Assembly: GCF_036365525.1 (NCBI RefSeq)
Contig: NC_090375.1
Span: 196,953,631 to 197,017,630, forward strand
DNA from: Heterodontus francisci
Taxonomy: Eukaryota
DNA: 64,000 nt
Reading direction: 5' to 3'
Part shown: positions 1-64,000 of the stretch, in pieces
Numbering within the stretch: position 1 is the stretch's first letter
Layout: each line of letters begins with the position of its first letter
Program-made: the position numbers and the translations under genes
Notes under the pieces: model-generated
Database searches by the model: none
What the model was told of the DNA's origin: nothing
The model's input: the letters and a program-made list of their open reading frames with translations, nothing else

Positions 1-2790
1 TGGGCACTCTACCTGAATGCATGTAACATTCACCACAAGGTTGATGATTTAAAGGCTCATATGAGGTAAATAGATATGATCTAATTGCCATGATGGAAAT
101 GTGGCAACAGGGTGACCAAGACTGGGAACTGGATATTCGATATTTAGGAAGGACAGGCAAAAAGGAAAAGGTGGTGGTATTGCACTGATAATAAGGGATG
201 GGATCCGTACATTAGTAAGGGAGGATGTCAGATCGGAAGAACAAAATGTGGAATCTGTTTGGGTGGAGCTAAGAAATAGCAAGGGGCAGCAAACATTGGT
301 AGGAGTTGTTTATAGGCCACCAAACAGTAGTGGTAGTGTGGGGCATGGTATTAATCAGGAGATCAGAGAAGCATGTAGCATGGGTAATACAATAATTATG
401 GGTGACTTCAATCTGCACATAGGCTGGGTAAACCTAACGAGCACTGATGCTGTGGAGGACATGTTTCCAGAGTGTATTAGAGATGGTTTTCTAGAGCAGT
501 ATGTTGAGAAACTGATTAGAGAACAGGCTATTTCAGATCTAGTATACGGTAATAAGAAAGGGCTAATTAATAATCTTGTTGCAAAAAAACCTTTAGGGAT
601 GAGTGACCATAATATGATAGAATTTTACATTATGTTTGAAAGTGAGGTAGTTCAATCTGAAGTCAGGGTGTTAAATTTGAACAAAAAAAATTATGAAGGT
701 ATGAGGGGCAAATTGGCTGAAGTGAATTAGGAAAATACATTAAAAGGTATGAGTGCATAGACAATGGATAGTCTTCAAAGAATTATTACATAGTTTACAA
801 CAACTACACGTTCCTTCAAGGCACAAAAACCCCAAAAGTAAAGGCAGTCAACGGTGCCTAACAAAGAAAATTAAGGATTGTATAAGATTAAAAGAAAATG
901 CCTATAAAGTTGCCAGAAATAGTAATAAACCTGAGGATTGGGAGGATTTTAGAATACAGCAAAGGAGGACCAAGAAACTGATAAAGAAAGGGAGAATAGA
1001 ATATGAATGTAAACTAGCAAAAAACATAAAAACGGACTGTAAAAGCTTCTATAGGTACGTAAAAAGGAAATGATTGGCTAAGACAAATGTGGGTCCATTC
1101 TAGGCAGAGTCAGGAGAATTTATAATGGGGAATGGAGAAATGACAGAGAAGCTAAATGATTACTTTGTGTCTGTCTTCACTGAGGAAGATACAAGAAATC
1201 TCCCAGAATTAGAGTTCCAAGGGACGAGGGGGAATGAGGAATTGAAGGAAATTAGTATTAGTAAGAATGTTGTATTGGAGCATTAATGGGGCTGAAGGTT
1301 TATAAGTCCCCAGGACCTGATATTCTACATCCCAGCGTGTTGAAAGAGGTAGCTATGGAGATAGTGGATGCATTGGTGATCATCTTCCAAAATTCTACAC
1401 ATTCTGGAACGGTTCCAGCCGATTAGAAGATAGCAAATGTCACCCCACTATTTAAGAAGGGTGGGAGAGAGAAAACAGGGAATTGCAGATCTGTTAGCCT
1501 TATGAATTTATGGATTTATGAATGGGGAAATCATGTTTGACGAACCTGTTGGAGTTTTTTGAGGATGTTACTGACAGAATTGATAAAGGGGAGTCGGTGG
1601 ACATGGTATACTTGGATTTTCAGAAGAATTTTGATAAAATCCCCCACAGGAGGTTGGTTAGCAAAATTAAAGCACATGGGATAGGAGGTAATATACTGGC
1701 ATGGATTAAGGATTGGTTAACGGGCAGAAAACAGGAATAAATGGGTCATTCTCGTGTTGGCAGGCTGTGACTAGTGGGGTACCACAAAAATCAGTACTTG
1801 GGCCCCAGCTGTTCACAATATATATCAATGATTTGGATGTGGGGACCAAATGTAATATTTCCAAGTTCACAGATGACACAAAACTAGGTGGGAATGTGTG
1901 TTGTGAGGAAAACGCAAAGTGACATCAAGGGATATTTGGACAGACTTAGTGAGTGGGCAAGAACATGGCAGATCGAATATCATGTGGAAAAATGTGAGGT
2001 TATCCATTTTGGTAGGAGGAATAGATGTGCAGAGTATTTCTCAATTGGTAAGAGATTAGAAAGTGTAGATGTATAAAGGGACCTGGGTGTCCTTATCAAT
2101 AAGTCACTGAAAGCTAACATGCAGGTGCAGTAAGCAATTAAGAAGGCTAATGGTATGTTGGCCTTTATCGCAAGGAGATTTGAGTACAGGAGTAGTGAAG
2201 TCTTGCTTCAATTGTATAGGACCTTGGTTAGACCACACGTGGAGTACTGTGTGCAGTTTTGGTCCTTTTACTGTAGGAAGGATATTATTGCCATAGAGGG
2301 AGTGCACCGAAGGTTCACCAGACTTGCTCACAGGATGGCGTGATTGTCCTATGAAAAGGGATTGGGGAAACTAGGCCAGTATCCTCTAGAGTTTTGAAGA
2401 ATGAGAGGTGATCTCATTGAAACCTACAAAATACTTAAAGGGATAGGCAGGGTAGATGAAGGTAAGATGTTTTCCCTGGCTGGGGAGTCTAGAACCGGGG
2501 ACACAACTTCAAAATATGGGAAAACTACTTAGGACCAAAATGAGGAGAAATTTCTTTACTCAGAGGGTTGTGAATCTTTTGAATTATCTACCCCAGAGGG
2601 CTGTGGAAGCTCAGTCATTGAGTATGTTTAAAACAGAGACTGACAAATTTCTAAATACAAATGACATAAAGGGATAGAAGGATAATGTGGGAAAAAGACA
2701 TTGAAGTGGATGATCAGCCATGATCATATTGAATGGCGGAGCAGTCTCGATGGGCTGAATAGCCTACTCCTGCTCCTACACTCCTATTTG
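1..2790 (+). mobile_element. Degraded CR1-clade LINE (ORF2: APE endonuclease + reverse transcriptase, with 3' tail); 5' part lies outside the window
   Basis: ORF fragments show endonuclease motifs (VGVVYRPPN, IIMGDFN, SDHNMI) and RT motifs (KSCLTNLLEFFE, YLDFQKNFDK, SGVPQKSVLGPQLF, KFTDDTKLGG, RRNFFTQRVVN). Many stops and frameshifts. CR1-type 3' end gggctgaatagcctactcctgctcct at about 2752-2778. Confidence 0.93.
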
Positions 2791-3429
2791 TAGGTTGAAT
2801 AAAGTAATGATGAGTTAAATAAATCTTTGATAAACAGCAGTGCGTAGGAGCAGAAAGAAAGTTCTGTTTGTGTTTAGTTATTGGCACACCTCTAGTGTTT
2901 TAGTAACACGAGTTTCTTAATCCCAGAAGAGGCTTTGTAAACTATACTGAGTTCAGTCTCACTCCCCATCGCTCTCTCTAAATCCTTGTTTTGATAACAC
3001 ACTGGTATTCCTACATCACCAGTCCTTCCAAATGTGGGTTGAACGGTTGAGGAAAGATTAAAGAATGATTTGCATTATACAGTGCCTTTCACAATGTCCG
3101 AAAATGCTTTACTGAAGCTTGGTCACTGGTGTAATGTAAGAAATATAACAGTCATTTTTCCACAGCAAGATCCCACAAACAACAATGGCCAGATAATTTA
3201 TTTTAGTGATAAATGTTGGCCAGGACAGCAGGGACAACTCCCCACCTCTTCTAAGAAATACTGCCCTGGGACATTTTCCATCCATGTGAGAGAGCAGATA
3301 GAGACTTGGTTTAAGCATCAGACTGGAGTCAGTGCTCAAGTAGGACTTGAACTCATAACCTTCAGACTCAGCTGTGAGACTACTACCCATGGCGCCGGAT
3401 TTAGACTGGGCCCTAAGATCTAGAATTCC

Positions 3430-3600
3430 CTCCCTAAACCTCTCCGCCTTTTTACCACTCTCTCCTCCTTTCTCTGCCTCTCTACCGCTCTCTCCTCCTT
3501 TCTCTGCCTCTCTACCGCTCTCTCCTCCTTTCTCTGCCTCTCTACCGCTCTCTCTTCCTTTCTCTGCCTCTCTACCTCTCTCTCCTCCTTTCTCTGTTTC
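3430..3600. repeat. 30-bp pyrimidine-rich minisatellite (~5 copies)
   Basis: Tandem ctctctaccgctctctcctcctttctctgc; translates as the repeat SASLPLSPPF. Confidence 0.9.
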
Positions 3601-3745
3601 TAATGTTTCTAAAAGAATAGAATAAGCTTGCATTTCTATAGCAGCACTTTCGACCTCAGGATATCCCAAAGTGCTTCACAACTGCTCGAGAAATGTAAAT
3701 GTTTCTTTTTTTTTTCTTTCTAATTCAGCTGTTTCTCTTCCCCAG

Positions 3746-4775
3746 ATATACCACGCAGGACAAGCTTTCCGCCTGGGCCGTTACCCAATACACTGGCACC
3801 TTACGGGAGACCTGAGATATGAGTCCTACGTGCGAGGTTGTGCAATACACCAAACATTTAACAGGGCTGTGGCCATACATGGCACACACCGCCTCCTGGT
3901 GGAAGGCAATGTGGCTTATGACATCATGGGGGGAGCATTCTTCATCGAGGATGGCATTGAGCAGGGCAACGTCTTGCAGTATAACCTGGCAGTCATGGTG
4001 CGGCAGAGCACCAGCCTCCTCAATGATGACATCACCCCTGCCGCATTCTGGGTGACCAATCCGGCAAACACGGTCTGTCACAACGCTGCCGCAGGGGGGA
4101 CTCACTTTGGCTTCTGGTACCGGCTGTTCAAGCACCCCAGTGGACCCTCCCACACTCCCGGTGTCTGCCAGCGCACCGTGCCCCTGGGTGAGTTTCGCAA
4201 CAACACTGTGCACTCCCACGGCTGGTTCGGCCTGTGGATTTTCGAGGCGTACCACCCATTGAAAGGGGGACGGTGTAATTCCTGGAGCCCAGAACCTGCT
4301 CGCTTCGAGTCGCTCACCTCGTGGAACTGTAAGAAAGGGGCGGAGTGGGTGGATGGAGGAGCTCTTCAATTCCTTAACTTCCTGATGGTCAATAATGAAA
4401 ACGCCGGCATAGAAACCAAACTCATCCTGCGCTCCTACGTGAGAGGGTGGGGCGAGGCCCAGGGGGCTCTGATCGAGAACGCAACCATTGTGGGTCATGT
4501 AGAGGCACTTGGTCTCGGCGCCAACTATTGCACCACCAGAGGCATTGTATTACCCTTGGCTGAAGGGCTGACTCTATCATCTGTAACATTCATGAACTTT
4601 GACCGGCCAAGCTGCGCCGCCCTGGGGGTGACCAGCATCCAAGGTATGTGCTCAGACCGGTGCGGAGGCTGGAGCGTGAGATTCAGCGGGGTTCAGTACT
4701 TTGACGCTGCAAACAAGGCTGCCTTCCACTGGGAGCACGAGGTGGTCCTTCATGATCTCGACGGATCTCTTACAG
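3746..4775 (+). CDS. PKHD1L1: PKHD1L1 exon (1030 bp; beta-helix/PbH1 region)
   Basis: Acceptor ttctcttccccag|ATA, donor ACAG|gtgagg. Translates IYHAGQAFRLGRYPIHWH...HDLDGSLT inside ORF 3671..4828. Confidence 0.95.
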
Positions 4776-4989
4776 GTGAGGCGGACAGATTCGGGGGAGG
4801 AGGGCGGGGGGAGGGGGACAGGTGCTGATGTTGGGGCGTGACCTGGTCATAGAGTCTCTGTCCTGTTTGTATAGTGCCAGGGAGTTCCCCCAAGAATTCT
4901 GGGGTGGGGGGTGGTGGAGCTTTGGAATGACACGTTTCTACATTCACCCCCTCTATTGGTGACATTGGAAAGAGGCAGCACAGGTGGAA

Positions 4990-5460
4990 TTGCAGCGAAT
5001 TTTCCAGCACAGCAACAGGCCATTCAGCCCAACATGTCCATGCTGGTGTTTATGCTCCACACCGAGCCTTCTCCCACCCTACTTCATCTCACTCTATCAC
5101 CATATCCTTCTATTCTTTTCTCCCTCATGTGTTTATCCAGCTTCTCCTTAAATGTATCTACACTATTCACCTCAGTCACTCCCTGTGATAGCAAGTTCCA
5201 CATTCTCACCACTCTCTGGGTAAAGAAGTTTCTCCCGAATTTCTGATTGGGTAGATTAGTAACTATCTTATGTTTGTGTCCTTTAATTCATGTCTTGCCC
5301 ACAAGTGGAAACATCCTCTTCTATGTCTATCCTATCAAAGCCTTTTGAATTATTTTAAAGTCCTCTATCAGGTCACGCCTCAGCCTTCTCTTTTCTGCAG
5401 AAAAGATTCTCAACCTGTTCAGCCTTTCCTGATAGTTGTAACCTCCCATTTCTTGGATGA
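4990..5460 (-). mobile_element. CR1 LINE 3' fragment
   Basis: The minus strand reads YQERLNRLRIFSAEKRRLRRDLIE..KI followed by the CR1 3' tail. Confidence 0.8.
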
Positions 5461-6261
5461 AGTCATCTACCAGACTTTGCTGCCTCTTCCACCTCTGTTC
5501 CCACAGCCTAGTGAATAGACTGGATGGGCTGAATGGCCTCCTTCTGTGCCATATTGACTCTATGACTGCTGGATGGTGGGATGCAGGACTCCCCACAACC
5601 TCATCCTGGTGCTCCTGAGGCAAGGCCATCTCCCAGGAAAAGGTCTAATTCATCCAGACCGAGCGATACTCCACTTCCACTGTGAATATCCTCCCTCCCA
5701 ACCTTTCCAGGTTGTTCCATACAGAGACAGCAGATCTTTCTCCTAAAGGTAGTCGATCCAGTGGGCAATTGATTGATTTTTGCTGGGAAACATTCTTGGG
5801 GGCCCTGTGTGCAGTCCATGCCGACGGTCAGTGGCTGTGTCATCTGTGGGCCTCTGAGATGGAGTGGTGGTGGTTGGGGGGTATGCCACAGGAGCTCAGG
5901 AATGGTTCGACCAGACACATCCAAAAGTCACGTGCAGGAACTGGGTGGAAACTCACTCATCCTCAGGATTACCAGACAGATCATCAGTGGAACAGAAACC
6001 TGGTGAATCCAGGGCATAAATATAACTCATTAATAAATCCAGTCTGGGAATTCAGGAGAAACTTCTTTACCCAGAGAGTGGTGAGAGTGTGGAACTCAGG
6101 AACACAGGGAGTAGTTGAGGTGAATAGTATAGGTACATTTCAGGGGAAACTGGACACGTTACTGGTTTACACCCGGGGAATTTTAGCCACAATGTGTAAA
6201 TAATTGAGATATTATGTACAATATCCAAAGTAAGGTTTTTAAGTAAAAGTGCCAAGGGCTC

Positions 6262-6820
6262 CACTGTCGAAGGGTCAGTGCTGAGAGAGTGCTGCACTGT
6301 CGGAGGGTCAGTATTGAGGGAGTGCTGCACTGTCGGAGGGTCAGTACTGAGGAAGTGCTGCACTGTCGGAGGGTCTGTACTGAGGGAGCGCTGCACTGTC
6401 GGAGGGTCAGTATTGAGGGAGCGCTGCACTGTCGGCGGGTCAGTACTGAGGGAGCGCTGCACTGTCGGCGGGTCAGTACTGAGGGAGCGCTGCACTGTCG
6501 GCGGGTCAGTACTGAGGGAGCGCTGCACTGTCGGAGGGTCAGTACTGAGGGAGCGCTGCACTGTCGGAAGGTCAGTACTGAGGGAGCATTGTCAGAAGTG
6601 CCATACTTCGGATGAGACATTAAATCGCGGACCCATCTACCTGTCGAGTGGACATAAAAGATGTAATGGCAGTGCTATTGAAAGAGCAGGGAGTTCTCCT
6701 ATCTGACATTCAACTCTCAACTGCCAACAAAAAAGAAGATTCTGTAATTATTCATCTCATTTATTGATTGTAGGATCTTACTACCTGTAACTGACCTGTT
6801 TTCACACACAAGGATAACTA
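6262..6820 (+). repeat. DeuSINE-like element with an internal 33-bp tandem expansion (~10 copies)
   Basis: Unit gctgcactgtcggagggtcagtactgagggagc, followed by gtgccatacttcggatgagacattaaatcgcggaccc, which resembles the Deu-domain core. Confidence 0.75.
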
Positions 6821-7389
6821 CACTTCACAGTAATTCATTAGACGTGACATGCTGGTCAGATGATGAGAAGCTGTCTCAATCTATCTATCTATTTCTCTTT
6901 CCTTCTTTAGCACAGTCAGATACCTCAACAGGTTCGTAAAGTATGACTTGCATTTATATAGCGCTTTTCACAACCTCAAGACATCCCAAAGCACTTTACA
7001 GCCAATGAAGTACTTTTGAAGTTTAGTCACCGTTGTAATGTAGGAAACCCAGCAGCTGATTTGCGCATAGCAAGATCCCACAAACAGCAATGTGATAATG
7101 ACTAGACACTTTGTTTTGGTGGTGTTGACTGAGAGATAAATATTGGCCAGGGTACCGGGGAGAACTCCCCTGCTGCTCTTCAATATAATGGCCGCAGGAT
7201 CTTTTATGTGCACCTGAAAAGTGTCACAGATGGCTGCCGATTTGGCAGTGACCATGGAGAGCTCCACAGCTTGAAGTGTGTTGGGCCTTCTACTACAAGG
7301 AGGAATGCCGATGGAAGGACACTGTTGTAGGACACTGAATTAGGTGGGACTGTATCTGACTGATGTGTAATACAAACTGCCTTTTACAG

Positions 7390-7581
7390 GTAACTCTGGT
7401 AACAAGGTGGTTCCACACAGCTCGATTTTGGACCCCACTCGATGTCACCAGTCCGCGGAGTGGAGTCAACAGTACCCTGGTGTTGTGTGTGATTCCACAG
7501 TCACTTTCCATCGCCTGGCTTTCTTTAGACCATCACCATCAGCCCTACAAGGAAAGAATGTCATCCTATCAAATTCTCACG
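7390..7581 (+). CDS. PKHD1L1: PKHD1L1 exon
   Basis: cttttacag|GT...CACG|gtgcgt. GNSGNKVVPHSSILDPTRC...FHRLAF..PSPSALQGKNVILSNSH; phase 1/1. Confidence 0.9.
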
Positions 7582-8151
7582 GTGCGTCCTATTTCTATAA
7601 CAGCATCTCCATGTGGAAATTTCTGGTCTGTTCTGTCTTGTTGCAGCCATTCTTCAAAATTACTGCAGTTGACACTGAACCACGTAAAGCGATATTAGAA
7701 CAGACGACCAAAAACTTGGTCAAAAATCTATGTTTTAAGGAGTGCCTTAAAGGAGGAGAGAGAAGTGGCAAGGCAGAGAGGTTTAGTGCAGGAATTTCAG
7801 TGCTTGCAGCCCAGGCAGCTGAAGGCACAGCCACTAATGTTGGCGAGCTCGGAGGGTTGTGGGCTGGAGGAGGTTACAGAGGCAGGGAGGGGTGAGGCCA
7901 CAGAGGGATTTCAAAAACAAGAATGAGAATTTTAGCCTGTCCTGTCCCCTATACTAGTCAACATTATTCAGCATGCTATTTAGTCCTGTTCCCTCCCAGA
8001 ACAAAGGACATGCCTTATACCTTTTAAGTCACAGTTGTTGTGTGGATTGCACGCTGGGAAATTCTGACAATTGCAAATGCTCCAGGTGTGCAGGTATAGT
8101 TGGAAGCTCTGTGCTACTTTTCCAAGGTAAACATATTCAGTTGAAACCTGA

Positions 8152-8398
8152 TGTTGCATGCTTGCTTCAAGAGTGCTGTCCCTTTAAGAATCCAGTATGC
8201 TAACTACCAGGATGCAGTCATGTTACTAGAAGCCATAGTCACTCTGCAACTGTAACACTCTATACAAAGGTTCTGTATATAGTTTGCTCTGCACTGTATA
8301 TACTAGTTTAGCTATTAATAAACCCTTTTGAGATCCAAGGAACTGTAATCCGGGTACCTCATTGTGTTGCTTAAGATAACACAAAGAATCTCATGATA
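8152..8398 (+). repeat. 5' LTR
   Basis: Starts tgttgcatg and ends ctcatgata (decayed from ...ataaca). AATAAA at 8317-8322. Manual alignment to the 3' LTR gives roughly 31 substitutions plus 2 indels. Confidence 0.92.
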
Positions 8399-8413
8399 TG
8401 GTGGCAGCGGTGG
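8399..8413 (+). promoter_or_regulatory. Primer-binding site (tRNA-Leu)
   Basis: TGGTGGCAGCGGTGG directly follows the LTR. It is the reverse complement of the vertebrate tRNA-Leu(AAG/TAG) 3' end ...CCACCGCTGCCA-CCA. Confidence 0.88.
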
Positions 8414-8559
8414 TGAAATGGCAAGCTATAACCTTGAAGACCACGGGCAAAACAGCAAACAAGTGAAGTAACTTTAAAGCAAGTACCTGAAAAGAGAATA
8501 AGTTCAAAAGAAATACTGGCCAAACAGTGGAAAGAAGAAAAAAGACTTACCCAGAGCAC

Positions 8560-9075
8560 AGAATCACAGAATTGTTACAGTGCAGAAGGAGGTCATTCGG
8601 CTCATCATGTCTGCACTGGCTCTCCGAAAGAGCAATTCCCTCAGTTCCATTCCCCCACCTTCTCCCCGTAACCCTGTACATTCTTCCTTTTCATGTAACA
8701 GTCTAATTCCCTTTTGAATGCTTCAATTGAACCTGCCTCCACCACGTTCTCAGGCAGCGCATTCCAGACCTTAACCACTCACTGCGTAAAACTATTTTTC
8801 CTCATGTTACTTTTGCTTCACTTACCAAATACTTTAAATCTGTGCCCTCTTCCTCTTGATCCTTTCATGAGTGGGAACAGTTTCTCTCTATCTCCTCTGT
8901 CCAGACCCCTCATCATTTCGAATACCTCTATCAAATCACCTCTCCGCCTTCGTTTCTCCAAGGAAAACAGTCCTAACTTCTCCAATCTATCTTCATAACT
9001 GAAATTCTTCATCCCTGGAACCATTCTCATGAATCTTTTCTGTACTCTCTCCAATGCCCTCACATCTTTCCTACA
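8560..9075 (-). mobile_element. CR1 3' fragment nested in the LTR element's leader
   Basis: ORF 8818..9078(-): KDVRALERVQKRF..SYEDRLEKLGLFSLEKRRRRGDLIEVF; the CR1 tail points left. Confidence 0.88.
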
Positions 9076-9419
9076 CACTGCAGAGTCTCCTTTGAAGCAG
9101 TCAAGTAGAAAAAAATTAAACCAGTCAAGTGTAAAGAAGATAAACGAACTCTAGCAAAAAAACAAAGGGTAAAGTCCTTGAACTGCCTATCAACCAGCTG
9201 TGTTAACATACAAGCTGAGTGTTGAAAACACTCCATCAAAACTGCTCGCTTAAAGCAAAGAGAATTTCTTCAAGGGGGAACAGAACAGAGTTGCTAGAAC
9301 AGTTTTTAAAGTATGTTTTCAACCACAAATAGAAAAATCATAATAAATAGAGTGCTGAAGACACACACAGAGCTGAACAAAGTTAAATATAGAGCAGAAT
9401 GCAAAACAACAGCAGAAAG

Positions 9420-10840
9420 ATGGATATAAAATCTCCCGGCATGATCTGGAAGGCCATTGATATCCTATATGAGTTCAAATTTTTTAAACAAAGAATGCAG
9501 TTATGCTTCACAGACCAAGCGGTTGTAGACCAGAGAAGCAGACTGTAAAAATACTGATAGCAGCTGGAAATGAGGGGTTACACAGAATCAATACCTCTGG
9601 CTTATCTGAAGAAGATCAGAAAGATCCCGCAAAGTTAAGGAAAGTGCTAGAAGATCAGCTTCGGGTAAGAGTGGATTTTAGAATTCATCGCCTGGCATTG
9701 ATGTCCTACGGGAAACAACCACAGTAATCAATAGATCAATTCATCTGTAGATGGCATAGTAATGGCAATGAATACGATTTTTCAGAAACTGAGCTGTCGG
9801 AGTGAATAATGGAGCTGGTGATTGTCTCAACACCTATTGAAGCGTTTCAAAAAGGCCTCTTGAGGAGAAAAGAAACGTTACAGCATTGCTGTGCTGCTAG
9901 AAGATGGCAGGAAATACTAAGCCATTGTAGCTGGACAACAGCATCTGCAAGCACTAGTTGCAGCCGACAGTATTGGCACGGTAACCAGGTCATAAAAAGC
10001 AAGCAAGCTGTATGCTAAATGTGATTTGTCCCACTCACCGCGAAGTTGTCCTGCATTTCCAGATCTGTGCCAGGCGAGTGCTGCAAAAGGACACTGGGAC
10101 CACCTACGCAAGAAAGCTAGTTCCAAAGTTGCAGCCAGAAATCACAATAGGACAACAAACAAACAGAAGACAGGCTCAACAACAGGCAACAGCAGCAAGG
10201 AGAGCACCAGAAACCTGTGTAAACACAAGCCGCTACACAAAGTCCACAGTGAAATAGACCTGAGACAAGACTCAGAGTGGAGTTATTTTCAGCCAGAAGA
10301 TGATCAGGCGTTTCACATTGTGAACCTGACACATTGTGTTGATGAAGTCAAACAGCTGGAAGCTTTTGTTACTATCAATATAATGTGCCCAAAGAAAGTT
10401 GGCAAACTTACACTCAGGACTAAGATTGACACAGGAGCTAGTGCAAATATCCTACCAGTCCGAGTCCTGAAGGATATGTACCGGGGTCATTGGAAATTAA
10501 TGATACAACCGACAACTGCAAAGTTAACTGCATAAAATGGGTCACCCATCCTTTGCAGTGGCATACTAACAATGCAATGCTACTATGGTAAGTCGGCATG
10601 GAAACCACAAATATTTTACCTGGTAGACACGAGTGGACCAGCAGTGGCAGGACTACCAGCATGTAAGGACCTCAACATTGTGACCATCCACGAGATCATC
10701 AAGGTACCCACTGCAGCAGAAAAGATCAAGGGTACCTTTGAGTCAGTCCAGGACTTACAATGGGTTCAATGCCATAGGAAATTTCAAAGGCAATACTGTA
10801 CTGAATGTCAGAGAGGATGCAGTCCCTGTGTCCAGCCCCT
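9420..10840 (+). pseudogene. Gypsy gag-protease (frameshifted, with stops)
   Basis: Gag-like MDIKSPGMIWK..FKFFKQRMQLCF..; knuckles CAKCDLSHSPRSCPAF..LCQASAAKGHW; protease KIDTGASANILP (10428); post-protease linker IGNFKGNTVLNVREDAVP(V)QP ends about 10840. Confidence 0.88.
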
Positions 10841-11540
10841 GAAGTCTGAAATTGAGTCACAGTTCTTCCAGCATCCCGGTGGTTCTGGTTTGGACAGTAT
10901 CAGCCCCTTCTCAGAGATGCCACAAGAGAACGAAGATCCGAATTTGGATGATGGAAGTTCTTTGTCAACAGGCAGTGTTTCTTCACACTTCCAGTAACTC
11001 ACAAGAAGAGATTGATGTTGTAACCATTGAGAATCAAAGTGGGGAGCATTGCCAAGGGGAAATCTCCAAGGACCAGAAACTGCTTGCAGACTCTGGCCAG
11101 CATCAAATGGTGCAGTCTGGAAACCCAGCAACAGAACAACTGTGCCCCACCCTCACTTCTGCTGTCCAGAGAACCGCCAGCACCAAGATCAGCCAGAACG
11201 GACAGAGGCCAAGACGTCCATGTGGCCAAGTGCTCCTCTGCCAACAAGTCCTCGACCTTGAGCCCCAGGCCTTCAGACGCAGAGAATGGGGAGAGTCGAA
11301 GGACACACAATGTCCTGAAGAGGCAGAGGAGGAATGAGTTGAAGCTTTGTCTATTGGCTGTTCGAGATGAGGTGCCGGAACTCTCCAAGTGTAGCAAGGC
11401 CGCAAAAGTGATCATCCTGAGAAAAGCAACAAGAGTATATTAGCAGGCTGGAGGCAGAGCAACAAGGACTGGATGCAGAGAGGGAGAAACTTCAGAAAAA
11501 ACAGTAACAGCTTATATGCAAATTCTCCGAGATGCAAGAG
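10840..11540 (+). pseudogene. Myc-family fragment (box IIIb, box IV, bHLH-LZ) inside the LTR element; disabled by frameshifts and a stop
   Basis: SNSQEEIDVVTIE (about 10993-11031); IKWCSLETQQQNNCAPPS..EPPAPRSAR; SPRPSDAENGESRRTHNVLKRQRRNELKLCLLAVRDEVPELSKCSKAAKVIILRKAT[+1 at ~11432]EYISRLEAEQQGLDAEREKLQKKQ*QLICKF. Paralogue not assignable by eye; 5' boundary approximate. Confidence 0.93.
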
Positions 11541-11775
11541 ACACTGCTCAAACAGATAAGGGTGAAATCCATGTCCCCAGGAGGTTATACCAGAACAAGA
11601 TCTGGAAGAATTGTCAAACCACCAAAACAAATTATTGACTCTTAGGCTTTTGCACTCGTAATTTTCACAATCCCTATCCTCGTACTTGTAAATTTTATAA
11701 CCTCTATCCCTGTCGAACTAATTTCTGTTATCCAATTTTATGTGTTTTTGCTGATAACATATGAGACTTATCTTT

Positions 11776-11789
11776 GGAAAGAAAGGGGA
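11776..11789 (+). promoter_or_regulatory. Polypurine tract
   Basis: ggaaagaaagggga lies directly before the 3' LTR start tgttg. Confidence 0.88.
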
Positions 11790-12046
11790 TGTTGTATGAT
11801 CGCTTCAAGAATGTTGTCCCTTTAAGAACTCAGTATGCTAGTGAGCTAATTACCAGGATGTAGTCTTATGACTAGAAGCCATAGTCACTCTGCAACTGTA
11901 ACACCCTACCCAATGGTTCTGTATATAGTTTGCTCTGTACTGTATATGCTAATTTGGCGGTTAATAAACCCTTCTGAGATCATCAAGGAACTGGAATCCA
12001 TATACCTCATTGTGTTGCTTAAGATAACATGAAGAATCTCATAACA
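11790..12046 (+). repeat. 3' LTR
   Basis: tgttgtatg...ctcataaca (TG...CA ends); AATAAA at 11963-11968; colinear with the 5' LTR. Confidence 0.92.
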
Positions 12047-12358
12047 AAAGGCTTTAAGTAAAAACTTTGAGGAAGTTGTTACAAAAGCACACAAAAAAAT
12101 CATTGGGTAATGATATTGAGTAATATGTGTCTTTCTATATGTTTTATTAAGTTTTAAAACCTTATCTTGGATATTATAAATTTCAGTTACTGTTTTCTTT
12201 TGCCCAAAACACAGTTCTAGTGCTTTGATAACAAACTGTGACAAGCAACTGTATACATTGGAAATCCCCATTATTTTTTTCATAGACAGGCACCATCTCA
12301 ATTGTTAAAGGAGTGATGCAACTGATTCTGTTTCTGTTTTCTGGTGTGCTTGACACAG

Positions 12359-12510
12359 GGATCAGCATCGTCCCATTCCTCGACAAACAGCTCAACCATA
12401 AACCTGGTTGGATGGCTCTTATTCCCAACAATGAGACCTTTAATTGGCATTTCGAGGATGTGGATTATATCAGCAACATCTCGTATACAGCCACATTCTA
12501 TCACTTTAAG
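12359..12510 (+). CDS. PKHD1L1: PKHD1L1 exon
   Basis: gacacag|GG...TTTAAG|gtactt. GISIVPFLDKQLNHKPGWMALIP...TATFYHFK. Confidence 0.9.
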
Positions 12511-13092
12511 GTACTTGCGAGTCTTTATTAAAAGGAGAGTGCAACATCAGCAGGTGAAGGATTGTATGCAACACCTACTTATACATGTTCCACAGGTATT
12601 TTGTTTACCAACTAAAATTCTCATCCTCATTTTCAAATCCCTTCTTAGCCTCTCCCCTCCCTACCTCCGTAACCTGCTCCTGCCTTACGACTCTCCGAGA
12701 TTTCTACACTCCTCCAATTCTGGCATCTTGAGAATCCCAGATTTCCATCATTCCTCTTTGGTGGCCGTAGCTTCAGCTGCCTGGGGGCTAAGCTCTGGAA
12801 TTCCCTCCCTAAACTTCTCCGCCTCGCTACCCCTCTGTCCCCCTTTAAGACACTCCTTAAAAACCGACCTCTTTGACCAAGCATTTGGTCACCTGTCCTA
12901 ATATCTCCTTTTGAGCATCAGCTGAGCATCCAATTTCAATGCAAGGTGACAGCTATGACTCAGTGGCTAGCACTGTTACCTTGGGTCAGTTGAAGGTTCA
13001 CAGTACTGCTTCAGAGACTTTGATTACCTTGTCAGAGTCAGAACTGTAAAGTCCTTGGGCTCAGTCGAGACCCAGACTTTCAATAAAAGACC

Positions 13093-13811
13093 ATGGCCAG
13101 GATTTTACGTTAGGGCAGAGGGCCCCGCCTACCAGCTTAATTGTCGGATGGGGAGGTGAGCCTGCCTCTGACGGGCCTGGGAGCCACACAGAGATTTTAA
13201 TTGGACTCAGGCGGGACTTCCACCCCTCTGAGGCAGGAAGTCCCGCCGCTAGGAGCTGCCAGCCAATCAGGGGACTAGCAGCTTCTTAGTCCCAGCAGCA
13301 CCACTGAAGGTGGTGGCCACTCCTGGGATTGCACCCAGCTTCAGCAGGATTGTGGGCGCCGGCACCGACAAAGGAAAGTCCCCTTGCCGGGGACAATCAG
13401 TCCAATCCAGGCGAGGCGAGAGGGAGGGGAATGTAGTGCAGTGGGGGTGGCATGTGCTGTGGGGGGGGGCCCTCTGTGGGGAACAGGGTGCCTGATCAGG
13501 AGGGCTCCCCATCCCAGCCTGTAGAGACGCTGCCAGGTTTTACTGGGAGACCTCCTGGGGGTCCTGGGCTGCCTGCCCCCTGCTGCTAATATACCAGTGA
13601 TGATGGGAGGAGGCCCTTCAGTTGCAGTTAATTGGTCACTTAAGGGGCTTAATTGGCCTGGGGTGGGTGGATCATTTCTTGCCAACGCCACTTGTAAAAT
13701 TGCAGCGAGGTGGGAAGGCAACGCGAACAGCAAATCCCGCCTCCTACTTAATATTACCCCCCGTCTCACCTCCAGCCCGCTCCTGTGGGGGGGCGTAGAA
13801 TTCTGGCCCAT
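13093..13811. mobile_element. GC-rich TIR-bounded non-autonomous element (MITE-like)
   Basis: Left end atggccaggattttacg and right end cgtagaattctggcccat are imperfect inverted repeats. No coding capacity; related to elements at 28955, 42397 and 56295. Confidence 0.65.
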
Positions 13812-14010
13812 GTGCCCAGTGAGCTGAGAGCTACTGGCTTCCACAGTGGACAGATGTTGGCACCGTTGGAGCCACCCACCAAGAAATCCCACTGAAGAGA
13901 TGGATCGACCTCCTTTCCAAGGGTCAGAGGGAATAATCACGGGGTCGAGGTTGGGGATCCTGGGTAACCAGCCACCAAGGGCAGGCAGCTGCCAAAGGTG
14001 TGCCTACCTG

Positions 14011-16110
14011 TAATAAAAACAAGAAATTCTGGAAATACTCAACTCTGCTTCTCTCTCCACAGATGCTAACGTTTCAGGTCAATGACCCTTCTTCAGAACT
14101 GGCACATATTAGAAATGTGAAAGGTTTTAAGCAAGTAAAGCAGGGATGTGGCAAGAGATAACAAAGGAGAAGGTGCAGATAGGACAAGGTCACAGAGAAT
14201 AGCTGACCCGAAGGTCATGGAGCAAAGGCAAACAATCTGTTAATGGTGTGTTGAAAGACAAAGCATGAGTACAGATAGGGTGTTTACAGACTGAAAGCTG
14301 AACAGCCACAAGTAGAAACATGAAATAAAACAGTGAGTAGGCAAACTGAACAAACTAAGATGAAATAAAATAAACAAAAAAAATATAAAAAAGAAAAAAG
14401 AAAAAATAACTAAAAATAAAAGTAAAATGGGGGGCCCGTCATGCTCTGAAATTATTGAACTCAGTGTTCAGTCCAGCAGGCTGTAGTGTGCCTAATCGGT
14501 ACACTAATGTTCACTGGAACACTGCAGCAATCCCAGGACAGAGATGTGAGCATGAGAGCAGAGGGGAGTGTTGAAATGGCCAGCAACCAGAAGCTCAGGG
14601 TCATGCTTTCGGACTGAGCGGAGGTGTTCCGCAAAGCAGCCACCCAGTCTGAGTTTGGTCTCCCCAGTGTAGCGACCACATTGTGAGCAGCGAATACAGT
14701 ATACTAAATTGAAAGAAGTACTGCTTCACCTGAAAGGAGTGTTTGGGGCCTTGGATAGTGTGGAGAGAGGAAGTAAATAGGCAGGTATTACACCTCCTGC
14801 GATTGCAGGGGAAGGTGCTGTGGGAAGGGGACGAGGTGGTGGGGGTAATGGATGAGTGGACCAGGGTGTCGTGGAAGGAACGATCCCTTCAGAGTTCTGA
14901 CAGGGGAAGGGAGGGGAAGATGTGTTTGGTCGTGGCATCACGCTGGAGGTGGCGGAAATGGCGGAGGATGATCCTTTGGATATGGAGGCTGGTGGGGTGG
15001 AAAGTGAGGACAAGGGGAACCCTGTCGCTGTTCTGGGAGGGAGGGGAAGGCGTGAGGGTAGAGGTGTGGGAAATGGGCCGGACACGGTTGATGGCCCTGT
15101 CAACCACAGTGGAGGGGAAATCCTCGGTTGAGGAAAAAGGAAGACATATCAGAAGCAAGGTCATGGAAGGTAGCATCATCAGAGCAGATGCGTCGGAGAC
15201 GGAGAAACTGGGAGAATGGAATGGAGTCCTTACAGGATGCAGGGTGTGAAGAAGTGTAGTCGAGGTAGCTGTGGGAGTCAGTGGGCTTATAATGGATATT
15301 AGTAGACAACCTATCCCCAGAGATGGAGACAGAGAAGTCGAGGAAGGGAAGGGAAGTGTTGGAGATGGACTATGTAAAGGTGAGAGAAGGGTGGAAATTA
15401 GTAGCAAAGTTGATAAAGTTTTCCAGTTTGGGGCGAGAGCAGGAAACAGCACCGATACAGTCATCAATGTACCGGAAAAAGAGTTGGGGGAGGGGGCCTG
15501 AGTAGGACTGAAACGAGGAATGTTCAACATATCCCACAAAAAGACAGGCATAACTAGGACCCATGCGGGTACCCATAGCAACACCTTTTACTTAAAGGAA
15601 GTGAATGGAGTTGAAGGAGAAGTTGTTCAATGTGAGGACAAGTTCAGCCAGGCGGAGGAGGGTGGTGGTGGATGGGGACTGTTTGGGCCTCTGTTCAAGG
15701 AAGAAGCAGAGAGCCCTCAAACCATCCTGGTTGGGGCTGGAGGTGTAGAGAGATTGGACAGTCCTGTTTGTGGATTTTGGGAAGGAGGTAGAATGCCCGG
15801 GGTTGCGAGACTGAGATTGGAAGCTGTAGAGGGTAGCTCTCCAGAGGAGGTGAGGTCAGTGACAGTCCTGTGGACAATCGCTTGATGGTCGGTGGTGGGG
15901 TCCTGGTCCAGAGGGAGGTAGGAAGAAGTGTCTGAGAGTTGGCGCTGAGCCTCTACAAGGTAGAGGTCGGTACGCCAGAAAACAAGAGCACCACCATTGT
16001 CTGCAGGTTTGATGACCATGTCGGGGTTAGACCTGAGGGAACAGAGTGCCTCAAGTTCAGAGGAGGACAGGTTAGAGTGAGTGAGGGGGGCAGAGAAATT
16101 GAGTCTACCT
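14011..16110 (-). mobile_element. Penelope-like retroelement (RT + GIY-YIG endonuclease), degraded
   Basis: Minus-strand fragments: VIKPADNGG, MGTRMGPSYACLFVG, FFRYIDD, YKPTDSHSYLDYTSSHP..KDSIPFSQFLRLRRICS and GIY-YIG-like YCIRCSQCG.YTGETKLRL..FAEHLRSVR (about 14610-14705). Terminal repeat at 14011-14100. Confidence 0.9.
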
Positions 16111-16773
16111 GTCCCCTGGTAGTGAGGAGCCCTCCCACTAACCCTACAAACATTGATGTGGTGGTTGCTGGAGATCTAATCACCTTTATCATGGATTTTC
16201 AGCCCCATAATCATTTCCACTTGTTTGTTGGTGGGCAGGAGCCAATGAGGGAAGAATGTGGGTTCAGAGAGGCTCCACATTGGTGTCATTCAATTATACT
16301 TTTGGTGTAACTAAAATGACTTCATTGCATGTTTTTAAACAAACATGTTTCCATATATTTGGGGCCCATTTAATAACTATCACATTGAAAAGTGCAGATG
16401 AACAGCTGAGGCCCTCCGTTACTGGCGAGAGCAGAGGGGATAAATTATGCAGCAGTGTTCAGCTGGTACCATGCTCAAGTTTGAAAAGTCCCTTCGCCTC
16501 AGGAGAGAAGGATGGGAGAAGAACGACTGAAAAGAGGAGAGGGATTGGGGGGGGAGGGGGGAATGAGAGGTGAGCAGGGGGTGGAGGAGGAGACAGATGA
16601 GGAGCGGGGAGAGGAAGGGAAGAGGGGAAAGGAGGGGATAAGAGAGGAGGAGAAGGATATGAGGAGAGGAAAGAGGAGAGGAGGTAAGGAGAGGGGAGTT
16701 CTACTATTTTGAAGTCCGAGGAAAGAATGTTCAAGTTTTGGTTGCTGAAGGTTCTGTTTTCTTTCCCTTGTAG

Positions 16774-16936
16774 GCCAATGACAATGTTATAATATCCCAC
16801 AATTTCACTCAACGTCCAGACCATTTCCAGATCACCAACTCGGATCGAAATGGTTCACTCCAGCCTCTCAGCTGGACCAGCAACGTGAATGGTGACTGGT
16901 ACTTTAACCAGGAGAATTTGACCTTGTATTACCTGG
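16774..16936 (+). CDS. PKHD1L1: PKHD1L1 exon
   Basis: ttcccttgtag|GCC...CTGG|gtaaga. ANDNVIISHNFTQRPD...NGDWYFNQENLTLYYL. Confidence 0.9.
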
Positions 16937-17054
16937 GTAAGACTGGCTACTGTGCTCAGCAGCAAAACAATGACTGCACTTCACATCAAAAGCCATTAGG
17001 TTTGAAGGACCTTGTGGGGGGAGGAGGTGAGCTCAGATTCTCGGGGAGTGGGTG

Positions 17055-17385
17055 GCAGAGTCTGGACTCTGAGTCAGTGAGGAGTCTGGATTCTCGAGGG
17101 AGTGTGTGGTGGGGGAGAGTCTGGACTCTCGGGGTGGGAGGGAGTCTGGACTCTTGGGGGAGTGTGTGGTGGGGGAGAGTCTGGACTCTCGGGGTGGGAG
17201 GGAGTCTGGACTCTTGGGGGAGTGTGTGGTGGGGGAGAGTCTGGACTCTTGGGGGAGTGTGTGGTGGGGGAGAGTCTGGACTCTCGGGGTGGGAGGGAGT
17301 CTGGATTCTCAGGGGAGTGTGTGGTGGGGGAGAGTCTGGACTCAGGCTAGGGGGGAGGGGTGAGTCTGGACTTCACGGGGAATGG
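17055..17385. repeat. G-rich compound minisatellite (alternating ~35 and ~25 bp units)
   Basis: Repeats of gagtctggactct...gggagtgtgtggtgggggagag; a 60-bp period is visible at 17101-17250. Confidence 0.85.
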
Positions 17386-17920
17386 AGATGAACTGGATTC
17401 TGGCAGTGGGGGAGACCAGATTTCCAGGGAGGCCAGATTCCCGGGGAGGGCTCCTAATGTGGATTCAAGTTTGCATTGGGAATGCAAACTCGGAAAATGA
17501 CCTTGTCTAATCTGCTTAGGCCAGACTATTGGTTTACAGGAACCTAATGATTTTTTAATAAGTTTCCCATTTTCCAGTAGGTACTTTTTCCGACAGTAAC
17601 ATTGTGCCTTTTCCTTTATTCTGGAATTGTGTCCGGGCTGTCTAATCCTTGGTGTCAGCCTGCTCAGCCATGCATTACCCAGTTGGCCACCTGGGGAACG
17701 TCAAAGGTTGTGCAGTGGCGCACACACACTCAATCCATTTCAAACAATCAAAGGAGAGCGAACAGGCATGGATTCATGTTTAAAAAATTCTGTTTTGATA
17801 CTCACATAAAATGTCATTTGTTTTGTCTTCCTGTTTCTCTTTCACTCCCATCATGTTGCTGTCTGGTCTCCTTGTTGGTAAAATGTCACCAGTTCCTGAT
17901 ATAATTCAATGACATTCCAG

Positions 17921-18074
17921 TTTCAGGAAGGGGCGATCCACAAGTGCCAAGCCTCGACCCAATGATGATTGACGTAAATGTTTATTTCCGTGTCTTCCGC
18001 TGCTTTTTCCAAAACTGTGTACGGCCTCCCAGATCAACAGTGCCCTCAATGATGAGTACACCTGCTGAATATGA
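17921..18074 (+). CDS. PKHD1L1: PKHD1L1 exon
   Basis: attccag|TT...TATGA|gtaaga. VSGRGDPQVPSLDPMMIDVNVYFRVFRCFFQNCVRPP...; phases match both neighbours (1 in, 2 out). Confidence 0.82.
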
Positions 18075-18601
18075 GTAAGACATTACATTGAGTAAAGACT
18101 GGCAAGGACAGAGAGGAGATGATTAACATTCAAAAAGAAAACTCTCAACTGGTTGTTGCAACCGATTCACAGAATCTCAGAGACCAGGAGGAGGCCATTC
18201 TGTCCATCATGCCTGTGCCTGCTCTTTGAAGGAGCTATCCCATTAATCTTATTCTCCTTGCTCTTTCCCCCACAGCCCTGCAATTGGTTTCTTTTCAACT
18301 ATTCAATTCTCTTTTGAAAGTTACTACTGAATCTGCTTCCACCGCCCTTTCAGGCAGCACATTCCAAATCACAACAACTCACTGCGTAAAAACAAATCTC
18401 CTCATCTCCCCTCTGATTCTTTTACCAATTATCTAAAATTTGTGAACCTCTGATTACCTCCCAACAGAATATATATGTGTGTATATATATCCATATATTA
18501 TTTATATCTAATTTCAATATCTTTGCATTCACCTTACTTGATATTTACCCCTCAATTAGCGCAAGGAGCCAAACTCATTCTTGAAAATGTTTGCTTTCCA
18601 G

Positions 18602-18690
18602 CGTGTGGTCGAACTCCTCTTTCTGGAACTCCTCACCAGAAAACAACTACACGGTTCCTGCTGAAGGTGACAGCGTGGTGATCCCACTAG
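18602..18690 (+). CDS. PKHD1L1: PKHD1L1 exon (start of a G8-like domain)
   Basis: ttgctttccag|C...CTAG|gtactg. VWSNSSFWNSSPENNYTVPAEGDSVVIPL. Confidence 0.9.
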
Positions 18691-18961
18691 GTACTGTGTG
18701 ATAACAAAACCAACCAACTTCCCTAAACCGCGAGGGCACTCCAAACCATTGCACGCACCAATCTGCAGCGACTTCTCCAAATGTGAAGCTGGTCCCCCAA
18801 GTGATATTGTTGCATTCTCTGATGTCCGATTGGGATACTTTCGTTCTTTATAAAGACACGCCCTGCACATGTGCACCAAGCATTTTGGGACAATTCTGAG
18901 GGAATTCATTAGGCAAAGTTCAGCTTCTATCTAAAGAAAGATTTTTATTAAGATTAATTTA

Positions 18962-19292
18962 GGGTGGCGCAGTGGTTAGCACCGCAGCCTCACAGCTCCA
19001 GTGACCCGGGTTCAATTCTGGGTACTGCCTGTGTGGAGTTTGCAAGTTCTCCCTGTGACCGTGTGGGTTTTCGTCGGGTGCTCTGATTTCTTCCCACAGC
19101 CAAAGACTTGCAGGTTGACAGGTAAATTGGCCATTGTAAATTGCCCCTAGTGTAGGTAGGTGGTAGGGGAATCTTGGGACAGGTAGGAATATGGGATTAG
19201 TATAAATGGGTGGTTGATGGTCGGCACAGACTCGGTGGGCCGAAGGGCCTGTTTCAGTGCTGTATCTCTAAATAAATAAATATAAATAAATA
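18962..19292 (+). mobile_element. HE1-like tRNA-derived V-SINE
   Basis: tRNA-like head ggtggcgcagtggttagcacc...ccgggttcaattc; V-domain-like tgtgtggagtttgcaagttctccctgtgaccgtgtgggtttt; LINE-derived tail gggccgaagggcctgtttcagtgctgtatctct(aaat)n. Confidence 0.85.
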
Positions 19293-19404
19293 AAGTTTTG
19301 CAAACAATTTGCGAATCTCAGCAGTTGTAAGTGCACTGCTGCCAAGAGTCCCACAACCACAAAGTTTGTATAATTTGGGCATGTCTATTTGGGTGATCCA
19401 AAAG

Positions 19405-19840
19405 AAAGAGTTGCATTTTTATAGCACCTTTCCCAACCTCAGGGCACCCCAAAGTGCTTCACTTGATGAACTTCATGAAGCACTTTTGAAGTGCAGTCAG
19501 TATTGTAATGTAGGAAGGGTGGTAACCAATTTGTGCACAGCAAGCTCCCACAAACAGCAATGTGATAATGACCAGGTAATCATTTTTAGTGATGTTCTTT
19601 AAAGGATACCAGGGAGAACTCCCGTGCTCCTCTAATTGAATCTGTTGATCTGAGAGGGCAGACAGGGCTTCAGTTTAACATCTCATCCAAAAGACAGCAT
19701 CTCGGGCAATGCAGCACTCCCTCAGTATTGCACTGAGAATGTTGGCCTGAAATATGTGCTCAAGTCTTTGGAATGGGACTTGAACCCACAACCGTCTGAC
19801 GCCGAGGTGAAAGTGCTGTCCACTGACCCATGACTGACAC
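19405..19840 (-). mobile_element. DeuSINE-like SINE, unexpanded copy
   Basis: Reverse complement of a tRNA head (gggttcaagtcccattcca) plus cagtgcaatactgagggagtgctgcattgc...tcttttggatgagatgttaaac. Confidence 0.7.
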
Positions 19841-20186
19841 TTGAAGATGTTAAACAGTGATGGATCCCCAGGGCCCACAGCAAATGAACACTGACCCATG
19901 ACCTGGTGAAGCCTCTCAATATTCAGCCAGACTGACCATCTCCTCCTCCCAACCAAACGCCACGGTGCCATTCTCAAATCCCGCAGCTCTGTGGGGAGAG
20001 TGCCCTCGTCGTACCAACTACTGGCATGCTTCCCACGTCAGGTGTATCTGTGACACCGTCACCAGCATTTGGAGCAGGGTCAAGGTGGCTGGAGAAAGGC
20101 CTGTGCTCTGGGCATTTTTGTCAAAAAGGAAAAAGGTTGGTTGATTAAACTCTAATTGTTCATGTTTACACAAATTATTCCTGCAG

Positions 20187-20338
20187 GAGTCTGGCTGGTG
20201 GTGGACTCCCCGATTCCTCCATTGTATAATCTTACCATCTTTGGCATCTTAGAAATTAAGGATGACAATTTAGTGTTGGGCAATCAATCATCGTCCTTCA
20301 TGAACATTGTCCTGGATGCAACTTACATATCAATTCAG
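20187..20338 (+). CDS. PKHD1L1: PKHD1L1 exon
   Basis: ttcctgcag|GA...TTCAG|gtaaag. GVWLVVDSPIPPLYNLTIFGILEI...VLDATYISIQ. Confidence 0.9.
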
Positions 20339-20659
20339 GTAAAGTGCCATTGTGACCAGATATCTGAACTGTGTAAGAGAGGATTGAGAAGTGAGGGCTA
20401 GTTTCACCAGATGAGGAGGTTGAGGGTTAACCTGTTGGAGGTCTTCAAGGTGATGTTGAGTTACAATGAGTTAAACAATGATTGAATATTTTCACTGGTC
20501 TGTAACGAGAAGGCAGGAATTTAACATAATCACTAAAACTGAAGGGGAAGTCGGAAAAGCTCTCTTTGCACAAGGGGTGGTTAGAATGTGAATTCTGTGC
20601 CAGGAACTGTTGTTGAAGCGGATTCTGCAATAAAATGAAATTACAGTTCCTTAATAAAG

Positions 20660-23600
20660 AGGAATATTGAACAGTATGGAGAGTGAGCAGCAGAGTAAGA
20701 TTAGACTGGGTGGGATATTAAATAGTACAGGGAGTGAGCAGGAAAGTGGGATTAGACTGGGTGGGATATTAAATGTTACAGGGAGTGAGCAGGAGAGTGG
20801 GATTAGACTGGGTGGGATATTAAATGTTACAGGGAGTGAGCAGGAGAGTGGGATTAGACTGGGTGGAATATGGAAGGGTGCAGGGAGTGAGCAGGGCAAT
20901 GAGATTTGACTGGGTGGGATATTAAGGGGTGCAGGGAGTGAGCAGGGCAGTGAGATTTGACTGGGTGGGATATTAAATGTTACAGGGAGTGAGCAGGAGA
21001 GTGGGATATTAAAGGTGCAGGAAGTGAACAGAAGAGTGGGATTAGACTGGGTGGGATATTAAAGGGTACAGGGAGTGAGCAGGAGAGTGGGATATTAAAG
21101 GTGCAGGAAGTGAACAGAAGAGTGGGATTAGACTGGGTGGGATATTAAAGGGTACAGGGAGTGAGCAGGAGAGTGGGATATTAAAGGTGCAGGAAGTGAA
21201 CAGAAGAGTAGGATTAGACTGGCTGAGATATGTACAGGGAGTGAGCAGGAGAGTGGGATTAGACTGGGTGGGATATTAAATGTTACAGGGAGTGAGCAGG
21301 AAAGTGGGATTAGACTGGGTAGGATATTAAATGTTACAGGGAGTGAGCAGGAAAGTGGGATTCTGGGTGGGATATTAAATGTTACAGGGAGTGAGCAGGA
21401 AAGTGGGATTAGACTGCGTGGGATATTAAATGTTACAGGGAGTGAGCAGGAAAGTGGGATTAGACTGGGTGGGATATTAAATGTTACAGGGAGTGAGCAG
21501 GAAAGTGGGATTCTGGGTGGGATATTAAATGTTACAGGGAGTGAGCAGGAAAGTGGGATTAGACTGGGTGGGATATTAAATGTTACAGTGAGTGAGCAGG
21601 AGAGTGAGATTAGACTGGGTGGGATATTAAATGTTACAGGGAGTGAGCAGGAGAGTGGGATTAGACTGGGTGGAATATGGAAGGGTGCAGGGAGTGAGCA
21701 GGGCAGTGAGATTTGACTGGGTGGGATATTAAAGGATATGGGAAGCAAGAGGGAGAGTAGGATTAGACTGGCTGAGATATGTACAGGAGTGGGATTAGAC
21801 TGGGTGGGATATTAAATGGTACAGGGAGTGAGCAGGAGAGTGAGATTAGACTGGGTGGGATATTAAATGGTACTGGGAGTGAGCAGGAGAGTGGGATTAG
21901 ACTGGGTGGGATATTAAATGGTACAGGGAGTGAGCAGGAGTGTGGGATTAGACTGGGTGGGGTATTAAAAGGTACAGCGAGTGAGCAGGAGAGTGATATT
22001 AGACTGGGTGGGATATTAAATGGTACAGGGAGTGAGTGGGATTAGACTGGGTGGGATATTAAATGGTACAGGGAGTGAGCAGGAGTGTGGGATTAGACTG
22101 GGTGGGGTATTAAAAGGTACAGCGAGTGAGCAGGAGAGTGATATTAGACTGGGTGGGATATTAAATGGTACAGGGAGTGAGTGGGATTAGACTGGGTGGG
22201 ATATTAAATGGTACAGGGAGTGAGCAGGAGTGTGGGATTAGACTGGGTGGGATATTAAAAGGTACTGGGAGTGAGCAGGAGTGTGGGATTAGACTGGGTG
22301 GGATATTAAATGGTACTGGGAGTGAGCAGGAGAGTGGGATTAGACTGGGTGGGATATTAAAAGGTACTGGGAGTGAGCAGGAGTGTGGGATTAGACTGGG
22401 TGGGGTATTAAATGGTACTGGGAGTGAGCAGGAGAGTGAGATTAGACTGGGTGGGATATTAAATGGTACTGGGAGTGAGCAGGAGTGTGGGATTAGACTG
22501 GGTGGGATATTAAATGGTACTGGGAGTGAGCAGGAGAGTGAGATTAGACTGGGTGGGATATTAAATGGTACTGGGAGTGAGCAGGAGTGTGGGATTAGAC
22601 TGGGTGGGATATTAAATGGTACTGGGAGTGAGCAGGAGTGTGGGATTAGACTGGGTGGGATATTAAATGGTACAGGGAGTGAGCAGGAGAGTGAGATTAG
22701 ACTGGGTGGAATATTAAATGGTACTGGGAGTGAGCAGGAGAGTGGGATTAGACTGGGTGGGATATTAAATGGTACTGGGAGTGAGCAGGAGTGTGGGATT
22801 AGACTGGGTGGGATATTAAATGGTACTGGGAGTGAGCAGGAGAGTGGGATTAGACTGGGTGGGATATTAAATGGTACAGGGAGTGAGCAGGAGAGTGAGA
22901 TTAGACTGGGTGGAATATTAAATGGTACTGGGAGTGAGCAGGAGAGTGGGATTAGACTGGGTGGGATATTAAATGGTACTGGGAGTGAGCAGGAGTGTGG
23001 GATTAGACTGGGTGGGATATTAAATGGTACTGGGAGTGAGCAGGAGAGTGGGATTAGACTGGGTGGGATATTAAATGGTACTGGGAGTGAGCAGGAGAGT
23101 GGGATTAGACTGGGTGGGATATTAAATGGTACTGGGAGTGAGCAGGAGAGTGGGATTAGACTGGGTGGGATATTAAATGGTACTGGGAGTGAGCAGGAGA
23201 GTGGGATTAGACTGGGTGGGATATTAAATGGTACAGGGAGTGAGCAGGAGAGTGGGATTAGACTGGGTGGGATATTAAATGGTACAGCGAGTGAGCAGGA
23301 GAGTGGGATTAGACTGGGTGGGATATTAAATGGTACAGGGAGTGAGCAGGAGTGTGGGATTAGACTGGGTGGGATATTAAATGGTACAGCGAGTGAGCGG
23401 GAGAGTGGGATTAGACTGGGTGGGATATTAAATGGTACTGGGAGTGAGCAGGAGTGTGGGATTAGACTGGGTGGGATATTAAATGGTACAGGGAGTGAGC
23501 AGGAGAGTGGGATTAGACTGGGTGGGATATTAAATGGTACAGGGACTGAGCAGGAGTGTGGGATTAGACTGGGTGGGATATTAAATGGTACTGGGAGTGA

Positions 23601-26600
23601 GCAGGAGAGTGGGATTAGACTGGGTGGGATATTAAATGGTACAGGGAGTGAGCAGGAGTGTGGGATTAGACTGGGTGGGATATTAAATGGTACTGGGAGT
23701 GAGCAGGAGTGTGGGATTAGACTGGGTGGGATATTAAATGGTACAGGGAGTGAGTAGGAGAGTGGGATTAGACTGGGTGGGATATTAAATGGTACAGGGA
23801 CTGAGCAGGAGTGTGAGATTAGACTGGGTGGGGTATTAAATGGTACAGCGAGTGAGCAGGAGAGTGGGATTAGACTGGGTGGGATATTAAATGGTACAGG
23901 GAGTGAGCAGGAGTGTGGGATTAGACTGGGTGGGATATTAAATGGTACAGGGAGTGAGCAGGAGAGTGGGATTAGACTGGGTGGGATATTAAATGGTACA
24001 GGGACTGAGCAGGAGTGTGAGATTAGACTGGGTGGGGTATTAAATGGTACAGGGAGTGAGCAGGAGAGTGGGATTAGACTGGGTGGGATATTAAATGGTA
24101 CTGGGAGTGAGCAGGAGAGTGGGATTAGACTGGGTGGGATATTAAATGGTACTGGGAGTGAGCAGGAGAGTGGGATTAGACTGGGTGGGATATTAAATGG
24201 TACTGGGAGTGAGCAGGAGAGTGGGATTAGACTGGGTGGGATATTAAAGGGTACAGGGAGTGAGCAGGAGAGTGGGATTAGACTGGGTGGGATATTAAAT
24301 GGTACTGGGAGTGAGCAGGAGAGTGGGATTAGACTGGGTGGGATATTAAATGGTACAGGGACTGAGCAGGAGTGTGAGATTAGACTGGGTGGGGTATTAA
24401 ATGGTACTGGGAGTGAGCAGGAGAGTGGGATTAGACTGGGTGGGATATTAAATGGTACTGGGAGTGAGCAGGAGAGTGGGATTAGACTGGGTGGGATATT
24501 AAATGGTACAGGGAGTGAGCAGGAGAGTGGGATTAGACTGGGTGGGATATTAAATGGTACAGGGAATGAGCAGGAGAGTGGGATTAGACTGGGTGGGATA
24601 TTAAATGGTACAGGGAGTGAGCAGGAGTGTGGGATTAGACTGGGTGGGATATTAAATGGTACAGGGAGTGAGCAGGAGAGTGGGATTAGACTGGGTGGGA
24701 TATTAAATGGTACAGGGAGTGAGCAGGAGAGTGAGATTAGACTGGGTGGGATATTAAATGGTACAGGGAGTGAGCAGGAGAGTGGGATTAGACTGGGTGG
24801 GATATTAAATGGTACTGGGAGTGAGCAGGAGAGTGAGATTAGACTGGGTGGGATATTAAAAGGTACAGCGAGTGAGCAGGAGAGTGGGATTAGACTGGGT
24901 GGGATATTAAATGGTACAGGGAGTGAGCAGGAGAGTGGGATTAGATCTGGGTGGGATATTAAATGGTACAGGGAGTGAGCAGGAGAGTGGGATTAGATCT
25001 GGGTGGGATATTAAATGGTACAGGGAGTGAGCAGGAGAGTGGGATTAGACTGGGTGGGATATTAAATGGTACAGGGAGTGAGCAGGAGAGTGGGATTAGA
25101 CTGGGTGGGATATTAAATGGTACTGGGAGTGAGCAGGAGTGTGGGATTAGACTGGGTGGGATATTAAATGGTACAGGGAGTGAGCAGGAGTGTGGGATTA
25201 GACTGGGTGGGATATTAAATGGTACTGGGAGTGAGCAGGAGTGTGGGATTAGACTGGGTGGGATATTAAATGGTACAGGGAGTGAGCAGGAGAGTGGGAT
25301 TAGACTGGGTGGGATATTAAATGGTACAGGGAGTGAGTGGGATTAGACTGGGTGGGATATGGAAGGGTACAGGGAGTGAGCAGGAGAGTGGGATTAGACT
25401 GGGTGGGATATTAAATGGTACTGGGAGTGAGCAGGAGTGTGGGATTAGACTGGGTGGGATATTAAATGGTACAGGGAGTGAGCAGGAGTGTGGGATTAGA
25501 CTGGGTGGGATATTAAATGGTACAGGGAGTGAGCAGGAGTGTGGGATTAGACTGGGTGGGATATTAAATGGTACTGGGAGTGAGCAGGAGTGTGGGATTA
25601 GACTGGGTGGGATATTAAATGGTACAGGGAGTGAGCAGGAGAGTGGGATTAGACTGGGTGGGATATGGAAGGGTACAGGGAGTGAGCAGGAGAGTGGGAT
25701 TAGACTGGGTGGGATATGGAAGGGTACAGGGAGTGAGCAGGAGAGTGGGATTAGACTGGGTGGGATATGGAAGGGTACAGGGAGTGAGCAGGAGAGTGGG
25801 ATTAGACAGGTTGGAATATGGAAGGGTACAGGGAATGAATAGGAGAGTGGGATTGGATTGGGTGGGATATTAAATGGTACAGGGAGTGAGCAGGAGAGTG
25901 GGATTAGACTGGGTGGGATATTAAATGGTACAGGGAATGAGCAGGAGAGTGGGATTAGACTGGGTGGGATATTAAAGGTTCAGGGAGTGAGCGGGAGTGT
26001 GAGATTAGACTGGGTGGGATATTAATGGTACTGGGATGTGAGCAGGAGTGTGGGATTAGACTGGGTGGGATATGGAAGGGTACAGGGAGTGAATAGGAGA
26101 GTGGGATTGGATTGGGTGGGATATTAAAGGTTCAGGGAGTGAGCAGGAGAGTGGGATTAGACTGGGTGGGATATTAAATGGTACTGGGAGTGAGCAGGAG
26201 TGTGGGATTAGACTGGGTGGGATATGGAAGGGTACAGGGAGTGAATAGGAGAGTGGGATTGGATTGGGTGGATATTAAAGGTTCAGGGAGTGAGCAGGAG
26301 AGTGAGATTAGACTGGGTGGGATATTAAATGGTACAGGGAGTGAGCAGGAGAGTGAGATTAGACTGGGTGGGATATTAAATGGTACAGGGAGTGAGCAGG
26401 AGAGTGAGATTAGACTGGGTGGGATATTAAAGGTTCAGGGAGTGAGCAGGAGAGTGAGATTAGACTGGGTGGGATATTAAATGGTACAGGGAGTGAGCAG
26501 GAGAGTGGGATTAGACTGGGTGGGATATTAAATGGTACAGGGAGTGGGCAGGAGAGTGAGATTAGACTGGGTGGGATATTAAATGGTACAGGGAGTGAGC

Positions 26601-27720
26601 AGGAGAGTGGGATTAGACTGGGTGGGATATGGAAGGGTACAGGGAGTGAATAGGAGAGTGGGATTGGATTGGGTGGGATATTAAAGGTTCAGGGAGTGAG
26701 CAGGAGAGTGAGATTAGACTGGGTGGGATATTAAATGGTACAGGGAGTGGGCAGGAGAGTGAGATTAGACTGGGTGGGATATTAAATGGTACTGGGAGTG
26801 AGCAGGAGTGTGGGATTAGACTGGGTGGGATATTAAATGGTACTGGGAGTGAGCAGGAGAGTGAGATTAGACTGGGTGGGATATTAAATGGTACTGGGAG
26901 TGAGCAGGAGAGTGGGATTAGACTGGGTGGGATATTAAATTGTACTGGGAGTGAGCAGGAGAGTGGGATTAGACTGGGTGGGATATTAAATGGTACTGGG
27001 AGTGAGCAGGAGAGTGGGATTAGACTGGGTGGGATATTAAATGGTACTGGGAGTGAGCAGGAGAGTGGGATTAGACTGGGTGGGATATTAAATGGTACTG
27101 GGAGTGAGCAGGAGAGTGGGATTAGACTGGGTGGGATATTAAATGGTACTGGGAGTGAGCAGGAGAGTGGGATTAGACTGGGTGGGATATTAAATGGTAC
27201 TGGGAGTGAGCAGGAGTGTGGGATTAGACTGGGTGGGATATGGAAGGGTACAGGGAGTGAGCAGGAGAGTGGGATTAGACAGGTTGGAATATGGAAGGGT
27301 ACAGGGAGTGAATAGGAGAGTGGGATTGGACTGGGTGGGATATTAAATGGTACAGGGACTGAGCAGGAGTGTGGGATTAGACTGGGTGGGATATTAAAGG
27401 TTCAGGGAATGAGCAGGAAAGTGGGATTTGACTGGGTTGAATATGAATGGGTATTGGGAGTGAGCAGGAAAGTGGGATTAGACTAGGTGGGATATTAAAG
27501 GGTATTGAGAGTGAGCAGGAGAGTGGGATTAGACAGGTTGGAATATGGAAGGGTACAGGGAGTGAGCAGGAGAGTGGGATTAGACAGGTTGGAATATGGA
27601 AGGGTACAGGGAGTGAATAGGAGAGTGGGATTGGACTGGTGGAATATGAAAGGGTGCAGGTGAGTGGGATTAGACTGGGTTGTATATGAAAGGGTGCAGG
27701 GAGTGAGCAGGAGAGTATGG
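20660..27720. repeat. ~7 kb tandem array of a 51-bp unit (~135-140 copies)
   Basis: Consensus gattagactgggtgggatattaaatggtacagggagtgagcaggagagtgg; gives the spurious 17-aa repeat SGIRLGGILNGTGSEQE. Confidence 0.97.
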
Positions 27721-27853
27721 TTGGACTGAAGCCTGTGATTGCTCCTTTCTCCTCTCTCACTGTGCTTGCCCCCCAGTCCCTGGGTCGGGGCTGGTATCGA
27801 GCGGCCTATGTTTGACCTCACCTGTAATACTGTCGGTGTTTTTTTTTTTGCAG

Positions 27854-27983
27854 GGAGGGAGGCTGATTGCAGGCACACAGGAGAAACCGTTCCAAGGGGA
27901 GCTGCAAATTGTTTTGAGGGGAGACCATTCGACTCCAGACTGGCCTTTACCAAACGGACCGAATCAAGGGTCAAAGGTGTTGG
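27854..27983 (+). CDS. PKHD1L1: PKHD1L1 exon
   Basis: poly-T tgcag|GGA...TTGG|gtgagt. GGRLIAGTQEKPFQGELQIVLRGDHSTPDWPLPNGPNQGSKVL. Confidence 0.92.
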
Positions 27984-28708
27984 GTGAGTCACTGCAGGTG
28001 GCCTATACAGATTCCTTTTTGATTAATTGTTAAAAGAAACTTTTGAACTTGTGCAGGTTCTGAAGCAAGAAAACAGAGGAATTAATCCTTCCCAATTCAC
28101 TCATTTTTAGAACGCTGTTGTATCTGCTCTTTGCCTTTTCTGCTTCAGTGGATAAGGCTGCAGCCTCTGAGGCCACTGTTCCCCATCCCTGACCTTCACT
28201 TTATGATTCGGATCACTTTGATACAAAGGATTGATGATGAGATGGTAGCGTCACAGATCTGGTATTAGACCCCACTTTGACAGATATAAAACCAACAGAG
28301 TGGAGTAGGGACATAGGAGGAGGCCATTCAGCCCCTCATGCTATATCACCATTCAACTAGATCCTAGTTGATCTGTACCTCAAATCCATTTTCCCGCTTT
28401 TTCTCCATATCCCTCGCAACCCTTACCCAACAAAAATCTATCGATCTCCGTTTGAAAGCTCTAATTGAACCTTCCCGACATCCTAAGCCTTTTGGGGGTG
28501 GCATTTTTAAATTTCCAACATCCTTCTGCGAGACAAAGTGCTTCCTAATTTCACTCCTTGTCCCACTGCACTTTTGGTGTAAATGTATATTTTAGATGCT
28601 GTATTTAGAGCTGTTTTTGAGTTTGTCAGTTGATTCTGAAGCAGTTGCCCAGTTTTATTTCTCGTGTCAGGGACTGCCATGTCTGTGTTTTTCCTCCTCG
28701 TGCTGCAG

Positions 28709-28827
28709 GTGTGTTTGGAGGGCTGGATCTTCATGGTATTCCCCATCAGGTCTACAAAACTAAACTCGGTTTAACAGCACCAGCCGGGTCCATCAATGTA
28801 ACTCTGGCAGAAGCTGTTGATTGGCAG
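28709..28827 (+). CDS. PKHD1L1: PKHD1L1 exon
   Basis: gctgcag|GT...GGCAG|gtatga. GVFGGLDLHGIPHQVYKTKL...AEAVDWQ. Confidence 0.92.
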
Positions 28828-28954
28828 GTATGAGCGACTCCCTGTATGTTGCCTAGCTGTAATGATTCTGGGATGGATTCTTTGTGGGTCATGGCCTCTG
28901 CTCACTTCTGCAAGGATAGGTGGTGTGGGGGGGGGGGGGGGGGGAGAGAGACCA

Positions 28955-29533
28955 GGGGCTGGATTTTTACTCCGGGGATGGGTACCAGTGGTTGTGCCCC
29001 AAACCCCCCATCCCGCCGGGGGAAACAATCACTCTTTGGGATTTGCACAGAGGCCCCTTGGTAATTGGCCTTGGAGACAGGTTCTCCATCCAGTTGAGGA
29101 CTGTGGGTGGGCTCTCAAAACTGAACAGCAAAATCAGAAAGTGTCCTCTCTTCAACTTTTTCAAATATTTAACTAATAAATCGATTCAGCAGCCAGGGCA
29201 CCGCTGGTGGGGAGGGGAATCCCCCCTACAGGGCGGCCTGGCTGCTGAATCGATTTTTTAATTGCTGGGAGACTACCTCCAGGCACTGAAAGTGGCCCCC
29301 GCCACCTGCAGAAACCTGGAGGCCGATTGGAAGCCTTCAGTCGACCTTTTAATTGGTCTCAATTGGGCCGTGTGTGGGCGGGTAGCTCTGCCAGCCCTGA
29401 TCTTCCCTTCACAATGATGGGCCGGAGGCAAGATGGAGCCTGGGAACAGGCACACCACCTGACGGGGCTAATTTTAGGCCCCACCCCTCCCTCCTCTGGT
29501 CCCAGCCCCGGCGGGAGCCCAAAATCCAGCCCC
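28955..29533. mobile_element. TIR-bounded non-autonomous element
   Basis: 13-bp perfect TIR ggggctggatttt ... aaaatccagcccc. Confidence 0.7.
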
Positions 29534-30182
29534 GGGGTTGGGACTTTACTAAGTTGGGAATTCCTGCACCGAGGAGAGCTATTGGATGCCTGGTCTCATC
29601 GGAACGTGCCTAGTCTGAAAGGAGTGGAAGTGGGGCCGAGAGCCAGATCCGTGCCTGTATCCCCAAAAATTAGTGTTCATTTTCCATGGAGACGGGATTG
29701 GAGCTGGTCACTCTATACACCCTGATCCTTCGGGGGGGGTGGGGGGGGTGATGAACTAGCACCCTGCTCCCTGCCACCCACCTCCGCTTCCTCCCCAAGC
29801 TACTGCCTGTGTATCCCTTCTGCGAAAAGGAGCTGTTGTTCTCCCCCATGTACCTACAGCAAGTCCTTGAGCTTTCTACTTACCCCCCCCTCCCCCCCCC
29901 CCCCCCCCCCCCCCCCCCACCCGCCCCCCCAAATAACATTTCGTCAGGACAGAGGCAGACTCTGAGAAGGGTGCAATATCCTCTGCTCTGCCCAGTTGTG
30001 GGGGCTAATGTTTAAATCAATTGCAGCTTCTGCCTGGATTTACGTTGTAACATTCGGGTGATGGTTGGGGGCAACGCTCCACTTAAACCAGGATAAAGGG
30101 GAATTTGTAAATGAAATCTCGTTTATCTGATGGTTCAAATCTTTCTGGATGAAACCAGCTGACTGAATTTCATTTTGTACAG

Positions 30183-30312
30183 GAAGGTGATGAGATCTTA
30201 GTGACAACAACCAGCTACAGTTATAAACAGACAGAAACCAAGACAATCATCTCTGTCTCCTTTGATAGAAGGACATTGGTCTTGAATGAACCACTTTCAT
30301 ATACACACATCG
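30183..30312 (+). CDS. PKHD1L1: PKHD1L1 exon
   Basis: ttttgtacag|GAA...ATCG|gtaggt. EGDEILVTTTSYSYKQTETKTI...LNEPLSYTHI. Confidence 0.92.
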
Positions 30313-30404
30313 GTAGGTGCTGGCTGATTGGACATTCTATCAGGTTCCTTGGTGCTGTCGGAATTGAGATCTGGACACCCTCTGTTGCAAATTAACCTTG
30401 GGAC

Positions 30405-30990
30405 AGGGAATCATAGAGAATTACATGGAACTTACAGCACAGAAACAGGCCATTCGGTCCAACCAGTCAGTGCCAGCGTTTATGCTCCACTTGAGCCTCC
30501 TCCCATCTTTCCTCATCTAAATCCATCATTGTAACCCTCTATTCCCTTATCCCACATATGCCTGTCTGGCTTCCCCTTAAATGTATTTACACTATTCACT
30601 TCAACCACTCCCTGTGATAGCGAGTTCCACATTCTCACCACTCTCTGGGTAAAGAAGTTTCTCCTGAATTCCCGACTGAATTTCTTGGTGACTATATTAT
30701 ATTGATAGCCTCTAGTTTTTCTCTTCCCAAGTGGAAACATTCTCTCTGTACCCACTCCCTCAAATCCTTGCATAATTTTAAAGACTTTTAACAGGTCACC
30801 CTCTCAGCCTTCTCTTTTCAAGAGAAAAGAGACCCAGCCTGTTAATTCTTTCCTGATATTCTGGTATCATCCTTGTAAATCTTTTCTGCACCCTCTCCAG
30901 TGCCTCTATATCCTATTTGTAATATGGAGACCAGAACTGTTCACAATACTCCAAGCGTGGCCTAAGTAAGGCTCCATGCAAGTTCAGCAT
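30405..30990 (-). mobile_element. CR1 3' fragment
   Basis: ORF 30513..30773(-): TRGYQY..REFRRNFFTQRVVRMWNSL..FKGKPD; tail at about 30410. Confidence 0.85.
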
Positions 30991-31554
30991 AAGTGTCTGA
31001 GGAGGAAAGTGACTGATCTAATGGATGGGATGCTCGCCTTTATCCTTACAGAGGTAAGCCATCCCTCACTGGAACAAGTTACCAATTTTGGTTCAAGGGA
31101 CCTCATGAGTAATCATTAGGATCCCTCATGCAATTCATGACAAGGTGAGCTGAAGGCCCAAGAGTAGGTCAGTGACCCACCATATCTGGGGGCATATAGC
31201 CTCAACAACAACAACTTGCATTTATATACAGCCTTTAATACAGTCAAAACATCCCTAGGGCCTTCACTAGAATGGAAACTGAATGGCGAGGGGAGGAACC
31301 GAAAGGGTAATGCATTCTCAAAAATACTATGCACGCATTGTATTCACAAATGTAAATTAATGCAAATTATGCTTGGACTCCATAAGGGAAGAGTTCTAAT
31401 AGTTTTTGTCATCAAATTTGTTATTCTAATAAGATAATTGAAAGCAGCAACACATTTACAGATTGGTGTGATCTCTTTTGAGTGAGATGTTTAGCAAAAG
31501 CTGTCTCCATGTCCATGGATCAGTCTGAATAGTGGTTTGTTGCTTTTATTCAAG

Positions 31555-31725
31555 CTGAAACACATGAAGTGAAGGGAAGTGGCCAGAGTTACACCTTGGC
31601 GGCAGACATTGGCCTGCTCAGTAGAAACATCAAGATCACGGGCCATGATCATCCCGGCTGGGCAGAGGAATTGTTCGGAGCACGAGTGCTAGTCAGCTCC
31701 TTTTATGATGACCTAGAGTACCAAG
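31555..31725 (+). CDS. PKHD1L1: PKHD1L1 exon
   Basis: ttttattcaag|CT...CAAG|gtatgt. AETHEV..SYTLAADIGLLSRNIKITG...FGARVLVSSF. Confidence 0.92.
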
Positions 31726-32654
31726 GTATGTCTTTATTTTTTTCTCGTTTAACCTCCAAAAGAAGCTGTACAAATATATTCCATAAGATCTCTCGTGACA
31801 TTGCTCCTGGTGTGCGTGAAGCTTTATAAGGGCAGGAAGGTTGTTGTACCCGGGATGCTGGCTTATCCGCTGAGACTGGGATCTGTCAGCATAGTGGGTA
31901 AGGGCAAAGATTCCCAGAGCACTTTGAGGTGAGGTCCCAGGGTTTGTAGACCACCGGAGAGGCAGGTACTAGAAAAGCCGGGGCTTGTCCTGCAATCCGG
32001 GATTACTGAGAGGAATTCCACGACCAGGGGAATTGGAAATGATTTGGGGGTACCAGGAATGTACCCTAAGGCATGTGAACATAGGTGGATTATGCAATTT
32101 TTATGTTCCTGCATTTAAGTATTTAAGCATAACGCTCCTGCAGATTAAAATGAATGCTCTGAAAATCACAGGCTGGGGGGTGGGTGATTTCCTGATGTAC
32201 TGTCCCGGTGTGTACTAAGTGTGCACTATTAGTGCATTGCCCCCCAACTCATTGTATGTATTGTCTTCAATAACGTTCCATAGAAAAAACTTCATAAAAC
32301 ACTCAAAAGTCCATAATGGTTGCATTTTCCAAATCTTTATATTACAAAATTATGAAGCCTCAACAGAGGGTCAGGAAAGAATATTTTTAACTGAACATAC
32401 CAAGCAAAAGCAGTGATTAACTAAAAGAAACATTCTCTATAAATCTGTTTTGTTTTCAAATAAAAAGAACCCACATTAACAGCTGTTATACTTCCTGCTT
32501 CCTGTTTTTCTATGAGATGTTCGTAACAGACTGTCACAATTGTAATTAATGTAGTTATATAAGTTCATCACTTATCCGAAATAAAAGCTTTGAGGGTCAC
32601 TTGAGGGGGATACACATACCACTGGGGTCACTTGAGGTCAGTATGTAACCATAC

Positions 32655-33150
32655 ATTTTTTATTGGTTCATGGTATGTGGGTGTCACTGGCCAGGCCAGC
32701 ATTTATTGCCCATCCCTAACTGCCCTTGAGAAGGTGGTGGTGAGCCGCTGCCTTGAACTACTGCAGCCCATGTGGTGTAGGTACACCCACAGTGCTGTTA
32801 GGAAGAGGGTTGTTATCATTTTATTTTAGCAGTTCGATGCCACTGAGTAGCTGCTAGGCAATTTCAGAGGGCAGTTAAGTCAACTACGTTGCTGAGAGTC
32901 TGGAGTCACACGTAGGCCAGGCTGGGTAAGGACGGCAGATTTCCTTCCTGAAGGAAATCAGGTGGGGTTTTATGAAAATGTTGTCGTTTCATGGTCATCA
33001 TTACTGAGACGAGCTTTTTATTCCAGATTTATCTAAATAATTGAGTTTAAACTCCTCAGCTGTCATCGTGAGATTTAAACTCTTGACTCCGGATCATTAG
33101 TCCAGGCCTCTGGATTACTAGTTCAGTTAACCACTGCGCTACCACACCCC
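32655..33150 (-). mobile_element. LINE 3' fragment and tRNA-derived SINE remnants
   Basis: 32690-32805 is the reverse complement of the LINE tail seen at 52090-52210. 33060-33150 is a SINE head similar to 49840-49920. Confidence 0.6.
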
Positions 33151-33575
33151 TAAGTATTACAATTTGATCTTCATGAATAAATTGTCCAGATACAGTCTGG
33201 GTCCAAGGGGGAGAAATGAGACTTCTGTCCGAAGCGGGAGTTGGTGGGTGACCAGGCTACCCATCCTGTTAATCCCACAAACACTCCTGTGTTGAAATTG
33301 CACACAGTGATCTTGGTAATGACCAGGTTAACACATTGATCTGAAATTCCTCGACTGTTTTCACTGAGTTTTTAGAGATAAGTTGAGAGGCTTTCTCTTT
33401 AACTTCTTTTAATGTTAAACCAGGGAAGGATTTTGTTTTAAATTACACCGTCTGATAGTGCAGCAGCAGCCCCACAACTGCACGTGCTATTTCTCTGAGT
33501 GATCAGCATTGATTCCCAGACTGCAGTTGAAAATCTTTTAGTTTTAATTTTTTGTTGTTTTTGTTTGTTTTGTAG

Positions 33576-33679
33576 GTTACGCCAGAATAGAGGATGTTGA
33601 ATTCCATCACAGCGGGCAGAAGGGTTATCAAGATTACTTTGACCCACGATACTCTGTGGCTTTTCTCAATCTTGGACAG
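33576..33679 (+). CDS. PKHD1L1: PKHD1L1 exon
   Basis: ttttgtag|GT...GACAG|gtttgc. GYARIEDVEFHHSGQKGYQDYFDPRYSVAFLNLGQ. Confidence 0.92.
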
Positions 33680-35017
33680 GTTTGCGGAAGTATTTTTTTG
33701 AGCAGGTCGTGTTTTTTTTTTAAACGTAGATTAATTTTCCGGGTTTGCATTTTGATGAGTTCCTCAGGATGGGTGTTCAGGCACAGTGCATGCTATCTGC
33801 AACTGTGAACCCCAGCTACATCGAACTTTACGTCAGATTTCCCGATACCCTGTCACTCGAAGCTCTGCAGAAAATACATTCTTGGCAGTTAACAAACGTG
33901 CAAGTCCTAACAAGATATTCAACACTCAAAAGGGTTAATCTACACTGTTTCATTTCAGTGATGTGTGCCAATGGCAAAACGCTTGCATTAGGTGTTTTTT
34001 TTTAAATTGCAGTTCACTGCTGTTACGTTGATTTTCCTTTGACCTTGAGAGAACGCTCATTGTAAAATTTACCCCTTGCCATTGTTTTTGGATCTTCGCA
34101 CTCTTCCCTTGGGGAACACTTGTGATGGAGTGCTCATGTGTGGACTGCGTTCTGTGTCGCTGACCTGTTGGGTGCTGTGACTTTGGAGTCAAAAAGTGTC
34201 TTTTTTTTTTTAGACAGACCCCGGTTTGAAAACGAAACTAAAAACTTTAATGTCCTAGGAAGTCAGAACCAGGTTAACAGAGCAGTCTTTTTTTTTTACC
34301 AGGGACATGTGATTGGAGCTTAGGGTTCAGTTTTATAAGAAGACTCGGGGGGGGGGGGGGGCTTGAAGCCAGTTGCAAAGATGGGAGTTGTCCTTTAGAA
34401 AGTAAGCTGAGAGCTGCAGATTTTTTGTGCTTCCAAAGAAACTACTTGGAATTGTAACAGACAAAAAGCAGCAGGCTGGAATAGCTGTTTTGACTGCAGG
34501 TAGGGGGTCCTGAACAGAGGGCTGATCATTGGTGAATGACTAACAGCAGTTGCCTTTGGTGACTTAAAAAGTTATCAGTGGAACCACACAATCAGGATGG
34601 TTGTGCGGCAAGGCTGAGGTTGTTCGAGAGGCAACATGTCTGACCCGTTAAAGGGAAGATTGCATTGCTCACTATTGACAGGACCTCATTTTTTTATCCA
34701 CATCCTGGAGGACAGGACTTTTGGAATACTACCTGAGGAAGTTCCTGATTTTGTTGTACTGTGGAACTGTTTAGTGTTATGGGACTGCTAAAGGACATGT
34801 GAGATACATCCTTGTTGCATCTGATAGTTAGCATGTAACCTTTAAGACATACATACATGGATCATGGTTTAACTGTTAGTTAATGTTTAATTTACGTTGG
34901 TTTTGGTTTGAGTGTTAAAGTAAAATTTATAATAGTGAAATCTTGACTGCTTGGTTTTTGTCTCCTAAATTGAGGTCAGTTGGTGCATTTGATTCTTTTG
35001 GCTTTTTGGTGGCCTTC

Positions 35018-36226
35018 ACAGGGATCACAACACAGTGTGAGGCAGTGGACAGGGATCACAACACAGTGTGAAGCAGTGGACAGGGATCACAACACAGTGT
35101 GAGGCAGTGGACAGGGATCACAACACAGTGTGAAGCAGTGGACAGGGATCACAACACAGTGTGAAGCAGTGGACAGGGATCACAACACAGTGTGAAGCAG
35201 TGGACAGGGATCACAACACAGTGTGAGGCAGTGGACAGGGATCACAACACCGTGTGACACAGTGGACACGGATCACAACACCGTGTGACGCAGTGGACAG
35301 GGATCACAACACAGTGTGACGCAGTGGACAGGGATCACAACACAGTGTGACGCAGTGGACAGGGATCACAACACAGTGTGACGCAGTGGACAGGGATCAC
35401 AACACAGTGTGACGCAGTGGACAGGGATCACAACACAGTGTGACGCAGTGGACAGGGATCACAACACAGTGTGACGCAGTGGACAGGGATCACAACACAG
35501 TGTGACGCAGTGGACAGGGATCACAACACAGTGTGACGCAGTGGACAGGGATCACAACACAGTGTGACGCAGTGGACAGGGATCACAACACAGTGTGACG
35601 CAGTGGACAGGGATCACAACACAGTGTGACGCAGTGGACAGGGATCACAACACAGTGTGACGCAGCGGACAGGGATCACAACACAGTGTGAAGCAGCGGA
35701 CAGGGATCACAACACAGTGTGAAGCAGCGGACAGGGATCAGAACACAGTGTGAAGCAGCGGACAGGGATCAGAACACAGTGTGAAGCAGCGGACAGGGAT
35801 CAGAACACAGTGTGAAGCAGCGGACAGGGATCACAACACAGTGTGAGGCAGTGGACAGGGATCACAACACAGTGTGACGCAGTGGACATGGATCACAACA
35901 CCGTGTGAAGCAGTGGACAGGGATCACAACACAGTGTGAAGCAGTGGACAGGGATCACAACACAGTGTGAGGCAGTGGACAGGGATCACAACACAGTGTG
36001 AAGCAGTGGACAGGGATCACAACACAGTGTGAGGCAGTGGACAGGGATCACAACACAGTGTGAGGCAGTGGACAGGGATCACAACACAGTGTGAGGCAGT
36101 GGACAGGGATCACAACACAGTGTGAGGCAGTGGACAGGGATCACAACACAGTGTGAGGCAGTAGACAGGGATCACAACACAGTGTGAAGCAGTGGACAGG
36201 GATCACAACACAGTGTGATGCAGTGG
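35018..36226. repeat. 31-bp minisatellite (~39 copies)
   Basis: Unit gggatcacaacacagtgtga(g/a/c)gcagtggaca; period 31 (35021 to 35052). Confidence 0.96.
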
Positions 36227-36786
36227 AAAGATTCTCTGGCTGATTAACACTCTGACTCACTGTGACATGAACACTCCTTCCATGGTCGGTAGCCATCTTT
36301 CCCCCAGCTGACGGAGGGTTCGCCATATATGGCAGGAGGGTTTTATGGGCTCCCGCAATCTATATGATGAAGTGGGGCTGCCCACGGACAGGAGGATCCC
36401 ACTACCATTCAGTGGTAGAGCTGTGGTCTCCATTTGCCAGGGCTGTCCAGAGTGGTGTTTGAACACAGGGTCTTCTGTCTGATGGTGTTGGCTGGGGCTG
36501 TTGGCTACCACTCAGTCAGAGACTCGTTACACTCCATAGTTTATAAGCTGTTATTTCCGAGCTTTTTATTTTTAAGATAAAAGAAAGAGTTTGGGGGTCA
36601 TTTTCAATAATAGTAGGGGCGTGAAATGGGATGGAATATCAGAGGGGGTGGGCGAGGGGTGGGGGGTTGCAGGATGTAGCTGATGATCAATCTGCTACCT
36701 CCAGAGTCAGTATTGACCACTTTTGATATCATAAAAAGTGTATCGGGGCATTGTAACTGAGATTCACTGTAAATAACTCTCTCCAG

Positions 36787-36913
36787 ATCACAGGAAACAA
36801 TTCTTATATTCGGGGATGTGCTTTTCATCATGGATTTGCTCCTGCAATAGGCGTGTTTGGAACGCATGGCCTTAGTGTTGATGATAATGTGATATTCAAC
36901 ACCTTTGGCGAAG
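36787..36913 (+). CDS. PKHD1L1: PKHD1L1 exon
   Basis: ctctctccag|ATC...GAAG|gtaatc. ITGNNSYIRGCAFHHGFAPAIGVFGTHGLSVDDNVIFNTFGE. Confidence 0.92.
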
Positions 36914-37220
36914 GTAATCAGATCCCTGTTACTAAACATAAGGGTTAGATGTTGAATTGTGTGTGAAGGTATAAAATAGGTGAATGCGAGTTGTCTATAT
37001 CTCTTCCTGACTGAAATCCAGGAAAGATCTAGAGGAGCAGCAACTCACAACTCACTCTCAGCCGTCCTTTCACCACTGTGCAAAGCCTTTCTGCAAAGAA
37101 TGTCACATCGGAATGGTCCTGTATGATACTTGTACTTTTATCAGGGAAATCATTGATAAAATTACTTCAAATTAGGGTTTTTACTCGTGTATATCAAGAG
37201 GCTGTTCTCATCTTTTCTAG

Positions 37221-37318
37221 GTATCAAGTTATGGGGCAATGAGAACCGGGCGAGGAGGAATCTGGTGGCTTCCACCTTTTGGCCATCAACTTCCAGTACT
37301 TGGACTGCAGCGATTGAG
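37221..37318 (+). CDS. PKHD1L1: PKHD1L1 exon
   Basis: tcttttctag|GT...TGAG|gttaaa. GIKLWGNENRARRNLVASTFWPSTSSTWTAAIE. Confidence 0.87.
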
Positions 37319-38729
37319 GTTAAATCCATTATGTTTGTTTAAAAAGGGGGAATCACATTTAGCCAAGTTATTCTCTTGGCCCCGGGAGTTCAGGTTCATT
37401 TTCACCCCACAGACAGTGATCACCTGCCATCAGCGAATCCACCCAAATCCTATTGGATTGAAACTAGAGAATGAAATTCAGGCAGGTTCTAGGATGGGCA
37501 GTGTAAGGAAGTCTCTTCAAACTCAATTAAATGATTCCTCAAGGTTCAGGCTTGAGTGTATTATCCAAATGCAAGTTTATTGCTCATACACCAATAGTAT
37601 AACTGTTACAGTTATCTATAGACTGTCAACCTGGTTTCCTGCAGACCTGAGGAGATCAGGCTTGGTTTCTGTAGGAGCTGGGATTTTCCGACTGTCCTGT
37701 GAACTCTGACTACACGATGGCCTCAACCCGTTCTTATGTTTTCCTCTTTACCCGTCTGTCGCATATCGAAAAGACCTTCCGGGCATTATTGACGGGCCTT
37801 CTCCTTTAATGCAAATCATATCACCTAATGCCCAGAATGGATTTTGAAGTGACATTCCTTCTCACCAAACCGCCACACACTGACATAACAGCCATCATGT
37901 TGGTTTAAATGTTGATCAGTTTAAATTGATGTTTCCTGCCCGGCCATCAAAGGAACACCCTGAGCCATCCTAAATGGTTTAATGTGATCTTGCAGCTGTG
38001 CTAACTTCCATGCCTCCGTTATTCTGGCCAGTCTGATATTAATACCTCAAATGGAATGTTGCTGACCCATTTGCTTGATCCTGCTTCTCCATCCCCCCGA
38101 CTGATCTCCAATATTAGCAGATCCCAATTGGACAATGACCCTGAGATGTGATTACTTTGATGGAGCACCTGACACAAAGCAAGTCTAACAGGTGGGCAGA
38201 CGAATGGCTCCACTTGATTACCCACCATGGTGTCCACACATGGGCATGGAACCCAGGATAGAAAGTTATTAACATCTGGTTTTCCTTCCCTTCCCATTCA
38301 TTTATCCTCTTCATACCAATGGATTATGGTGATGTGTTCAGTCTGGGCAACAATGAAGACTTGTCCAGTTCAAGACTTTCAAAACTTTGGCCAAGGAGGT
38401 TAACACCCCAGCCCTGCAATTTGACCCCAACCCTGCACTCTGACCCCTGACCAGCACCAAGACCCTTGCATCCCAGTCCTGACCCTACAATATGGCCCCT
38501 TTAAGGATGGTTTCTTCCATTATAGTAAGGAGCAATTCCATTTGTTCTACCTTTAGATATTTAAAAAACAATCAGATATTGGAAAGAGTAGATGTGTAAG
38601 CAGTTGGGATTGACACTGACTGGTTGGGCTGAATGGCCTGTTGTAAATTCTTTGTAGGTGTTAATATTCTAAATTATTCTTTGCAAGATGCTGTGAAGTT
38701 AATAATTGGATGTTTTTTGATTTTTAAAG

Positions 38730-38820
38730 GTAAATCAAGGCTCCAATATTGTACTACAAGGGAATGTTGTTGTAGGATTTGAGAAGATTGGCTATCGGAT
38801 TAATGGGGAACCCTGTCCAG
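38730..38820 (+). CDS. PKHD1L1: PKHD1L1 exon
   Basis: tttttaaag|GTA...CCAG|gtgagt. VNQGSNIVLQGNVVVGFEKIGYRINGEPCP. Confidence 0.9.
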
Positions 38821-38959
38821 GTGAGTCTCAACCTTACAGACATCCTCACTCACATTGCGTCCCTCGTTTGTGTGAGTTTAATATTGTTTCACTCAGCCTA
38901 TCGGAACCAGCTACACTTGTGTATTGGTCATGGGTCTGGACCTGCAACCCAGAAACTGA

Positions 38960-39445
38960 GCTCAAATCTTGAAGGGACTGCAGAGCAGATTCACCAGAAT
39001 GATACCAGGGCTTAAAGGGTTAAATTATGAGGCCAGGTTGCATAAACTTGGCTTCTATTTCCTTGAGTTTAGAGTGTTGCCGGGTGATGTGAATGAGGTG
39101 CTTAAAATGTTAAACAGATACAACAGGTAGATAGAGAGAAACCACTTCTTCGGGTGGCAGGAGCAAGGTCAAGAGGGCATCATTTTAAAATAAGAGCTTG
39201 ACCATTTAGCAGTCCTGTCACTTCTTGACACAAAAAGGTCGTTGAAATCTGGAACTCTGTCCCCCAAAGATCTGTGGATGCTGGAGGACAATTGTTATTG
39301 GAAGATCGAGAAGGGTAAATCTTTGTTGGTTAAGAGTATCAAGGGATATGGAGCAAAGATGGGTAAATGGAGTTAAAATACAGATCCACCATGATCTAAT
39401 TGAATGGTGGAATAGGTTTAAGGGAATGATTGGCTTCCTCCTTTT
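38960..39445 (+). mobile_element. CR1 3' fragment
   Basis: cagagcagattcaccagaatgataccagggcttaaagggttaaattatgag...; CR1-type tail at about 39390-39440. Confidence 0.7.
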
Positions 39446-39796
39446 GGGGAGGGAAATTCAGAGTGTAGTGAGTTAGACAGCCAAAGGCACAGCCACCAAC
39501 GGTGGAGTGACTTGAGTGAGGGATGCACTAGTAGGCAAGAATTGGAGGAACACAGAGATCTCAGAGATTTGTGAAGCTGGAAGGCGTTACGGAGGTGAGG
39601 AGAGGCGAGACCATGGAGAAATTTGAAAGTGAGGATGAGGATTTTAAAATTGCGGTGTTGCTTTAACCGGGAGCCAATGCAGGACAGCGAGCAGAGGGGT
39701 GATGGGTGAATGGGACTTGGTGCGAGATAGGACGCGGAAACTTACAGAGGGTGGAAATGATCCATCAAATGTAAATTATTGCTTCATTGCCTGCAG

Positions 39797-39945
39797 AACA
39801 ATCAAATCCCGTTGAGGCCTGGTCTGAAAATGAGGTCCATGGAGGACTGTTCGGTATTTATATGAACCAAGATGGCCTTCCCTATTGTTCCCTTATCCAA
39901 GGATTCACTATCTGGAAATGCTGGGAATATGGGATATACTTTCAG
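39797..39945 (+). CDS. PKHD1L1: PKHD1L1 exon
   Basis: gcctgcag|AA...TTCAG|gtaaaa. NPVEAWSENEVHGGLFGIYMNQDGLP.CSLIQGFTIWKCWEYGIYFQ. Confidence 0.93.
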
Positions 39946-40369
39946 GTAAAAGCACCTATTATTTCTAGACCTTGTAGGAGCTTCTTATTCAGATCATCTG
40001 GAGAAAAAAGTTTTCTCAGTGCTGTTTGAGGCAGTAAATGGTATTTGTTAGTCAGAATAGAAGATTTCCACCTTGTGCTGAATGCTTGTTGAGTTTAGAT
40101 CACTCAAACACTAAGATAGATAATGTCTGGCAATTTACACTTATCTCTAACACTGCACCTAACACTGAAAGTATATTCGAAAAGCAAAGTACTGTTGATG
40201 CTAGAAATCTGAAACAAAAACAGAAAATGCTGGAAATACACAGCAGGTCAGGCGGTGTTTATTCTGCAGTAGAACTAGAGGGAGTGTGTGTGAGGTATGC
40301 TTCTGGATAACTGTGTCATTGGCAGTTAGGTCATATTATTTGTTCCGAGCAATTGTGCAGCTAAAAGCG

Positions 40370-40885
40370 TCACTTTAGAGTGCAGAAGCAAGGAGGCTAT
40401 GCTAAACCTTGATACATCACTGGGCTCCACACTTTAGGAACAATGTCAAGGCCTTGGAGAGGATGCAGAGGAGATTGGAGAAGCTGTGATTACCTTAGAG
40501 CAGAGAAAGCTAAGGGGAGATTTGATAGAGGTGTTCAAAATGATGAAGGGTTTTGAGTTTGCTAAGAGTAAAGAGGAGAAACTGTTTGCACTGGCAGGAG
40601 GGTCAGTAATCAGAGGACACATTTAAAATAATTGGCAAAAGATCCAGAGGAAAGATGAGGAAAAAACATTTGCACAACGAGTTGTGATCTGGAATGTGCT
40701 GCCTGAAAGGGCGGTGGAAGCAGATTCAATAGTAACTTTCAAAAGGGAATTGCAGCTCCACTTAAAAAGGAAAACAATTCAGGTCTGGGGAAAGAGCAGA
40801 GAAAGCAGGACTGATTGGATAGCTCTTTCAGTGAGCCAGCATAGGCATGATAGAGTGAATGGCCTCCTTTGGTGCTGTCAGATGC
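40370..40885 (+). mobile_element. CR1 3' fragment
   Basis: ORF 40684: IWNVLPERAVEADSIVTFKREL; tail gtgaatggcctccttt. Confidence 0.75.
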
Positions 40886-42065
40886 TATACAAACCGCTGT
40901 ATGTTCACATTCCCTAACAGAGGACACTGTTGCTATAGCAACAGATTGTGCCCACCTGGAAATTCTGCATGGCTCCCTTGAGTTTCCTGGTTCTGAAACC
41001 AATGTGTCGTTGTATGGTGATCACAGGTATCGATCCTGAACAACCTGCTCTGAAGAAGGGAATGAAATGGAAAAGCCTATTTCATCATGTGCTATAGCAT
41101 TGTAACTATTGGTACCACCACAATACCTGATGTCATAACTCTGATAAGTGACTCTAATCTTTAATAACATACAGTTCCTTAATCCCCATGTAATTCACCA
41201 GCATGTGTATATAGCTTGCAGAGGGTGAAATGGAGCAGGACCTTGTCAATCCATTGATCTGAACTCAACCAGCTGGCCTTTCAGTCCAATTGTACAGTTT
41301 ATTAAAACGTTTGGGGATTAACAAGGCACAGGGCAAAGGAAAAGGGAGGATGGTTGTCATTTGACATAATTTGAATTCTGGCACATGATATTGGTAAACC
41401 AGATTTTGAAAGCCCAGCTGCCATCAACATCTGGCTGTCTCACAAAACTGTTTAAGTTTTTTGTGCCTTTTTTGAGTGGTCGCCAACCGTTCCTTGAGGC
41501 AGCTCAAAAGCCGGGAATACCATACACTGGTCCCACATCACTGCAAGGGAGGATAGGAAGTTCCATCTCCACAAGGCCACCGCAGAGAGTTCATCATGTG
41601 GGGACCAATTCCGTCTACCTGTCCCATCATAATCCCGCTGAGTTTGTGGGCATTTCTCAGGACTAGTGATGGTAAAACAACGGAACTAACTAGGGTTGGA
41701 TTCAAAGCACCCAAACTGTGAGCTAAAGGTTATTAATCCACTCTAAAGCCAGCAGAGGTTAGTTTCAAAGTAGCATTGTTGGAGATCTGTACATAGCAAT
41801 GGCCCTACCTGCCAGTGATAGTACGCATCACAGGGAGATTGTAAAACTAAAGGTGTAAGATGGTGAGGACAGGTTGTATTGACTTGTTTTGTATTCTCTT
41901 GAGTTTACAAGGTTGAGTGATGATCTGATTGTCATGTTAAAAATGCTAAACAGATTTGATAGGGTGGATAGAGAGAAACTATTTCCTCTGACAGGGGGAG
42001 TCCAGAACAAGGGGGCAGAACCTTAATTATCCAGAATGAAACATAACCCGTTTTTGTTATTCCAG

Positions 42066-42188
42066 ACAGAAGAATCAGTGCAAATCTCGAATGTGACTCT
42101 GGTGGACAATGGACTGGGTATTTTTCCGATCGTTTATGGACCCCCAGCGACTTCTCACCAGATATCTAATAAGAGCATTCTTATTAAT
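42066..42188 (+). CDS. PKHD1L1: PKHD1L1 exon
   Basis: ttattccag|ACA...AAT|gtaggt. TEESVQISNVTLVDNGLGIFPIVYGPPATSHQISNKSILIN. Confidence 0.92.
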
Positions 42189-42396
42189 GTAGGTCATCTT
42201 ACTCTGCTGCATTGTACTGCTGAGTGATCAACTGTTCACAGTCATGCTGTCGATTTGAAAGCTTTTTCACTTATCAGTAAACGTAGTCAACAGTGATTGT
42301 GGTTTCTATCTTTCATTTAGATGTCATTGTGTAGATTGGGATATTTAATAAATTTGAAGAGGAGGGGTAAATTCAAAACTAATCTACAGGAACAAT

Positions 42397-43119
42397 TGGC
42401 CGGATTTTACTCTGGCCACAGGGTCCCTGAGGCGGGTGGGAAGGTAGGGAGGGGAGACCCTGCATTGGCCCTCTCTTGGACCCCTGGTGGAATTCCATGG
42501 CAGGCAGATGATTAACCGCCAGCCAATTGGAGTTCTGGCAGCTCAGCAGTACCAGCAGCACCACTGGGAGTGGTGGCCATTGCTGGTATTGCAGGAGGCC
42601 TGCAATGGCAGAGATGTCAGAGACCCCGGGATGCAGGTAAGAGGGGTCGGGATTGCTGGGGGCAGTCAGGAAGGCCCCTGGAGGGGGTTGGGGGGTTGTT
42701 TGTGAGGTTGTCTGGCTGCGGTGGTGGCCATTGCCACCGAGAGAGGCCCTCCATAGGCCATGGATTGCCTCCAGAGGAGGGACACCCCCACAAGCCCACT
42801 AGGTGGCCATCTGGTCTCACCTGGCGGTGTCTCCAAGCAGCAGCTGGTCCCTCCGATGTTGGTTAAATGGAAGTGGAGGCAAGAAGCTGCCCTGAGTAGC
42901 CCTTAATTGGCCACTTAATTGGCTCAATTGGCTTTGGGAGGCAGGGCCATCTTTCTCCTTCCCCGCCACGGTCAAAGTGGCATGGGGGCAGGACAACGTC
43001 AGGCACGCTGTCCAATGCCACTCCATGCCATTTTGTGAGCCAGCCCGTGCAGCCCCCTCCACCCCCCCCCCCCCCCCCCCCACCATTCCTATTGCCAAAG
43101 GCAGCATAAAGTCCTGTCC
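42397..43119. mobile_element. GC-rich MITE-like element (same family as 13093)
   Basis: Ends ggccggattttac ... ataaagtcctgtcc; shared internal motifs (cagccaat, cagcaccactgggagtggtggcca, cttaattggccacttaa). Confidence 0.55.
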
Positions 43120-43526
43120 AATATTTCAGTGAGCGAGTGGTCAATCTATGGAACTAGGGAGATGGTGGAAGCAGTTAGTATAGATTCATTCAGAAGTAAA
43201 TTAGATAGAAACCTATCAGCAAATAACATTTTGGGATAGAGTATAGGAGTAATTTGAGACATGGCAATGTGGTAAGTGGAGTGTGCTCAGGAGGAACAGG
43301 TGACTTCGGACCTATGGTTCCCAAAGCTCTCCGTCACTGGGGGTTTTCCTCATCTCATATCTGGATCTGCTTTAGACTCACTGATACAGATTGATCGTCG
43401 TGATTGGTCAATAACTCCATTATTGGTTTCTCGTGTGACTACCAGGGTGGGAGAAACGGAACTAGATGAAATTTGTTTTTTTATTGTCCAATGATTGCTA
43501 TGTTTCCTGTCTGTGTTTTTCTAAAG

Positions 43527-43635
43527 AACGCCTTGGTGGTAGGAATTAGTCCCAACTTCAACTGCTCGGATATACAGGGTGACGATTCTATTCTGAGCAG
43601 CAGCGAGGGTAATCAGAATTCCAGACGACTTTCCG
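43527..43635 (+). CDS. PKHD1L1: PKHD1L1 exon
   Basis: tttttctaaag|AAC...TCCG|gtaagg. NALVVGISPNFNCSDI...SRRLS. Confidence 0.87.
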
Positions 43636-44654
43636 GTAAGGACCAGTTTCAAACAAAGGACGAATGCAAGTGTGGTTTCTCCGAGTAGAATCATAGAACA
43701 GTACAGCACAGAAGGAGGCCATTCAGTCCATTGAATCAGCATTGGTTCTTTTGAAGGCGTTAGTCTCACTCCCCTGCTCTGTCGCCCATATCCCTGCAAT
43801 TTCTTCCCCTGCAAATATTTATCCAATTCCCTTTTGAAAGTTACTATTGAATCTGTGTCCATCAACAACATCAAGCAGTACATTCCAGATTCGAACCACT
43901 CGTTGCATAAAAGGTTTACTTCATGTCCCCTCTGGTTCTTTTGCCAATCACCTTAAAGCTATGCCCTCTAGTTATCAACTCTTCAGCCATTGGAAATGTT
44001 TCTTTCCCCACCTTTCTCTCCTCTTCCACCCCCTTTAAAATTGGACCATTTAGCTTGTGTTGTCTTCCCTAATCCTTCCTATCAAAATGTATCACCTCAC
44101 ACTTTCCTGAGTTGAATTTTATTTGCCATGTGTCTGTTCAGTCCATCAACCTGTCTATGCCCCCTTGAAGGTTATTACTGCCCTCCTCAGTGTTTGCTCC
44201 ACTGCCAAGTTCGTGTCATCTGCAGATTTCAAAACTGTGCCCTGTCCCCCCATGTCTAAGTCAGTAATGTATACCAAAAACATCAGTAGTCCTTCGAGAA
44301 CACCACTATAAACCTCCCTCCAGTCCTGTTTTCTATCCCTTAATGTATCCCTATTGCTACTGTCCCGACTGTCCATTGCTAATGAGAGGGAAGCAGAGAA
44401 GAAAATGGATGACAGATATAATGGACTGGATGCAGTTGACTTATGCAGAATGTGTAAAGGCCAGCACAGGACAGACAGAGGTGGAGATCCGTGACAGTCA
44501 ACCTTCAGGGAAGAAGATGAAACCAATGAACAAACAAACTGTCCATATCCGATGGGGTTTCAATTTTGCCTAATATGTTGTACTTTATCAAATTCCTGTA
44601 CTGCCTTCATCCCCCCTCTCTGTTACCTCATCAAAAAACTTAAATCAAGTTTTT

Positions 44655-47600
44655 AGAACATTACAGCGCAGTACGGGCCCTTCGGCCCTCGATGTTGCGC
44701 CGACCTGTGAAACCATCTGACCATTTTCATCCATATGTCTATCCAATGACCACTTAAATGCCCTTAAAGTTGGCGAGTCTACTACTGTTGCAGGCAGGGC
44801 GTTCCACGCCCCTACTACTCTTTGAGTAACGAAACTACCTCTGACATCTGTCCTATATCTATCACCCCTCAACCTAAAGCTATGTCCCCTCGTGTTTGCC
44901 ATCACCATCCGAGGAAAAAGACTCTCACTATCCACCCTATCTAACCCTCTGATTATCTTATATGTCTCTATTAAGTCACCTCTCCTCCTCCTTCTCTCCA
45001 ACGAAAACAACCTCAAGTCCCTCAGCCTTTCCTCGTAAGACCTTCCCTCCATACCAGGCAACATCCTAGTAAATCTCCTCTGCACCCTTTCCAAAGCTTC
45101 CACATCCTTCCTATCATGCGGTGACCAGAACTGCACGCAATACTCCAGGTGCGGCCGCACCAGAGTTTTGTACAGCTGCAGCATGACCTCGTGGCTCCGA
45201 AACTCGATCCCCCTACTAATAAAAGCTAACACACCATATGCCTTCTTAACAGCCCTATTAACCTGGGTGGCAACTTTCAGGGATTTATGTACCTGGACAC
45301 CAAGATCTCTCTGTTCATCTACACTACCAAGAATCTTCCCATTAGCCCAGTACTCTGCATTCCTGTTACTCCTTCCAAAGTGAATCACCTCACACTTTTC
45401 CGCATTAAACTCCATTTGCCATCTCTCAGCCCATCTCTGCAGCCTATCTATGTCCCTCTGTAACCTACAACATCCTTCGGCACTATCCACAACTCCACCG
45501 ACCTTCGTGTCATCCGCAAATTTACTAACCCACCCTTCTACACCCTCATCCAGGTCATTTATAAAAATGACAAACAGCAGTTGTCCCAAAACAGATCCTT
45601 GCGGTACACCACTAGTAACTAAACTCCAGGATGAACATTTGCCATCAACCACCACCCTCTGTCTTCTTTCAGCTAGCCAATTTCTGATCCAAAGCACTAA
45701 ATCACCTTCAATCCCATACTTCCGTATTTTCTGCAATAGCCTTACTGAAATCCATATACACCACATCCACGGCTTTACCCTCATCTACCTGTTTGGTCAC
45801 CTTCTCGAAAAACTCAATAAGGTTTGTGAGGCACGACCTACCCTTCACAAAACCGTGCTGACTATCGCTAATGAACTTATTCTTTTCAAGATGATTATAA
45901 ATCTATCTCTTATAACCTTTTCCAACATTTTACCCACAACCGAAGTAAGGCTCACAGGTCTATAATTACCAGGGCTGTCTCTACTCCCCTTCTTGAACAA
46001 GGGGGCAACATTTGCTATCCTCCAGTCTTCCGGCACTGATCAAGGACAAAGGCTCTGCAATCTCCTCCCTGGCTTCCCAGAGAATCCTAGGATAAATCCC
46101 ATCTGGCCCAGGGGACTTATCTATTTTCACACTTTCCAAAATTGCTAACACCTCCTCCTTGTGAACCTCAATCCCATCTAGCCTAGTAGTCTGTATCTCA
46201 GTATTCTCCTCGACAACATTTTCTTTCTCTACTGTAAATACTGACGCAAAATATTCATTTAACGCTTCCTCTATCTCCTCTGATTCCACACACAACTTCC
46301 CACTGCTATCCTTGATTGGCTCTAATCTAACTCTAGTCATTCTTTTATTCCTGATATACCTATAGAAAGCCTTAGGGTTTTCCCTGATCCTATCCGCCAA
46401 TGACTTCTCGTGTCCTCTCCTCGCTCTTCTAAGCTCTCCCTTTAGATCATTCCTGTCTAGCTTGTAACTCTCAAGTGCCCTAACTGAGCCTTCACGTCTC
46501 ATCCTAACATAAGCTGCCTTCTTCCTCTTGACAAGCGCTTCAACTTCTTTAGTAAACCACGGCTCCCTCGCTCGACAACTTCCTCCCTGCCTGACAGGTA
46601 CATACTTATCAAGGACACGCAGTAGCTGCTCCTTGAATAAGCTCCACATTTCGATTGTGCCCATCCCCTGCAGTTTCCTTCCCCATCCTACGCATCCTAA
46701 ATCTTGCCTAATCGCATCATAATTTCCTTTCCCTCAGCTATAATTCTTGCCCTGCGGTATATACCTGTCCCTGCCCATCGCTAATGTAAACCTAACCGAA
46801 TTGTGATCACAAAGTGCTCACCTACATCTAAATCTAACACCTGGCCGGGTTCATTACCCAGTACCAAATCCAATGCGGCATCGCCCCTGGTTGGCCTGTC
46901 TACATACTGTGTCAGAAAACCCTCCTGCACACACTGGACAAAAACTGACCCATCTAAAGTACTCGAACTATAGTATTTCTAGTCAATATTTGGAAAGTTA
47001 AAGTCCCCCATAACAACTACCCTGTTACTCTCGCCCCTGTCGAGAATTATCTTCGCTATCTTTTCCTCTACATCTCTGGAACTATTCGGAGGTCTATAGA
47101 ATACTCCCAACAGGGTGACCTCTCCTCTCCTGTTTCTAACCTCGGCCCATACTACCTCAGTAGACGAGTCCTCAAATGTCCTTTCTGCCGCCGTAATACC
47201 CTCCTTGATTAACAATGCCACACCCCCCCCTCTTTTACCATCATCTCTGTTCTTACTGAAACATCTAAATCCCGGAACCTGCAACATCCATTCCTGTCCC
47301 TGCTCCACCCATGTCTCCGAAATTGCCACAACATCGAGATCCCAGGTACCAACCCATGCTGCAAGCTCACCCACCTTATTCCGGATGCTCCTGGCGTTGA
47401 AGTAGACACACTTTAAACCAAGTTCTTGCTTGCCAGTGCCCTCTTGCATCCTTGTAACCTTATCCCTGACCTCACTACTCTCAACATCCTGTACACTGGA
47501 ACTACAATTTAGGTTCCCATCCCCCTGCTGAATTAGTTTAAACCCCCCCGAAGAGCACTAGCAAATCTCCCCCCCAGGATATTGGTACCCCTCTGGTTCA

Positions 47601-48709
47601 GGTGAAGACCATCCTGTTTGTAGAGGTCCCACCTACCCCAGAAAGAGCCCCAATTATCCAGGAAACCAAAACCCTCCCTCCTACACCATCCCTGCAGCCA
47701 CGTGTTCAACTCCTCTCTCTCCCTATTCCTCGCTTCGCTAGCACGTGGCACGGGCAACAACCCAGAGATAACAACTCTGTTTGTTCTTGCTCTAAGCTTC
47801 CACCCTAGCTCCCTGAATTTCTGCCTTAAATCCCCATCTCTCTTCCTACCTATGTCCTTGGTGCCTATGTGGACCACGACTTGGGGCTGCTCCCCCTCCC
47901 CCTTAAGGATCCCAAAAACACGATCCGAGACATCACGAACCCTGGCACCTGGGAGGCAACACGCCAACCGTGAGTCTGTCTCGTTCCCACAGAACCTCCT
48001 ATCTGTTCCCCTAACTATGGAGTCCCCAATGACTAATGCTCTGCTCCTCTTCCCCCTTCCCTTCTGAGCAACAGGGACAGATTCTGTGCCAGAGACCTGT
48101 ACCCCATTGCTTACCCCTGGTAAGTCGTCCCCCCCAACAGTATCCAAAACGGTATACCTGTTGTTGAGGGAAACGGCCACAGGGGATCCCTGCACTGCCT
48201 GCTGGTTCCCTCTCCTTCCCCTGACGGTAACCCATCTACCTACTTCTTTTACCTGAGGTGTGACTACCTCCCTATAACTCCTCTCAATAACACCCTCCGT
48301 CTCCCGAATGATCCGAAGTTCATCCAGCTCCAGCTCCCTAACGCAGTTCTGGAGGAGCTGGAGTTGGGTGCACTTCCCGCAGATGCAGTCAGCAGGGACA
48401 CTCTTGGCGACCCTTACCTCCCACATTCTGCAGGAGGAACATTCAACTGCCTTAACTTCCATTCCCACTATTCTAAATTCCCAACAAATCTACTGAAAAC
48501 CAAAAAAAAAAAGTAAAAACTTGTTAGCTTAGCAATCCGACGGACTGAACTTTTTTTTTGGTTAGAGGAGGAGGATGGGTGGGAGACAGCACGCGAGTAG
48601 TGTTTTAGGTAAAGCAACCGCCCAAATATGTAACCTCACTTACCCAGCAGTCCCGCGTGCGCTCCGCCTATACACGAGAAATGGCTTCCGATTTCTTGGC
48701 GCGCTTTTC
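44655..48709 (-). mobile_element. Near full-length, relatively young CR1 LINE
   Basis: 5' UTR at about 48470-48709 (cut by the gap), ORF1, ORF2 in long open segments (47449-46979 endonuclease; 46664-45981; 45784-44645 RT with FADDTK), 3' tail at about 44655. Confidence 0.95.
47533..48468 (-). CDS. CR1 ORF1p (N-terminal Cys motif, coiled coil, SGNH/GDSL esterase domain), 311 aa, open
   Basis: CSSCRMWE...CGKC, LVIGDSIVR, CLPGARVRDV, HIGTKD, DGLHLN. Confidence 0.9.
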   Translation of the reverse strand: MGMEVKAVECSSCRMWEVRVAKSVPADCICGKCTQLQLLQNCVRELELDELRIIRETEGVIERSYREVVTPQVKEVGRWVTVRGRRGNQQAVQGSPVAVSLNNRYTVLDTVGGDDLPGVSNGVQVSGTESVPVAQKGRGKRSRALVIGDSIVRGTDRRFCGNETDSRLACCLPGARVRDVSDRVFGILKGEGEQPQVVVHIGTKDIGRKRDGDLRQKFRELGWKLRARTNRVVISGLLPVPRASEARNREREELNTWLQGWCRREGFGFLDNWGSFWGRWDLYKQDGLHLNQRGTNILGGRFASALRGGLN

Positions 48710-48858
48710 NNNNNNNNNNNNNNNNNNNNNNNNNNNNNNNNNNNNNNNNNNNNNNNNNNNNNNNNNNNNNNNNNNNNNNNNNNNNNNNNNNNNNNNNNNN
48801 NNNNNNNNNNNNNNNNNNNNNNNNNNNNNNNNNNNNNNNNNNNNNNNNNNNNNNNNNN
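48710..48858. other. Assembly gap (149 N)
   Basis: Run of n. Confidence 1.
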
Positions 48859-49336
48859 AACATGATTTGCCCTTAACAAATCCATGCTGGATCTCTTTTA
48901 TTAGTCCAGGCTTGTCCAAGTGCTGTTAATTTTCTCCTGGATTATTGTCTCTAAAAGCTTCCCCACCGCTGACATTAAACTGCTTGGCCTGTAATTGCCA
49001 TGTTTCTCCTTCTCCCCATTTAAAATCAAGAATGTAACTTTTGCAATCCTCCGGGCCTTTGGTACCGCCCCTGTATCTAAGAAGGATTAGAAGATTGTGG
49101 CCACCATCTCAGCAATTTCTACCTACCGTCAGCGATCTAGAATGCATCCCATCGGGACTGGGTGACTTATCCACTTTAAATACTGCCACCCTACTAGTGC
49201 TTCACTTTTATCCAATTTCATCTCATCCAGTATCCCGGAAACCCTCTCGTTTACCTTAGTTTTGGAAAAGTCCTCTTCCTTGGTATAATATACTTGTGTA
49301 GCCTGTGATTAATGTGTGTCCTGTTTCATTGACCAG

Positions 49337-49453
49337 CGGGTAGGAGTGGGATATGCTGGCCAACCTTTGCCTCTGCTAAGAACTCGGCGCCCTTGTATCC
49401 ACACGCTGGTTTGATTAGCTACCCTGCAATCAGTGGACGAATGACCGTGCAGA
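49337..49453 (+). CDS. PKHD1L1: PKHD1L1 exon
   Basis: ttgaccag|CG...CAGA|gtaagt. AGRSGICWPTFASAKNSAPLYPHAGLISYPAISGRMTVQ (not in the ORF track because it has no start codon). Confidence 0.9.
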
Positions 49454-50827
49454 GTAAGTAAAGAAATAGCACTGACTTTGTGTGAATTTAGCCCTGAGTA
49501 CAGCCATAAAATGATCTCTCTCGGTACAGGACAGAAATGCCCTTTGCCTGTGTAAGTCACTACATTTCAAATGGTTTATGAAACACCTTTACTTGTTGCT
49601 GAATGAAAGACGTTATATGAATGAAAGGATTATTGTAACTGGATGGGGTCTAGGGTTTTAATCCTCACATGACAGCACGCATAACAAGAATCAAAAAAAG
49701 CTCACTCAAAAAGACAGTAAGATCCCACTCCCTGTACAACATACACCACCGAATATAGCCACCTACTTTCGGGTAACTTTTTGATGATTGCATGCATCTG
49801 AAAAAAAGATTTTTGCACATCGGGACTAGTCACAGATCGTGTCATGGTTCTGTTGCTGAACTAATAATCCAGAGAACATGAGTTCAAATCCCTAGGTGGG
49901 CAGTTTGGGAATTCAAACTCCGTTTAAGAGATCCAGAAATATAAAGCTGATCTCAGTAAGAGTCCCTGAAGCTGTCGGATCATCATAAAAACCCAACACC
50001 CTCAATAACACACTCTTTTGGAAATGGAACCTGCTACCCTTACCCTATACCTGATTGCAGTCGCACCCCAACATAGCTGACTATTGACTGCCCTCTGAAA
50101 TGGCCCAGCACTCTTCTGAGTAGTGGACATTTAGGATGTATAATTAATTCCTTCCTTGGCAGTGATGCCCATGCATTGAATTTAAAGAAATAATGCCAAC
50201 TGATTCCACACTTTGAAGGGGTGAGTTCCTGAGATATCCCACCACTGTCCAACACAGAGCAATGAAAGATGAACTTGTGACCCTCATAAGCCTGGGAAAA
50301 TTAGTTCCTTGCACAAGGGGTCAGCAACCTTGCTCACGAAGCCTGAAAGAATCTTGCTTGAACTCACTGCCGCATGTGCCTGAGTTCTCTAATTACTAAA
50401 TGCCTGGTCACATTTAGCATTCATCTTCTTTCCCGGTATAGCATTCATTTGGTGAGTTTGTGCTTTCTAACTGTTGAGAGACTCCACTGAATTATTTTTT
50501 TTTCAAGCACATACTACTTTTCTAAACTTTACTTAGATTACATACAGGTGCCTCAGCGCAGTGTTTGGGAAAGGTGATGTGAATAATGTGCATTACTTGC
50601 AGCAGGACTATGTTTGCTGAGAAGATTATCAGTAGCATGACATCCACTGAGCCAGTGAGCCAATACACTCGATGCATCCAGTGAGTAAGTGTGCAGCATG
50701 AACAAGACAGCATTAGGACCCTGAAAAGACATGTATCATCTCTGAGTTTGTTAAATATGTGAAACTGAAACATTTGTCATTTTGTTAGTTCAGTGTGACC
50801 TAATTATTGATTTTTCTCCAATTGAAG

Positions 50828-50993
50828 ATACGACATTTGTTGGATTCAAGGGTATGTGCTCCAAAGAGGTGAATGCCATGTTTATCACGAACCCTCAGAA
50901 TGAGGATCTGCAGCACCCCATTCTAGTGAAAGGAATCACTATTGAAGACAGTGAGGAGAGAGGCAAAGTTTTCATACACAGACCCAATGTAAA
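50828..50993 (+). CDS. PKHD1L1: PKHD1L1 exon
   Basis: caattgaag|AT...GTAAA|gtgagt. TTFVGFKGMCSKEVNAMFITNPQNEDLQHPI...KVFIHRPNV. Confidence 0.9.
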
Positions 50994-51384
50994 GTGAGTT
51001 ATTGTACAATCACTTTGAGAAGCTGAGGTCAATCTTAAATTTCAGAACTCGTCCACTAAAGCACTAACGGGCTCTTGTGTGCTGTGATCATTGACAACCA
51101 CAGGTTTTAATCATCTTCCGAAGAAGGGTCACTGACCCGAAACATTAACTCTGCTTCTCTTTCCACAGATGCTGCCAGACCTGCTGAGTGGTTCAAGCAT
51201 TTCTTGTTTTTATTTCAGATTTCCAGCATCCATAGTATTTTGCTTTTATTTTAATCATCTTGCTGTTTATGTAGAATATGCAAGTGTTGCTCTCCTGATT
51301 GGTGCCATAGCATGATTGACTGACAGCAGCCCCACTTTCCCAGCTTCTCAATGGCCTTGAGCACTGCTTAGAAATCCCGAGACT

Positions 51385-52238
51385 CCTCCATTACTGAAGC
51401 AGTCCGTGTAGAAATGCAGCAAGACCTCGACAATATCCAGGCTTGGGCTGATAATCGGCAAGTAACACATGCGCCACAGAAGTGCCAGGCAATGACCATC
51501 TCCAACAAGAAAGAATGTAACCATCTCCCCTTGACATTCAATGGCATTACCATCGCTGAATCCCCCACTATCAACATCCTGGGGGTTACTATTGACCAGC
51601 AACTCAACTGGAGTAGCCAGATAAATACCGTGGCTACAAGAGTAAGTCAGAGGCTAGGAATCCTGCAGCAAGTAACTCACCTCCTGACTCCCCAAAGCCA
51701 GTCCACCATCTACAAGGCACAGTCAGAAGTGTGATGGAATACTCTCCACTTGCCTGGATGGGTGCAGCTCCAAGAGCACACAAGAAGCTCGACACCATCC
51801 AGGATAAAGTAGCCTGCTTGATTGGCACAAACATTCATTCCCTCCATCACCGACGCACAGTGACAGCAGTGTGTACCATCTACAAGATACACTGCAGCAA
51901 CTCACCAAGGCTCCTTTGACAGCACCTTCCAAACCCGCAACCTCTACCACCTAAAAGGACAAGGGCAGCAAATGGTTGGGAATACCACCACCTGCAAGTT
52001 CTCCTCCAATCCACACACCATCCTGACTTGGAACTATATCGCCATTTCTTTACTGTCGCTGGGTCAAAATCCTGGAACGCCCTTCCGAACAGCACTGTGG
52101 ATATACCTACCCCACATGGACTGCAGCGGTTCAAGAAGGCAGCTCACCACCGCCATCTCAAGGGCAATTAGGGATGGGAAATAAATGCTGGCCTAGCCAG
52201 CGATGCCCACATCCCATGAATGAACATTAAAAAAAAAA
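51385..52238 (+). mobile_element. LINE 3' part (CR1/L2-group, distinct family) with poly-A
   Basis: MQQDLDNIQAWAD..KCQAMTIS..ILGVTID..LNWSS; MEYSPLAWMGA; ends catgaatgaacatt(a)10. Confidence 0.85.
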
Positions 52239-52265
52239 TCCTGAGGTAGGAATTCATCTGGGCCG

Positions 52266-52525
52266 TGTAGTATAAAGATGTGAAGGGTTAATACTGAAGA
52301 CAGAGAGAGAGACCCCTCCTACTGTACGAGCGATGATGTAACAGTCACATGAGATAGGCTTGAGAAGAAGGTGTAGCAGCATGAAGGATGCTATCTTAGG
52401 TGGCTTGTGGAGAGTGTATATAGTAACTGTAAATAATAAAGAGTTGTTTGTTAACCTTTACCGGAGTCTAAGACTTTCTCTAGAACGCCCTACAATGCTG
52501 CTAATACAAACCCAACAACACAACA
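52266..52525 (+). mobile_element. Probable solo LTR (~260 bp)
   Basis: tgtagta...cacaaca, with TATA-like gtatatag and AATAAA at about 52435. Flanks gccg / gctg fit a 4-bp TSD with CpG decay. Confidence 0.55.
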
Positions 52526-52769
52526 GCTGGTGTCGGATTGACTGCCCATTATACACAGCACCTGATGTTCAGTTCCATTGCAGTCAATGGAATTAAACAA
52601 CAGGTGCTGCAAATAACGGGCGGTCAATCCAATATCACATGCTTTATGTCACCACCTGAGATAAATTTCTTAGCTATCTAGCCTGTCGTCTTCACCTAAA
52701 CAACCTTTTCAGTAGTCTCCAGCATTATGGGTTTGAAAGAAGTGTCTCCAAATTCTTCAACACAGCAAT

Positions 52770-53925
52770 GGCCCAGTGTCGAGCCCTCTCACCTCTGATT
52801 TGCAAGGTTGTGGGTTCCAGTCGCACTCCAGAGGCCTGAGCACAAAGTCCAGGCTGACATTACAGCCCAGCACTGAGGGAGTGCTGTACTGTCAGAGGGG
52901 CAGTACTGAGGGAGTGCTGCACTTTCAGAGGGGCAGTACTGAGGGAGTGCTGCACTTTCAGAGGGGCAGTACTGAGGGAGTGCTGTACTGTCAGAGGGGC
53001 AGTACTGAGGGAGTGCTGTACTGTCAGAGGGGCAGTACTGAGGGAGTGCTGTACTGTCAGAGGGGCAGTACTGAGGGAGTGCTGTACTGTCAGAGGGGCA
53101 GTACTGAGGGAGTGCTGTACTGTCAGAGGGGCAGTACTGAGGGAGTGCTGTACTGTCAGAGGGGCAGTACTGAGGGAGTTCTGTACTGTCAGAGGGGCAG
53201 TACTGAGGGAGTGCTGTACTGTCAGAGGGGCAGTACTGAGGGAGTGCTGCACTGTCAGAGGGGCAGTACTGAGGGAGTGCTGCACTGTCAGAGGGGCAGT
53301 ACTGAGGGAGTGCTGCACTGTCAGAGGGGCAGTACTGAGGGACTGCTACACTGTTAGAGGGTCAGTACTGAGGGAGTGCTGTACTGTCAGGATCAGTACT
53401 GAGGAAGTGCTGTGCTGTCAGAGGGGCAGTCCTGAGGGAGTGCTGTACTGTCGAAGGGTCAGTACTGAGAGAGGGCTGCACTGTCGGAGGGTCAGCACTG
53501 AGGGAGTGCTACACTGTCGGAGGGTCAGTACTGAGGGAGTGCTGCACTGTCGGAGGGTCAGTACTGAGGGAGCGTTGCACTGTCGGAGGGGCAGTACTGA
53601 GGGAGCCCTGCACTGTCATGGGTCAGTACTGAGGGAGTGTTGCACTGTTGGAGGTGAGACAGTAAATCGAGGCCCTGTCTGGCCTCTCAGGTGGGAATTA
53701 AATTTCCCCGATGTCCTGGCCAATGTTTAGCCCTCAACCACCATCACTAAAAGATAGATGATCTGGCCCATTGCTGTCTGTGGGATCTTGCTGTGCACAA
53801 TTGGCTACTGAGTTTCCTACATTACAACAGTGACTACATTTCAAAAATACTTAATTGGCTTTGAAGCGCTTTGGGATGTTGAGGGGCTGTGAAAGGCACT
53901 ATAAAAATGCTACTGTTTGTTTCTT
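52770..53925 (+). repeat. DeuSINE-like element with an internal 33-bp tandem expansion (~23 copies, 52870-53650)
   Basis: tRNA-like head (ggttgtgggttccagtcgcactcca), then unit gtactgagggagtgctgtactgtcagaggggca, then Deu-like gagacagtaaatcgaggccctgtctgg and the SINE tail. Confidence 0.8.
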
Positions 53926-55031
53926 TGAGCTTCAAGCGACACTGGAAAGATAGGTTGTGTAAAGATTCTACCCAGAGCCCAAAGCTCTCCCATGATCAGT
54001 CAGGTGAACTGGATTTAGTTAGTGAGACTCTTCAGTAAAGGTGACACTTGTGATGTCCACAATCTGGTTCCCTATTCTGTTATAGGACCCAGTCTGCCAC
54101 AGGCCCAGGTTTTGATGAATGGGTTCACCCAGCCCAGCTGGTGTACACACACACATCCTGCAGTTTCCTCTCTGGGCTGGAATTTGGTTTAGGTGCTGTT
54201 CTCACCTGCTCTCTGTGGCCGACGCATCAGATGCACACACAGAGGAACCCCAGACAAACTGCCACCATCCATAAAGCCAGCAATGAAACTTGGGCTATGC
54301 TGTGTCCAGCACCAAGAGATCCAAAGAGAAATTAAAGGGACAGAAGCTTCCCAAATATCAGAACGAGCAATCCTAGCCTTCAGGTGACACTCTGGGACAA
54401 CAGGAGGCCTCTACAAGGTCCTCCCCATCCATTACTGCCCATTCACAGGGTATATTGAATGGCAGAACAGGCACGAGGGGCTGAATGGCCTCTTGTTGCT
54501 CCTGTGTTCCTATCAGGCAGCCTGCTGCCAGCCATGTGTCAATGACTCAGTGGGTGTGTAGAGCTTTTGCTGAGTGACATCCTCCAGTTAACCCCCAGGT
54601 AATGAATTCCTTCCACACAGTCCCCCTCTTCTCTGAGCAACCCTGATACTGTGTGGCAGAGTGTGTGTGCATAGGGGAGGATAGTGTGGATGTGTCGCGA
54701 AGTGGGGGGGGGGTTGTGGGGGCAAGTATGTGCGCACGCATCTTCCATTCTTTGCAGGTATGTCTGTTCCCTCCCCTTCCCTTTGTTCCTTTCCTATTAA
54801 AGGATAGTTTATCTGTAAGTTCTTACAATTCTGACACTTCCAAACGCCAGCTGCTCCACTCTCCCCAAATGCTGCCCGACCTGCTGAATGTTTCCGACAG
54901 GTTGTCTTTATTTCAGATTTCTGGTTTCTGCCGTTTATTTTGCTTTCTCTTTTTGCACAGTTCACTGGCTGAGCTCACTTCTGAAAGTTGCCAATCTGCA
55001 CCCAGATGTTTTTGTTGTTGATCATTCACAG

Positions 55032-55264
55032 GAAGGTAAATCCCTCCGACTGTGTTGACATGGTCTGTGACGCCAAGAAGAAGACGCTCCTGAAAGATCT
55101 CGATGGCTCGTTCCTGGGAGACGTTGGAGCAGTCGTCCCTCAGTCAGAGTATGAATGGGATGGCGACAGTCACCATGGGACTGGGGATTATCGAATTCCA
55201 AAAACCTTGCTGACATATTTAAACGGCAGTCGCATTCCTGTCTCGCAGATTGCACCACACAAAG
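55032..55264 (+). CDS. PKHD1L1: PKHD1L1 exon
   Basis: attcacag|G...AAAG|gtttgg. KVNPSDCVDMVCDAKKKTLLKDLDGSFLG...GDYRIPK...APHK. Confidence 0.94.
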
Positions 55265-55889
55265 GTTTGGAACTGAATCTTTATTGACAATATGCCCTGT
55301 GTGATTTGCTATTTAAGTCGAACTTTGGTGTATTAATGAAGAGTGGGCAGAAGTTGAATGATGAACGATTTGGGGAGGAATGAAGAGGGAGGAGAGAGAA
55401 ACAGAGTTAGCGTTTCACATTAATGACCTTTCATCAGGATTCTGACAAAAGTTCAGTGACCTGAAATGTTAACTCTGCTTCTCTCTCCACAGATGCTGCC
55501 CAGACCTGCTGAGTATTTCCAGCACTTTCTGTTTTTCCTTCAGATTTCCAGCATCCACAGTATTTTGCTTTTGGAGGGGAGTTGGGGTTTTTGGAGAGTT
55601 TAGGGCAGCAAATGTGGATCACAGGAGAGGATGCGGGGAGGTGGAATTCTCTGGTCATGAAGAAAGTAACAAGTTGTGAATTGGTGTTGATTGGCAGTGA
55701 ATTAGCAAGCTATTTCACATTCTGCCCCATTACCTGTGCATTGGAAGTCACTGGTCTGATTTGAGTTGTAACAATTCTCCAGCAACAATACAGTGGGATA
55801 ATTGTTTGCTCTGACCCAATGAATGAAGCAACAGCATCAGAGGTGAAATATTATATCCAGGGAATCTCAGCAAGGGTATTTACAGGGAT

Positions 55890-56295
55890 CTGAACAAAGC
55901 TGAACTAAGGAGAGACTGGAGAAGCTGGGATTGTTCTCCTTGGAGAAGAGAAGGCTAAGAGGAGATACAATAGAGGTGTTCAAGTTTATGAGGAGTATTA
56001 GGGCACATGAGAAACTGTTTCCAGTGGCAGGAGGGTCGGTAACCAGTGGATGCAGTTTTAAGATCATTGGCAAGAGAACCAGAGGGGGAGATGAGGAGAT
56101 TGGTTTTTACACAGTGAGTTGTTGTGATCTGGAATGCGCTGCCTGAAAGGGCAGTGGAAGCAGATTCAATAGTAACTTTAAAAAAGGAACTGGATAAATA
56201 CTTAATGGGGAGAAAATTTGTAGGGCAATGGGGAAAGAGCAGGGGAGTGGGACTAATTGGATAGATCTTTCAAAGAGCCAGCACAGGCACAATGG
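55890..56295 (+). mobile_element. CR1 3' fragment; its tail is displaced to ~56965-57010 by a GC-rich MITE-like insert (~56295-56965)
   Basis: FSLEKRRLRGDTIEVFK; ...cagcacaggcacaatggg [insert] aatgggctgaatggcctccttctgtgctgtaa. Confidence 0.7.
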
Positions 56296-57160
56296 GTTGC
56301 GTTTTATGGGCCCCCCAGGGATGGGAACAAAGGCGGCGGGTGGGGGCGGCCATAACATTGTGTGGGAAGGCAGGGGGTGGAATGCCCATCGCCTTCCCAA
56401 TGCCTTCGAATTTAATCCTGGACAGGGTAGGCCGAGCACGGCGTTCCTACCCCAGGCCAATTGCGGCCCTTAAGTGGCATGTGACCACTTAAGGGCCTCT
56501 TCCCACCTCCACTCCAATTTTATTGAAGGCGGAGGGGCCCGTAGCTACCTATCGGAATCAAAGTTTCCCTCCTTTTGGGGAAAACCAGGGCCCCCAGAGG
56601 GCCCCCACGGAGGCAATGGCTGCAGCCCCAGGAAGATCCTATTCCCATTCCCACTAACACCCCACCACCCACCCCCTTCCCCCACTCCATCTGCGAGGTC
56701 TGTCTGCATGTCCCCGGCGACTCCGACCACTCTCCTGTCCTGGGGTCTCCAACATCCTCGATGCTGCAGGGTCTCCTGCAGTACCGGCAGTGGCCACCAT
56801 TTCCATTGATGCTGCCTGTACTGCAGAGGTGCCAGCCTTCCGATTGGCTGGAGGCTCTGTAGGTGGGAGCTCATCCCTTAAAGGGTCAGCGTCCTCAACA
56901 GCAGGCAGTTAATTGCCTGCCTGCCATGAAATTGCACAGGGGGTCCAACAGAGGGCCAAGTCCACCCAATGGGCTGAATGGCCTCCTTCTGTGCTGTAAA
57001 ATTGTATGATCCCTGTGTAAAGGGGACAAACTGCTGCAGCTGTGATTGAGGTAAAGGTGAATGATATTTAAATGAGACAGGCTGATTCTGTTTCTGACAC
57101 ATTCCTTTAAGGTGACCATCTTTAATAGTATGACATTACCACTCATTCTTTTTCCCACAG

Positions 57161-57328
57161 GGATCATCCGAGATTCCACCTGTATCTACATGTCTGACTG
57201 GCAAAGCTACAAATGCTTTGGGCTAAATTACGAAATGCTGGTTATTGAAAGTCTGGATCCTGATACAGAGACCAGGAGGTTGTCCCCAGTGGCTCTGCTC
57301 TCAGGGGGTTATCTCGACCTTATTAATG
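57161..57328 (+). CDS. PKHD1L1: PKHD1L1 exon
   Basis: tttcccacag|GG...AATG|gtacgt. GIIRDSTC...MLVIESLDPDTETRRLSPVA...YLDLIN. Confidence 0.94.
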
Positions 57329-57404
57329 GTACGTAACACTTTCAACTTCACCTCCCTGGTATTGCACGAAGCAACAGAATATCTGGACTGAAGGAGCAAA
57401 GTAA

Positions 57405-58528
57405 GATTGGCATCCATCTTCAGCCAGAAATGCCGAGTCGATCCATCTCGGCCTCCTCCTGAAGTCCCCAGCATCACAGATGCCAGTCTTCAGCCAGTCC
57501 GATTCACTCCACGTGATATCAAGAAATAGCTGAAGGCACTGGATACTGCAAAAGCTATGGGCCCTGACAATATTCCAGCAATAGTACTGAAGACTTGTGC
57601 TCCAGAACTTGCCGCGCCCCTAGCCAAGCTGTTCTAGTACAGCTACAATACTGGCATCTACCCTGTAAATTGCCCAGGTATACCCTGTACACAAACAGCA
57701 GGACAAATCCAACCCGGCCAATTAGCACCCTATCAGTCCACTCTCAATCATCAGTAAAGTGATGAAAAGGGTCATCAACAGTGCTATCAAGCAGCACTTG
57801 CTTAACAATAACCTGCTCAGTGACGCTCCGTTTGGGTTCCTCCAGGGCCACTCAGCTCCTGACCTCATTACAGCCTTGGTTCAAACATGGACAAAAGAGC
57901 TGAACTAAAGAGATGAGGTGAGAGTGACTGTCCTTGATATCAAGGCAGCATTTGACCGAGTCTGGCATCAAGGAACCCTAGCAAAACTGGAGTCAAAGGG
58001 AATCAGGGGGGAAACTCTCCACTGATTGGAGTCATATCTAGCATAAAGGAAGATGGTTGTTGGTGGTCAACCATCTCAGCTCCAGGACATCACTGCAGGA
58101 GTTCCTCAGGGTAGTGTCCCAGGCCCAACCATCTTCAGCTGCTTCATCAATGACCTTCCCTCCATCATAAGGTCAGAAGTGGGGATGTTCGGTGATGATT
58201 GCACAATGTTGAGCACCATCCGTGACTTTCAGATACTGAAGCAGTCCATGTAGAAATGCAGCAAGACCTGGACAATATCCAGGCTTGGGCTGATGAGTGG
58301 TAAGTAACATTCGCGCCACACAAGTGCCAGGCAATGACCATCTCCGACAAGAGAGAATCTAACCATCTCCCCTTGACTTTCAACGGCATTACCATCGCTG
58401 AATCCCCCACTATCAACATCCTGGGGGTTACCATTGACCAGAAACTGAACTGGAGCAACCACATAAATACTGTGGCTACAAGAGCAGGTCAGAGGCTGGG
58501 AATTCTGTGGTGAGTAACTCACCTCCTG
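57405..58528 (+). mobile_element. LINE RT fragment (same family as 51385)
   Basis: GVPQGSVPGPTIFSCFINDLP..MFGDDC; near-identical to the 51400-51690 segment. Confidence 0.85.
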
Positions 58529-58824
58529 TAATCCGCACTACTTGGCTTGTGTATTCGTGGCACCAGATGTTTTTTCCTGTCACTTTCGCTCATTGTTGAG
58601 CCTTTAACAGCCACTGATCTGATCTAAAGCCACTTCATCCAGAATTGCTAGTTGGTAGGGAAGACAATGTATTCAACACAAGCTTTAATGGGCAGCCTGT
58701 CTAGTCTTATTGATGATTACATCAGGCTAAGGAGACTGTTATAACCTTCATTCTACATTTTGCCCTAATAAGCTTTCATGGAGGAGTGATTATATAACAG
58801 CATCATTACAAAGATTCACATACG

Positions 58825-61800
58825 AGCATACAAATTAGGAGCAGGAGTAGGCCATTCAGCCCCTCGAGCCTGCTCCATCATTTGATAAGATCATGGCTGA
58901 TCTGATTGTGGCCTCAGCTCCACTTTCCTGTCTGCCCCCCATAACATTTGACTCCCTTGTCTATCAAGAATCTATTTAGCTCATCCTTGAATATATTCAA
59001 GGCTGCGTTTGCTGACAATGTAAACACTAGGTGGCGCAGTACTTGCACATGTGCAAATGCAGGCTCTTCAACTGGAACGTTCAGGCAGCTGCCAGGATTA
59101 AAGATGGTGCTGCTCAATTTATCACAAGAAATGCTCATGGCTAGATCATTCTAACAAACTAACCTTACATTAAGTTGGATGGAAGCCCATTAATAGGCTA
59201 CTATGTAGTTATGTAGTTACTAATTGTAATCCTCAGATCCATTTAATATTCCAGTAATCCTATTTAATACAAAAGTAATTTTATGATTGAATTTCCATTG
59301 GAAGATAGTCAATTGGCACCCCAATCGATGGAAAAGAAAATCGGGCAACACATAAAATGTGCTGCCAATTCGTTATTGTGATTCATTTATATGACTGACC
59401 AGGACTGATTTCACCCAAACGCAGCTACTAGCTCCTGCCCCACTGGCTACTCTCCCCCTCGGCAACATACTTTCTCCCCCTCCTCCCCACCGGCCATTCC
59501 CCCTCTCCCACCACCACCCTCCAGCCGCTTGCTCCAGACCTCGCCACTCCCCCCTCAACCTCCCTGGCCGATTGCTCCCCGCTCGTGCCACCCCGCTCTC
59601 CGGTTGGTCGCCCCCCCACCCCCAGCCGCTAGTTATAGGCGGCGCCACTTCCCACCTCTCGGCCACTCACTCCCATGTTTGATCATTCTCCACGCGCTGC
59701 CTGAAGAAGCAAGGTGGGCCACAAGGGGTGATGGAATGACGTAGGAGCGACTGGCTGAGAGGAGGGAAGCAGCGCAGCCTAGAGCTAGCAGCTGAGGGGG
59801 GGGGGGGGAGGAGGGCGAAGCGGGAGCGAACGGCTGGAGAGCGGGGTGGCACAAAGCAAGGAACAGTCAGTCACGGGAGGGGCAGCGATGTCTGGAGTGA
59901 GCGGCTGAGGGAGGGGGAAACGTCGAGGCCTGGAGCTAGTTGCCGAGTGGGGAGAGCGCCAGCCTCAAAGTCTCCCATTCAGCTGCTTCCTCCAGCCGAG
60001 TGCTGGTTATCCAATGACGCATTATCATGCATGCGCGAAGATGGAGCGGGCGCAGATACGTGATGACGTCATCCTGTGCATGCGCATATTAGTCCTGGCA
60101 AGATGTAGCTCCGCATCTGCACAGCTTGGCGCACTCTGATGACATCAGCAGGCCGCTGCGTTGTCAGGAGTCACCTTTTATATTCAATAACCCAGCCTCC
60201 ACTGCTCTCTGAGGAAGAGAATTCTACAGACTAACGATTCCCTCAGAGAAAATATTCTCCTCAGCTGCGTATTAAATGGGAGACTCTTTATTTTAATACA
60301 ATGACCCGTAGTTCTAGTCTCTCCCATAAGAGGAAAGATCCAGCAACCCCCCCTGTCAAGTCCCCTCAGGATCTTTTATGTTTCAATAAGATCACCTCTC
60401 ATTCTTCTAAACTCCGATAGATACAGGCCCAACCTGTCCAACCTTTCCTCATAAGATAACCCCCTCATCTCGGGTATCAGTCAAGTGAACCTTCTCTGAA
60501 TTGCTTCCATTGTAATTTTATCCTTTCTTAAGTAGGGAGACCAAAACTGTACACAGTACTCCAGATGTGGCCTCACTAAGGCCCTGGACAGTTGTAGCAC
60601 ACATCCCTACTTTATATTCTGTTTCCCTTGCAATAAATAACAACACTCCATTTACCTTCCTAATCACTTGCTGTACCTGCATACTAACTTTTTGTGAATC
60701 ATGTACTGGGACACCCAAATCCCTCTGTACCATACAGTTCTGCAATCTCTCTCCATTTAAATAATATTCTGTTTTTCTATTCTTCCTGCCAAAGTGGACA
60801 AGTTCACATTTTGCCACATTATACTCCATCTGCCAAATTTTTGCCCATTCACTTAACCTAACTTATATCCCTTTGTGGACTCTTTATGTCCTCTTGACGA
60901 CTTGTCTTCCTGCCTAAGTTTGTGTCATCTGCAAATTTAGCACCATACATTCGGTCCTTTCATCAAAGTCATTGATGTATAGGATCATAGAATGATGTAG
61001 ATTGTAAATAGTTAAGGTCCCAGTACTGACCCCATTGGCTCTCCTTTAGTCACATCCTGCCATCCTGCCAACCCAAAAATGACCCATTTATTCCTGTTAG
61101 CTAACCAATCCTCTATCCATACTAATATGTTACCCCCTACACCATGAGCTCTTATTTTGTGCAGTAACTTTTGATGTGGCACCTTATCAAATGCCTTTTA
61201 GAAATCCAAGTACACCACATCTGTAGGTCCCCCTTATCCACATTGCTTGTTACTTCCTCAAAAAACTCTAATAAATTAGTCAAACACGATTTCCCTTTCA
61301 CAAAACCATGTTGACTCTGTCTGATCCCATTATGGTTTTCTAAGTATCCTGCTATAACCTCCTTAATAATGGATTCTAGATGTTAGGCTAACTGGCCTAT
61401 AGTTTCCTGCTTTCCGTCTTTCTTGAATAGAGGTGTTACATTAGCTATTTTCCAATCTGCTGAGACCCTTCCAGACTCTAGGGAATTTTGGAAAACCACA
61501 ACCCATGCATCTACTATCTTTGCAGCCACTTCTTTTAAGACCCTAGGATGCAGGCCATCAGGACCTGGGGACTTGTCAGCTTTTATGTCTAATAGTTTTC
61601 CCAATACCTTTTCCCTGGTGATGGTGATTGTTTTAAGTTCTTCCCTCCCTTTTACCTTTTGTTTTTCAATTATCTTTGGGATTTTGTTTTGTCTTCTACA
61701 GCAAAGAATGACACAAAATTCCTGTTCAATGCCTGCACCCTTTCCTTGTTTTCCATTATTAATTCCCCAGACTCCCTCTCGCGAAGGCTAACACTCACTT

Positions 61801-62410
61801 TAGTTACTCTTTTCCTATTTAAATACTTGTAGAAACTCTTACTGTTTTTATATTTCGAGCAAGCTTTCTCTCGAACTCTAATTTCTCCCTTTTTTCTGGT
61901 TTTTAAAATCTGTTCCTCAACAGTCCTGAGCAGATGTCCTGAACCCTGGCACCAGGCTGGCAACACAGCCTTCTGGACACTTGCTCTTGGCCACAGAGAA
62001 CAGTGTCCATCTCACGACGATACTGTCCCCTACTACCACTACATTCCTATTTACTCCCCTGCTTGAATGGTTTTCTGTACTATAGTGCCATGGTCAGTTC
62101 ACTCACCCACCCTGCAGCCCCTGCTCTCATCCATACAAACTGGAAAAACCTCAAACCAGTTGGACAATTGCAAGAGCTGAGGCTCCTCCATTTTTGCCTT
62201 CTCGTTCCCCTAACCTGCCTCACTCGCAATTACATCCTCCTGTCCCTGACCACTGACCAAATCAGAAGAGCCTATCCTGAGGGTGTGACTGCCTCTGGAA
62301 CAAGGTGTCCAGGTAACGTCCCCCCACCTCCCTCCATGATGCATCGCAGTGTCTGTAGCTCAGCCTCCAGCACATAAACTCTGAGCCGAAACTCTGCGAG
62401 CTGCAAACTG
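58825..62410 (-). mobile_element. Degraded CR1 LINE interrupted by a DNA-transposon-like insert
   Basis: Minus-strand KSPGPDGLHPRVLKE, WKIANVTPLFKK, MEYNVAKCELVHFGRKN; ORF1 remnants at about 61930-62400; tail at about 58830. Confidence 0.85.
58999..60177. mobile_element. Non-autonomous hAT-like DNA element (8-bp TSD)
   Basis: Flanks atatattc (58991-58998) and ttatattc (60178-60185). Imperfect TIRs aagg..ctgacaatg / cgttgtcag..cctt. Removing it restores the CR1 sequence. Confidence 0.7.
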
Positions 62411-62990
62411 TGTTTCAAACAGTGTTTTAATAGGTCCTGTAATAAGTTTGCACTAATATCTCATACCCTTTCTCATTGTTACATTTCCCTTCACGTTCCC
62501 AGAAATTACTGCACCCAGGAAAATCCCAAGGGCAGCAACCTTTTTAAAGCTTTGGGATGCGGAATCATATTAAATTAGTTTGGGTTATGCAGATCCTGGT
62601 TTTCCCAAAGGATGTTGATCCACAGGGACAATATTGGCCAAACTGGGCATTAATGAGTTTGGGAATATCATCCTGAGTGATGCCAGTTATGGTTAATTGC
62701 CTCACTAATGCTGGTGGTATTTGGATAATGGCCCATTATTGGAGCAGAGTGCAAGCAGCTTTACTCTGTTCAACTTACTGTGTTACTGTCTCACCTTGAT
62801 AAACATAAATTGGAATAAAATCAAAATGTGGGGCTTACTGAATGATTCATTCTGCCAACTGGGGGGTTCAAATTCTGCTCTTAACCAAAGGAGGAGTGCC
62901 AGTGTGTCAGTGCGATTGATTGAATCCCAATACTGTTTTAAACGTGTAGCTTGGCACTGTGAAATACTTAGCTTATTTTTACTGTATCAG

Positions 62991-63148
62991 GCCCACAGGA
63001 TCACGGCTGGTGTGCTGGGTATACGTGTCAGAAAAGAATCTCGCTCTTCTATGGAATTGTGGCAACTAATAAGTCGTATGATCTGTACTTCACCAGTACC
63101 AGCCCTCAGAACCAGCGCCTACTGCTTCTCAACACTGATGACAGCAAA
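62991..63148 (+). CDS. PKHD1L1: PKHD1L1 exon (last in window)
   Basis: actgtatcag|GC...AGCAAA|gtaaga. GPQDHGWCAGYTCQKRISLFYGIVA...FTSTSPQNQRLLLLN. Confidence 0.93.
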
Positions 63149-64000
63149 GTAAGAAGCTGCTAATGGCGCGAATGGCGTTTATACATCCCCTTTCTGGGGC
63201 GTCTTGTTGTTCGTTTTGCTGCTTGCCTAGTGTCAGGATTTTTACTTGTGCCAGTGGCTTCTCATGGAGCACGGTGGGCTCAGGTGGGTGGGGACAGCAC
63301 CTAGTTTGATCTGACGGGTGTGGAAGGTCATTGCTGTGAGGCAAAGGGACTCGGGAGGTGTGAGATGTTTGGTGGAGGGGGAGGACCTGAGGGTCTCAGA
63401 TAGTTGGCACCAAAGTGGTGAGGCGCATGGGGGGGCAACTTCAACCTCACCTGCCCATTGGAAAACTGGCAGGATCAGGCGCGATGCCACTTTTACATCT
63501 CACCCGATTTTACTCCCGTGAAAGTCAATATTGGGTGGGTCCAATTCCCGTGGGATTCACACCTGCTGGGTTTGGTTAAAATTGCTTGCGTGGAGTGGGA
63601 AAGGGGAGATCAAAGACACAAGAGACGAAGAGGGAGGAAGGCTGGAGTAGAAAGGGTAAAGACATGGTTGGAGAGGGAATAATACTGAGGGTAATCTGGT
63701 GTGGGAGTATCTGAATTTCAGAGCATGAAAACAGAGCCACTTGCCAAAAGCAGTGAGTGGGAAACACCTGAACACACAAAGACATGAGCTCCATTAACAA
63801 ACACACAAATTCTTGACCTTGCCTGGCGTTGTCTTTCAGTTCCCTCTGTCCTATACTCATTCTCTCTGTCACCCATAGATGTGCACACCACTATGCAGGG
63901 TTCCCATTACCAGGTTTGCATTGCAGGAAGGTTCAAACATTCAGGCCTGGGAGGGTTGTTAAAACTTGCTTCCTGATTGCCTTTAATTTAGACCCAATCA

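Follow-up and report, generated by a model that had tools for sequence, protein, structure and literature searches.

The element at positions 8152..12046 of the window (the whole stretch of 64,000 nucleotides of the Heterodontus francisci genome analyzed here) belongs, as a single dead copy, to an extensive Ty3/Gypsy family that is non-autonomous and carries host mych sequence. In the reading that we favor as a whole, and hold to be probable on balance, a spliced and truncated mych transcript replaced pol in frame, likely through capture by template switching, and has likely traveled since then as a passenger on helper elements.

Structure of the window copy

An earlier note made from the sequence had described a Gypsy element with an LTR, a tRNA-Leu primer-binding site (PBS), gag, protease, a Myc segment, the motif TRSGRIVKPP and a polypurine tract (PPT), and all of these parts were located between 8152 and 12046, from LTR to LTR:

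8152..8398, + strand: 5' LTR with TG... start and decayed terminal CA; 87% identity to the 3' LTR
8399..8413, + strand: PBS, complementary to the tRNA-Leu 3' end
8552..9074, - strand: 3' fragment of a presumably CR1-like LINE, a later insertion in the leader; absent from sister copies
9420..10330, + strand: gag, interrupted by stops and frameshifts
about 10020-10110, + strand: two degenerate zinc knuckles inside gag; the knuckle of the parent matches Pfam zf-CCHC_2 at E=2e-4, short of the cut-off
10340..10694, + strand: aspartic protease; DTGA at 10428-10439, motif read in sequence
10695..10821, + strand: parent protease-RT linker, to the 5' switch point
10815..10821, + strand: 5' junction microhomology GGATGCA, in frame; common to parent pol and host mych
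10815..11002, + strand: 3' segment of the second mych coding exon, captured; 84% identity over 179 nt
11003..11524, + strand: captured mych exon 3, to about residue 358; 85% identity over 534 nt
11318..11320, + strand: basic-region position matching mych E290, the Glu that contacts the E-box; Lys in the window copy
11519..11524, + strand: 3' junction microhomology CAAATT, in frame; further 8-nt match in register 5 nt on
11519..11645, + strand: integrase C-terminal tail, then stop; TRSGRIVKPP at 11595-11624
11776..11789, + strand: PPT
11790..12046, + strand: 3' LTR, TG...CA; 87% identity to the 5' LTR

The hallmarks of Ty3/Gypsy elements, namely two LTRs of the form TG...CA, a PBS and a PPT, are thus present in the family, and the LTR pair of the window copy (87% identity) has a K of 0.14. 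The complement of the PBS is the 3' end of host-genome tRNA-Leu genes (5/6 loci examined are tRNA-Leu). The protease call rests on the DTGA motif, a Pfam search having given no match. The LINE fragment in the leader (~520 nt, about 8552-9074), which we take to be CR1-like from its peptide, likewise found no match when that peptide was searched against Pfam. The integrase tail carries a shared deletion of ~325 nt that places the copy in class B of the nested deletion series A, B, C and S, in which S is the short form. Within the Myc segment, matches to Myc in PDB (E=9e-14) and to Pfam HLH (E=1e-6) supply the similarity that the earlier reading called for. As that reading also held, the copy is disabled, by stops and frameshifts in gag and by several frameshifts and one stop in the Myc part. 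It has no target-site duplication (TSD; flanks CCTGA/AAAGG), whereas many sister copies have one.

Capture of a spliced mych transcript

The cargo consists of ~710 nt of spliced host mRNA, which stands in for reverse transcriptase (RT), RNase H and most of integrase, a pol stretch of about 2.2-2.6 kb by comparison with the parent. Its assignment to the Myc family stands, and the donor is placed as mych, not MYC or MYCN: DNA identity is 84-85% to mych vs. 68% over 215 nt to MYC, and in a tree taken without any MYCL row the element rows are sister to the host genome's own mych with a support of 98/96. The host-derived part had been taken to start at about 10990; it starts at 10815 and also covers the downstream part of mych exon 2. 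This start corresponds to about mych residue 121, and QDCMW sits at residues 100-104, so that MBI/MBII lie outside the captured piece. The exon 3 piece contains the EEIDVV box, box IV, an NLS-like motif and the bHLH-LZ.

The 1.7-kb mych intron is absent, and exon 2 is joined directly to exon 3. The join is exact in 61/65 copies and in 27/39 further copies (88/104 in total); the remaining copies carry small indels at this point, and an intron-sized insert was found in none of them. Microhomology amounts to 7 nt at the 5' switch point and 6 nt at the 3' switch point, both in frame, with a chance per random position pair of 0.0006 and 0.002, respectively. Neither poly(A) nor a TSD was found around the mych part. 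The characteristics of LTR-mediated retrocopies are therefore found together, i.e., intron loss, replacement of part of the ORF, microhomology at both ends and further transposition with a partner.

At the family level there is one continuous gag-pro-myc frame, as the earlier note had proposed (28/38 myc and 19/20 parent copies used, those with large insertions or deletions left out). The frame is preserved at the capture junction, at the short-form junction and across a 129-nt deletion (2 copies), as against 25/76 other deletions of >=4 nt, a contrast that speaks for a frame that was kept. Frame keeping is nevertheless imperfect, which counts against selection on the frame: two frameshifting deletions are each common to 2 copies, 1-nt slips in base runs are each common to 4-9 copies, and tail class C departs from the integrase frame past the zipper.

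Autonomous parent and helper backbones

An autonomous parent was found whose LTR, tRNA-Leu PBS, gag, protease and tail are the same as those of the myc-bearing form, which implies that the latter moved in trans, as had been supposed. A parent copy shows the Pfam order RVT_1, RT_RNaseH, Integrase_H2C2, rve, and comparison with it bears out the claim that a Myc-family fragment replaces RT, RNase H and integrase. At about 5.4 kb this Gypsy element, which we assume to belong to the Mag clade, has no room for env; <200 nt separate the integrase-tail stop from the 3' LTR. Its RT region is 58-63% identical to its best matches, K02A2.6-like Ty3/Gypsy elements of echinoderms, which like the parent have a single gag-pol frame in the order PR-RT-RH-IN; unlike the shark family, these elements are autonomous, and none of their parts is a host gene. 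Between the gag-pro of long forms and that of the parent, no fixed difference was found (33/78, 19/30 and 16/20 copies used, those with large insertions or deletions left out). The short form rides a second helper backbone, that of a sister helper subfamily.

Copy number and relative age

The many copies with the same junctions that the earlier note had anticipated exist: about 190 loci of the long form were seen (estimate 300-530), together with 479 junction matches of the short form (estimate 700-1,300), and both forms together are estimated at 1,000-1,800 germ-line copies. The join between protease linker and Myc is present in 40/40 scored loci, and a short-read contig spans it in a diverged copy. 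Among two-LTR copies of two samples, a 5-bp TSD is exact in 5/18 and 1/10 and present with <=1 mismatch in 12/18 and 3/10, counts for which element ends were set automatically, some of them misplaced; these TSDs indicate independent insertions.

LTR divergence (K) is 0.133 in the long form (n=18), 0.147 in a second long-form sample (n=10), 0.128 in the short form (n=12) and 0.134 in the parent (n=7), so that by this measure the myc-bearing forms and the parent are of the same age. The available rate, 7e-10 per generation from pedigrees (PMC10587355), is not convertible to a per-year rate for the shark lineage, and dating is therefore relative only.

When loci were picked by gag, 11/40 carried myc. 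Myc-less internal deletions among 36 fetched gag loci had private breakpoints in every case, and in the 40 gag-picked loci the Myc-bearing forms were the only amplified non-autonomous derivative seen, an observation that counts against a passenger. Linkage between diagnostic sites of the Myc part is weak and fits recombination, and no subfamily tree of this part is therefore given. Rows L045 and L062 were left out of the analysis as near-duplicates. Frequency classes among 66 copies were set aside as swamped by recurrent mutation.

The short form was also found under a second species label. Another organism (C) has many Myc-like and protease pieces, and among its contigs listed none bridges a junction. 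None of the sequencing runs is registered as RNA; those guessed to be so contain diverged pieces, which may be DNA. At least five database proteins named 'N-myc-like' or 'myc-like' are copies of this retrotransposon. A protein search with the junction-spanning stretch, restricted to lengths of 146-468, found chimeric proteins under no more than one species label; since broken repeats seldom receive an annotation, this argues weakly for absence elsewhere.

Residues and selection in the Myc part

The bHLH-LZ is present in every subfamily and also moved to the second backbone; its retention counts against a passenger, and a founder effect could explain it. The Glu that contacts the E-box is kept in 31/98 long copies and 4/47 short copies. 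Along the series A, B, C and S, H286 is kept in 25/34, 18/23, 8/19 and 3/26 copies and E290 in 17/35, 9/22, 1/19 and 1/25, whereas R294, L297, L304 and K325 are each kept at about 90%. The Glu change stands at 71% at a non-CpG site, vs. a median of 5%. In the short form, the WDR5-binding box is deleted, the NLS-like Lys248 is kept in 1/27 copies and the zipper Leu354 in 1/22.

Common lineage variants of the Myc part are 2:10 synonymous to nonsynonymous in the long form and 4:9 in the short form, with a neutral share of 0.27-0.31, and of 15 residue changes at lineage level, 4 hit conserved positions (4.1 expected). The gag-pro of short forms shows 51:46 (p=4e-10), a signal that may come from recombination with helpers; the Myc part and gag-pro were compared by Fisher test (p=0.21), and these neutrality tests have little power. 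At the lineage level the Myc part has changed in a way that looks neutral, and tests of low power showed no purifying selection of the kind (dN/dS<1) that the earlier note had proposed to test for. Apparent shared stops at Arg codons proved to be CpG decay.

Proposed history and alternative interpretations

In the history that we favor, mych mRNA would have been co-packaged in a particle, where RT would have jumped onto it and back. The resulting chimera would have retained the full set of cis signals and a gag-protease of its own, borrowing RT and integrase; it would later have been shortened by nested deletions, and its cargo would have recombined onto the sister helper subfamily. What likely maintained the frame is that an open stretch reaching close to the 3' LTR would shield the RNA from decay and allow the element its own Gag, independently of any need for Myc function. 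All sampled copies would afterwards have decayed neutrally.

It is conceivable, though we are doubtful, that the mych cargo instead made the family win, a host Myc-family sequence serving as a weapon against host control, passed between helper subfamilies and out-multiplying the helper there. Such a weapon could act at either of two levels. An unlikely version places it in the RNA, as silencing camouflage: small RNAs against the cargo would also hit host mych, and the loss of pol would remove target sequence, with better escape than plain deletion derivatives. This idea has been described for plants (PMC13317346), and in a moth, piRNAs made from a retrocopy target the gene from which it came (PMC9674220). 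It would fit neutral protein change with the cargo kept in all subfamilies, the hand-over of the cargo to a second backbone and the absence of shared myc-less deletions; however, the LTRs and gag are still there as targets, and camouflage alone leaves the in-frame junctions unexplained.

Selection on the protein, which the residue pattern might suggest, is in our view quite improbable. Here a bHLH-LZ that lacks the transactivation domain and no longer contacts the E-box would be a Max-binding dominant-negative decoy that relieves germ-line repression. Max/Mga complexes repress germ-line genes and retroelements. The stepwise loss of H286 and E290, the retention of R294, L297, L304 and K325 and the frequent Glu change at a non-CpG site are in line with such a decoy, given that E-box binding is specified by His/Glu/Arg (PMC10437117) and that the Myc bHLH-LZ alone can be dominant negative, as in Omomyc (PMC7226237). 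Yet conserved positions changed at the neutral rate, the short form also loses Lys248 and Leu354, and the choice of His and Glu is post hoc.

A general account of acutely transforming retroviruses is available (PMC13297096). In those of the MC29 type, a spliced cellular myc is fused in frame behind gag, replication genes are lost and a helper is needed. The shark family resembles MC29 gag-myc in all these respects, and it differs from such viruses in not being a retrovirus (it lacks env), and by its germ-line spread, its mych donor, the absence of a transactivation domain, the loss of the DNA-contact Glu in most copies and the absence of any sign of protein selection. The analogy, which the earlier note had drawn, does not carry over to function: an oncogenic gag-myc fusion driving proliferation of the carrier cell would explain the in-frame, helper-dependent replacement of pol, but we consider it very remote. 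It is contradicted by the missing transactivation domain, MBI/MBII lying outside the capture (MBII recruits TRRAP; PMC7226237), and is further weakened by the deleted WDR5-binding box of the short form, the loss of Glu290 in most copies, purifying selection that low-power tests did not detect and a parent without env. A processed pseudogene that landed in a dead element and a chimeric assembly, both named as alternatives by the earlier note and in keeping with the missing TSD of the window copy, are refuted by junctions common to hundreds of dispersed loci, by pol being replaced rather than interrupted, by a mych part without poly(A) or TSD and by short-read contigs that bridge the junctions.

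Relation to known captures and implications

Host mRNA capture by LTR retrotransposons is already known, and the shark case is unusual in scale and cargo. In the LTR-mediated retroposition described for animals (Tan et al., 2016; PMC5131818), partial mRNAs likewise replace internal ORFs. The switch points there show microhomology (median 6 bp), neither poly(A) nor a TSD flanks the retrocopy, the fusion is often in frame, and further non-autonomous rounds follow. Of nine fly retrocopies, for which 18 insertion sites were mapped, only two had more than one site, whereas the shark family has hundreds to >1,000 copies in nested subfamilies; its cargo, moreover, was transferred to a second helper subfamily and belongs to the Myc family ('oncogene' appears 0 times in the main text of PMC5131818). 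Maize Bs1 and human FAM8A1 in HERV-K also have host gene fragments replacing pol in an LTR element (PMC13317346, PMC5131818). As described there, Bs1 is a plant element with three donors and FAM8A1/HERV-K a single retroviral case; the shark family, by contrast, is a vertebrate Gypsy with one donor and far more amplified.

A literature search, outside of which lay most subscription journals, supplements and Repbase/Dfam, found no paper in which myc or mych is described as part of a Gypsy element, or in sharks. The oncogene retrocopy tables of one preprint (bioRxiv 10.64898/2026.06.26.734816) could bear on novelty; 'shark' occurs 0 times in its main text and 'myc' 0 times in its search listing.

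Animal captures have so far mostly been of single or few copies, whereas here two helper backbones and nested subfamilies are involved, providing a large fossil record for asking whether captured cargo helps an element. The family also exposes an annotation pitfall, retrotransposon copies having been entered in databases as myc-like proteins. Finally, it records the fate of a proto-oncogene relative whose transduction took place in the germ line and not in a tumor; here the functions of activation and DNA binding are missing or have been lost.

Structure and size of the family

The element had been described in the earlier note as an old, disabled Gypsy copy made up of LTRs around a tRNA-Leu PBS, gag, protease (DTGA), Myc-like segment, integrase-tail motif and PPT, and all of these parts were recovered in the window (contig C5 of the source assembly, G000):

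8152-8398, 5' LTR, 87% identical to the 3' LTR (K 0.14)
11790-12046, 3' LTR, 87% identical to the 5' LTR (K 0.14)

The PBS is complementary to a tRNA-Leu of the same genome, and gag, protease, Myc segment, integrase tail and PPT lie between the LTRs. The Myc segment matches Myc in the PDB (E=9e-14) as well as Pfam HLH. The copy is broken along its whole length and lacks a TSD; its leader holds a later-inserted LINE fragment (~520 nt), presumably CR1-like.

The same chimera occurs at 40/40 scored loci, 38 of them with a downstream LTR within the fetched stretch, which rules out a single processed pseudogene or a chimeric assembly. The exact junction motif of the long form (3' part of mych exon 2 plus exon 3) was found 65 times (control, 0) and the parent motif 450 times. 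Counting copies with the same junctions, as had been proposed, gave a union of 193 long-form loci on 39 contigs (most HMM matches in this union were not fetched, and 15/15 of those fetched were mych-like), and capture-recapture puts the long form at ~270-530 copies. Additionally, five database entries (P0241-P0245) annotated as N-myc-like or myc-like are copies of this element, all lacking the basic-region Glu.

Several other features were observed in the window. A host gene exon encoding a CEMIP beta-helix domain lies at 3626-4825 (+) (E=5e-56), another possible exon lies near 12360-12510, and the peptide downstream of the element may resemble PKHD1L1; the element probably sits in sense orientation within a host gene intron. 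A LINE remnant that includes RT and an ORF1 of the GDSL-esterase type occupies 44648-48489 (-), and long minisatellites (periods 51, 31 and 33) occupy 21173-27716, 35018-36227, 52868-53648 and 6258-6587, the 51-mer array creating spurious long open frames. Elsewhere in the assembly, contig C34 (18.73-19.00 Mb) carries a tandem array of >80 tRNA-Leu-type 3' ends at ~3,050-bp spacing, with tRNA-Ile also in both units examined.

Donor and parent of the chimera

A Myc_N search of the assembly (118 matches from 119/1624 candidates scored) returned three host genes, MYC, MYCN and mych, and 112 further matches; no MYCL locus was among the scored candidates. The host gene on contig C16 is identical to a horn shark (Heterodontus francisci) protein entry labelled mych. 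Window positions 10815-10989 align at 84% with the terminal part of its coding exon 2, and 10999-11524 at 85% with its exon 3, the 1.7-kb intron between them being missing, whereas MYC reaches just 68% over 215 nt. Thus, the proposed Myc-family origin stands, with mych rather than MYC as donor. The suggested phylogeny, a protein tree that includes no MYCL row, groups element rows with their own genome's mych (support 98/96), separate from the mych of other sharks. The exon 2/exon 3 join is precise in 61/65 and 27/39 copies, the remainder having small indels there. At 13 sites distinguishing host mych from other sharks, the prevailing residue among the copies is that of the host at six, that of the outgroup at five (by a narrow majority at one) and neither at two, a mixture that places the capture part-way along this shark lineage's own branch.

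The autonomous parent envisaged in the earlier note was found. Among 30 loci fetched by the protease-linker, 11 run into Myc, 17 directly into RT and 2 are rearranged. Twenty parent-type loci have gag and protease in common with the window copy, most of them LTR, PBS and tail too; a parent copy carries RT, RNase H and integrase. The parent's closest named relatives are K02A2.6-like Gypsy elements, presumably of the Mag clade. The best named matches of the parent RT (L123:3779-4819) are echinoderm (58-61%), the first named fish matches listed reaching 52-56%; the parent may have a horizontal origin.

At the 5' switch point, parent and host mych share GGATGCA, and at the 3' switch point CAAATT plus 8 nt in register; random position pairs share at least 7 and at least 6 letters with chances of 0.0006 and 0.002. 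Microhomology-guided template switching at LTR retrocopies is described in PMC5131818, and the window junctions match a switch that would have occurred between parent RNA and mych mRNA. The continuous gag-pro-myc frame, proposed for testing in the earlier note, was assessed by counting stops per codon column over natural copies (28/38 myc copies, 19/20 parents): a single phase is open across gag and protease in both, and the junction codon is in the same phase. The family belongs to the Ty3/Gypsy group and to the LTR-mediated retrocopies, and its structure, origin and spread in trans are very nearly certain. No description of it was found in a search of mainly open-access main texts and abstracts.

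A second helper and the history of subfamilies

In public-run contigs of organisms A and B, a second type of joint takes the protease straight into Myc exon 3 (153 and 102 nt on its two sides in B). Elements with this joint, the short form, have neither the exon-2 part nor the EEIDVV box. The short-form junction motif occurs 479 times at ≤1 mismatch (91 exact; control, 0), all 30 fetched loci run on into Myc, and small recapture counts give an estimate of 735-1,280 copies. In gag-pro, 81 columns (44 synonymous) separate short from long forms, whereas none separates long forms from the first parent. Of 30 loci picked by short-form gag-pro, 5 carry RT together with the short form's diagnostic letters; there is thus a second helper subfamily, onto which recombination likely transferred the cargo. 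Three long-form loci (L186, L202, L206) show gag-pro intermediate between both helpers, and in L285 a further junction, formed independently on the second backbone, is also in frame. Short-form copies L212-L241 carry the host letter at 5 columns where most long forms differ, which may mean that this haplotype is the older one or that host mRNA supplied a second patch.

The classes defined by tail deletions are nested: the full tail (3 copies), A, B (to which the window copy belongs) and C, from which the short form derives. The LTRs have diverged by 0.133 (n=18) and 0.147 (n=10) in long forms, 0.128 (n=12) in short forms and 0.134 (n=7) in parents, which reads as one broad, old burst. A 5-bp TSD (≤1 mismatch) flanks 12/18 and 3/10 copies. 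Stops or frameshifts interrupt Myc in 98/100 near-complete long copies, and the changes since insertion are close to neutral (ratio 0.92).

Role of the captured mych

The captured stretch runs from about residue 121, past the MBII motif (100-104), to about 358, just short of the stop, and thus holds no transactivation domain. According to PMC7226237, MBII recruits TRRAP and MBIIIb binds WDR5; PMC10437117 attributes E-box specificity to basic-region His, Glu and Arg. Glu290 persists in 31/98 long and 4/47 short copies (classes A, B, C and S: 17/35, 9/22, 1/19, 1/25) and His286 in 25/34, 18/23, 8/19 and 3/26, respectively; Arg294 and the helix residues checked are retained near 90%. The change at Glu290, a non-CpG site, reaches 71% against a median of 5% and therefore goes back to replicating lineages. 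Lys248, in an NLS-like motif, and the zipper residue Leu354 have been lost as well in the short form. Lineage-level synonymous:nonsynonymous changes in Myc are 2:10 in long and 4:9 in short forms (expected synonymous share, 0.27-0.31), with 4/15 at conserved positions (4.1 expected), and look neutral overall. Short-form gag-pro is clearly constrained (51:46, p=4e-10), although a direct comparison between it and Myc falls short of significance (p=0.21).

The cargo might have served as camouflage, which has a plant precedent in PMC13317346; we consider this unlikely. Action as a Max decoy is about as unlikely. Retroelements and germ-line genes are repressed by Max/Mga complexes, and such a decoy would relieve this. 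MC29 is an acutely transforming retrovirus, and the family resembles such viruses in their transduction step but fails their defining tests; with the transactivation domain not captured and Glu290 mostly lost, the analogy to gag-myc viruses falls, and a v-myc-like oncogene is highly improbable.

The frame runs on across the capture and short-form junctions, across another junction seen once and across a deletion of 129 nt, as against 25/76 other deletions that are in frame. Its preservation is imperfect: two deletions that shift the frame recur in 2 copies apiece, slips of 1 nt are found in 4-9 copies, and past the zipper class C is no longer in the integrase frame. Myc was present at 11 of 40 gag-picked loci, and no two of the myc-less deletions among them share breakpoints; the bHLH-LZ segment is retained in every subfamily. 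We favor, as somewhat the more probable reading, that mych is a passenger with a preserved frame, which would be kept for a reason of RNA decay or of Gag acting in cis.

Follow-up and report, generated by a model that had tools for sequence, protein, structure and literature searches.

A decayed Gypsy-type retrotransposon copy of Heterodontus francisci carrying a partial mych sequence in place of its pol core

A Myc-like basic-HLH-zipper sequence that reads into the end of a Gypsy pol frame raises the question of how such a sequence came to lie inside a retrotransposon, and whether the fusion itself, or rather another part of the element, is the informative feature. The locus lies in a stretch of 64,000 nucleotides of Heterodontus francisci, here called the window, and all coordinates are given within it. 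The window copy was compared with intact Gypsy relatives, with the mych proteins of sharks, with other annotated copies in the same species, and with contigs from sequencing runs under three organism labels.

A two-LTR element with mych in place of its pol core

Region 8152-12046 is a decayed two-LTR Gypsy element, in which gag and protease are kept and the reverse transcriptase (RT), RNase H and integrase are replaced by a piece of mych. Its features are as follows.

8152..8398, + strand: 5' LTR, the terminal dinucleotide at its 3' end decayed
8399..8413, + strand: PBS-like sequence, beginning with TGG directly behind the 5' LTR
8560..9097 (approximate), - strand: later repeat insertion in the leader, SINE- or LINE-end-like, with matches elsewhere in the window
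9420..10330, + strand: decayed gag with a zinc-knuckle remnant, placed by tblastn of the intact relative P0034 and by profile positions 2-435
10331..10700 (approximate), + strand: aspartic protease region with a DTGA motif and one stop
10701..10830, + strand: pol linker preceding the reverse transcriptase (profile positions 445-471), ending in DAVPV (10816-10830), the 5' switch region
10816..11525, + strand: captured mych coding sequence, host residues ~121-358 of 366, with four frame changes and one stop
11318..11320, + strand: basic-region position that is Glu in 8/8 shark mych proteins and in human MYC, and Lys in 7/7 copies
11526..11645, + strand: 3' switch region (11526 to ~11543) and last Gypsy pol codons, with the TRSGR motif and a stop
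11774..11789, + strand: polypurine tract before the 3' LTR, recognized from its sequence
11790..12046, + strand: 3' LTR, with TG...CA ends

The LTRs, PBS and polypurine tract of Ty3/Gypsy retrotransposons are all present in this element, and the PBS-like sequence is presumably of the tRNA-Leu type. The two LTRs are identical in 216 of 247 aligned columns (K2P 0.14). The flanks of the LTR pair differ and bear no target-site duplication (8147-8151 versus 12047-12051); the window copy may be a recombinant, or its flanks may have been altered. Since no target-site duplication ties the two LTRs together, their divergence was rejected as a clock.

The extent of the loss in pol was established by comparison with intact relatives. 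P0034, an intact relative with a single ORF, was aligned by tblastn to 9429-10727 with 39-47% identity, and farther on it carries RT, RNase H and integrase, in the order protease-RT-RNase H-integrase, whereas the window copy has none of these three. A profile of 12 full-length relatives matched the window at positions 2-471 of 1344 and then at the last residues only, from which it follows that the pol core is gone and not merely interrupted. The relatives are single-ORF Gypsy polyproteins, the named ones coming from a shark, sea urchins and a bivalve, and the element may be Mag-like, as its PBS, knuckle and end motif suggest. From the start of gag to the end, the window copy has 7 frame changes and 6 stops, and is therefore dead. 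Viral and metagenome collections contained no relative and no match to an LTR pattern, and neither Rfam matches nor tRNA genes were found.

The best Myc match of the captured piece was the mych of Heterodontus francisci itself, with 74% identity. The piece contains the EEEIDVV box, the QHNY box, the nuclear signal and the basic-HLH-zipper, of which the basic-HLH part matched HLH at E 1e-6 and human MYC at E 1e-13. The boxes of the host protein at residues 42 and 100, presumably the first two Myc boxes, precede the join at residue 121 and are absent from the captured piece. With the first 120 residues missing, the captured Mych is predicted to lack the activation domain; an activation role of the Myc N-terminus is described in the accessible text of PMC7358075. 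Host residues 181-195 span 38 bases in the window, without an intron-sized gap. Myc genes carry an intron at the matching place, and the captured source was likely a partial mRNA, the putative intron loss being judged from the general position in myc genes. In P0026, the mych protein of Scyliorhinus torazame, the sequence preceding the basic region is internally repeated.

The surrounding DNA was also annotated. A large exon-like frame at 3626-4825 (+) contains a CEMIP beta-helix domain (E 5e-56) and matches cell surface hyaluronidase; the likeness is presumably to fibrocystin-L (PKHD1L1). The element follows downstream on the same strand and probably sits within an intron, and 12360-12510 looks like a further exon. 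A long G-rich tandem array with a 51-base unit and strong GC skew occupies 20540-28000, with more than 120 copies in register. A LINE remnant at 44648-48489 (-) retains RT (E 9e-14) together with an ORF1 of the GDSL esterase type (E 2e-12), as in CR1/L2-like elements, and another endonuclease remnant lies at 116-727. One run of N (149 bases) is at 48710-48858, and a repetitive open frame with pentapeptide-repeat matches, probably a minisatellite, is found at 52858-53727 (+).

Sister copies, the 5' join and the zipper-to-tail frame

Six of the 22 matches in the Myc search were extra 'myc-like' or 'N-myc-like' gene models of Heterodontus francisci; they are spread over at least five long sequences, none of them the one that bears mych. 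The N-termini of their proteins are Gypsy protease or linker, and at least six gene models so named in this species are element copies, not paralogs. Being gene models, these sister proteins are biased towards open frames. Contigs matching 10450-11800 (1,351 bases, 80% likeness) numbered 12,145 in run X1, 378 in X5, 519 in X6 and 276 in X8, where X1 (a DNA run) and X5 represent one sample, X6 and X8 represent two other organism labels, and contig counts do not equal copy number. Among the matches listed, up to 125 contigs lay over single positions, with coverage capped at 128, and chimeric contigs were also present in runs guessed to be RNA. No run listed as containing the sequence was labelled RNA, and the best DNA runs belong to one study, which may be the source of the window. 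The contig numbers point to many copies, and with the sister proteins at other loci they mark an amplified, non-autonomous family.

In a tree built on the longest unbroken stretch (132 columns), the seven copies formed one group (82/88, drawn open), whose stem was short and whose tips were long. They change the columns that are invariant in the host about as often as the variable ones (13-26% versus 15-31%), which, together with the long tips, argues for neutral decay after insertion, and all copies seen are decayed. The tree leaves undecided which shark mych is the sister of the copies, although the identities favour that of Heterodontus francisci (74-83% versus 60-74%).

The join on the 5' side was found to be shared. 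The window copy and the sister proteins P0006, P0008 and P0010 go from the pre-RT linker into mych at one shared word, a DAVPV-type join; the host mych has this word at residue 121, the Gypsy relatives have DAxP just before RT, and P0092 of Heterodontus francisci continues into RT at the same word. This likeness was measured at the protein level, as a shared word. Five of the six sisters are in frame from protease or linker into Myc, and three of those share the join of the window, whereas P0004 is not in frame on this side. P0007 and P0009 carry further 5' deletions with the frame kept. The deletion of P0009 recurs in X1, X5 and X6, where contigs join 10693 to 11044, and X8 has a loose end that agrees with it. 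By phase arithmetic this joint is in frame. The resulting deletion subfamily (window 10675-11044), in which the protease end is joined directly to Myc in frame and the EEEIDVV box is removed, occurs under the three organism labels as well as in P0009. The initial annotation had proposed a capture within coding sequence, a proposal whose support is stronger on the 5' side than for the 3' join that it had named.

On the 3' side, the frame described in that annotation was recovered from the window. The basic-HLH frame ends at 11431, and the frame 11433-11642 differs from it by one base, in agreement with the frame change placed at about 11432; it reads from zipper into tail as had been written, with an internal stop at 11505-11507 and the terminal stop at 11643-11645. 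It had been suggested that sister copies might be free of both breaks, and all six annotated sister proteins indeed read through the places of the frame change and the stop, so that these two are private decay of the window copy. At 11431, 23 contigs of X1 showed a one-base length difference and 31 had a loose end. The annotated absence of poly-A between zipper and tail was likewise confirmed, the sole A run being six A in zipper codons at 11496.

The use of an RSGR-type motif as a mark of Gypsy pol ends was upheld by profile and position. The pattern [TS]RxGR occurs within the last 30 residues of 11 of the 17 Gag-protease relatives of at least 950 aa (drawn from 151 relatives), whereas the remaining 20,531 residues of these 17 are free of it. 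When 13 such pol ends were made into a profile, its best match in the whole window fell at 11592-11627. The tail scored 20.2 bits with this profile; of 1000 shuffles, 913 obtained a score, and none of these exceeded 8.3. The motif expression alone matches 11 places in the six frames of the window, and the weight therefore rests with the profile score and with the position. What had been called an integrase C-terminal tail is made up of the last ~39 codons of the pol frame; these follow the part that encodes the integrase domains, all of which are missing here. The open frame alone is weak evidence, as 5.5% of base shuffles of 70 codons have one stop or none. Nothing significant was found in PDB and Pfam for the zipper alone or the tail alone, and the junction peptide, sought among longer proteins, was present in 0 of 48 candidates.

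Origin of the family

The element of the window is a decayed copy of a Gypsy family lacking RT and integrase, most of its pol having given way to the rear two thirds of mych. This piece was likely gained through two template switches onto the mych mRNA, and the family was likely spread by a helper. In the proposed course of events, mych mRNA would have been co-packaged with the element, and during reverse transcription a first switch would have used the short likeness between the pre-RT linker and mych, keeping the frame. A second switch, 2-8 codons before the mych stop, would have led into the last pol codons. From the founder, a Gag-protease-truncated-Mych polyprotein would be predicted; copies would then have been spread by an intact helper element and, once inserted, would have decayed neutrally. 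The two LTRs, the kept gag and protease, the absence of the pol core, the Myc without its first 120 residues and the same joins in sisters are observed. The host piece is flanked by both LTRs, the internal ORF is replaced and not interrupted, and the cargo is partial, as in an LTR-mediated retrocopy. Secondary spread is seen in the shared switch points, P0006, P0008 and P0010 having the 5' join in common with the window and P0010 also the 3' join.

The place of the second switch and the meaning of the tail can be weighed together. Directly behind 11525, with eight residues of the host protein still to come, the copies depart from the host sequence, although M, Q and T keep the host register as far as 11543; a 3' switch 2-8 codons before the mych stop is suggested by this protein alignment. 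If the switch had instead occurred within the first bases of the 3' UTR, shortly behind the mych stop, and the stop had mutated, the register of M, Q and T with the host end over six codons after 11525 would be explained; nonetheless, six copies (the window and five sisters) already differ from the host at the residue that follows KF, and in five of these the replacing residue is the same, and shared departures elsewhere amount to only 9 in 226 columns, making this breakpoint very improbable. A different suggestion is that selection acted on the fusion of zipper and pol tail as such, and that the fused protein depended on the tail and its TRSGR motif. The fusion is in frame in the window, P0010 follows the tail frame of the window for its first 15 residues before leaving it, P0004 ends at the pol stop, and 81 contigs of X1 cover 11581, so that the long tail is not private to the window copy; at 11645, 54 contigs of X1 differ, yet keep a stop. 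However, chance alone would put one junction in three in frame, the tail of P0007 and P0009 is in a different frame, a deletion in P0004 has taken away the motif, and P0006 and P0008 end too early to show a tail frame. With the four informative sisters ending in three ways and none of the six sister proteins carrying zipper and motif together, the fusion as a conserved product of the family was not borne out, and its selection is unlikely. The depth of run X5 falls after 11553, which is too coarse to place the 3' breakpoint. Overall, the frame of the short tail appears free to change, and its in-frame state in the window was probably inherited from the founder and not selected. The in-frame tail is the least informative part of the element; more weight attaches to the myc cargo in many copies, to the 5' joins that keep the frame and to the changes in the basic region.

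A LINE-made retrocopy of mych, or genomic mych DNA, could also have entered an element that later lost pol and poly-A by deletion. The family does delete internally, as the joints in contigs indicate, and LINE remnants are common in the window. Such deletions, however, would have had to stop in frame at the shared word at one end of the insert and a short way before the mych stop at its other end, and neither a poly-A nor an intron-sized gap is present, so that this route has hardly any probability in our judgement. Capture within the coding sequence by way of an LTR element, which the initial annotation favoured over LINE retrocopying, is supported by the two LTRs, the replaced pol, the partial mRNA and the lack of poly-A.

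Basic-region changes and relation to known systems

Changes shared by the copies were sought in 226 columns, 137 of which are invariant in the eight shark mych proteins. A non-host residue was shared by at least four of the six sisters in nine columns, three of them host-invariant: 213 (4/6), 286 (4/6) and 290 (6/6 and the window). The His-Glu-Arg trio, which we take to make the base contacts of Myc, has its histidine at host residue 286, and the four sisters in which this histidine is changed include all three short-tailed ones. Host residue 290 is the glutamate of the ERQR motif. In bHLH proteins, according to the accessible part of PMC4914114, this glutamate reads the E-box, and the available text of PMC7922891 gives TWIST2 p.Glu75Lys as a dominant disease allele. 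By motif equivalence the substitution at the ERQR glutamate is identical in the two cases; in TWIST2 it is a disease allele in an expressed gene, whereas here it is fixed in retroelement copies. That two of the three shared changes fall on the His-Glu-Arg trio has a p of 0.001, or 0.03 if the target is the 14-column basic region, both values being calculated after the fact from six biased gene models with changes shared by descent. The basic-region changes may therefore serve as a lead, and are no proof of selection. Because two of the three shared changes at host-invariant sites hit DNA-reading residues, and do so in a large old family, it becomes testable whether selection shapes a captured piece of a proto-oncogene during its mobile life or whether the piece merely travels along.

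The shark myc family fits the known capture of mRNA by LTR elements. In the accessible text of Tan et al. 2016 (PMC5131818), an element ORF is replaced, microsimilarity is reported at 25 of 29 Drosophila junctions, and secondary spread is described. In those retrocopies and in maize Bs1, as far as that text describes them, a partial mRNA likewise replaces part of the element ORF between LTRs, with shared words at the join, shared switch points and renewed spread as non-autonomous elements. Compared with maize Bs1, for which the same text gives 1-5 copies, the shark family seems far larger, is old and occurs under three organism labels. It differs from the retrocopies of Tan et al. in that the cargo is a myc-family gene and the likeness at the 5' join is read at the protein level. 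In the literature covered, with subscription journals, repeat databases and the supplements of Tan et al. outside its scope, no report was found of myc capture in an LTR retrotransposon or in a shark, nor of this shark family. A LINE-made processed pseudogene would have a complete 3' end with poly-A, which is absent here.

Capture of Myc is a textbook case for transforming retroviruses. The avian acute leukaemia virus MC29, as described in the accessible portion of PMC13431497, likewise has a replication-defective, helper-dependent genome with a gag-myc fusion, and a gag-myc layout as in MC29-type viruses is present in the sister copies. The shark family nevertheless belongs to the Ty3/Gypsy retrotransposon lineage, with no env seen, with germline copies, with the protease kept and with the paralog mych as cargo; the activation domain is absent, the basic region is changed, all copies seen are decayed, and transforming activity is not expected. 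By its different lineage, missing activation domain and altered basic region, it is not a member of the MC29-type retroviruses. It is conceivable, although we regard it as rather doubtful, that the family parallels MC29 as a retrotransposon of the germline, and that its cargo was disarmed to allow spread. Master copies would then have translated Gag-protease-Mych, from which the protease would have released a Myc without activation domain, and lineages losing DNA-reading residues (the Glu in all copies, the His in a later short-tailed subfamily) would have been amplified; the reason might be toxicity of E-box binding, or a benefit to the element from a DNA-blind Myc that sequesters Max.
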